Notes under the pieces: generated by a model
What the model was told of the DNA's origin: nothing
The model's input: the letters and a program-made list of their open reading frames with translations, nothing else
Databases searched by the model: none
Shown here: piece after piece, positions 1 to 33,494 of the stretch
Layout of the letters: every line of letters begins with the position of its first letter
How positions within the stretch are numbered: the stretch's first letter is position 1
Source: Gemmataceae bacterium
GTDB taxonomy: Bacteria > Planctomycetota > Planctomycetia > Gemmatales > Gemmataceae
NCBI GenBank assembly: GCA_041499985.1
Contig: JBGQLF010000001.1
Location: 1 to 33,494, forward strand
Length of the DNA stretch: 33,494 bases
Reading direction: 5' to 3'
Translations under genes and position numbers: made by a program

Positions 1-754
1 AGCGCACCATATCGTCGAAGACGTCGGTGGCGTTGGCGGAGTTCAGCGTCGGATCTTTCTGCACGAAGGTGGAATCGAAGGTATCGGTCGTCCCATCGTT
101 CTTACAGTGGCAGTTTTTTAGCGTATCGGTGTTGGTGACGCCTTTGTTGACGCGCGTCGTTCCGCCATTGCGTGGATAGCCGCCGTGACCGTCCGGGCCA
201 TCGCTGACCAGCGCATAAGCAGCGGTACTGGTTTTGACGTTGCCCGAGGCGTCCTTGATGGTGATGCTGCCGGGCACCGGCGATGAGTTCACTCCGTAAT
301 TGGCGCCAATGGCGCTGGCCGCGGTTAGTTGCTGATCGACCACGTAAAGGATGCGGTTACCCCAGCCATCGACGGCATTCTCATCGGGAAGGCTGAGCGA
401 CAAGATCGGCACCCCACCCGCCACGGTATTCCCGGAGGTGAAGTTGGCGGCGGTGCAGCCAGGGGTACAGGCAGTAGCATCCGTCCCGGTGCCCACGCCA
501 TAGGATGCGGCGCCGTAGGCGGCGGTAATGTCGCCGGGGCAGGGCAGATAGCCTTTGGCGTTGACGTAGTCTTGCAGCGCTTTTTCTATCCTATCCAGGC
601 GTGCGTTTGTAACCTGCATCTGGGTCTTTTGCAGACTGGCCACAAATATCGTCATGCCGCCGGCCGTGACGGCGGCGACTATGAGTAGCACGATAGACAT
701 TTCCAGCAGGGTGAAGCCAGCCGGAATGCGATGAGGGATGCCGTTCGGACGCAT
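1..754 (-). CDS. prepilin-type N-terminal cleavage/methylation-domain protein (type IV pilin / pseudopilin-like); C-terminus runs off the window
   Basis: Absent from the supplied ORF track because no stop lies inside the window. My reverse-strand translation from the ATG at 754..752 gives MRPNGIPHRIPAGFTLLEMSIVLLIVAAVTAGGMTIF... I checked every in-frame triplet from 2 to 754 and found no stop. An in-frame stop lies upstream at 788-790. G|FTLLE followed by a hydrophobic helix is the prepilin peptidase motif. Confidence 0.8.
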   Translation of the reverse strand, partial: MRPNGIPHRIPAGFTLLEMSIVLLIVAAVTAGGMTIFVASLQKTQMQVTNARLDRIEKALQDYVNAKGYLPCPGDITAAYGAASYGVGTGTDATACTPGCTAANFTSGNTVAGGVPILSLSLPDENAVDGWGNRILYVVDQQLTAASAIGANYGVNSSPVPGSITIKDASGNVKTSTAAYALVSDGPDGHGGYPRNGGTTRVNKGVTNTDTLKNCHCKNDGTTDTFDSTFVQKDPTLNSANATDVFDDMVR

Positions 755-858
755 AAGGCTCAGACAGGATGCAAAGTCGGTTGATTGCTATATGAGCATA
801 CATGATGACTGTTAATAACTTGTTAAGATAAGCCCTCGAACCTTCCGCCTCTCCAGCT

Positions 859-963
859 CGGAAAGCTGCCGTGCGGGACCGGGTGGCGATTTGGTTGACA
901 GATCGTTGCCGACGCCTTCCTGTTTTGCCGCTGGTGACCATGTCCCCGGAAAGCAGCTTTCCG
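859..963. repeat. CGGAAAGC half-site repeats: cggaaagctgc (859-869) inverted with gcagctttccg (953-963); 947-963 is a 17-nt palindrome, CGGAAAGC-A-GCTTTCCG
   Basis: Read directly from the sequence. It lies 4 nt downstream of the stop of the 173-aa ORF, and the interior contains TTGACA (895-900). It could be a protein-binding palindrome or a long imperfect hairpin or terminator. Confidence 0.4.
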
Positions 964-966
964 CGA

Positions 967-1488
967 TCAGCCCGGCTCGCGCGCGAACGCTGGGGCGTTC
1001 TTGCTGAGCCATTCCTTGAGATCGGCCTGCGATTCAAACTCAGCGACCTGAATACTGTCGATGGTCGGTCCCGTTTCACCGACACTCCTGATGTCTTCTT
1101 CGGTCATCTCGCGAATCCACATCACCCGATGTCTCTGAAGTCCGCCCGTGGTTAAATTGATGGTTCCTTCACTTAGCGGCATGTCGAGGTTGCTCCCTCG
1201 GATCAGAACCAGGTAAACGAGGTCCCCGGAGAATTTCAGAAGCAGACCCTCGGAAGGGTTATACTGCCAGGGGCCGAGCCAACCGTAAGGGAACCAGGTG
1301 CTGTTGCCCTCCCGGAAGCGGAACTCAACCGCACCTGCATGGTCTCTGATACCGCGCAAATACCCAAACGCCACGCACGAAGCTTCGCCTTCCTCGGCTT
1401 CCGCCTCTTTTTTCGGCGGCTGCGCGCCGTTCCCTTCCATATGCAGGATTCCCTTCAATCGCTCCCGATGGGTCGGCTTATCGGTCAT
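967..1488 (-). CDS. hypothetical protein, translationally coupled to the relaxase 3' end
   Basis: 173-aa ORF whose start at 1488 overlaps the relaxase stop at 1478 by 11 nt on the same strand. I recognise no domain. Confidence 0.6.
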   Translation of the reverse strand: MTDKPTHRERLKGILHMEGNGAQPPKKEAEAEEGEASCVAFGYLRGIRDHAGAVEFRFREGNSTWFPYGWLGPWQYNPSEGLLLKFSGDLVYLVLIRGSNLDMPLSEGTINLTTGGLQRHRVMWIREMTEEDIRSVGETGPTIDSIQVAEFESQADLKEWLSKNAPAFAREPG

Positions 1489-4174
1489 GGTCCATTTCCC
1501 TTTCCGCCGTCAGGTTTCTTGCACTACCCGGCTGGGTTAAATGGTTTCGCGCGGCAATGGCAGCCAGCTGTTGAGCGGTCGTCAGGTGCTTCATAAGCCG
1601 ATTCCGCAAGGTCGGTTTGTGTTTCGTTGCCTCAGCAAGCTCCGTCGCGGACAGCGGATCGTCCGGCCGGCTGATCGCCCTCAGCAGTTCCCTTCTGTCG
1701 TCCGTGAAAATCTGTGCCTGTTCCTTCCCCCGCGTCACTGCGACGTAGGCGGTCCGCTGGTAGGTCGCCGGGAACGATTCGCTGGACACACCGATGAAGA
1801 CCTTATCCACCGTCACGCCCTGGCTGGCGTGGCTTGTAACCACGTACCCGTGGGTCAGGTGGCCGAAATCCCTCGCGATGATCCAGCCGTGATCGACGAT
1901 GATGTCACCCCGGGCGGTGAATCCCTGGACATTCAGGAGTGAGCCGTTGCTAAGGCGATGCTTGCCGTCTTTTGTCTTACCACCTGCCGTGACGCGGACG
2001 CGGTCCCCGACGGCCAGGGCGATCTGCACCGGCCGATACGCCTCGAACCGCTTGGCAAGCTCGGTCGGTGGCTCGACCCGCTCGCCCACGATCAGGCGTG
2101 ATCCTTTCTGGTAGCCGGGCGCGTTCTGCTGAAATTGGAGCAGGTCGCCCGCCTCATATTCGGTGGCGTCCGCTTTCTGTGCGTCCGTCAGGTGAGCGGG
2201 AACCCATGCCTCAACCAGGCGTTCCTGACCAAGCTTGCCCTGCGCCTTCAGCCCGGAGCGAATCGCCTGCGTGATCCGGTCCCCTTCGGCGTGCGTCGGC
2301 GACACGACGAGCGCTGACTTGGCCAGACCGCCCCGCTTCTTTTCAGCAACGGCCGCCAGATAGGCGGTGGCCAGTTGCTTGTCGCGGTCACCACCCTCAA
2401 CCTGCTTGATCCAGCCCAGCTTGTCGAGTTCCGCGAATCCCTCCTCCGTCCTGCCTTCGCTCAGCGCCTGCGCGGCTTTCTTGTAGTCACCCTGTTGGCG
2501 AAGGATTTCGGTCACCTCCGCCACTCGCAGCCCGGCCGTGTCTTCCAATAGCTTGAGCGGCTCGCCAGCCGTGACACTCCGGTGCTGCCGGCGGTCGCCC
2601 ACGAGGATCACCCGGGCGCCGACGGATTCGGCCACATCAAACACCTGGCCCATGTCCCGTGTGCCGAGCTGGGAGGCTTCATCGACAAGGATGACGCCGC
2701 CTCTAGCCGATTCCTGCATCTCCTGGTCCTTCAGGAACCTGGCCACGGTGTCGGCATCGGCGAACCCTGCTTCCTCACGCAGCACTTCCCGGCTGGCCTT
2801 AACCGACTGGGCCAGAGCCACCACCGGCCGCCCGGCCTCGGCCAGGGCTTCGCCGATCTCCTGTTCGAGCGTCGTCTTGCCTGTTCCGGCGACACCGCGG
2901 AGTATCATCACCCGGTCGCGGGAACCGAGCACATGGCGGACCGCCGCCTTTTGTCCGTCGTTGAACCAATCGCGGGAGCATGGCCGGTCCGGGTCCCCCA
3001 GCGGCCGGAATTTCCCCCGCCCCTGGCGAGCGAAGGCGATCAGCCCGGATTCCAGAGCCAGCATCTCCTTCGTCGTTGCCATTTTGCGTCCGGCGGCATC
3101 GCTGCGGATGAGAGGGCGCGCGCTCACCTCGCGTGTTACGCCCTCCACGGTGACCGCACCAAGGCCGCGTTTCAGGGCTTCGGTGAGCAGCTTGCGTTCC
3201 GGCACCACCGCCTCGCGCACGAAGCTGTGGTCGATGGCGTGATCGACCGCCAGCCCTTCGCCGTGTTCCGGCCGGGCGAAAACACGCTCGCGACGATGAA
3301 CCGCTGCCAGCGCATCGCGCTCCTTGTCGGTCAGGCGGGCGTTCCATGACTTCCGCAAGGCTTCCCAGCCGAGCGCGGAATCTTTCTTTTCGCGAGTCTC
3401 GGCTCCGAGTTCCGCCTTTCGGTCGGGGTCGGTGATGCCCTTCTCCTCGGCCACCTTCTCAATAAGGGCCGTACGCCGCGAGAAGCGCTTGAGCACATCC
3501 GCCGGTATCCCGGCAATCTCGAAATCGTCTCGCTTCCGCTCAACCCCGAAGCCCAGGTCCTGTAAACGATTGGCCAATCGAACCCGGAATGCCGCCTGGA
3601 AGTAAGGGGCATCGCGTTTAAGTTCCCGGAACTGGCCCGCTTTCCAACGGCGTTCCTCCTCGTCCCAGGTCGTGTTGAACACGAAACAGTGAGCATGCAA
3701 CTGCGGGTCGGGGACTCCGTCCACGGGGCGGGAGGTGGTATGGATGAACTCGGCCCAGACCATGTTTCCCGTCGTGCGGTCTTCATCCTTGCCGCCCATG
3801 CGGACGCGCGTTTTCATCTCCGCTTCCATCTCGCGCATCGTTTCATCGACCGCCCCACGGAACGCATCCATGATGCCCTGGTCGCCGCTCATGGCGTAGA
3901 GCAGCGATACACTCTTGGGAACGCTGAAGGTGAAATCATAACCCACGGTCCGCTCCGAGCGCGTCCGCACCGTCAGCGGGTCTCCGGTCCTTGGGTCGAG
4001 GTTATCGCAGAGTCTTTCAAAGGAGAATTTGTCTACCGTCCCATCCAGCCCCAGCCGGGACGCGCCTTTGCCGCCCCAGCAGCCGACCAGTTCCTGTCCT
4101 TCGCTGTAGTAATCCGCCGTCGTGTAGTAAGACTTGGCGGACGTGGCACTATCCTGTTGCGTGATACGGATCAT
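1478..4174 (-). CDS. MOBF-family conjugative relaxase with C-terminal RecD-like helicase (TrwC/TraI type)
   Basis: The N-terminus MIRITQQDSATSAKSYYTTADYYSEGQE...GYDFTFSVPKSVS matches the TrwC relaxase domain. The histidine triad is HTTSRPVDGVPDPQLHAHCFVFN, Walker A is GVAGTGKTT and Walker B is ILVDEASQLG. Length 898 aa. Confidence 0.95.
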   Translation of the reverse strand: MIRITQQDSATSAKSYYTTADYYSEGQELVGCWGGKGASRLGLDGTVDKFSFERLCDNLDPRTGDPLTVRTRSERTVGYDFTFSVPKSVSLLYAMSGDQGIMDAFRGAVDETMREMEAEMKTRVRMGGKDEDRTTGNMVWAEFIHTTSRPVDGVPDPQLHAHCFVFNTTWDEEERRWKAGQFRELKRDAPYFQAAFRVRLANRLQDLGFGVERKRDDFEIAGIPADVLKRFSRRTALIEKVAEEKGITDPDRKAELGAETREKKDSALGWEALRKSWNARLTDKERDALAAVHRRERVFARPEHGEGLAVDHAIDHSFVREAVVPERKLLTEALKRGLGAVTVEGVTREVSARPLIRSDAAGRKMATTKEMLALESGLIAFARQGRGKFRPLGDPDRPCSRDWFNDGQKAAVRHVLGSRDRVMILRGVAGTGKTTLEQEIGEALAEAGRPVVALAQSVKASREVLREEAGFADADTVARFLKDQEMQESARGGVILVDEASQLGTRDMGQVFDVAESVGARVILVGDRRQHRSVTAGEPLKLLEDTAGLRVAEVTEILRQQGDYKKAAQALSEGRTEEGFAELDKLGWIKQVEGGDRDKQLATAYLAAVAEKKRGGLAKSALVVSPTHAEGDRITQAIRSGLKAQGKLGQERLVEAWVPAHLTDAQKADATEYEAGDLLQFQQNAPGYQKGSRLIVGERVEPPTELAKRFEAYRPVQIALAVGDRVRVTAGGKTKDGKHRLSNGSLLNVQGFTARGDIIVDHGWIIARDFGHLTHGYVVTSHASQGVTVDKVFIGVSSESFPATYQRTAYVAVTRGKEQAQIFTDDRRELLRAISRPDDPLSATELAEATKHKPTLRNRLMKHLTTAQQLAAIAARNHLTQPGSARNLTAEREMDHDR

Positions 4175-4451
4175 GCCTACATTTTATCATATCACAGTTT
4201 CGTTAACTAATCCTTAACTAACATCTGCTCCACCGCATCTAGCCTCGGTTTGCGAGGATTTCACATTCCTCAATGTCACCCGCGCGCCACCGCAATGTCA
4301 CACCCACACCGCTGACCGATTCTTCGTCTGTCCGTTCTTATCAGATGTTGCTTGAGTACTCTCGATGGACACCTGGGTTGCTGCTTTGTCGCCTATCCGA
4401 CGACGACTCCCATGTTTTCTTCTGTCTCTAAAACGAACGTTTATGACAAAC
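4175..4451. other. candidate oriT / divergent control region between relaxase and Fic
   Basis: 277-bp non-coding gap next to a MOBF relaxase start. Direct repeats caatgtcac occur at 4271-4279 and 4293-4301 (minus strand GGGTGACATTG and GGGTGTGACATTG), and ttaactaa occurs twice (4203-4221). An inverted 8-mer pair is aacatctg (4219-4226) and cagatgtt (4342-4349). The minus-strand run cggtgtgggtgtgac loosely recalls G/T-rich F-type nic regions. Confidence 0.35.
4181..4189 (-). promoter_or_regulatory. possible extended -10 (TGATAAAAT on the minus strand) 6 nt upstream of the relaxase ATG; implies a leaderless or near-leaderless relaxase mRNA
   Basis: Minus strand reads ...gatatGAtaaaat-gtaggc-ATG. 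No Shine-Dalgarno sequence is visible, and the -35 is weak. Confidence 0.3.
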
Positions 4452-5564
4452 TCATGGCAGGCTATACCAAGTGGCCTTTCCGGCGCCATGCTGGACAAGA
4501 TGCCGCTTCTCCACCAGGTTGCGGAAATGCTCTTTCAGCGTGTTGCGACTGGCGCCGCTTTTGCGGACCATGTCGCTCATCGTCACGCGGCCATGATCGC
4601 GGGCATAGTCCAGTATCTTCACGGCCAGCTCGGGCAGGGCGGCAAGGACCAGTTTTTCCTGCTCGACCTTGGCGGCCAGGCGCCGCTTTTGCTGTTGCAG
4701 GGCGCGAACGAAAAACCCGATCCAGGGCTGCCAGTTCGGCGCCTCGGTGCGGATCGTGCCTTGCGTCTGCCGCAAGGCGAGATAATAGCCTTCCTTGCTA
4801 TGCTCGATGACGCTCTCAAGTGAACTGTAGGGGACATAGATGTAACCTGCCTGTAATAATAGCAGGGTGGTCAGAATCCGGCTCAAGCGGCCGTTGCCGT
4901 CCTGGAAGGGGTGAATTTCCAGGAACACCACGACAAACACACCGATCACCAGCAAGGGATGCAGGCGGCCGGTGTCGCGGGTCTCATTCAGCCAGGCGAC
5001 AAGCTCGGCCATAAGGCGCGGCGTGTCGAATGGGGTTGCCGTCTCGAACACGATGCCAATCTGCCGGCCGTCGGCGTCGAAAGCGGCCACGCTGTTTGAG
5101 TTCGTCTTGTAGCTGCCGCGATGCCGTTCGTCCTTTTCGCTGTAGGCAAGAAGGTCGCGGTGCAATTGGCGGATGTGGTTTTCGGTAAGAGGGATGTCCT
5201 GCCAGGCGTTGAATACCAGGTCCATCACCTTGGCGTAGCCGGCAACCTCTTGCTCGTCGCGGGTGGCAAAGGATGTGATTTTGAGATTGGCAAGCAGGTG
5301 CTCAACCTCGCGATCTGTTAGCTTGCTGCCCTCGATGCGGGTTGACGATCCGATGCTTTCGATAGTCGCGACGCGGCGCAATGCACTCAGGCGCTCGGGT
5401 TCCAAGGTGCCAAGCGAGCGCCAGGCACCTTTGAATTCATCGATCTCGGCGATCAGCGCCAGCAACTCGGGTGTGATTTGAATGGTATCGCTTTTCAGTA
5501 TATAATGTATCCTTTCACCCGTATTATCACCCGATTCCACCCAAAAGTCCACCCGTATTATCAC
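4452..5564 (-). CDS. Fic family protein (class II, intramolecular inhibitory motif) with C-terminal winged-helix domain
   Basis: Fic motif HPFQDGNGRLSRIL, inhibitory (S/T)xxxE(G/N) motif STRIEG, N-terminal ITPELLALIAEIDEFKGAW and C-terminal wHTH-like RVTMSDMVRKSGASRNTLKEHFRNLVEK. The start is uncertain: 5564 is a GTG inside a repeat. An in-frame CTG at 5498 would give MKSDTIQITPELL, the usual N-terminal length for this family. Confidence 0.9.
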   Translation of the reverse strand: MIIRVDFWVESGDNTGERIHYILKSDTIQITPELLALIAEIDEFKGAWRSLGTLEPERLSALRRVATIESIGSSTRIEGSKLTDREVEHLLANLKITSFATRDEQEVAGYAKVMDLVFNAWQDIPLTENHIRQLHRDLLAYSEKDERHRGSYKTNSNSVAAFDADGRQIGIVFETATPFDTPRLMAELVAWLNETRDTGRLHPLLVIGVFVVVFLEIHPFQDGNGRLSRILTTLLLLQAGYIYVPYSSLESVIEHSKEGYYLALRQTQGTIRTEAPNWQPWIGFFVRALQQQKRRLAAKVEQEKLVLAALPELAVKILDYARDHGRVTMSDMVRKSGASRNTLKEHFRNLVEKRHLVQHGAGKATWYSLP

Positions 5565-5576
5565 CCGATTCCACCC
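5516..5576. repeat. two perfect 27-bp direct repeats (cacccgtattatcacccgattccaccc; 5516-5542 and 5550-5576), period 34 bp
   Basis: Read directly. On the minus strand each unit is GGGTGgaatcGGGTGataatacGGGTG. This gives six GGGTG pentamers at 10-12 bp phasing and a GATAAT box in each unit. Confidence 0.9.
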
Positions 5577-5777
5577 GAATCATGCGATGGTCAATGGCCG
5601 GATTTATTCCATCATCGCGAAAACTGGCGGTGGCCTCCGGCGTTCGGTACAAGGTAGCGCTCCTCTCAGACTTTCTTGTCACAAACTGTGGTATATTTAG
5701 CACATATTTTAGCACACACATTAACATGCACAGATAATCACTATAAGTATCAATATTATATCTGTTAGGCCATCTGC

Positions 5778-5822
5778 CTCATAACCTGAAGGCCGCAGGT
5801 TCAAATCCTGCCCCCGCAACCA
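5778..5822 (+). other. 3' half of a tRNA-Met(CAU), initiator-like (anticodon loop to CCA); no 5' half present; att core of the adjacent integrase
   Basis: ctcataacctgaaggccgcaggttcaaatcctgcccccgcaacca closely parallels E. coli tRNA-fMet as I recall it (CTCATAACCCGAAGGTCGTCGGTTCAAATCCGGCCCCCGCAACCA). The upstream 40 nt are AT-rich and cannot form the D arm, the 5' anticodon stem or the acceptor 5' strand. Confidence 0.75.
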
Positions 5823-5973
5823 ACCATTGCAAGACAAAACAATGACTTGGCCGAAAAGAACAAACCGGAAGATGACCGGAAACGGCTAACGCACTTCTAA
5901 CACATGAATTGTCATCCCGACGCCAGCATGCTATTCAGGAGCATCGTTTTCGCAAAATAGCGTGAGGTGCAGC

Positions 5974-7245
5974 ATGACTAGCCACGAATTCCTCGGTGGA
6001 AAGGTTCAACTCTACAGACGCGGTAGAAGCAGTTTTTGGCAGTGTTCAGCCTCGGTTGGCGGCAAGCAGAGACGATCCAGTACCAAGGAAACAAGCCTGG
6101 AGTTGGCCAAGCAAATTGCCGAAGACTGGTATCTCACGTTACGCGGCAAAGATCGTGCTGGCTTGCTGAAAACAGAAAAGACCTTTGAAGAGGCGGCAAA
6201 GCAGTTCCTTAAAGAATACGAGATAATCACCGAAGGCCAGCGTAGCCCTCGCTGGGTTGAGGGTCACGGCATTCGTATGCGACTGCACCTGCTGCCTTTC
6301 TTTGGTGATTGCGGCGTGTCTGAAGTGTCAGCGGGCAAGGTGCAGGAGTATCGCGTGCATCGCATCTCCACCTCACGCACCGGCAAGGCACCGGCCCGCA
6401 GCACACTTCACGACGAGATCGTCACGCTCAGGCAGATACTCAAGACCGCAATTCGTCACGGGTGGCTCACACATCTCCCTGACCTCTCACCTCCCTACAG
6501 AACTCAGGGCAAGATCGTGCATCGCCCGTGGTTCAGTCCTGCCGAGTACAAGCAACTTTATGAGGCTACTCGCGAATATGCTCGCGAGCCTTTCCACGAG
6601 CATTACAAATGGAACGCCGAGCAGGTTCATGACTACGTGCTCTTCATGGCCAATACCGGCCTCCGGCCCGATGAGGCAAAGAATCTGCAACACCGCGACG
6701 TGTTAATCGTCGTGGACGAGGCAACCGGCGAGCGCATTCTTGAGATCGAAGTGCGTGGTAAACGTGGCATCGGATTTTGCAAGAGTATGCCGGGTGCCGT
6801 GAAAACGTATCAGCGATTGCTCGCCCGACCATTGCCCGAACTGCCTCGGGGCAAACGTGCCCGCCGCCGCAGAGCCGAAATGGGCGACGTTCCTGAGTCG
6901 GGAGAAGTCAAATTCCCAAAACCCAATGACCACGTCTTTCCAGGGAATCACATCAAGCTCTTCAATGGCGTGCTCAAACGCGCCAATCTGAAAAAGGACC
7001 GTGATGGCAACCGTCGCACTGCTTACAGCCTCCGCCATACCTACATTTGTATGCGACTCATGGAAGGTGCTGACATCTACCAGATCGCTAAAAACTGCCG
7101 CACGAGCGTCGAGATGATCGAGAAGTTTTATGCAGCCCACATCAAGAACACGCTCGATGCAGCCGCCATCAATGTCCGCCGTCCCAAACCGGCATCCCGC
7201 AAGGGTAGGACACCGCAGCCAAAGAAGCCACTTGACGACGAATGA
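5974..7245 (+). CDS. int: tyrosine recombinase / integrase
   Basis: C-terminal catalytic region TGLRPDEAKNL...AYSLRHTYICMRLMEGADIYQIAKNCRTSVEMIEKFYAAH carries the R, H-x-x-R and Y residues. The track ORF opens at a GTG at 5962, and the first ATG is at 5974 (MTSHEF...). It lies 150 bp downstream of the tRNA fragment. Confidence 0.9.
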   Translation: MTSHEFLGGKVQLYRRGRSSFWQCSASVGGKQRRSSTKETSLELAKQIAEDWYLTLRGKDRAGLLKTEKTFEEAAKQFLKEYEIITEGQRSPRWVEGHGIRMRLHLLPFFGDCGVSEVSAGKVQEYRVHRISTSRTGKAPARSTLHDEIVTLRQILKTAIRHGWLTHLPDLSPPYRTQGKIVHRPWFSPAEYKQLYEATREYAREPFHEHYKWNAEQVHDYVLFMANTGLRPDEAKNLQHRDVLIVVDEATGERILEIEVRGKRGIGFCKSMPGAVKTYQRLLARPLPELPRGKRARRRRAEMGDVPESGEVKFPKPNDHVFPGNHIKLFNGVLKRANLKKDRDGNRRTAYSLRHTYICMRLMEGADIYQIAKNCRTSVEMIEKFYAAHIKNTLDAAAINVRRPKPASRKGRTPQPKKPLDDE

Positions 7246-7577
7246 GCAGATGTAAACTACGCTTTTTCCAAAGGGAGACGCAGGTCACCCACTTGCTTTA
7301 AGAGCCGTTCAGCGGCTCGCCGATCAGGGGCTTGCCCCCTCCTGTCGCGCCGAAGGGCCAATGTATGCCATCTTTTTGAGGTTCTGGGCACGTCGCCATC
7401 CGGGCGACGGATTGCTTCCAGGCTTCGCTTCGCTGCGGTCCTAAAGACGGCCATCGCCCCCTCTCGCTCTCCCGTGTGAGAACCGAGGGTGACCCGTGTT
7501 ACCTTCAGGGACGTGTGCTGCCGGTTAGGCGCGCCGCTTCCTTCCTTCCATCGAGCCAGCCCCGCCCGTGGCCTATT

Positions 7578-7775
7578 GAAACGGCACTGTGAAGCAGCCG
7601 ACGGGCCGGTCAATCACCGGCTTCCGTTGCGAAACGGCGGCAAGCTAAGGCGGCAAGCCGCCGAGCTTGCCAGTGCCGTTTCGTTCTCACCCGGCGATTG
7701 ACCGTCGCCCAAGTGCTCCCGTCTGGGCCGCTTCTGTTGCGTGCCGTAAGGCCCCGATGAGCGGGGCCGGAAACT
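7578..7775 (+). promoter_or_regulatory. structured leader module, copy 1 (upstream of the 87-aa ORF / ParB / ArdC operon)
   Basis: The 5' block gaaacggcactgtg...acgggccggtcaa and the 3' block gcgtgccgtaaggccccgatgagcggggccggaaac are shared with copies 2 and 3. Nested inverted repeats are present (7603-7620 with 7690-7710; 7631-7646 with 7664-7682). The hairpin GGCCCCG/CGGGGCC sits 8 nt before the SD (aaggagaagga), and the ATG is at 7795. Confidence 0.6.
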
Positions 7776-7794
7776 CAAGGAGAAGGAAATCATC

Positions 7795-8058
7795 ATGTCT
7801 AAACCAGCACACAAACTCCGCATCGGCGTCCTGCAAGTCACGATCTGGCGCAACAGCGGCGACAAGGGCAACTGGTACAGCGTCAATCCCACCCGCAGCT
7901 ACAAGCAGGGCGATGAAACCTGGAAGGAAACCGACAGTCTGGGCTTCGACGACCTGCTGACGATGGCCAAGCTGTTCGACCAAGCCCACACCTGGATCAT
8001 GCACCAGCAGCAGGCCGACGCCAAGGCCCGCAAGGAATCCGCGCAGGCAGCCGCCTGA
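7795..8058 (+). CDS. small conserved mobile-element protein (87 aa), possibly OB/PC4-like ssDNA-binding (weak impression only)
   Basis: Strong SD (aaggagaagga) 8 nt upstream and a GC3-biased ORF. It is the first gene after module copy 1. The sequence KLRIGVLQVTIWRNSGDKGNWYSVNPTRSYKQGDETWKETDSLGFDDL has a beta-rich pattern. Confidence 0.7.
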   Translation: MSKPAHKLRIGVLQVTIWRNSGDKGNWYSVNPTRSYKQGDETWKETDSLGFDDLLTMAKLFDQAHTWIMHQQQADAKARKESAQAAA

Positions 8059-8065
8059 GCCGGAT

Positions 8066-8103
8066 GCCGGCGGGTGGCCCTGCTGCCCGCCGGCCTCATT
8101 TTC
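8066..8103 (+). terminator. stem-loop with T-run (partial terminator or attenuator) between the 87-aa ORF and the ParB-like gene
   Basis: gccggcggg (8066-8074) pairs perfectly with cccgccggc (8086-8094) and is followed by ctcattttc. Confidence 0.4.
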
Positions 8104-8128
8104 AACCATCAATCTAAAGGAGTCTCTT

Positions 8129-10072
8129 ATGAACAATATCGACATCACCACGCAAACGCAGCTCATTGCCGTCAGCAGGCTGGAGAAATCCCCGCTCAAC
8201 GCCCGCCGCACCGTCCGACCGGACGGGATGGGCGAGCTGAAGGCTTCCCTGCTGGCACACGGCCTGATGCAGAACCTCGTCGTCACCGACGCTGGCGACG
8301 GCGCCTTTCGCGTCATCGCCGGCGGACGGCGTCTGGAGGCGATCCGCTCGCTTCAGGCCGAAGCCAAGCTGCCAGCGGATTTCGCGGTGCCATGCCAGGT
8401 CGTGACCGAAGACCACGCTCTGGAAATGAGCCTCGCCGAGAACACCGTCCGGCTGGCCATGCACCCGGCCGACCAGTTTGAAGCGTTCGCCGCCCTCATC
8501 GACAAGGGAGCGGCCGCTGCCGAGGTAGGGCAGCGCTTCGGCGTCGAGGAGGGTCTTGTCCTCAAACGGATGAAGCTGGCCCGCGTCGCGCCGCAGCTGC
8601 TCAAGGAATACCGCAGCGACGGCATCACGCTGGAATGCCTGATGGCCTTCACCGTCACGGACGACCATCGTCGTCAGCTCAAGGTCTTCAAGTCCCTGCA
8701 AGACTGGCAGAAGAACGACCCGAGCGCCATCCGCGCCGCTCTCACCGAAAAGATGATCGAGGCTGGCAGCAAGCTGGCCCGCTTCGTCGGGCTGGACGCC
8801 TATGTGGCGGCCGGCGGTGCCACCCGCGCTGACCTGTTCGGCGAGGAGGTCTATCTCGAAAAGCCGGTTCTCCTGCATCGGCTGGCCGAGGAGAAACTCG
8901 ACGGCATCCGACAGGAGCTGGAGGCCGAGGGCTGGGGCTGGATCGAGATCAACCCGGAGCGGGACTGGGAAACCATCCACCGCTGCGAGCGGATTCGGCC
9001 GCGACTGATCGGGGCGTCGGCCGAGCTGGTCGCTCTCAAATCGAAGCTGGACGCCGAGCTGGAGGAAACGGAAAGTGCCCTTGCTGACACCGAGTCCGAT
9101 TCCTTGCTGGAGCAGCAGCAGCAGGCGCTTCAGGACCGGCTAGACGAAGTGGAGCAGAAACTTGCTGCCTTCGTCGGCTTCGACGCCGAGCATAAGAAGC
9201 TGGCCGGCTGCTATGTCTCGATCGGCCAGGACGGCACGCCGTTCCTCGACAAGGGCCTGGTGAAACCCGAACACCGCAAGCAACTGGCCCGGCTACTCAA
9301 GGCAGATGGCGGGGACGGCGAACCGGCTCAGGCGAAGCCGAAAAACCCCTTCTCCGAGACCCTGCGCCGCGACCTCGCCAACTACCGCTTGCAGGTAGCC
9401 CAGGTCGAGATCGCCAAGCATCCGGCGATTGCCCTCGATCTTCTGGTCTTTAAGGTAGCGAGCGTGATGCTGGGAATGCATCGGGTCCCAGACGGGCCGG
9501 ACTTGCTTTTCAAGCGTCACGACGCGGTTCCGACGACGCAGAAGGCAGGGACTCCGGCCAGTGAGACCCTGGCAGCGATTGAGAAATCCCTTCCCGACGG
9601 TTGGCGCAAGCCGAAATCGGAAGCCGCCCGCTTCGAGGCGTTCCGCTCGCTGCCCCAGGCGGACAAGCTGGAGTTGCTGGCCTACTGCGTGGCGTTGACG
9701 CTGCAACCGAAGCTCGCTCCCGCTGACGGCGACGAGGCCACGGCCTACGATGCCGCACTGGCGTTGACCGAAGCCAGCGTGGCCGGCTACTGGCGTCCGG
9801 GCAAAGACAACTATCTCGGCCGCATCACCCGCGACCAGTTGCTTGCCCTTGCCCGCGACACCCTGGGCGAAGCGTGGGCGCAATCGCGAGCGAGCGACAA
9901 GAAAGCGTCGCTGGTCGAGCAATTGGACCGCGCCTTCGCCGATCCCGCCAAGCAGGGCCGGACGCCCGAGCAAGCGGAAAAGCTGAAAAGCTGGCTTCCC
10001 GCCCGCATGGCCTTCGGCACTGTTCCCACGCTGGAAGCCGGCAAGGCTAACAAAGCCAGGAAGGTGGCCTGA
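8129..10072 (+). CDS. ParB/Srx N-terminal-domain protein (large plasmid/ICE ParB-like nuclease-domain protein)
   Basis: N-terminus LIAVSRLEKSPLNARRT...LKASLLAHGLMQNLVV...FRVIAGGRRLEAIRSL matches the ParB N-domain GxxR box. It has a long helical C-terminal extension (647 aa). SD aaaggag lies upstream. Confidence 0.9.
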   Translation: MNNIDITTQTQLIAVSRLEKSPLNARRTVRPDGMGELKASLLAHGLMQNLVVTDAGDGAFRVIAGGRRLEAIRSLQAEAKLPADFAVPCQVVTEDHALEMSLAENTVRLAMHPADQFEAFAALIDKGAAAAEVGQRFGVEEGLVLKRMKLARVAPQLLKEYRSDGITLECLMAFTVTDDHRRQLKVFKSLQDWQKNDPSAIRAALTEKMIEAGSKLARFVGLDAYVAAGGATRADLFGEEVYLEKPVLLHRLAEEKLDGIRQELEAEGWGWIEINPERDWETIHRCERIRPRLIGASAELVALKSKLDAELEETESALADTESDSLLEQQQQALQDRLDEVEQKLAAFVGFDAEHKKLAGCYVSIGQDGTPFLDKGLVKPEHRKQLARLLKADGGDGEPAQAKPKNPFSETLRRDLANYRLQVAQVEIAKHPAIALDLLVFKVASVMLGMHRVPDGPDLLFKRHDAVPTTQKAGTPASETLAAIEKSLPDGWRKPKSEAARFEAFRSLPQADKLELLAYCVALTLQPKLAPADGDEATAYDAALALTEASVAGYWRPGKDNYLGRITRDQLLALARDTLGEAWAQSRASDKKASLVEQLDRAFADPAKQGRTPEQAEKLKSWLPARMAFGTVPTLEAGKANKARKVA

Positions 10073-10081
10073 TCAACACTC

Positions 10082-10110
10082 GGGCGGGCAGTGATGCCCG
10101 CCCATTCTTT
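10082..10110 (+). terminator. stem-loop with T-rich tail after the ParB-like gene
   Basis: gggcgggc (10082-10089), loop agtgat, gcccgccc (10096-10103), then attcttt. Confidence 0.4.
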
Positions 10111-10125
10111 GGAAAGGAATCTCCC

Positions 10126-11046
10126 ATGATGAATCGTATCGACCTCTACACCCGCGTCACCAACGCCATCATCGCCGACCTTGAAAAAGGGGTTCGCCCC
10201 TGGCTCAAGCCCTGGAACGCCGAGCACGCCGCCGGACGGATCACCCGGCCCTTGCGAGCGGGCGGCCAGCCCTACAAGGGAATCAATGTGCTGATGCTCT
10301 GGGCAGCGGCCATGACCCAGAACTTCGCCGCCCCCATCTGGATGACCTTCCAGCAGGCGAAAGAACGGAAGGCCAACGTCAGGAAAGGCTCCAGGGGATC
10401 GCTGGTCGTCTACGCCGACCGCATCACCAGGACCGAGACCGCCGCAGACGGTGAGGAGAACGAGCGCGCTATCTACTTCATGAAGGGCTACACCGTCTTC
10501 AACGTCGAGCAGATCGAGGGGCTCCCGCCCCACTTCTACGCCACCGCCGCGCCGCAACTCGATCCGCTGCACCGGATCGAGCCGGCCGACCTGTTCTTCG
10601 CCAACACCAGGGCCGACATCCGCCACGGTGGGAATCACGCTTATTACGCCCCCGAGCCTGATTACGTGCAGATGCCGCCGTTCGTGTCCTTCAGGGACGC
10701 CGAGAGTTATTTCTCGACGCTGGGACATGAAATGACCCATTGGACGAAACATCGGGCCCGGCTCGACCGGGACTTCGGTCGCAGGAAGTTCGGCGACGAA
10801 GGTTACGCCCGTGAAGAACTGGTCGCCGAGATCGGGGCCGCGTTCCTTTGCTGCGACCTCGGCATCACCCCGGAACCCCGCGACGACCACGCCGCTTACC
10901 TCGACCACTGGCTCAAAGTCCTGAAGGACGACAAGCGCGCCATCTTCCAGGCAGCCGCCCACGCCCAACGGGCCGTGGACTTCCTGCACGGGCTCCAGCC
11001 CGTTGGGGCACACATCTCAACTCACGAGCGGGGAGACCAGCCATGA
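10126..11046 (+). CDS. ardC: ArdC-like antirestriction protein (N-terminal ssDNA-binding domain + zincin metalloprotease domain)
   Basis: DLYTRVTNAIIADLEKGVRPWLKPW...YKGINVLMLW...WMTFQQAKE matches the ArdC-N/DUF1738 pattern. It carries an HEMTH metalloprotease motif (HExxH). Length 306 aa. Confidence 0.9.
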   Translation: MMNRIDLYTRVTNAIIADLEKGVRPWLKPWNAEHAAGRITRPLRAGGQPYKGINVLMLWAAAMTQNFAAPIWMTFQQAKERKANVRKGSRGSLVVYADRITRTETAADGEENERAIYFMKGYTVFNVEQIEGLPPHFYATAAPQLDPLHRIEPADLFFANTRADIRHGGNHAYYAPEPDYVQMPPFVSFRDAESYFSTLGHEMTHWTKHRARLDRDFGRRKFGDEGYAREELVAEIGAAFLCCDLGITPEPRDDHAAYLDHWLKVLKDDKRAIFQAAAHAQRAVDFLHGLQPVGAHISTHERGDQP

Positions 11047-11315
11047 CCGGCGTCTTTCGCTTTCCGCTCGGTCAGGTGGCCGTCACCGCGAACGCCAGCT
11101 TGCGGCTCACCACCGAAGAGGTTCTGACCGCCCTGCGCCGGCACGCCTCCGGCGACTGGGGCGACCTGTGCCCCGAGGACACGCTGGCAAACGACACCGC
11201 CGTGCAGCAAGGAGGCCGGCTGTTGTCGGCCTACGGGCAAGGCGCAAGCCGCTTCTGGGTCATCACCGAGGCGGACCGTTCCGTGACGACGCTGCTCTTG
11301 CCGCAGGACTACTGA
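11043..11315 (+). CDS. small conserved plasmid/ICE protein (90 aa; GDWGDL...FWVITEADRS..TLLLPQDY type)
   Basis: The ATG at 11043 overlaps the ArdC stop (ATGA). The track ORF 10848..11315 is an upstream over-extension in the same frame. Confidence 0.7.
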   Translation: MTGVFRFPLGQVAVTANASLRLTTEEVLTALRRHASGDWGDLCPEDTLANDTAVQQGGRLLSAYGQGASRFWVITEADRSVTTLLLPQDY

Positions 11316-11637
11316 CAAGCCGGCCAGTTCCGACTGCTCACCCTGCCTCACAGGCACGGTTGCGCATCGGCCCGTCAGCGCCGCCCCGTGCCACGGCCGA
11401 ACAGTGGGTGGCCGCTGGCCACCTTAGCGGAACGATGGCACGGAGTAGCCAGTCCAGTGGCCGAATCCCATCGCCAACGGCAGGGGTGATCTGGCCGTGG
11501 AACGAGCACGATCGAAGGTACTAATGGCGAGAAAAAATGGCCGGTCTGGCTGGCGGAAACATGCCCAGCCTTTAGGATAGCCCCCTGTCAATGAGGTACC
11601 TCCCCTCTTCCGTCCCGCCCCCGCACGGGGTCCTCAA

Positions 11638-11766
11638 AACGGCACTGTGGGGACGCCGCCGGGCCTGTCAAGCTTGCAGCGGGACCCTACCCCCTTCGCT
11701 TGACAGGCCCGGACTATGGCCTCCCCGCTCGCGTGCCGTAAGGCCCCGATAAGCGGGGCCGGAAAC
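11638..11766 (+). promoter_or_regulatory. structured leader module, copy 2 (upstream of the small-ORF operon)
   Basis: Same 5' block (aacggcactgtg...ccgggcctgtcaa) and 3' block (gcgtgccgtaaggccccgataagcggggccggaaac) as copy 1. It has perfect 15-bp inverted arms, ccgggcctgtcaagc (11659-11673) and gcttgacaggcccgg (11698-11712). SD gaggagga follows, and the ATG is at 11787. Confidence 0.6.
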
Positions 11767-11786
11767 CCGAAGAGGAGGACACCACG

Positions 11787-11948
11787 ATGAGACACGCACA
11801 CACCGACCAAGCCCCGACGGGCGCCGACACGCCGGCCGACGAGTTCGACGCCTGGCTTGACGCATTCGCCAGCGCCGAGGCGGACGACGCCCTGGACCGA
11901 CAGCTGTTCGCGATCCGTGAATCGCTTGCCGACTTCCGCAGCCTGTAG
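11787..11948 (+). CDS. hypothetical acidic small protein (53 aa)
   Basis: Below the ORF-track size cut-off. My translation is MRHAHTDQAPTGADTPADEFDAWLDAFASAEADDALDRQLFAIRESLADFRSL*. It sits exactly where the genes following the other module copies start. Confidence 0.5.
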   Translation: MRHAHTDQAPTGADTPADEFDAWLDAFASAEADDALDRQLFAIRESLADFRSL

Positions 11949-11962
11949 CAAGGGAGCACGCC

Positions 11963-12196
11963 ATGACAAACCAGAACTGCCTCGCCGGCGTGAAATGCCC
12001 GGAATGCGGCAACGAGAATCACTTCCTGATCGTCGCCACCATTCTTGCGGACGTGACCGATGGCGGTGCCGATATCGCTGACGGCTCAGACTTTCACTGG
12101 GATGACGCCAGCATGACTCGCTGTCCCGATTGCGACAAGGACGGCCCGCTATCCGAGTTTCACACACAATCAACCGAGAAAGGAATCGCAACATGA
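11963..12196 (+). CDS. zinc-ribbon small protein (77 aa)
   Basis: CPECG...CPDC cysteine pairs. SD aagggag lies 7 nt upstream, and the stop overlaps the next ATG (ATGA). Confidence 0.65.
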   Translation: MTNQNCLAGVKCPECGNENHFLIVATILADVTDGGADIADGSDFHWDDASMTRCPDCDKDGPLSEFHTQSTEKGIAT

Positions 12197-12597
12197 AAGT
12201 ATTCGACAACTACGAGATCAGCCCCTGCAAACGGTACGAGGAACCCGACTCACCCGGAAAGTTCTACTTCGAGGTCTGCGCGGCGGCCGAGGCCGATGTT
12301 TGGACGCTCTACGGCCACATCAACGGCGAGGGCGTTCAGGCGATCGGTGACTTCTCCACCCGCGAGCACGCCAAGGAGGTGTACTCCTGCATTACTGGGC
12401 AGGCGTTCCCGGATTCTTATCTGTCAGCCGACTGGCTCAGGGTCATTCACACGGGGCCGAAATTGCTGGAGGCCCTCAAGGAATTAGTGGTGCATCTCGA
12501 TGAGGATTGCCCCGCGTCTTCCCGGTGCCGGCACCTTACAGAAGCAATCGAGAGTGCTCACGCTATCGTTGCCGAAGCGACCCGGAGGGCAGCATGA
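12193..12597 (+). CDS. hypothetical protein (134 aa), shares a C-terminal module with the next ORF
   Basis: ATG at 12193 preceded by gagaaagga. The track ORF from 12130 is an over-extension. The protein ends ...AIVAEATRRAA. Confidence 0.7.
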   Translation: MKVFDNYEISPCKRYEEPDSPGKFYFEVCAAAEADVWTLYGHINGEGVQAIGDFSTREHAKEVYSCITGQAFPDSYLSADWLRVIHTGPKLLEALKELVVHLDEDCPASSRCRHLTEAIESAHAIVAEATRRAA

Positions 12598-12935
12598 ACA
12601 CCACGAAGCATTCCCCAGCACCTTGGAGCTACGAGTACAGCCCGTACACCGTCCGTAATCCCGGAACCCACGGCACCAAGCAACCGGGGAACGACATCCC
12701 CGCCTATGAAATCTTCGATGCCGATGGCAACAAGGTCTTCGATACCAACGAGGACACCGCGGACGAACTTCAGGAAGCAAACGCTCGCATGGGAGCAGCT
12801 GCCCCAACGCTGCTGGTATCTCTCGTCACGTATGCGAACCTGCTCGCCGACTACGACGAATCGGACGGCCCCGAAGGCGAAGCCTACCGTGAGGCCCTGG
12901 CTGCAATCGCCGAAGCGACCGGGAGGGCAGCATGA
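12594..12935 (+). CDS. hypothetical protein (113 aa), paralogous C-terminal module
   Basis: The ATG at 12594 overlaps the preceding stop (ATGA) and is preceded by GGAGGG. The protein starts MNTTKHSPAPWSYE and ends ...AAIAEATGRAA. Confidence 0.7.
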   Translation: MNTTKHSPAPWSYEYSPYTVRNPGTHGTKQPGNDIPAYEIFDADGNKVFDTNEDTADELQEANARMGAAAPTLLVSLVTYANLLADYDESDGPEGEAYREALAAIAEATGRAA

Positions 12936-13087
12936 CGAATGATCCAATGAAACCGGGCCGCCTTCAGGAACGCCTCGGCCCGACGCCAGAGAGCGCTTCC
13001 TGTTATTGGCTTGCCGCTCCCATACCGGGGGTGGATCCCCCGCTCCATCAAGGATACCCTCCGGCGTCCGAAGCGACCCCTCCCTAG
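12932..13087 (+). CDS. possible third coupled small ORF (51 aa), maybe a decayed paralog
   Basis: The same GGAGGGCAGCATGA junction occurs at 12922-12935. My translation is MTNDPMKPGRLQERLGPTPESASCYWLAAPIPGVDPPLHQGYPPASEATPP*. It again ends in ..EAT.. and the DNA carries ccgaagcgaccc a third time. Confidence 0.3.
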   Translation: MTNDPMKPGRLQERLGPTPESASCYWLAAPIPGVDPPLHQGYPPASEATPP

Positions 13088-13874
13088 CTTCCGCGCGCCC
13101 AAAGCCTCGCTTGTGCAGCCAGTGAGACCCTCCCCGCCGTCCGTCCTTGACTCCGCTCCCCCCTTGCATTTTTCCCTCTGTTCCGGTTGATCGCGTTCGA
13201 TCAAACCAGACATGAATCACTCCAAGCTCCCGAGGCGCAAGCTTCATCCTGATTCCAATCTCGCGCCCCCGCGAGCGATATCCACATCACTGTTCCGAGC
13301 GTCGGCTGAAACCGGCGCTCGGCTGCCATATACCCTTGACTTCTTCAGCCCTCCCGAAGGGCGCTCCCCCTCACGCATTGATGCGGTTTTGCCGCAATGA
13401 ACCATGCATGTTTTTTGCAAGCTTGCTAATCATTTTTTGCACAGGCGTCTTCCCTATGCTCTGCATAGGCCGACTGGAACGGTTCCAGCCGCCTGAATTG
13501 CCACCGAAAGCACCCGATGCCATGAAGGCTTGCACGAGGCGCCGCCTTCTCGGATTTCCGTCCTGCCCAAGCTCTTATGAATGAAATCAAGAAGTTTGTG
13601 CAATACTTGTCAGAGCAGTGGTCGAGCCCTGCTGCTACGGAAGGCAGATGGGCCGCACCCAGAGCCGGGGGCAGAGTTTGAGACGACGGCCAATCACACT
13701 CTTATACGTGGGTTGGATACCACAGGACCGTTTTTCGTCTTGACCTTCCTGAGCCTGCGGTCGTGCGTCGGCACCGTTGCGTGTATTCAACGGGCCGGCC
13801 AAAAGCTTGGGACCAGGGTTGCCAACTATTCTCTGCCACCGGCGCTGACTGCGGGGCTTTGTCGGCGAATCCAG

Positions 13875-15002
13875 CTACGAAGCTTGAGCCACCGTCGTCG
13901 GAAGTGAAACTGTCCGCGCGATTGCCCAAATAAAGGTGGCCATCTCACGGGCAATGGCAGTAACGGTTATATTCTTGTTCTTGCCACGCGCACACATGGA
14001 CCGGTAACGGTGGCAAAGCCTAACCTGTGCCTTCCAGGCGATGTCCAGCACTTCTTTTGTCAGGCCGCTGTGCCGTTGTGTCAAAACGCTGCTGACCCGA
14101 GCAGGCATCCGGTACGCCCAAGCGCCTTCAATTAGGACCCGTCGCGCGTGCTTACTGCCCGCCTTGGTGATGGGTCCCCGGATGACGCGGCTTCCGGATG
14201 AATGCTCAGACGGTGAGAGCCCCAGGTAACTGACCAGTTGCCGAGGGTGGATGAAACGGCTGAAGTCGCCGATCTCGGACACCAGGATCACGGCGGCGAT
14301 CTCGGACACGCCACGCATTGCCTGGATCGCCTGCACCACCGGCGCCAGCGTCCAGCCGGGCAGCAGCTTCATGATCTGTTGCTCCAACCGGGAAAGCCGG
14401 TCTTGGCTGTCGCGGATGGCCGCCAGGTTTTCCTCGATTAGAATGTAATGCGCCGGATGGTCGAACTTCAGCTCACGAATCCAGTTGATGTGGGCCTTGG
14501 TCCAGTGGGTCTTACCCTGGTAAATGCGGCCGTGCCGAAGCAGGAAGCCTTGAAGGTGCTGGCGGTATTTCTTCACCATGTCCATCGCCGTAGTGCGGGC
14601 CCGGATCAGGTCACGCATGGCCTCATGGGCCTCGTCGGGCACCCAGATTGTGGTCAGGTCTCCGGCGCGGTGCAGCCGGGCCAGCTCCAGCGCGTCGCGA
14701 CGATCGTTTTTGACGCGAACGCCCTTCTTGGTGGGAGTATGGGACGGGGCGATGACGATACACTCGTGACCCAACCCCGCAATCTGGCGCTGAAGGCCAT
14801 ACCCGCATGGGCCCGCCTCGTAGCAGAAAAATAGCTTGCCGTACTTGCCGGCCAGCTTCTTGAGGAGCTTCAGGACCGCCGCTGGCTCGTTGGCGATTTG
14901 TCCGTAGTAGCGAATCTCGCCGTCTCGGCCGTCCTCGGCGATGGCAACGGCGATGGTCTCTTTGTGCGTGTCAAGTCCGATAAATGCTGTATTATTGGTC
15001 AT
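13875..15002 (-). CDS. IS110 family transposase
   Basis: N-terminus MTNNTAFIGLDTHKETIAVAI matches the DEDD/RuvC-like domain. The C-terminal Transposase_20 pattern is LLPGWTLAPVVQAIQAMRGVSEIAAVILVSEIGDFSRFIHPRQLVSYLGLSPSEHSSGSRVIRGPITKAGSKHARRVL. Confidence 0.95.
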   Translation of the reverse strand: MTNNTAFIGLDTHKETIAVAIAEDGRDGEIRYYGQIANEPAAVLKLLKKLAGKYGKLFFCYEAGPCGYGLQRQIAGLGHECIVIAPSHTPTKKGVRVKNDRRDALELARLHRAGDLTTIWVPDEAHEAMRDLIRARTTAMDMVKKYRQHLQGFLLRHGRIYQGKTHWTKAHINWIRELKFDHPAHYILIEENLAAIRDSQDRLSRLEQQIMKLLPGWTLAPVVQAIQAMRGVSEIAAVILVSEIGDFSRFIHPRQLVSYLGLSPSEHSSGSRVIRGPITKAGSKHARRVLIEGAWAYRMPARVSSVLTQRHSGLTKEVLDIAWKAQVRLCHRYRSMCARGKNKNITVTAIAREMATFIWAIARTVSLPTTVAQAS

Positions 15003-15012
15003 GGCTTACCTC

Positions 15013-15290
15013 CTATGATTGAGTCAAGGCGGCGGACCATCCGCCGCAACACTCGTATATCACAGCCGAGGTAAGCCGCCTCGCATTTCATTCATAGGGC
15101 CTGCGGCATCCCTGGCCGCACCTTTGGTCCCGCGGCCGAAAATCCGGGGCGATGGGCAGGCGGCGGCTGTCCCATGCACCCATGCACACGATTGCCCTAA
15201 ATGCCCCGAGAAACGTCTATGTCAAACCCCGAAAAAGCTGCGAAATGCAAGTGGCGAAAGTCTAGGTTTTATGCGGTTGTGATAGCTATC
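15013..15290 (-). ncRNA. candidate IS110 5' non-coding RNA (bridge/seeker-type guide RNA region) including an SD-sequestering stem
   Basis: This is an inference from family knowledge: IS110-group elements encode a structured guide RNA upstream of the recombinase. Seen in the sequence: ggcttacctc (minus strand, 15077-15068) is complementary to the SD/start context gaggtaagcc (15012-15003). An inner hairpin gcggcgga/tccgccgc and several further GC stems are also present. Confidence 0.35.
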
Positions 15291-15439
15291 AGTGCTCTGT
15301 GAGCCGCATAAATCCTCACTTTTTTGCCTATGAACACGCGGAAACCCGCAGCCAGCCTCTTGCGCAGCCACATACAAATGTGTTAATATCTTCCTTAATG
15401 GGGGTTAATCAATGCCCCCATAACGACACGGAGGATCAT

Positions 15440-15868
15440 ATGTCATCACGTAAACGCACACCGGATAAAGAGTCAACAGAAACCGTCACAGCAGTCGCCG
15501 AACCACCAGCCGCCGAAGCCAAGGCAGACGGCCTGAGCTTCGCCGAGCGGGTGGGTCAAAAGAGATTTGTAACACCCCCCGATCCGTTCCTCATCGCTGT
15601 GGACAACCTTGCGGGCGTCCGCCTCTTCGAGAGCAAACAGGACCGCCAGATGGCCGTGAAGTTCGAGGACAAGCCGAGCCAGGCAGTCATCGACACGATG
15701 AAGGAGGCAGGATTTAGGTGGATGCCGGTAGACAGGATTTGGGCGCACCCGGTCAGGTCTGAATTCGCTCTGAGCACTCGGATCGATGCGGAAAGGCTTT
15801 ATCAGGAAGTGTGCAAGATGATCCGGCAGGAGAAGGGTATTGAGGCCGGACAAGAAGTGCCCTTCTAA
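15440..15868 (+). CDS. hypothetical mobile-element protein (142 aa)
   Basis: ATG at 15440 preceded by acggagga. The track ORF from 15299 is an over-extension. The C-terminal part reads VKFEDKPSQAVIDTMKEAGFRWMPVDRIWAHP. Confidence 0.7.
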   Translation: MSSRKRTPDKESTETVTAVAEPPAAEAKADGLSFAERVGQKRFVTPPDPFLIAVDNLAGVRLFESKQDRQMAVKFEDKPSQAVIDTMKEAGFRWMPVDRIWAHPVRSEFALSTRIDAERLYQEVCKMIRQEKGIEAGQEVPF

Positions 15869-15892
15869 GCAGCAGCCCGTTACATTTGTCCC

Positions 15893-16093
15893 ATGACCAT
15901 ACCGCCAATCTATCATCTTAACGACCTCGGCCCCCAGGCCCAGATGATGGCAAAGAGCTGCACCAACGAGCGCATGGCAATGACTCTACAGTACGTTGCC
16001 ATCGGCTCGATGATCATCATGGCTGGAGCCGCAGCAGCCCACCTCATGAAAGACCTGTTCGGGCATACTGAGCATCACGGCAGGTCAAAATGA
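15893..16093 (+). CDS. possible small membrane protein (66 aa)
   Basis: One hydrophobic segment (LQYVAIGSMIIMAGAAAAHLM) and GC3-biased codons. There is no clear SD. Confidence 0.35.
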   Translation: MTIPPIYHLNDLGPQAQMMAKSCTNERMAMTLQYVAIGSMIIMAGAAAAHLMKDLFGHTEHHGRSK

Positions 16094-16293
16094 ATTCGCG
16101 GCGTAGCTGTTCCGACGAGCGAAAGCGACGAGTAGCGGCGGCAAGGCAAGTGAAGCGGTGCAATGGTTTGGCGACAGGGGGCCAACCGCGACGCGATAGC
16201 GGAGCAGAATGCCGGGAACTACTGGTCCATCATGGTTCCTGAGCATGGCACGGAAGCCCCCTTCCTCAAAACAACCCTTACTCCCATTCCCAC

Positions 16294-16321
16294 TTGACCC
16301 AGGTGAGCCGCCTGTTACTTA
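16294..16321 (+). promoter_or_regulatory. possible sigma70-type promoter for the 105-aa ORF (TTGACC, 16 nt spacer, TACTTA)
   Basis: Read directly. It lies about 35 nt upstream of the SD aggaga and the ATG at 16357. Confidence 0.3.
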
Positions 16322-16356
16322 CGACAATTCATCCCCACAATCTGTAGGAGACCAAT

Positions 16357-16674
16357 ATGCAGTACAAAACGATCGTTCTTCAACTCCTGGAGCAGCACCC
16401 GCAGATACGGGACCAACTCCGCAAGACCCGGCAGATGCTCCCGACGATGGAGCGCTACGCCAGCGAGCTGAAAACCCGCCACGAAGCCTGGAAGGACCGT
16501 CTCTCCCAACTGACGCCGGGCAGCGACGAGAGCCAGATAGCGAGCGAGGCTCTGGAGCTGGCCCTGAAGGAACTGGAGACTCGTTTGCCCTCCGGGTCTC
16601 CTCGGGACGACAAGGAAGCACTGTCCCTCGACGAAGCAATGGCGTTCATCCGCCGTCATACGCCGCCCGCGTAA
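16357..16674 (+). CDS. hypothetical helical protein (105 aa)
   Basis: SD aggaga 6 nt upstream. The sequence is helical with no low-complexity regions (MQYKTIVLQLLEQHPQIRDQLRK...). It lies inside the spurious N-terminal extension of the 16209 track ORF, in another frame. Confidence 0.6.
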   Translation: MQYKTIVLQLLEQHPQIRDQLRKTRQMLPTMERYASELKTRHEAWKDRLSQLTPGSDESQIASEALELALKELETRLPSGSPRDDKEALSLDEAMAFIRRHTPPA

Positions 16675-16760
16675 AGGGGTCTCGGCGCCAGCCGACGCTG
16701 TTTGATTCCCTTTCCGACGATCCACTTCCGCCTGCCGCGGCCCCGCCTGGGGCCTTAATC

Positions 16761-16921
16761 GACGGCACTGTACTCAGCCCGCCGGGCCGTGCAAGCGGAA
16801 ACCCGGTTCCCCCTGAAGGTCTCCCCCAACTTTCCGCTGGCACGGTCGCTACGCGAGCGGAGCCCCGGCTCGATGCTGAGTCCCTGGCGTGCCGTCAGGC
16901 CCCAACTGCGGGGCCGGAAAC
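16761..16921 (+). promoter_or_regulatory. structured leader module, copy 3 (upstream of the methyltransferase-helicase)
   Basis: 5' block gacggcactgta...ccgggccgtgcaa. Imperfect arms lie at 16784-16798 and 16834-16847. The 3' block is gcgtgccgtcaggccccaactgcggggccggaaac, followed by SD aggagaaggaga and an ATG at 16944. Confidence 0.6.
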
Positions 16922-16943
16922 GCCAGGAGAAGGAGACCGTGCC

Positions 16944-19900
16944 ATGATGGGCGCTCAGCTAAGTTTGCAGTTCGACACACCACCACCATTTATTTCCGTC
17001 AGAGAACAGGAACCGACCCGACAACCAAAGCCGGCCCCGATCGCCAGCGGCGAAAAGGCAAAGGCCCGCGACATCCTCGCCGCCATCCGCACCTTGAAGT
17101 GCATCGAGGAACAGCGGCGACCTGCCACCGCGGAGGAAAAGCAGGCGCTCGCCCGCTTCACCGGCTTCGGCCCAGTCGCCCTCGGGGTTTTCCCCGACCC
17201 GGTCACTGGCCGCTACAAGGATGCCAGCTGGCAGGCCCTGGGCGAGGAGCTAAAGACGCTGCTTACCCTCGCGGAATACGACAGCGCCAAACGCACTACC
17301 TTCAACGCCTTCTATACCTCTCCGACCGTCATCGCTTCCATCCACGAGGCCATTGGCCGCCTGGGCGTTCCCAAGGGTGCCACGATCCTCGAACCGGGTT
17401 GCGGCACGGGCAATTTCATGAGCCAAGGCCAGGCTGGGACGCGCTTCATCGGCATCGAACTGGACTCCATTTCCGGGCGTATTGCGAAAGCGCTTCACCC
17501 CGAACACGACATCCGCATCGAGAGCTTCCGCGACACGAAGCTGCCCAAGATCGACGCCGTGATCGGCAACGTGCCGTTCGCCGACGTAAAGCTTGACTAT
17601 CACGGCCAGAAGCTTTCGCTGCACGACTTCTTCATCGCCAAGTCGGTTGACGCCCTGAAGCCCGGTGGCGTACTTGCCGTGGTCACATCGCATTACGCGC
17701 TCGACAAGCAGAATGCCGGCGTCCGCGAGTACCTGGCCTCCAAAGCCGACTTCGTGGGCGCGATCCGCCTGCCCGCCGACGCCTTCAAGCGCGAGGGCAC
17801 TGCCGTGGTCACCGACATCCTCTTTCTGCGCAAACGAGCGCCGGGCGAGCCTGAACACCATGCCGACCCGCACTGGCTGGGCGTCGCGCCGCTCGCCATT
17901 GAGGGCGCGGAGGTCGGGATCAACCGTTATTTCCACCACTATCCTGAAATGGTCCTTGGCACCTGGACCCGCAAGGACACGCTCTACGGAGGCGAGGGTT
18001 ACAGCGTTACCGGCAACGGCGACTTGGCCGGGCAACTCAAGGAAGCAATCCAGCGCCTGCCGGAATTCGCACCGCTGCAAGCATCACCGGTCGAGAATGA
18101 ACCTGCCCCGGCTTTCACACCCCCGCCGCCAGAGCGCCACATCAGCGAAGGCAGCTTTTTTGTCGCCAACGACCGGACCATTTGCCAGTCTTTGGGCGGG
18201 CAAGCCGTGCCCGTTGTCTATGGCGGCACTTCCTTAAGAGCGGACGGCACGCTTACCGGCAAACGCCTGGCCGCCCTGGTGGGCCTGCGCGACCACGCCC
18301 GCCGGGTCCTGCAATCGCAGAACGAAGGCTGGCCCGAGGCCAACCGCCAAGAGGCACGGCGGCAACTCAACTCGGCCTACGACCGATTCACCGGGGCTTA
18401 TGGCCCGATCAACAAAACCACCTTCGGCGAGACGGCGGACGGCAGCGTCATCCGGCGAATGCCCAACATCGTCAAGTTCAAGGAAGACCCCGACGCCATG
18501 CTGGTCATGTCCCTGGAGGACTACGACGAGGTGACGGGAAAGGCCACCAAAGCCGCCATCATGATGAAGGACGTGGTCGGCAAGACCCCGCCCATCACGC
18601 ACGTCCGCAGCGCCGAGGAAGGGTTGCTCGTTTCCCTCAACCAACGGGGCACGGTAGACCTGCCGTTCATTGGAACCCTCTACGGCAAGCCGAAAGCACA
18701 GATTGTCGCCGAGTTGGGCGATCTGATCTTCCCGGACCCTGAATCCAGAACCTGGCAAACGGCCGACGCCTATCTCTCTGGCAATGTCCGCGCCAAGCTC
18801 GCCGTCGCGGAACGCGCCGGCCCGCAATATGCCCGCAATGCCAAGGCCCTACGAGCCGTGCAGCCCGAGGACGTGCTGCCTGGCGACATCGACGCCAATC
18901 TCGGCGCGCCCTGGATACCGGAGCGGGACATTCAAGCCTTTGCGGGTGACCTCTTCCATGTCGATCCATCCAGCATCCCGGTCGCCCACCTGAAAAAAGA
19001 TGCCGTCTGGAGCATTGACGCCGACTACGCCGCGAAAGCGTCGGTTGCCGCCACCTCCGAGGTTGGCACCGCGCGTGCCAACGGCACCTGGCTGCTCGAC
19101 CTGGCACTGAACATGAAGACGCCAACGATCTACGACACGATCATGAATGGCGACCGCGAGGAGCGCGTCGTCAACCAGGAGGCGACGATGGCCGCCCGCG
19201 AGAAGCAAAAGCTCATCAAGGAACGGTTCCGCTCCTGGGTGTTCACCGACCCGGAACGTACCGAGCGCTTGGTCCGGTTGTACAACGACACGTACAACAA
19301 TTTGCGCCCCAGGCTCTTCGACGGCTCGCACCTCGACTTCCCCGGCATGAACCAGACCATCCGGCTCCGGCCGCACCAGGACGACGCGGTGTGGCGCGGC
19401 ATGAGTTCCGGCAACACGCTGCTTGCCCACGCCGTCGGTGCCGGCAAGACCTTCACGATGGCCGCCACCGGCATGAAAATGAAGCAGGCCGGCCTCATCA
19501 AGAAGCCGATGTATGTGGTCCCCAATCACCTGCTGGAACAGTTCTCCCGCGAGTTCATGCAGCTCTACCCCAATGCCAGGCTGCTGGTCGCCGCCAAGGA
19601 AGACTTAGGCCGGGACCGCCGCAAGTTCTTAACCGCCAAGATCGCCAGCGGCGAGTGGGACGGCATCATCGTGACCCACAGCAGCTTCGAGCGGATGGGA
19701 ATGTCGCGGGACTACCAGGAGAGGTTTCTCCTGGAGCAGATCGCCGAATATGACGAATTGCTCCGTGAACACGCGGGTCCAAAGGGTGCCAACCGCAACC
19801 TCATCAAGACCATCGAGAAGCAGAAGGCCGCCAGAGCCGAACGCCTGAAGGACCTGCTGGCCAAGGACAAGAAGGACGATGGTTTGGTTTTTGACGAATT

Positions 19901-22091
19901 AGGAGTGGACCATATCTTCATTGACGAGGCCCACTACTTCAAGAACCTGGAGACGCCGACCAAAATGGAGCGCGTCGCCGGCATCCAGACCGGGGGCAGC
20001 GAAAGGGCGTTCGACGTATACATGAAAGCCCGCTACCTCGACGAGCAACATGCCGGCCACGGCGTGACCTTCGCCACCGGGACACCGATTTCCAACACGA
20101 TGGTAGAGATGTTCACGATGCAGAAATTCCTTGACCCAGAGGGTCTGCGTAGCCGGGGGCTGGAACATTTCGATGCCTGGGCGGCCACCTTTGGCGAAGT
20201 TATCGACACCATGGAAATCTCGCCTGATGGCAAGACCCTGAAACCAAGGAGCCGCTTTGCCCGCTTCACCAATCTGCCGGAACTCCAGCAGATGTTCCGG
20301 GCCTTCTCCGACGTGCAGACGCCCGAGATGCTCGACCTGCCCCGACCCGCCTTAAAAGGCGGCAAGCCCATCGTCGTTGCCTGCCCGATGTCCGAGGAGC
20401 AACACGCCCTCCAGCAGGAGCTAGTCGAACGCTACGAGCGGCTGCGGTCGCAAAAGGTGGACCCGCGCGTCGATAACGCGCTCAACATCACCACCGACGG
20501 ACGCAAGCTCGCCACCGACGCACGGATGCTCTCCGCCACCGCACCTGATTTCCCGGAATCGAAAATCAACAGGTTAGTAGAAAACGTCACCGCCACCTGG
20601 CGGCGGACCGCGGCCACACGCGGCACGCAGATGATCTTTGCCGACATGGGAGTAAATCCTACCCCCTGGGGGTACTCGCCCTACGCCGACATCATCCAGA
20701 AGCTGGTCGCCTACGGCATTCCCCGCGAGCAGATCGCCGCCATCGGCGACGCCGAATCCGACGCCAAGAAACAGGCTCTCTTCGAGAAGGTCAGGAATGG
20801 TTCGGTGCGCGTGCTGATCGGCAGCACGCAGAAAATGGGCACCGGCACGAACGTCCAGAAACGCCTGGTGGCGCTGCACCACCTCGACGCACCCTGGAAG
20901 CCGGCCGAGGTCGAACAACGCGAAGGCCGCATCCTGCGCCAGGGGAACACGAATGAAGAAGTGGCCATCTACCGCTACGTCACGGAAGGGTCTTTCGATG
21001 CCTATATGTGGCAGGCACTGGAGACAAAAGCTCGCTTTATTAGCCAAGTAATTACGGGCGACAACGCCGCCCGCCGAGCCGAGGACATCGGCGGCCAGGA
21101 ACTCTCCTATGCCGAGGTCAAGGCGATTGCATCGGGCAACCCGGCGGTACTGACGCTCGCTGAGGCCGATGCCGAGTTGCAGCGGCTCAGCCTGCTCAAA
21201 AGGAACCACCTGGACGAGCAATACGTCACCCGCCGCAGCGTGCGCGATTTGCCAGGGACCATTGCCAGTCTGTCCGGGCGTTTGTCCAATCTCATGGCGG
21301 ACGAAGCTACTGCCATCGCTCATGCCAGCGACCCGATTACCCTCGGCGGCCGCACCCGGTCACGCGAGGACGCGCCCGCCATTCTGGCCGGCCAAGTGGA
21401 TGCTTTGCCCCGCAACGTCCGCGAGACGACCCGCGTTCCGCTGGGCATCCACCGGGGCTTGCGTTTCGGCTTTGTCCTTCATCCGCAATTCCCACCCGAT
21501 GTGTACCTGGAGGGTGCGATCACCCGTCAGTCTACGCTGTCGCGGGAGCACCAGGGGCCGCGTGCCGTGCTCAATGCACTCGAACGCCTTGCCAGCGGCT
21601 ATGGCTCCGAATGCACCCGTGTCCGGCAAGACCTCGCCATCGCCGAGTCCCAGCTTCGCGATTACCAGGCACGCCTGGGCAAGCCGTTCCTCCACGACGC
21701 CTACCTCTCTGAACTGACCATCCTGCGTGACCAGCTCAAGGCCGGACTTTCCGGCGCGACCCACGAGCGAGGCAGCGAAGCAGGGCCGAGTGTTTCCGAA
21801 CTCGCCGAACAGATCAGGGCGCTCAAGTCCGCACACAGCATCGAGACCACGCCACAGCGCGTCCGGCAGAAACAGTCCTCCGCAGAGGAGCCCGTCACCG
21901 CCCGCATCCGCCGGCGGCAGGAGGCAAATCCCGTGTCCGACCCGGTTATCGAGGCCGATGCCGCATCATCGCCAAAGACAGCCCACCCGCTGGAATCTCC
22001 GCAGAATTCATCCGGGAAGCCGCCGATGACGTTCCGGGAATGCATTGCAATGGAGCGGCAACGCAAGGACCAGGAGCCGAGCCTGTCTTGA
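16944..22091 (+). CDS. polyvalent N6-adenine DNA methyltransferase + SNF2/DEAH helicase fusion (P1 DarB-like / conjugative-element antirestriction type), 1715 aa
   Basis: Methyltransferase motif I is LEPGCGTGNFM and motif IV is GNVPFAD. Helicase motifs are LLAHAVGAGKTF (I), FIDEAHYFKN (II), TGTPISNT (III) and QREGRILRQGN (VI). I moved the start to the ATG at 16944 (in frame with the track ORF) because it has the same leader and SD geometry as copies 1 and 2. Confidence 0.9.
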   Translation: MMGAQLSLQFDTPPPFISVREQEPTRQPKPAPIASGEKAKARDILAAIRTLKCIEEQRRPATAEEKQALARFTGFGPVALGVFPDPVTGRYKDASWQALGEELKTLLTLAEYDSAKRTTFNAFYTSPTVIASIHEAIGRLGVPKGATILEPGCGTGNFMSQGQAGTRFIGIELDSISGRIAKALHPEHDIRIESFRDTKLPKIDAVIGNVPFADVKLDYHGQKLSLHDFFIAKSVDALKPGGVLAVVTSHYALDKQNAGVREYLASKADFVGAIRLPADAFKREGTAVVTDILFLRKRAPGEPEHHADPHWLGVAPLAIEGAEVGINRYFHHYPEMVLGTWTRKDTLYGGEGYSVTGNGDLAGQLKEAIQRLPEFAPLQASPVENEPAPAFTPPPPERHISEGSFFVANDRTICQSLGGQAVPVVYGGTSLRADGTLTGKRLAALVGLRDHARRVLQSQNEGWPEANRQEARRQLNSAYDRFTGAYGPINKTTFGETADGSVIRRMPNIVKFKEDPDAMLVMSLEDYDEVTGKATKAAIMMKDVVGKTPPITHVRSAEEGLLVSLNQRGTVDLPFIGTLYGKPKAQIVAELGDLIFPDPESRTWQTADAYLSGNVRAKLAVAERAGPQYARNAKALRAVQPEDVLPGDIDANLGAPWIPERDIQAFAGDLFHVDPSSIPVAHLKKDAVWSIDADYAAKASVAATSEVGTARANGTWLLDLALNMKTPTIYDTIMNGDREERVVNQEATMAAREKQKLIKERFRSWVFTDPERTERLVRLYNDTYNNLRPRLFDGSHLDFPGMNQTIRLRPHQDDAVWRGMSSGNTLLAHAVGAGKTFTMAATGMKMKQAGLIKKPMYVVPNHLLEQFSREFMQLYPNARLLVAAKEDLGRDRRKFLTAKIASGEWDGIIVTHSSFERMGMSRDYQERFLLEQIAEYDELLREHAGPKGANRNLIKTIEKQKAARAERLKDLLAKDKKDDGLVFDELGVDHIFIDEAHYFKNLETPTKMERVAGIQTGGSERAFDVYMKARYLDEQHAGHGVTFATGTPISNTMVEMFTMQKFLDPEGLRSRGLEHFDAWAATFGEVIDTMEISPDGKTLKPRSRFARFTNLPELQQMFRAFSDVQTPEMLDLPRPALKGGKPIVVACPMSEEQHALQQELVERYERLRSQKVDPRVDNALNITTDGRKLATDARMLSATAPDFPESKINRLVENVTATWRRTAATRGTQMIFADMGVNPTPWGYSPYADIIQKLVAYGIPREQIAAIGDAESDAKKQALFEKVRNGSVRVLIGSTQKMGTGTNVQKRLVALHHLDAPWKPAEVEQREGRILRQGNTNEEVAIYRYVTEGSFDAYMWQALETKARFISQVITGDNAARRAEDIGGQELSYAEVKAIASGNPAVLTLAEADAELQRLSLLKRNHLDEQYVTRRSVRDLPGTIASLSGRLSNLMADEATAIAHASDPITLGGRTRSREDAPAILAGQVDALPRNVRETTRVPLGIHRGLRFGFVLHPQFPPDVYLEGAITRQSTLSREHQGPRAVLNALERLASGYGSECTRVRQDLAIAESQLRDYQARLGKPFLHDAYLSELTILRDQLKAGLSGATHERGSEAGPSVSELAEQIRALKSAHSIETTPQRVRQKQSSAEEPVTARIRRRQEANPVSDPVIEADAASSPKTAHPLESPQNSSGKPPMTFRECIAMERQRKDQEPSLS

Positions 22092-22107
22092 GTTTTTCAT
22101 CAGGGCT

Positions 22108-22152
22108 GCGCCGCCCCGACCGAACACTTCGGGTCACGGTCGGTCTGGCGGC
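22108..22152. terminator. GC-rich stem-loop between convergent genes (methyltransferase-helicase and cupin)
   Basis: gcgccgccccgaccg (22108-22122) pairs with cggtcggtctggcggc (22137-22152) with a small bulge. A T-rich tail cttcattc follows. Confidence 0.4.
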
Positions 22153-22191
22153 CTTCATTCGAGAGGTGAGCGACCTGAGCCCCGAACAGCT

Positions 22192-22509
22192 TCAAATCCT
22201 AACGAGGACGGAGGCATCCTCAATACCGCGGAGGGAATGCGGCTCGTTGCCCGCGAGGTAGAGCATCTGCCCAGCCGCCAATTCGCGGGTGGCGCCGCCG
22301 GCCGTGAAGGCGACTCGGCCTTCCAGGCACTGCACCGTGATCTCCCCCGCGACCTGATGCGGCGGGATGTCCTTGCCGGCGGGGACTACCAAGCGGATGA
22401 CCTCCAGCCTGTCGGTCTTCAGTAGCGTGTTCGTTACCGCGTGTGCTAGGGCCTCGCTCGGGGACCGAAGGTCGATTACTTCGCCAGATTTCGCATGCGG
22501 AATTGCCAT
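22192..22509 (-). CDS. cupin domain protein (105 aa)
   Basis: LVVPAGKDIPPHQVAGEITVQCLEGRVAFTAGGATRELAAGQMLYLAGNEPHSL follows the two-motif cupin pattern. Confidence 0.8.
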   Translation of the reverse strand: MAIPHAKSGEVIDLRSPSEALAHAVTNTLLKTDRLEVIRLVVPAGKDIPPHQVAGEITVQCLEGRVAFTAGGATRELAAGQMLYLAGNEPHSLRGIEDASVLVRI

Positions 22510-22647
22510 TGCAAGAATCCTTGAAGAATGCTGATGGAAACGAGCGATCTGTGTTCGACTTTTTTCGTTGGCAGGCCTTCGTTATCCCACACGCAGCAAC
22601 GGGCGGCTGCCCGCAGCGCGTGCCTTGTCTCACTCCGGCCCAGGGCG

Positions 22648-22866
22648 TTAACCTTTTCCTGGCTGGTGGGGGGTGCCGGTGCCCGTCACAACCGTCCAAC
22701 TCGGTGCGTCGCTTGCTGGAAAGGATTCGTCACTGGCCTCATCAACAACATCCCTGTCTGAACACAGCACCGGAAGCGGTTGCTGGGCGGTGTCCGCCGT
22801 CGGCACGAAGTTCTTCTCCTGCTCGGATGGTTCCCGTCGTTCCTGGTTGCTTGATGTAATACACAT
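22648..22866 (-). CDS. small acidic protein with an ESFPASD(A/P)PSW motif
   Basis: The C-terminal DVVDEASDESFPASDAPSW matches a recurrent small-protein motif. The track ORF (to 23025) overlaps the upstream glycosylase gene. Internal ATGs at 22884 or 22866 avoid the overlap, and gagg lies upstream of 22866. Confidence 0.5.
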   Translation of the reverse strand: MCITSSNQERREPSEQEKNFVPTADTAQQPLPVLCSDRDVVDEASDESFPASDAPSWTVVTGTGTPHQPGKG

Positions 22867-22909
22867 GGTAGGTAGCCTCGCCATGAGGTAATCGCAGCGA
22901 TCGGTGCGT

Positions 22910-23893
22910 TCAGACTTCCGCATCGCTCTGCTGCCGATGGACGGAGGTGTCCCGCTCCTGGGGACTTGTATCGCCCAGATAGCCAGCCTCCGCCAGGCGA
23001 TCGAGCAGGAGGTGAAAGTAAACAAGTCCTGCGTAGCCGCCCCAGCGGGCCAGAACCCGGCGGACCCCCTCGTAGTCGAGAGTCCGCTTCAGGCGCAGCC
23101 AGCGTCGTAGGTTGTTGCGGGCGCCCACATCATCGCCAGGGAAAACGTGGACCCGTCCCAGGCCGCGCAGCAAGACGTATTCCGCAGTCCAGCGTCCCAC
23201 GCCACGCAGTTCACAGAGGCGCTCAATCACCTCGTCATCGGGCAGAGTCGCCAACCCTTCCAGGTCCACGCGCCCCTCGGCGACCGACTGGGCCAGCTCG
23301 ATCATGGCCCGGCCCTTTTGGCGGCTGAACCCGAGCTGCCGCAGGGCCTCGGGACTCAGCCCGGCCAAATCCTCCGGGCGGGGGAAGGCGTGAACGGCCT
23401 CATCGCCCTCACCGAACGCGGTGCCGCATGCCACGGCCAAGCGGCTGAGGAGGCGAACGCCCAGCGTCAGCGTCATCTGCTGGCACGCAATTGCGTTAAT
23501 TACCCCCTCGAAGACCGTAACGAAGCGCGGCGGCCTCATACCCCGGAAGCGCTGGGCCAGCTGCCCCAGGTGCCGCTGGTGCGCGGCGAACTGGTAGAAC
23601 TCCGTCAGGTCGATGCGCAGCCCCAGCAGCCGCTCCAGCGCCGCCGTCACGGCCACCCGCATCGCGGCACGAATCGGTTGGCCTGCTACCACGACTTGCA
23701 GCTGCGGCGCCTCGGGCGGTGCCACCTGGGTCACCGCCACCTCCACAGGTCCGGCCGGCAAAGGCAGCACCCGGCGGTAGGTCGTTCCGTCCCAGCGGTC
23801 CACGGCGTTGTGCGGACGACGGCGCAGTGTCCAGACCGCCAGGTCCAGCCGGAAGGGGGGTATGGCCTCCAATAAAAAGGTTCCGCGGCTCAT
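22910..23893 (-). CDS. alkA: DNA-3-methyladenine glycosylase II family protein (AlkA-like, HhH-GPD), catalytic Asp present
   Basis: HhH motif LRGVGRWTAEYVLLRG followed by VFPGDDVGARNNL. The N-terminal AlkA_N-like region is FRLDLAVWTLRRRP. Confidence 0.9.
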   Translation of the reverse strand: MSRGTFLLEAIPPFRLDLAVWTLRRRPHNAVDRWDGTTYRRVLPLPAGPVEVAVTQVAPPEAPQLQVVVAGQPIRAAMRVAVTAALERLLGLRIDLTEFYQFAAHQRHLGQLAQRFRGMRPPRFVTVFEGVINAIACQQMTLTLGVRLLSRLAVACGTAFGEGDEAVHAFPRPEDLAGLSPEALRQLGFSRQKGRAMIELAQSVAEGRVDLEGLATLPDDEVIERLCELRGVGRWTAEYVLLRGLGRVHVFPGDDVGARNNLRRWLRLKRTLDYEGVRRVLARWGGYAGLVYFHLLLDRLAEAGYLGDTSPQERDTSVHRQQSDAEV

Positions 23894-23945
23894 GGCAGTA
23901 GACTCTCCATCTACTTTCCTCCGATTCTGCCAGCGGTTCTTTGGA

Positions 23946-24170
23946 TCAGCTGTTGACTTTACCGATCTTTTTAAGAGCCGAACCTTTGTGCATGGCCATG
24001 TGGTCGGTCTTGTCGCTCTTGATCAAATACTGCGGCTCCTCCTTCGAGGCGTGGACTTTGTACCCCTTGAACGTGATTTCCGAGGTGATTTTCTTCTTGA
24101 TCGTCCCTCGGACTCGGCCCGCTTCCGAGTTCCACTCCACATGATCACCTACTTTAAAGTCCTGTGCCAT
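23946..24170 (-). CDS. DUF2945 (Tudor/SH3-like small protein) family
   Basis: MAQDFKVGDHVEWNSEAGRVRGTIKKKITSEITFKGYKVHASKEEPQYLIKSDKTDHMAMHKGSALKKI. I placed the start at the internal ATG at 24170, and the longer track ORF runs into the upstream gene. This stretch has locally lower GC. Confidence 0.75.
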   Translation of the reverse strand: MAQDFKVGDHVEWNSEAGRVRGTIKKKITSEITFKGYKVHASKEEPQYLIKSDKTDHMAMHKGSALKKIGKVNS

Positions 24171-25170
24171 CGGTACGACCTCCCGTGAATAGTGCGTCCT
24201 GAACGTCGATATCGTTAATGCCACTTGTTTGCGGCTGCGGTGATCCTGGCTGCAAGAATCCGGCTTCCGCAAGCCGGTCCAGCAGCAGGTGAAAGTAAAT
24301 CAGCCCGCCATAGGGGTGCCATCGTTCCAGAACGCGGCGAGCCGCAGCGTCATCGAGCGGACTAGCCAGGTGCAGCCAGCGCTGTAAGTTGTTGCGAGCA
24401 CCCGCGACACCGCCAGGAAAAACGTGAGTCCGTCCCAGGCCGCGCAGCAAGACATATTCTGCCGTCCAAGATCCCACGCCTCGCAAGCCGTGGAGACACC
24501 TGACGGCCTCTTCATCGGGCAGTTCCGCCAGCCCTTCCAGGTCCAGACCTCCCTCGGTGATCGACTTGGCCAGCTCGATCATCGCGCGGCCTTTTTGCTG
24601 GCTGAACCCGAGTCGCCGCAGATCGGCTGGGCAAAGGCCGGCCAGGTCTTCTGGACGAGGGAAAGCGTGGGCGGCCGCGTCTCCCTCACGGACAGCAAGG
24701 CCGTAGTTGACGGTCAAGTGATTGAGGAGGCGAATGCCCAGAGTCCGCGTCACCTGCTGGCTAACAATCGCATTGATCACGCTCTCGAAGACGGTGGCGA
24801 AGCGCGGCGGCTTCATGCCCCGAAAGCGGCGTGCCAGTCGCCCCATTTGCCCCTGCCGCGCGAAACACCGGTAGAACCCTGCCAGGTCGATGCGCAGGCC
24901 GAGCAGCCTTTCCAGGGCTGACGCCACGGCGGCTTCCACCTTGGAGCCGAGGGGTTGGCCCTCGACCGAAACGTGCAACCGCGGCGTTTTGGGGGGCTCG
25001 ACCTGAGTGACCGCGACGTCAACGAGGCCACGCGACAACAGGAGCGCCCGGCGGTAGGTTTGTCCATCCCAGCGATCCACCGCGTTGTCCGGGCGGCGGC
25101 GCACCGCCCAGACCGTCAAATCCAGCCGGAAGGGTGGCACAGGCGCAAGCGAAAAAGTGCGCTGGCTCAT
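24154..25170 (-). CDS. AlkA-like HhH-GPD paralog lacking the catalytic Asp pair (predicted non-catalytic or altered)
   Basis: Colinear with the 22910..23893 product by eye. At residues 251-257 it reads FPGGVAG where the paralog reads FPGDDVG. Confidence 0.85.
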   Translation of the reverse strand: MSQRTFSLAPVPPFRLDLTVWAVRRRPDNAVDRWDGQTYRRALLLSRGLVDVAVTQVEPPKTPRLHVSVEGQPLGSKVEAAVASALERLLGLRIDLAGFYRCFARQGQMGRLARRFRGMKPPRFATVFESVINAIVSQQVTRTLGIRLLNHLTVNYGLAVREGDAAAHAFPRPEDLAGLCPADLRRLGFSQQKGRAMIELAKSITEGGLDLEGLAELPDEEAVRCLHGLRGVGSWTAEYVLLRGLGRTHVFPGGVAGARNNLQRWLHLASPLDDAAARRVLERWHPYGGLIYFHLLLDRLAEAGFLQPGSPQPQTSGINDIDVQDALFTGGRTDGTGL

Positions 25171-25739
25171 GGTAGTGTTTCAACCCCTGATAATGCTTCA
25201 TATGAGAGGCGTCCATCCACCAGATGCGCCGGCGAAGTATATGGATGCTCTTGAACTTTCCTCGTGCCCAAAATGTGGAAGACATGCACGCCTATCGCCT
25301 TGAGATAGTCAGCGATCATCGAACGGTGGCAGCGCCACCAGACCGCTTCGGAACACATGATCGCGGTTCGGCCGGCGCGGGCGATTTCCAATAGGCGATC
25401 AATGCCAGCGCGAAATGGCTGGGTCTCCATGTAGTCGGCATACCCGCGGAACGACGCATTGCGCCAGGCGATGTTGTGCGAGTCGCGGTGGACCGGCCGC
25501 CGCCCGCCAAGCTCGACCAAGGGCTCGTAACGGACACCTGTCGCGACCAAGGCATCATGCAATGCGACTTTGTTGAAGTGGGGATATTTGCGCGATCCGG
25601 GAAAGTGTCGCACATCAACGAGGATCTCGATCTCGTTATGACGCAGGGTGTCGATGAACTCCTCGATCGTACGGGTCGAGTGGCCGACGGTCCAGATTGC
25701 GAGTGAGTTAATGTTCACGGTGTCTGAACTCTCCAACAT
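25167..25739 (-). CDS. DUF488 domain protein
   Basis: IWTVGHSTRTIEEFIDTLRHNEIEILVDVRHFPGSRKYPHFN...AIMCSEAVWWRCHRSMIADYL is the typical DUF488 signature. The stop overlaps the next ATG (ATGA). Confidence 0.85.
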   Translation of the reverse strand: MLESSDTVNINSLAIWTVGHSTRTIEEFIDTLRHNEIEILVDVRHFPGSRKYPHFNKVALHDALVATGVRYEPLVELGGRRPVHRDSHNIAWRNASFRGYADYMETQPFRAGIDRLLEIARAGRTAIMCSEAVWWRCHRSMIADYLKAIGVHVFHILGTRKVQEHPYTSPAHLVDGRLSYEALSGVETLP

Positions 25740-25916
25740 GACGGCAAGTCGGCGAAGAAGAGAACCCCTGCATTGCGCTAACCCTTATAGATGCTCAAAA
25801 ACAAGTTGGCCATTTGGTACGCCGAGTGATAACGGGAGCTTTCGCGGTTTTTCTCGCCGATCCTTGCACTGATAGTGGTAATTGGCAAAACGATCAATCT
25901 ATTTTTGAGCGCGCCG

Positions 25917-28343
25917 TTATACATTGGTCCAAACCCAGTCGCGGACTTCCGGCATGTCCTCGAAATGCTCGCGCGTGTAGGTCTGGTGCTTGGCCAGCAT
26001 TTCCTGACACCATTCCGTGAGCGGTCCGGCTTGCGGGTAACCGGACCGCCGGAGCGCCTCCATGCACAGGTGAAAGCGGCTCATTTTGTTGCGGACAACC
26101 ATGTCGAAGGGCGTGGTCGTCGTCCCCTCGTCGATGAAGCCGCGCACGTGGAAGCGTTCCGTGTTCGTCCGGCCGTGGATGATCGCGTGGACCGCCCGTT
26201 GGTAGCCGTGGAAGGCAAAAACGACCGGCTTGGCCTCCGTGAAAAGTTCGATGAACTTGGCCTCCTCCAGGCCGTGCGGATGAATGACCGGGGGCGGAAG
26301 GCACATGAGGTCCACGACGTTGACCACCCGGACCTTCAGGCTCGGGGCGTGCTTGCGGAGTAGCCAGGCCGTCGCCACCACTTCCAGGGTCGGGATGTCT
26401 CCGGCCGAAGCCAGCACAACGTCCGGCTCGCCTCCCTGGTCGTTGCTCGCCCAGGGCCAGATCGACGCACCAGCGGCACAATGCTTGACGGCCGCGTCCA
26501 TGTCGAGCCACTGGAGCTGCGGCTGCTTGTCGATGACGATCAGGTTGACGTAATTCCGGCTGCGGAAGCAGTGGTCGGCCACGGACAGCAGGCAGTTGGC
26601 ATCCGGCGGCAGGTAGATGCGGGCCACCGTCCCCTTCGTGGCCAGCACCGTGTCGATCAGGCCGGGACCCTGGTGGCTGAAGCCGTTATGGTCGTTGCGC
26701 CAGCAGGTCGAGGTCAACAGGATGTTCAGCGACGGGACGGGGATGCGCCAGGAGAGGTCGAGGGATTTTTCCAACCATTTGGTGTGCTGGACCGTCATCG
26801 AGGCCGACACCATCGCGAACGCTTCATAGGTGGCGAAGAGGCCGTGGCGTCCGGTCAGGACGTAGCCCTCCAGCCAGCCCTGACAGAGGTGCTCGCTGAG
26901 CACTTCCATGACCCGGCCGTCCGGTGCCACGTGGTCGTCAATCGGAATGATCTTTCCGACCGAGCAGCGGTTCTCGACTTCAAAGACGTTGCCCAGCCGA
27001 TTCGAGTGCGTTTCGTCGGGGCAGAAGAGCCGGAAGTGCTTTGGTTTCACGGTCCCCTTGAACATGTCGCGCATCATCATGCCCAGCTGGCGTGTCGATT
27101 CGTGCCGTTCGGTGGCAGGCTTCGTGACGGGGATCGCGTAGCCGCGGAAATCGGGGAGGTCGAGGTCCACGGTGAGCTTGCCGCCGTTAGCGTGGGGGTT
27201 GGCGGCTATTCGCCGGTCGCCCTTGGGGGCGAGAGCGGCCAGCTTGGGGTCAAGCCGGCCGTTCTTATCGAAGAGTTCCTCCGGCCGGTAGCTGTGCATC
27301 CACTGTTCCAACATCTTGAGGTGGTCGGCGTTCTTCCTCACGTTGGGCAGTGGCACCTGATGGGCCCGGAACGTTCCCTCCACCGGCAGGCCATCAACGA
27401 CCTTCGGCCCGGTCCACCCCTTAAGGCTGCGCAGCACGATGACCGGCCAGGCTTTTTGCTTCGAGAAGCCCTCGGCACTCACTTCCTCCGCGATCGCGGC
27501 TGCGGTGGGTTGGCCGGGCCATGTCGGCCGCTTTGAAAAACCCTCGGCCCGCGCCTCGGCCTGGATGGCCCGGATTTTCGCGTAGCAGGTGTCCAGGGTC
27601 GCGGCGAACGCCTGGTGCATGGGCAAGGGATCGACTCCCTCGACCCAATGGACCTCGTAACCGTGGGCTTCGAGGAGCTTTTGGACGTCCTCATCGCGAT
27701 CCCGGCCCAGCACGGTGGGTCCGGAGATCTTGTAGCCGTTCAGGTGCAGGACGGGCAGCACGGCGCCATCGCGGACGGGGTTCAGGAACTTGACGCTTTT
27801 CCAGGAGCCTGCGAGCGGTCCCGTCTCCGCCTCACCGTCCCCGACGACGGCAACGGCGATGAGGTCCGGGTTGTCGAAGACGGCGCCGAAAGCATGCACG
27901 AGGACGTAGCCGAGTTCGCCGCCCTCATGAATGGAACCGGGGGTCGTGACACTGTCGTGGCTCGGGATGCCGCCTGGCGTTGAAAACTGACGGAAGAGGC
28001 GGCGCAGGCCCGCCGTGTCCTGCGACACCTCCGGGTAGATCTCGGAGTAGGTCCCGTCCAGGTAGGCGTTGGCGACGAGCGCGGGGCCGCCGTGTCCCGG
28101 GCCGGTCAGATAGATCACGTCGGCGTCGGTGTCCTGGATCAGGCGGTTCAGGTGTACGTAGATGAAGCTGAGGCCGGGCGAGGTTCCCCAGTGTCCGAGC
28201 AGCCGCGGCTTGATATGCTCCGGCCGCAGCGGCTCGCGCAGCAGGGGGTTCTCCTGCAAGTAGATTTGGCCGATCGTCAGGTAATTGGCCGCCTGCCAGT
28301 AGCGGTCCATGTCTCGCAAGCGGTTCGGATCGAGGTTTGCCAT
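25917..28343 (-). CDS. xfp: phosphoketolase (xylulose-5-P / fructose-6-P phosphoketolase)
   Basis: [27 protein letters not shown]...[19 protein letters not shown]...GPGHGGPA and the full-length pattern match phosphoketolase. I chose the start at 28343 (or 28346) because AAGGAGG lies at 28355-28349. The track start at 28415 is probably an over-extension. Confidence 0.95.
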
Positions 28344-28421
28344 CATGTCCTCCTTCGCGGGCTTTGCTTCGTGTCGGGTGGAGACGACCGGTCCGTTTCC
28401 CTCTGAGGCCAACACCGACCA

Positions 28422-29639
28422 CTAATGGCTCTTCTCCATCAACTCCCTGGTGTGCCGGGCAATCATCAGGTCTTCATCGGTTCGCATGACACGCACAGTT
28501 GCCGAGCTGCCTTCCGGCGAAATGACGGGCGCGTGCGTTTCGTTGCGGCGCGGATCAATCCGGATGCCGAGAAACTCCAGGCCCTCACAGATGCGCAGGC
28601 GCACGGAGGCGGCGTGTTCCCCAATTCCTCCGGTAAAGACCAAGGTGTCCAGGCCGCCCAGGACCGCGGCCAAGGCACCGAGGTATTTTTTGGCCTGGTA
28701 GCAGAACAGCCCGACGGCTTCGGCGGCATGCCCGTCCGTGGATTCCCTTTCGAGCAGGTCGCGCATGTCCGCGCTGATCCCCGAGACGCCGAGAAGCCCG
28801 GCCTGCCGGTTGACCAGTTCGTTCAGCGCGGCTGGCGTCATCTTCCGTTCGGCCAGCAGGTACAAGAGAACGCCGGGATCGAGGTCGCCAGTGCGGGTGC
28901 CCATCATGAGGCCGCCAGCGGGCGTAAAACCCATGGTCGTATCGATGCCGATCCCGCCGCGCACCGCCGCCATGCTCGCCCCGTTCCCGAGGTGCGCAAT
29001 GAGGACACGGCCTTCCGCCTCTTTCGGAGCCATCGTGCGGAGTTCTTGCAGGATATATTCGTAGGACAGTCCGTGAAACCCGTAGCGGATCAAACCCTCG
29101 TCAGCGAAGTGCCGGAGCAGCGGGTAAAGTTGCGCGATCCGGGGCATATGCCGGTGAAACGCAGAGTCGGAGCAAGCCACTTGTGGAAGGTTCGGATAGG
29201 CCTTGACCGCGACCTGCATCGCCCGGATGGACTGGGGCAAGTGATCGGGTGCGATCGGCACCATTCCCTGGAGGATGGCGATGAACTCGGGAGTGATCCG
29301 CTGAGGCTCCTGGTAGTGGATGCCCCCATGCACCACCCGGTGCCCCACCGCGTCGAGGGCTGCAAGCTCCGGACGGTGCTGTCGCAGCCAGGCCAGCACT
29401 GCATCCAGGGCGGCGCCGTGATCGGCAAGGTCGCTCCTCTGGTCCATCAAGGTAACGCCGTGGGCGTCCGTGAGACGCAAGCGCCCCTCGGGGGCGCCGA
29501 TCCGCTCAACCTCCCCAGAGAGAATCCGCGTTTCTCCCCGCCCCATCTCGAACAGGGCAACCTTGAGGCTGGAAGAGCCGGTGTTGATCGTGAGTATCCG
29601 CTGGACAGTCTGGTTGTACATCGTCGATGACCTCACCAT
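28422..29639 (-). CDS. ackA: acetate kinase
   Basis: ILTINTGSSSLKVALFEM...GHRVVHGG...HLGNGASM...VFTGGIGEH are acetate/propionate kinase signatures. An alternative start lies at 29621 (MYNQ..., with gagg upstream). Confidence 0.95.
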   Translation of the reverse strand: MVRSSTMYNQTVQRILTINTGSSSLKVALFEMGRGETRILSGEVERIGAPEGRLRLTDAHGVTLMDQRSDLADHGAALDAVLAWLRQHRPELAALDAVGHRVVHGGIHYQEPQRITPEFIAILQGMVPIAPDHLPQSIRAMQVAVKAYPNLPQVACSDSAFHRHMPRIAQLYPLLRHFADEGLIRYGFHGLSYEYILQELRTMAPKEAEGRVLIAHLGNGASMAAVRGGIGIDTTMGFTPAGGLMMGTRTGDLDPGVLLYLLAERKMTPAALNELVNRQAGLLGVSGISADMRDLLERESTDGHAAEAVGLFCYQAKKYLGALAAVLGGLDTLVFTGGIGEHAASVRLRICEGLEFLGIRIDPRRNETHAPVISPEGSSATVRVMRTDEDLMIARHTRELMEKSH

Positions 29640-29812
29640 GGAAGGAAGGTCCAGATTAGCACCGCGGCGCCAATCGAAATCACCGCCACCACGACATACC
29701 AGGCGGGGTGGATGGAACTGAGAAACCTGCCGGGCTCGGGGTGCTTGTGCTCCTCTTTCTTGTGTTCGCGCTCTTGTCGATGGGACAGATCGTGTTCGGG
29801 TTGGTGGTCCAT
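29633..29812 (-). CDS. possible small membrane protein (59 aa) coupled to ackA
   Basis: Below the track size cut-off. My translation is MDHQPEHDLSHRQEREHKKEEHKHPEPGRFLSSIHPAWYVVVAVISIGAAVLIWTFLPW*. SD ggagac lies upstream, and the stop TGA overlaps the ackA ATG (ATGGTGA). Confidence 0.45.
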   Translation of the reverse strand: MDHQPEHDLSHRQEREHKKEEHKHPEPGRFLSSIHPAWYVVVAVISIGAAVLIWTFLPW

Positions 29813-29944
29813 GTCGTCTCCTGATTTCTAGCTTCCCTTCGATCGTCTGGCGGACTCAAAGATGTCCACTTGCTCCCGATAACGCCGGGCAATCTCGGCC
29901 ACGGCTGTCGCGCGCGTCTCTTCGCTTTCGAGCTGAATCTCGCT

Positions 29945-31699
29945 CTACTCCAAGAGCCGCCCTTTCAGTTCGATGGTTCCACTATCGCGTGCCCATTCTT
30001 CCAAGTGATCTGGGACCGGCGGAACCGGCTGGCTGGATACGGTGAGGCGGCCGTCAGAGTCGAGCTTGAGGAGGAAGTTGACGCGCAAGGCCGGTTCCTG
30101 GTTGGGATAATCTTTGCGGTGGTGCGCGCCTCGTGTCTCCCGCCGGGCGCTGGCCCCGAGCAGGCTGGCCTCAGCGCTGAGCAGTGAGGCACGCAGGTCC
30201 AGCACATGGGCAAGGTCGTCATAACCCTCAGAGGTCGGACGGACGTCCACGTAAGGCAGCGCCGCTTTCAGTTCGGCCACTTTGGCCAAGCCCTGTGCCA
30301 GGCCTTGCTCGGTGCGGACCACGCCACAGCACTCCCACATCGCATTGCGCAAGGCCCGTTGCAAGGGCCGGGCGAACTCGCGTCCGTTGCCAATGAGGCT
30401 GTTGAGTTCGTCGTCAGCCTCCTTGACCGCCTCACGGGAGCGGACCTGGGCCTCACAGGCCCGGGAGAAAGCCGCCGCCGCCTCGCCGGCCCGGCGTCCA
30501 AAGACCAGGGTCTCGGTCAGCGAGTTGCCGCCGAGCCGGTTGGCGCCATGCAGGCCTGCCGTGACCTCGCCGGCGGCGTACAACCCCGGCGCGTCAGTCG
30601 CGTGGGTGGCGGGATCGACAACGACACCGCCCATCGAGTAGTGGGCGGTGGGCGCGACTTCCATCCGCTCGCGGGAGATATCGAGCATCTGGAACTCAAG
30701 AAACTGGCGGTACATACGCGGCAACTTCTCAAGAATGTAGTCCTTCTCGCGATGCGAGATGTCGAGGAAAACGCCCCCGTGTGCGCCACCCCTGCCTTCC
30801 ATGATCTCCGTGTAGTTGGCCAGCGCGACCCGGTCGCGGGTGGAGAGTTCCATCCGTTCAGGGTCGTAGCGCTCCATAAAACGCTCTCCCACGGCGTTGA
30901 ACAGCCGGCCGCCCTCGCCCCGCACGGCTTCGGTCACCAACGTGCCAAGCATCTCCTCGGGCCAGACCATTCCCGTGGGGTGGAACTGGACCATCTCCAT
31001 GTCGGCGAGCCGGCAGCCGGCTTGCAGGGCCAGGTACATGCCGTCGCCATTGTTCTCATCGCGGCGCGAAGAACTCCGGCGCCAAACACGGGTATGGCCG
31101 CCGGTACACAGGATGACGGCGTCTGCCAGGTGGGCCGTTCGCTCCCCGGAAGCGAGGTCGAAGGCCAACGCGCCGAAGCAAACGCCATCACGGACCAGCA
31201 AGCGGGACACGTACTGGTTTTCTAAAACCCGGATGTGCAGTTCGTCAATCTTACCGGCCAGCGCCTGGATGATGGCACGCCCGGTGTAATCGCCCGCGTA
31301 GCAGGTACGGCGGTACTTGTGGGCTCCGAAAAAGCGCTGATCGAGCTTGCCCTCCGGCGTGCGGGCGAAGCGGCAGCCCCAGGCGGCAAGCTCCTCCACC
31401 GCCTGCGGCGCCTCACGGGCCATCAGTTCGACGACGCGCGGGTCGGACAGGCAATAGCCTTCCCTCAGCGTGTCGGCGAAATGCTGCTGCCACGAGTCCT
31501 CGGGATCACGCGTGCCCAGCGCGGCATTGATACCGCCAGCGGCGAGTACGGTGTGAGCGTCAAGGCGCTGCCGCTTCCCAATGACCAAGGCTTTGACGCC
31601 CGCCTGATGGGCGGCGATAGCCGCGCGCAGCCCCGCCGCCCCGGAGCCGATAATCAAGACGTTGCAGACGTTCGTGCGCGTGGCTGCCCTCGTTTCCAT
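29945..31699 (-). CDS. FAD-dependent oxidoreductase of the succinate dehydrogenase / fumarate reductase flavoprotein / L-aspartate oxidase family
   Basis: Dinucleotide fold VLIIGSGAAGLRAA, plus AHTVLAAGGINAAL, VQFHPTG and RGAHHRKDYP. No Fe-S or membrane-anchor subunit gene lies adjacent in the window. Confidence 0.85.
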   Translation of the reverse strand: METRAATRTNVCNVLIIGSGAAGLRAAIAAHQAGVKALVIGKRQRLDAHTVLAAGGINAALGTRDPEDSWQQHFADTLREGYCLSDPRVVELMAREAPQAVEELAAWGCRFARTPEGKLDQRFFGAHKYRRTCYAGDYTGRAIIQALAGKIDELHIRVLENQYVSRLLVRDGVCFGALAFDLASGERTAHLADAVILCTGGHTRVWRRSSSRRDENNGDGMYLALQAGCRLADMEMVQFHPTGMVWPEEMLGTLVTEAVRGEGGRLFNAVGERFMERYDPERMELSTRDRVALANYTEIMEGRGGAHGGVFLDISHREKDYILEKLPRMYRQFLEFQMLDISRERMEVAPTAHYSMGGVVVDPATHATDAPGLYAAGEVTAGLHGANRLGGNSLTETLVFGRRAGEAAAAFSRACEAQVRSREAVKEADDELNSLIGNGREFARPLQRALRNAMWECCGVVRTEQGLAQGLAKVAELKAALPYVDVRPTSEGYDDLAHVLDLRASLLSAEASLLGASARRETRGAHHRKDYPNQEPALRVNFLLKLDSDGRLTVSSQPVPPVPDHLEEWARDSGTIELKGRLLE

Positions 31700-31843
31700 T
31701 CGATCCTCTCCCTTACACTTCTTCCCTCAGCTTGTCGAGTTGCAATCGCCAGTGACACGGTACCGCTGAGATCCCCCGCGCACCCAGTTGACAGTCAATC
31801 GCGTCTACACCGACAGACGCCATTCATGAGGCACTGGCCTCCC

Positions 31844-33494
<1,651 letters not shown>

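Follow-up and report, generated by a model that had tools for sequence, protein, structure and literature searches.

Tyrosine integrases that target tRNA genes reportedly fall into sublocation classes, including one with crossover in the anticodon loop, as Williams is said to have set out in Nucleic Acids Research in 2002. Among the described systems closest to the locus analysed here, the Mesorhizobium tripartite ICEs use IntS, IntG and IntM as their integrases, with IntM acting at a tRNA-Met gene (PMC8627217). Switching of integration modules is frequent among Mesorhizobium ICEs and MOBF IMEs, and IMEs with a MOBF relaxase have been described at tRNA-Met sites (PMC8627217). Accretion of elements at a single att site is likewise known, and the resulting tandem arrays of ICEs, IMEs and CIMEs have been reviewed (PMC5704250). 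Literature searches yielded general ICE and IME background of this kind only, and no description of the integrase family reported below or of integration at tRNA-fMet or the end of rrn operons.

We have analysed a stretch of DNA (hereafter, the window) that constitutes an entire 33.5-kb contig, the ends of which do not overlap. Its sequence supports the presence of an unrecombined attP belonging to a tyrosine integrase, with the crossover at the anticodon loop of tRNA-fMet. This was also the reading of the first-pass annotation, and it holds; the 3' half of the tRNA occurs alone, it is set between lambda-style arms, and genes of the element lie on both flanks. The 45-nt segment at 5778-5822 on the forward strand (CTCATAACCTGAAGGCCGCAGGTTCAAATCCTGCCCCCGCAACCA) aligns with E. 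coli tRNA-fMet from the anticodon loop to CCA, and several Alphaproteobacteria (L037, L040, L041 and L060; L numbers denote the loci compared) have a tRNA-fMet that is identical to it at 45/45 positions. Identity is 96-100% to tRNA genes on plasmids and chromids of Azospirillum, Rhizobium, Ensifer, Paracoccus and Rhodobacter, and no planctomycete tRNA-fMet gene was found within the loci compared. The match to an initiator-type tRNA-Met from CTCATAA through CCA, noted earlier from the letters, is thereby borne out.

Upstream of this segment, the tRNA does not continue. Just 8 of the 14 bases 5' of CTCATAA are as in the tRNA, ARAGORN called no tRNA gene in the entire window, and Rfam returned no match at the gathering threshold. 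A permissive Rfam scan gave a tRNA hit of 19.9 bits, under the cut-off of 29, in which the D arm was collapsed and the anticodon stem mispaired. The original observation that the upstream DNA could not supply a 5' half, together with its expectation that a tRNA finder would call no complete tRNA, is upheld: the 3' part of the target is present without the 5' part. With up to 8/45 mismatches allowed, the 45-nt segment recurs nowhere else in the window, nor was there a common k-mer of at least 12 bases. The segment is 45/45 identical in nine related sites where the surrounding arms are only 56-78% identical, and it is invariant against an int dS that ranges, in the same comparison, from 0.46 to saturated. 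The tRNA half is best described as the attP core, which would replace the 3' half of the host gene upon integration.

The arms that surround the core are organized in a regular manner. Direct repeats of TTTAGCACA were confirmed at 5696-5704 and 5708-5716 on the P arm, and within them two TAGCACA repeats (5698-5704 and 5710-5716, forward strand) are designated as arm-type sites, their position being kept in relatives. This pair is found at -80/-81 from CTCATAA in 10 attP sites, namely those of the window, L085, L086, L169, L079, L009, L072 and L006 and both copies in L004. On the P' arm, TAACGCA (5887-5893) and TAACACA (5898-5904) form a second direct pair on the forward strand, 11 nt apart; a similar pair or triplet of TAGCACA, TAACACA or TTACACA occurs approximately 55-85 nt past CCA in about 60 loci of both attL type and attP type. 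The earlier suggestion that the P-arm repeats were plausible arm-type sites gains from both of these patterns. Matches to TARCRCA number nine in the whole window, and the four that fall within 5698-5904 are all on the forward strand. Between arms and core lie two sites that resemble the IHF consensus, both on the forward strand. The one on the P arm (TATCAATATTATA, 5748-5760) has one mismatch to WATCAANNNNTTR and is not significant as a match taken alone; most attP-type relatives have an ATCAAT motif at the same point, and in L169 and L079 the match is perfect. As for the one on the P' arm (AAACAATGACTTG, 5837-5849), a motif of the ATCAATGACTTAG type is found at this position in many loci. At the level of sequence, repeated arm-type sites distinct from the core are thus present on both arms, and the layout is that of a full lambda-style attP, running from arm pair through IHF-like site, core, IHF-like site and arm pair to int. 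Int presumably binds the arm repeats.

The gene int (5974-7245, forward strand) encodes a 423-aa protein that we assign as a divergent lambda-type tyrosine recombinase. It starts at ATG 5974 (the mechanical ORF starts at GTG 5962), which is 151 nt after CCA and agrees with the distance of about 150 bp initially reported. The motifs GLR231PDEA, K263, LR354H355TY and KFY386 are invariant throughout the integrase family. Int had no significant match in Pfam or NCBIfam (Pfam Phage_integrase appeared with a raised E-value limit at E=0.043, below threshold), and PDB sequence searches with Int alone and with a 25-sequence family profile returned no relative. In hhalign, the Int motifs pair with the catalytic motifs of an integrase verified by Pfam, with weak statistics (E=0.075); in this alignment CRTSV lies opposite ARHSD, and the usual His before the catalytic Tyr appears to be missing. 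An AlphaFold2 model of Int had a pLDDT of 57 and was built from a shallow alignment in which all rows were at least 73% identical. Foldseek searches with this low-confidence model gave lambda Int, IntI and Cre as the top matches (E=2e-4 to 9e-4, TM ~0.2), which are only suggestive because of the shallow alignment and low pLDDT. Since Int lies below the Pfam and NCBIfam thresholds, lacks a PDB relative and is poorly modelled, its assignment rests on motifs, genomic context and weak fold matches. Int has more than 7000 homologues, and among the 120 matches listed a Pfam domain is on record for none. No characterised member was found, and the family appears to be uncharacterised.

Relatives of the locus occur in two forms. 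A complete tRNA-fMet gene lies 93-218 nt upstream of int in 40 loci, and six more are cut by a contig end yet consistent with this arrangement. All 46 belong to the (Alpha)proteobacteria, and the tRNA is usually found at the end of an rRNA operon, with Ile-Ala-(23S-5S)-fMet upstream of int in many cases. The recombined product that the first-pass annotation had predicted, with a regenerated tRNA next to int, therefore exists for this family, as seen on the attL side. In L005, where int is 79% identical, the order rrn, tRNA-fMet, int, ParB, ArdC is a circular permutation of the gene order in the window. The half-only form was found in 14 loci, for example in a closed chromosome (L072) and in a 4.8-Mb contig (L009). 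It accounts for 8/8 fragment-bearing loci from Planctomycetes, Verrucomicrobia and Armatimonadota.

The attP of the window lies within what appears to be a mobilizable element. To its left lie a conserved 173-aa ORF (967-1488), a MOBF relaxase gene with TrwC relaxase and helicase domains (1478-4174, reverse strand; Pfam TrwC E=3e-72, AAA_30 E=1e-47), a candidate oriT region that precedes the relaxase gene (4175-4451, no strand assigned) and a Fic-domain gene (4452-5564, reverse strand; Pfam Fic E=8e-17). The DNA of the relaxase module is 74-88% identical to that of L085, L086, L079 and L004. Homology with four relatives extends 130-150 bp beyond the TrwC start and ends at 4301-4324, and short tandem repeats lie at 4200-4310; the function of this region as an oriT is putative. 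The Fic gene is a cargo insertion between oriT and attP: L085 lacks it and has an oriT-attP gap of 213 bp, versus 1357 bp in the window, and a copy that is at least 90% identical occurs in an unrelated context in L168. To the right of int, the leading-region and cargo genes (7246-22201, forward strand), identified by Pfam and by synteny with L085, L079 and L169, include those for a ParB_N protein (8129-10072), ArdC (10126-11046), an IS110 transposase (13875-15002, reverse strand) and a 1960-aa methylase/SNF2 helicase (16209-22091). The product of int is the only integrase in the window, alongside the IS110 transposase. In relatives L079, L072, L009 and L169 a T4CP gene lies upstream of the common backbone, in a part that the contig of the window does not reach, and no mating-pair-formation genes were seen in the window or relatives. 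An independent JGI contig, Ga0534153_0018767 (6289 bp), reproduces window positions 1335-7623 at 100% identity, so the junction is no assembly accident. By exact protein match, the relaxase and int products occur elsewhere on a 6.3-kb contig only, and the helicase, the DUF2090 protein and the product of the ORF at 967 have no recorded identical copy. That element genes flank the att site on both sides, Fic and the TrwC relaxase on one and int and the leading genes on the other, had been proposed from the outset and is confirmed.

Such flanks could arise in a tandem array, in which the site would be the middle junction of two elements integrated successively at a tRNA-fMet gene, the relaxase/Fic side being the end of the first element, and int with the leading region the start of the second. 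Elements do accrete at this att site. In L004 the P arm and tRNA half are present twice, 5.3 kb apart with an int-less segment between the copies; two tRNA-Met genes are found close to int in L039, L040 and L047, and in L050 the half site is preceded, 3 kb upstream, by a complete tRNA; the left end of the element in the window, moreover, lies beyond the contig. However, the flanks correspond to one relaxase-oriT-leading-region unit, which is contiguous in relatives in the order TrwC-attP-int (L085, L072) or attP-int-TrwC (L079, L004, L086, L169). A tRNA-fMet 3' repeat would need to close the second element, whereas none is seen at the right junction near 22201, and there is no second copy anywhere in the contig. 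Furthermore, the backbone edge of the relatives, about 10 kb upstream, is marked by a different tRNA with a different recombinase. With att present only once in the window and no repeat to bound the element, the locus is not accounted for by accretion, and we regard a tandem array as quite unlikely.

The right end of the element was mapped by comparison with related genomes. Native cupin homology resumes at approximately 22203, which places the end of the element at approximately 22201, inside the 3' end of a cupin gene that is interrupted here and intact in relatives. The DNA beyond (22192-33494, reverse strand), assigned by Pfam and by its identity to related contigs, carries the 3'-truncated cupin gene, two AlkA-like genes, and genes for DUF488, phosphoketolase, acetate kinase, an FAD flavoprotein, DUF2090 and PGI. 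These genes are 91-96% identical in L088, L089, L170 and L171, and part of the related flank lies on a 197-kb contig that also bears G6PD and transaldolase. In L087 and L088, AlkA lies beside a P-type ATPase and the element is absent. Named homologues of the acetate kinase come from Isosphaeraceae (77%) and Planctomycetaceae (69%), and one 92% match is oddly labelled 'Arthrobacter bacterium'. From these few named homologues, and from the planctomycete plasmids that give the best plasmid matches of the relaxase, the host is probably a planctomycete. By these comparisons, the right 11 kb is ordinary chromosome. A T-loop-like sequence, GCTTCAAATCC, lies on the element/chromosome junction at 22189-22199 and was considered as a secondary att site; it was rejected, as it has no P-arm repeats upstream and no T-arm fold, and 1.3 such matches are expected by chance.

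This chromosomal flank bears on whether the contig is instead a plasmid or excised circle, with the attP intact and the metabolic genes as cargo. The intact site with both arms would fit a free form, as would the plasmid-like relaxase and leading-region genes. The nearest database relatives of the relaxase are on planctomycete plasmids (the best plasmid matches are from Paludisphaera, Singulisphaera and another planctomycete), and Asticcacaulis plasmids bear int with a half tRNA. The Asticcacaulis sites were rejected as a clean plasmid-borne attP, since their P-arm repeats are missing, and int was found on no PLSDB plasmid outside Alphaproteobacteria. Against a free form, the window contains no replication or partition module (no Rep or ParA), its ends do not overlap, the central-metabolism DNA matches long chromosomal contigs, and the element interrupts a gene that is intact in relatives. 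Related elements with an intact attP are also found inside a closed 5.5-Mb chromosome and Mb-scale contigs. A plasmid or circle is thus very improbable. Of the three topologies offered in the first-pass annotation, capture by another route is favored by the chromosomal flank, the lack of an fMet repeat and the second recombinases described below; the plasmid or circular form and the tandem array find no support, although the left end of the element lies beyond the contig.

The backbone edges of the relatives suggest what that other route may be. At this edge, about 10 kb upstream, the tRNA found is not tRNA-fMet: L169 has a tRNA-Leu(taa), a PF00589 integrase and two HTH_17 proteins, L009 has a tRNA-Pro and a large serine recombinase, and L086 has a PF00589 integrase. 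By analogy, the element in the window presumably has a second recombinase of its own. We consider it likely that the attP and int form a spare module on an integrative mobilizable element that was integrated by another route. It is hypothesized that 5690-5910 and int make up a complete, functional-looking module of a heterobivalent tyrosine integrase, the natural target of which would be the alphaproteobacterial initiator tRNA gene, typically the last gene of an rRNA operon. With strands exchanged at the anticodon loop, the host 5' half would be joined to the 3' half of the element, leaving tRNA-int at one end of the element and the P arm with the displaced tRNA half at the other. In the window this module would have gone unused within an element ordered as TrwC relaxase, oriT, (Fic), attP-int and leading region (ParB_N, ArdC, methylase/helicase). 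The element would have entered a non-alphaproteobacterial chromosome via its other junction, with its right end in the cupin gene, and the responsible enzyme would most likely be a second recombinase at the left end beyond the contig, as in the relatives. Why the host tRNA-fMet gene would stay unused is a part of the model that we infer.

An unused module could also be a fossil, a non-functional relic that the element kept from an alphaproteobacterial ancestor and that is idle in the present lineage. Every non-alphaproteobacterial host shows the unrecombined form only, int is split in L079, and an IS110 element has inserted into the leading region. In L089, a related genome, the helicase-AlkA adjacency is present at 83% identity, which is below the 91-96% of the chromosome, so that the element may be a long-standing resident passed on vertically, with an attP module that has fallen out of use. 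On the other hand, int is full length in the window and in L004, L009, L072, L085, L086 and L169, with dN/dS of 0.055-0.095, the 45-nt half is unchanged across lineages with diverged-to-saturated synonymous sites, and the arm repeats keep their exact positions. A full-length, constrained int with an invariant core and fixed arms argues for continuing selection, and hence for continued use somewhere. A fossil module is accordingly unlikely, and the integration module is presumably active.

Where a spare module would be used is a matter for more tentative proposals. One possibility, which we hold with some doubt, is that these elements are a family that shuttles between phyla, with two alternative integration modules as a host-range bet-hedge and the fMet module kept for Alphaproteobacteria. 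It is similarly conceivable, if doubtful, that the fMet module stays intact under strong purifying selection while another recombinase holds the element in Planctomycetes, Verrucomicrobia and Armatimonadota. If so, repeated conjugative traffic between phyla in soil could be read from the perfectly conserved alpha-type half-tRNA, the family would make conjugative exchange among distant soil phyla tractable to study, and the module would be a candidate tool for site-specific integration in Alphaproteobacteria. If not, the locus would be an ordinary attP/int module carried by a composite mobile element. The anatomy of the site (the core, the repeats of the two arms and the likely IHF sites) is now defined for a very large integrase family, and the state of the att site across genomes, recombined or intact, may indicate where an element is 'at home'.

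In its attachment site, the system resembles those of other tRNA-targeting integrases and of lambda. In its attP, which adjoins int, the tRNA is represented by the part between crossover and 3' end, each arm has direct arm-type repeats that are separated from the core by an IHF-like site, as in lambda attP, and an intact tRNA is regenerated on integration, as in the 46 relatives. Lambda Int is also among the best fold matches of the modelled Int, tentative as that model is. It differs from these in that its target is the initiator tRNA with which rRNA operons end, in that Int is too divergent for Pfam Phage_integrase, and in that the usual His before the catalytic Tyr is apparently absent. The duplicated att site and int-less segment of L004, and the tandem tRNA/att arrangements at several alphaproteobacterial loci, are like those of accretion arrays. 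As in the multi-integrase elements of Mesorhizobium, more than one integrase/att pair occurs per element, here in relatives L169, L009 and L086, so that the att site of one integrase can stay unrecombined while another holds the element. Unlike the tripartite ICEs, there is no evidence of an element split into chromosomal pieces or of sequential recombinations, and the second recombinase varies between relatives (tyrosine or large serine) and does not lie in the window. The hosts of the unused module also belong to other phyla, unlike those of the Mesorhizobium elements. The kind of system is already known, and the cross-phylum pattern is modestly interesting.

The segment at 5778-5822 (CTCATAACCTGAAGGCCGCAGGTTCAAATCCTGCCCCCGCAACCA) aligns with the part of tRNA-fMet that runs from the anticodon loop, via the T arm, to the CCA, and matches at 45 of 45 positions the tRNA-fMet of several Alphaproteobacteria (L037, L040, L041 and L060; L numbers denote loci of relatives carrying homologues of window genes). 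Its anticodon-stem strand, CCTGA, is the form found in all alphaproteobacterial tRNA-fMet genes of the loci examined. When megablast was run against plasmids, the tRNA half was the sole matching segment, in tRNA genes of Azospirillum, Rhizobium, Ensifer, Paracoccus and Rhodobacter. The first-pass annotation had proposed a tRNA-fMet 3' half lacking its 5' half and had suggested ARAGORN for detecting a complete gene; ARAGORN called no tRNA in the window, and Rfam at the gathering threshold gave no match, both in agreement with that proposal. The only match in a permissive Rfam scan was a partial tRNA below threshold (19.9 bits vs. 29). No second copy of the half occurs within the window, down to 12-mers. 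An independent JGI contig (6.3 kb) is 100% identical across the relaxase, Fic, att and int, and the relaxase-Fic-att-int junction is therefore real; assembly chimera was ruled out by this second assembly and by the many relatives. In the Rhizobium sp. SRDI969 plasmid pSRDI969_1 (L001 5986-6061, record 130935-131010), a tRNA that is otherwise an alphaproteobacterial tRNA-fMet has the anticodon CAG and is labeled tRNA-Leu by ARAGORN.

By gene annotation, the site is preceded by genes for a TrwC/MOBF relaxase (1478-4174, minus strand) and Fic (4452-5564, minus), and followed by those for a 423-aa integrase (int; 5974-7245, plus), a ParB_N protein (8129-10072, plus), ArdC (10126-11046, plus), an IS110 transposase (13875-15002, minus) and a 1960-aa methylase/SNF2 helicase (16209-22091, plus). 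Relatives show homology to both the relaxase module (980-4324) and the att-int module (5681-7476), which occur in two orders, TrwC-oriT-attP-int-leading region (the window, L085 and L072) and attP-int-TrwC-oriT-leading region (L004, L079, L086 and L169), and this synteny bears out the earlier claim that element genes lie on both flanks of att. The order in the alphaproteobacterium L005 (rrn, tRNA-fMet, int, ParB, ArdC) is an integrated permutation of that in the window. Compared with L085, Fic is inserted: the gap measures 213 bp there and 1357 bp in the window. Fic also turns up in an unrelated context (L168). In relatives, a T4 coupling protein (T4CP) gene and a ParB-like gene lie upstream of the shared backbone (relaxase, oriT, att-int and leading region). 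The element looks mobilizable rather than self-transmissible, since mating-pair-formation genes were not seen. At 5516-5579, at or slightly upstream of where Fic starts, a 30-nt direct repeat occurs in tandem (CACCCGTATTATCACCCGATTCCACCC..., 97% identical, 34-nt spacing) and may be an operator; because the homologue P0157 is 21 residues shorter, Fic probably begins downstream of this repeat. Positions 1-980 have no homology to any relative, and their ORFs gave no match in family searches; the match to all four close relatives begins abruptly at 980-985.

In an alignment of half-only sites (tRNA-fMet 3' half without the 5' half), the upstream P arm contains two direct TAGCACA repeats, 12 nt apart, placed exactly at -80 from CTCATAA in the window, L085, L086, L169, L079, both L004 copies, L009 and L072, and at -81 in L006; variants (TGGCACA, TAACACA and TTACACG) occur in more distant half-only sites. 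This conserved position favors the earlier suggestion that the repeats are arm-type sites. The downstream P' arm has a pair or triplet of TAGCACA-type motifs roughly 55-85 nt past the CCA in roughly 60 loci of both attL type (tRNA regenerated beside int) and attP type, represented in the window by TAACGCA (5887-5893) and TAACACA (5898-5904). The window has nine TARCRCA matches, four of them grouped on one strand at attP. IHF-like sites with ATCAAT, fitting the consensus WATCAANNNNTTR, flank the half on both sides (5748-5760 and 5837-5849, one mismatch each); several relatives have a perfect match, and such sites are not significant on their own. In every site, tRNA identity starts at CTCATAA or a few bases ahead of it, which points to crossover at the anticodon loop. 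The 45-nt half is 100% identical in 9 of 9 comparisons vs. 56-78% for the flanking arms; such conservation of the T arm and acceptor strand would be expected if the DNA regularly joins an expressed initiator tRNA. L004 has two copies of the P arm and half (4353-4493 and 9786-9867), separated by 5.3 kb that includes ABC-transporter genes; this interval resembles an int-less segment taken up at the att site.

The integrase has no Pfam or NCBIfam match at E<=0.01 (Phage_integrase, E=0.043 at best) and no PDB relative by single sequence or family profile. Homologues at E<1e-5 number 7252; of the 120 listed, not one has a recorded Pfam domain. Motifs invariant across the family (GLR231PDEA, K263, LR354H355TY and KFY386) face the Arg, Arg-His and Tyr motifs of a Pfam-verified integrase in a profile-to-sequence alignment, with weak statistics. 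The AlphaFold2 model is poor (pLDDT 57), and its best Foldseek matches are lambda Int, integron integrase, Cre and isolated integrase core-binding domains. The protein is treated here as a divergent lambda-type tyrosine recombinase, an assignment not established by sequence statistics alone. Against six relatives, int has a dN/dS of 0.055-0.095 at synonymous divergence from 0.46 up to saturation; a fossil attP-int module conflicts with this selection and with the unchanged tRNA half. Distant branches of the family (58-63% identity) adjoin other tRNAs (L173, Rhizobium pMK-3, ~100 nt upstream of int; L070, L076 and L077), among them tRNA-Leu(caa) and a 3' fragment that ends in ...CTCTCACCA, so the family has switched targets.

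The right part of the window (22192-33494, minus strand) encodes a cupin, two AlkA-like glycosylases, DUF488, phosphoketolase, acetate kinase, a flavoprotein, DUF2090 and PGI. From AlkA to PGI, identity to contigs of related organisms is 91-96%; one such contig (197 kb) runs on into transaldolase and G6PD. This part is chromosome. AlkA adjoins a P-type ATPase without the element in L087 and L088, and an intact cupin gene lies beside AlkA in more distant relatives; loss of the native cupin C-terminus at about 22201-22203 marks the right end of the element. No likeness to the tRNA-fMet half or arm repeats was found at this junction. Together with the chromosomal flank, this argues that the element is chromosomally integrated, though not through its tRNA-fMet attP, in line with one option of the first-pass annotation, an unrecombined attP in an element captured by another route. 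Its other options fare less well. A plasmid or excised circle conflicts with the chromosomal flank, with the absence of terminal overlap in the entire 33,494-bp contig and with relatives sited inside closed chromosomes; a tandem array at tRNA-fMet needs a bounding tRNA-fMet repeat, which is absent, and is possible only if the array lies wholly to the left. At the junction (22189-22203), which falls within the 3' end of the cupin gene, the last element bases (CAGCTTCAAATCCTA) look like the T loop of a tRNA and match the fMet half at 13/16 positions; this is within chance expectation, and arm repeats are absent nearby. The tandem AlkA-like genes (22910-25170) share 66% identity and are single-copy in L087 and L088. 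A related genome (L089, 11355-12868) has the same helicase-AlkA adjacency with the cupin gene deleted; its helicase is 83% identical vs. 91-96% for chromosomal genes, so that either the insertion is old and the helicase fast-evolving, or the first element was replaced by a related one at the same locus.

In a genome scan for int relatives, 80 loci of 399 relatives were taken and the upstream site was classed in each. A complete tRNA-fMet lies 93-218 nt upstream of int in 40 loci, and the contig ends inside a matching 5' half in 6, all (alpha)proteobacterial. Only the 3' half is present in 14 (8 non-alphaproteobacterial, 5 alphaproteobacterial and 1 unlabeled), and 20 from mixed hosts, some beside tRNA-Leu, have no fragment within 450 nt or are cut. 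In many complete-tRNA loci, tRNA-Ile and tRNA-Ala lie another ~3.5 kb upstream, identifying the target as the tRNA-fMet that closes an rRNA operon; this position explains the frequent contig breaks at the site. All 8 fragment-bearing loci from Planctomycetes (L004, L009, L052, L072 and L079), Verrucomicrobia (L006 and L033) and Armatimonadota (L036) are half-only, as are the closer metagenomic relatives L085, L086 and L169 (int 83-91%). These 8 loci include the closed chromosome of Planctomicrobium SH527 and an Aeoliella contig of 4.8 Mb. In the Asticcacaulis plasmids pASEM-1 and pASDW145_1 (L084 and L172; 291 kb and 345 kb), int adjoins a half-only tRNA-fMet fragment without P-arm TAGCACA repeats; instead of attP, these sites may represent junctions that have decayed or been rearranged.

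At the far backbone edge, relatives bear a different recombinase beside a different tRNA. In L169 (1.1-Mb contig, int 83%), tRNA-Leu(taa), a PF00589 integrase and two HTH_17 (excisionase-type) genes are followed by T4CP, ParB, attP(fMet), int, TrwC, ArdC and helicase; L009 has tRNA-Pro and a large serine recombinase, then T4CP, and L086 a PF00589 integrase upstream of T4CP. By analogy, we infer that a second recombinase of the window element would lie in the off-contig region. The host is likely a planctomycete: named close homologues of the acetate kinase are from Isosphaeraceae (77%) and Planctomycetaceae (69%), the best plasmid relatives of the relaxase are from Paludisphaera, Singulisphaera and another planctomycete, and in genomes, int has its closest homologues in planctomycete MAGs. 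The anticodon stem of canonical initiator tRNAs contains three G-C pairs, one of which would be broken in a hybrid tRNA with the alpha-type CCTGA strand; integration at the host tRNA-fMet could thus be inefficient or harmful.

We consider the finding moderately interesting and not surprising. No account of this integrase family or of its rrn-terminal tRNA-fMet target was found in the literature searched. In Mesorhizobium, IMEs of the MOBF type have been described at tRNA-Met, as has frequent exchange of integration modules (PMC8627217). Mesorhizobium multi-integrase ICEs offer a precedent for an att site left unused while another recombinase holds the element. In mode of action, the window site would resemble the lambda-type attP of tRNA-specific integrases that cross over at the anticodon loop. 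The kind of system is already known; the novelty lies in this member and in how cleanly used and unused sites divide by phylum.

Follow-up and report, generated by a model that had tools for sequence, protein, structure and literature searches.

A candidate family of Frpo-like single-stranded-DNA promoters in MOBF/MPF_T plasmids and integrated elements of Planctomycetota

We describe a conserved structured element that is present in three copies in the window, the 33,494-nt stretch of Gemmataceae DNA analysed here, and that we interpret, with moderate confidence, as a Frpo-like family of single-stranded-DNA promoters carried by MOBF/MPF_T plasmids and integrated elements of Planctomycetota. 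The element itself is real; Rfam contains no family for it, and the searches run here gave no match. Its structure, the covariation of its arms, its invariant promoter-like bases, the asymmetry between its strands and its gene context were observed, whereas binding by RNA polymerase, the transcription start site and the source of the single strand are inferred. To our knowledge, promoters of this kind have so far been described mainly from a handful of enterobacterial (E. coli-type) plasmids, and they are thought to let incoming plasmids express anti-defence genes before becoming double-stranded. If our interpretation is correct, the principle would reach a distant phylum, in which, according to a survey from 2024, conjugation from planctomycete to planctomycete has never been demonstrated experimentally (bioRxiv 10.1101/2024.01.22.576637). 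The family would also yield concrete start sites and point mutations for testing, and self-silencing promoters, together with the plasmid parts, might be of use as genetic tools for Planctomycetota.

The window carries on its minus strand a TrwC/MobF relaxase gene (1478–4174; Pfam TrwC, 3e-72) and a Fic gene (4452–5564), followed by a block of plus-strand genes (5962–22091) that includes a 427-aa ORF and several small ORFs, and then, from position 22910 onward, by further minus-strand genes. The latter, with an 832-aa ORF (25917–28415) and a 584-aa ORF (29945–31699), are taken for a type IV secretion set, from ORF size and order alone. Each of the three modules lies within the plus-strand block and ends 15–25 nt 5' of a Shine-Dalgarno (SD) sequence and an ATG. 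The first is followed by an 87-aa ORF (7795–8058), a gene for a ParB-like protein (8129–10072) and ArdC (10126–11046), in this order; the second lies 3' of ArdC and 5' of a 53-aa ORF starting at 11787 and of other small ORFs; and the third is the only one directly serving the gene for a 1,700-aa methyltransferase-helicase (ATG at 16944, ending at 22091). An earlier note on this DNA had named ParB-like, ArdC and methyltransferase-helicase genes as those served. This holds for the methyltransferase-helicase at copy 3, but the ParB-like and ArdC genes stand behind the 87-aa ORF at copy 1, and the assignment of copy 2 to ArdC was wrong. The 87-aa protein had no match in Pfam, NCBIfam or PDB, and an IS110 insertion is located on the minus strand at 13875–15002. 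The closest annotated relatives of the element are two plasmids from Isosphaeraceae (Planctomycetota): pSINAC03 of Singulisphaera acidiphila (MOBF, MPF_T) and PALBO2 of Paludisphaera borealis. In the 2024 survey, MOBF was the common relaxase type in planctomycete plasmids and chromosomes (bioRxiv 10.1101/2024.01.22.576637).

The three plus-strand copies reported in the earlier note were all recovered. The 3' block GCGTGCCGTMAGGCCCC (17 nt) is exact at 7739, 11731 and 16887, with 0.44 occurrences expected by chance when three mismatches are allowed, CGGGGCCGGAAAC has three exact occurrences in the window, and the 5' block was located at 7580, 11638 and 16761. In a search with a left-arm profile, the window yielded nothing beyond these three copies, and pSINAC03 and PALBO2 yielded one each. 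The parts described earlier are thus genuine, but the module is longer than had been thought and includes an upstream block, block A. On folding of the minus strand, copy 1 (7555–7774, minus strand) becomes one long hairpin, which comprises block A (7555–7573), a −10 box CACAGT on the minus strand (7586–7591), a 16-nt spacer (7592–7607), a −35 box TTGACC in duplex on the same strand (7608–7613), an apical hairpin (about 7620–7690), the right-arm closing helix GTGCCGT on the plus strand (7741–7747), block B (7748–7768) and GGAAAC (7769–7774); the SD sequence AAGGAG (7777–7782, plus strand) and the ATG at 7795 follow. The invariant A of the −10 box corresponds here to plus-strand T7590 and is unpaired in the minus-strand fold. 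Copy 2 (11614–11766, minus strand) has the same organization, with block A at 11614–11633, a −10 box CACAGT (11644–11649, minus), a spacer (11650–11665), a −35 box TTGACA (11666–11671, minus), a right closing helix at 11733–11739 and block B at 11740–11760; its perfect 15-bp arms were confirmed. In copy 3 (16738–16921, minus strand), block A (16738–16755) is followed by a −10 box TACAGT (16767–16772, minus), a spacer (16773–16788), a −35 box TTGCAC (16789–16794, minus), an apical loop with two direct repeats, GGGGGAGACC-TTCA-GGGGGAACC (16804–16827, minus), a right closing helix (16889–16896) and block B (16897–16915). The apical-loop repeat motif is kept in 16 of 30 family members.

All three copies folded far better than shuffled sequences: z scores were −4.3 to −5.9 for plus-strand DNA and, when the entire module was folded as its minus strand, −6.2 to −8.4 (copy 1: −80.1 kcal/mol and z = −8.4, B' being paired with A'; copy 2: −59 kcal/mol, z = −6.5; copy 3: −70.4 kcal/mol, z = −6.2). 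The upstream GC block A pairs with block B, and this B'/A' pairing was found in 30/30 minus-strand folds of the family. The module is therefore one imperfect hairpin of about 150–220 nt with blocks A and B included. The earlier note had taken part of the 3' block for a terminal hairpin, and this sequence is better read as half of a duplex with block A than as primarily a separate hairpin. The best illustration is provided by the metagenome locus L099, in which hairpin B is a compensated variant (GGCCGCG/CGCGGCC) with a divergent stem and loop, and block A is changed to match. The base of the minus-strand hairpin is an A'/B' duplex of about 17–19 bp with a small internal loop, above which there is a bulge of 3–6 nt on the 3' (A') side. 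This is followed by the closing helix ACGGCAC/GTGCCGT or a compensated variant of it, such as GCGACC/GGTCGC, and then by an internal loop, a 16-bp helix, the TTGnnn helix and a variable apical part. In copy 1, the complement to the 5' block at 7671–7682 was confirmed and is really 18 nt long at 89%. However, the evidence does not support the switch built on it in the earlier note: the complement is part of the apical hairpin of one subfamily, and in L031, L033 and L041, the nearest homologues, its complementarity to the 5' block is incomplete.

The minus strand was more stable than the plus strand in 29/30 modules, with both DNA parameters (mean difference 6.6 kcal/mol) and RNA parameters (mean difference 9.8 kcal/mol). 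Part of this gap disappears when G-T/G-U pairs are forbidden. There are 48 G-T pairs in the minus-strand folds versus 25 in the plus-strand folds, and several alignment columns that recur as G-U on the minus strand become mismatched C-A on the plus strand. Together, these findings disfavour a structure formed by plus-strand RNA or plus-strand DNA. No T-run follows any of the copies, and the terminator scanner listed no intrinsic terminator at the modules.

The earlier suggestion that the arms covary was borne out by comparison of the family members. Native basal stems had a mean stability of −29.6 kcal/mol, versus −21.2 kcal/mol for chimeric stems whose right and left arms were taken from different classes; the chimeras thus lose a mean of 8.4 kcal/mol, and only 3.5% of them reach the native mean. 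In alignment A3, a subfamily of 15 sequences, RNAalifold recovered, unaided, the A'/B' helix, the closing helix, the proximal spacer, the −35 helix and the apical stem. Standard pairs accounted for 93% of the cells in this alignment, versus 30–54% when the partners were slid by one to three columns. The covariation score was 0.136 versus 0.091 in shuffles, and there were 17 double-sided changes versus 6.5 (0/500 shuffles reaching the observed value in either case), figures that are not probabilities, as the sequences are related. When all 30 modules were aligned with MAFFT and folded with RNAalifold, nothing beyond the closing helix and hairpin B emerged; this full alignment is poor because subfamily-specific bulges in the right arm misalign, and it was replaced by per-sequence folds anchored on the left-arm alignment, together with A3.

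For the analysis of individual positions, the reverse-complemented left arms of 29 distinct modules, ascertained by hairpin B only, were aligned, and each base was annotated with its partner in the fold of its own module. The minus strand displays the motif TTGnnn, a 16-nt spacer and [T/C]AnnGT. The TTG of the −35 box is almost invariant (T 29/29, T 28/29, G 26/29), and the three bases after it are variable and paired, with UA7/GC7 at one of them in alignment A3. The spacer is 72–100% paired per column, and each of its distal seven columns keeps two or three Watson-Crick pair types (for example, CG17/GC11, GC14/CG11, GC12/TA11, TA15/AT11 and TA18/GC9). In the −10 box, the A at the second position is present in 29/29 modules and has no pairing partner in 26/29 folds, the central bases of the hexamer are mostly unpaired too, and the final T is also present in 29/29; the closing helix that follows covaries (GC24/CG5). 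Most of the recognition of a promoter by sigma70 depends on TTG, the −11 A and the −7 T. The frozen bases of the module are these recognition positions, while adjacent stem positions vary in pairs, and this argues for a promoter. Several points count against this interpretation. In most folds, the final T of the −10 box is engaged in a pair; the boxes are weak when measured against E. coli (7–9/12) and were not called by a consensus scanner; and experimental knowledge of planctomycete promoters and conjugation is nil (bioRxiv 10.1101/2024.01.22.576637). In addition, sequence conservation extends to the apical loop repeats and to the promoter-proximal half of the spacer (GGCCCGGCGG), which is more than an ordinary sigma70 promoter requires, so another factor may be involved.

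A promoter scan found no sigma70-like promoter on the plus strand near the modules. The right arm has subfamily-specific insertions where the −10 box would fall and, in copy-3-type modules, TGG opposite TTG, a mismatch kept in the homologues. The right arm is therefore unable to act as a promoter, either in duplex DNA or in a plus-strand hairpin. Furthermore, a gene running in the same direction ends just to the left of copies 2 and 3, of all copy-3-type homologues and of the pSINAC03 module preceding the 87-aa-type gene (p87-type), so that the minus-strand boxes have no sensible target in duplex DNA there. A sigma54 reading of GGCAC was dropped, as the spacing is wrong. To the left of p87-type modules, a divergent ORF with an SD-like GGAGA and an ATG was considered and rejected, as its frame is not conserved.

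Taken as a promoter, the module would work as follows. When single-stranded, the minus strand would fold into a long imperfect hairpin that mimics the full extent of a sigma70-type promoter, about −60 to +20. The part of the non-template strand would be played by the 3' arm (the 5' block, reverse-complemented), presenting TTGnnn, a 16-bp duplex spacer and the weak −10 sequence [T/C]AnnGT, with the key −10 A kept unpaired in an internal loop. The closing helix GTGCCGT/ACGGCAC would be the discriminator duplex, the start site would be marked by the 3–6-nt bulge on the non-template side, and the A'/B' pairing would supply the downstream duplex. RNA polymerase would then leave the hairpin at its base along the minus strand and produce an mRNA with its 5' end, according to a 7-nt rule, at the A of AGGCCCC; this mRNA would begin with stem-loop B, followed by the SD sequence and the ATG. 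In copy 1, the geometry of the −10 box places the predicted start at A7748/A7749, the first base of block B, about 7 nt past the −10 box. The rightward promoter is absent from ordinary duplex DNA, so expression would be tied to the single-stranded state and switched off once the complement is made. As described for F, this long, GC-rich hairpin might also prime the synthesis of the complementary strand, or slow it.

The conservation of the module in related elements, which the earlier note had proposed to search for, was confirmed by about 30 further copies with covarying arms in plasmids, genomes and metagenome-assembled genomes (MAGs) of Planctomycetota, and by additional copies in metagenomes. 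A first scan, of one genome per species with the hairpin-B motif alone as the query, gave 79 loci, about 27 of which were clearly the same module. All of these came from Planctomycetota-type genomes or MAGs (Gemmataceae, Planctomycetaceae and Tepidisphaeraceae, with a few bins otherwise labelled), and each lay 5' of a gene homologous to that of either the 87-aa protein or the methyltransferase-helicase. Five complete elements of this kind are present in the Gemmataceae chromosome OY969623.1. In a second scan, of metagenomes, the left arm was used as a pattern with the −10 region unconstrained. It gave 120 loci, only about 20–25 of which were true members, the remainder being chance matches in GC-rich coding DNA. 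Every true member shows [T/C]A..GT, although this hexamer was absent from the search pattern; hairpin B is retained, some members precede other small ORFs, and some have a variant hairpin B and a variant GGAAAC. Identity between homologues was 0.72–0.93 for the module, versus 0.50–0.61 for the least-conserved codon position of the adjacent gene, so purifying selection acts on the module. Owing to the close relatedness of many family members, the counts given here overstate their independence. As for Rfam, a check also proposed in the earlier note, no family matched at the gathering score anywhere in the window, and a permissive scan (E ≤ 5) of positions 7300–17100 returned only mir-623, at chance level (25 bits versus a gathering score of 70).

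The modules resemble Frpo/ssi of F and ColIb-P9 (ssp1/Frpo1–2 and ssi1–3) in forming a long imperfect hairpin on one strand, with −35 and −10 boxes at normal spacing on the arm capable of serving as the non-template strand and with a mismatched −10 region, and in being present in several copies per element, one per operon. Transcription out of the hairpin base into co-oriented establishment or anti-defence genes, as known for Frpo/ssi, is proposed for the modules. Hairpins of this type are responsible, in F and IncI plasmids, for expressing ssb, psiB, ardA and further establishment genes off the incoming strand (PMC11541004; PMC12672017), and F carries several of them, with a separate promoter for each leading-region operon (bioRxiv 10.64898/2026.01.09.698686). 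The genes associated with the modules (the 87-aa protein, ParB-like protein, ArdC and methyltransferase-helicase) are of the types driven in F/IncI, and this supports the promoter interpretation. No sequence likeness to Frpo/ssi was found, as judged indirectly from a plasmid search with the copy 1 region only: blastn in distant mode with positions 7400–8200 against 72,556 plasmids, IncF and IncI included, matched only two planctomycete plasmids. The modules also differ from Frpo/ssi in being very GC-rich, in their weak −10 box, in a hairpin that adds a downstream duplex (A/B) and a bulge at the predicted start site, and in their Planctomycetota hosts, and they differ from F and R388 in that the relaxase gene and the genes served occupy opposite strands.

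A lack of sequence relationship with Frpo is shared with ssp2 of F, the three pESBL hairpins and the Frpo' candidates of Samuel et al. (2024). These newer hairpins are intergenic, lie 5' of leading-region operons and have possible −35/−10 boxes but no Frpo homology (PMC12672017; PMC11541004), and they are also able to bar complementary-strand synthesis (bioRxiv 10.64898/2026.01.09.698686). They come from Enterobacteria or single islands, whereas the modules come from Planctomycetota. The support set out for them in the relevant parts of the reports consists of a predicted fold and consensus boxes (PMC12672017; PMC11541004). By contrast, the modules, which are known from sequence alone, are supported comparatively, by covariation and invariant bases over about 30–50 loci. 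The minus-strand origin of filamentous phages and the sso of RCR plasmids are also single-stranded DNA hairpins that mimic a promoter and that RNA polymerase recognises only in the single-stranded state; they give rise to short primers for DNA synthesis and have no SD sequence and ORF behind them. No sequence relation between them and the modules is known.

The structural evidence for a promoter would serve equally well for a single-strand origin or replication barrier, in which the minus-strand hairpin would prime complementary-strand synthesis, through RNA polymerase or primase, or stall it, the adjacent genes being served incidentally. The single-stranded-DNA promoters of F both prime and block conversion (bioRxiv 10.64898/2026.01.09.698686), and the conserved G-rich direct repeats of the apical loop could be a loading site. 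However, the fixed distance of 15–25 nt to an SD sequence and ATG at every locus and the coincidence of the predicted start with the 5' stem-loop and SD sequence speak against it; it would face the same problem of strand polarity as a promoter, with which it is compatible rather than mutually exclusive. We consider such an origin improbable as the explanation of the modules. We hold it just as improbable that the boxes form an ordinary leftward promoter in duplex DNA, for the relaxase gene or for an antisense RNA, with the palindrome acting as an operator, a cruciform or a bidirectional stop. The boxes are, of course, present in duplex DNA too, and in seven elements a p87-type module faces the relaxase gene across 0.3–4 kb, a distance that a leftward transcript could cover. 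Nevertheless, the co-directional gene directly to the left of copy-2, copy-3-type and pSINAC03 p87-type modules is at odds with this explanation, the relaxase genes have their own TATAAT a few bases 5' of the ATG, and no T-run is present behind the hairpin. A duplex element would also leave the compensatory changes over arms of about 80 bp, the unpaired A and the strand asymmetry unexplained.

The hairpin might instead form in a plus-strand mRNA that reads through the module or is initiated upstream of it, and there be a site of processing, stabilise the message or regulate the downstream ORF in response to a protein or ligand. The earlier note considered an RNA leader equally live, alongside a promoter on the single strand. 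The minus-strand −35 and −10 boxes support the promoter half of that proposal, whereas the RNA-leader half is less likely, given the poorer plus-strand folds in 29/30 modules, even with RNA parameters, and wobbles that pair on the minus strand and become C-A mismatches on the plus strand. The fixed position of the module 5' of the SD sequence and ATG is what would be expected of a leader, palindromes fold as RNA too, and hairpin B is a plausible 5' stabiliser after processing. However, no Rfam family was found at the gathering score in the window, the alternative pairing of copy 1 is not conserved, and the invariant bases match promoter boxes of the opposite strand. We therefore regard a plus-strand RNA leader as quite improbable. 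A non-functional repeat, that is, a MITE- or REP-like palindrome or a chance similarity, would account for a palindromic, multi-copy sequence, but not for its constant place relative to orthologous genes, its greater conservation than the wobble positions of adjacent genes, its covarying arms and its occurrence in only three copies in the window. It is very improbable. The single-stranded-DNA promoter remains the explanation that we prefer.

The main difficulty for this promoter interpretation lies in strand polarity. The minus strand must be the single-stranded one, as the earlier note had reasoned, and the conflict that it pointed out with a candidate oriT beside the relaxase gene is real. 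The relaxase gene was on the strand opposite to the module-served genes in 12/12 elements in which both were seen, the two being divergent in the window, L028, L031, L033, L046, L063 and L080, and convergent in L004, L041, pSINAC03 and PALBO2; the twelfth, L038, was left unclassified for layout. In R388, used as a control, the nicked and transferred strand is antisense to trwA–C and is the template for ssb and ardC, and the relaxase and ArdC genes are on one strand, whereas here they are on opposite strands. If R388 polarity applied with an oriT beside the relaxase gene, the transferred strand would be the plus (sense) strand, and the folding strand would be left in the donor.

This constant opposite orientation raises the question of which strand is transferred. 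According to an empirical rule, anti-defence genes are templated by the T-strand (PMC11541004). If this rule holds here, the nick would be on the relaxase-sense strand and the minus strand would be transferred. With such a nick, the module operon would be located within 4–8 kb of a relaxase-proximal nic in the convergent elements and would be transferred last in the divergent ones, including the window. The strand relation is constant and the position variable, which suggests that strand matters, rather than the order of entry. The polarity conflict may itself reflect real biology, although we think this rather doubtful, and it could take either of two forms. MOBF elements of this type may nick the relaxase-sense strand, so that the relaxase gene enters first and T-strand polarity is inverted with respect to F and R388. 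Alternatively, the plus strand may be transferred and the hairpin promoters may fire on donor-retained or other transient single strands; if so, expression of ArdC, the ParB-like protein and the methylase would be coupled to transfer in the donor, possibly for co-export. Either form, if true, would represent a new arrangement of conjugation-coupled gene control and a first mechanistic handle on conjugation in Planctomycetota.

Alignment of the regions upstream of the relaxase genes, a scan for inverted repeats and k-mer enrichment did not identify nic. The alignment showed only conservation between the window and L080, together with a recurring GGTGAC motif. An R388-like lead from the k-mer analysis, TGCGTATG, was dropped because its positions were inconsistent, and no recognisable oriT was present in the intervals 22092–22909 and 25740–25916. 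An F-like string, GGTGTGGGTGT/GACATTG, was observed on the relaxase-sense strand, and in L004 an inverted repeat is followed by GGTGGGGTGT; both are noted here as hints only.

The apical loop of copy 3, the module preceding the methyltransferase-helicase ORF, was found to carry two direct repeats, GGGGGAGACC-TTCA-GGGGGAACC, on the minus strand (16804-16827), which were also present in 15 other family members in our alignments of the modules (A2 and A3). These repeats were kept across modules with different downstream genes, and they could constitute a binding site for a protein or a primase. A second motif, CTTGCCGC, was iterated upstream of the p87-type modules (those preceding an 87-aa ORF) in five related loci (L033, L041, L046, L063 and L081). 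The window contains 11 copies of this motif, versus 3 expected, two of which lie at 7637-7657, within the apical hairpin of copy 1, the p87-type module of the window. A partition protein or a relaxosome protein might bind at these CTTGCCGC motifs.

At the relaxase starts of the window and of the related loci L028, L046 and L063, TATAAT was found just 5-7 nt before the ATG, with no SD preceding this codon; the window version of this -10-like box, GATAAAAT, is located on the minus strand (4175-4200). This short distance, together with the lack of an SD, suggests that the relaxase mRNAs of these elements are leaderless or near-leaderless. The TATAAT at the relaxase start also shows that a canonical -10 is in use by these elements. 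Further upstream of the relaxase, GGGTG(T)GACATTG direct repeats conserved with locus L080 were identified on the minus strand (4290-4325), and in L004 (2171-2197) the sequence GGTGGGGTGT, similar to that of the F nic region, comes after a hairpin of 7 bp. Both the repeats and the hairpin-GGTGGGGTGT arrangement lie on the relaxase-sense strand and are putative oriT elements.

In most related elements, the relaxase lies next to the module operon. In the window, the gap separating the Fic gene from the 427-aa ORF includes an AT-rich stretch (5740-5840; GC 0.48) with what looks like the 3' portion of a tRNA-Met(CAT) gene, comprising an anticodon loop CTCATAA, a T-arm GGTTCAAATCC and, as acceptor end, ...GCAACCA; no complete tRNA was detected here by ARAGORN. 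This stretch is probably an att-site remnant or an integration scar, in which case the Fic gene and its neighbours would correspond to an insertion separating the relaxase from the module operon.

Terminator-like GC hairpins with T-rich tails are located directly 3' of the 87-aa ORF (8066-8094) and of the ParB-like gene (10082-10103), so the "operon" downstream of copy 1 may be attenuated or segmented. The + strand gene block is broken between copies 2 and 3 by a minus-strand IS110-family transposase gene (13875-15002). An AT-rich 23-nt inverted repeat (25793-25910; arms 74% complementary and 72 nt apart) occupies the intergenic gap immediately upstream of the 832-aa ORF (25917-28415).
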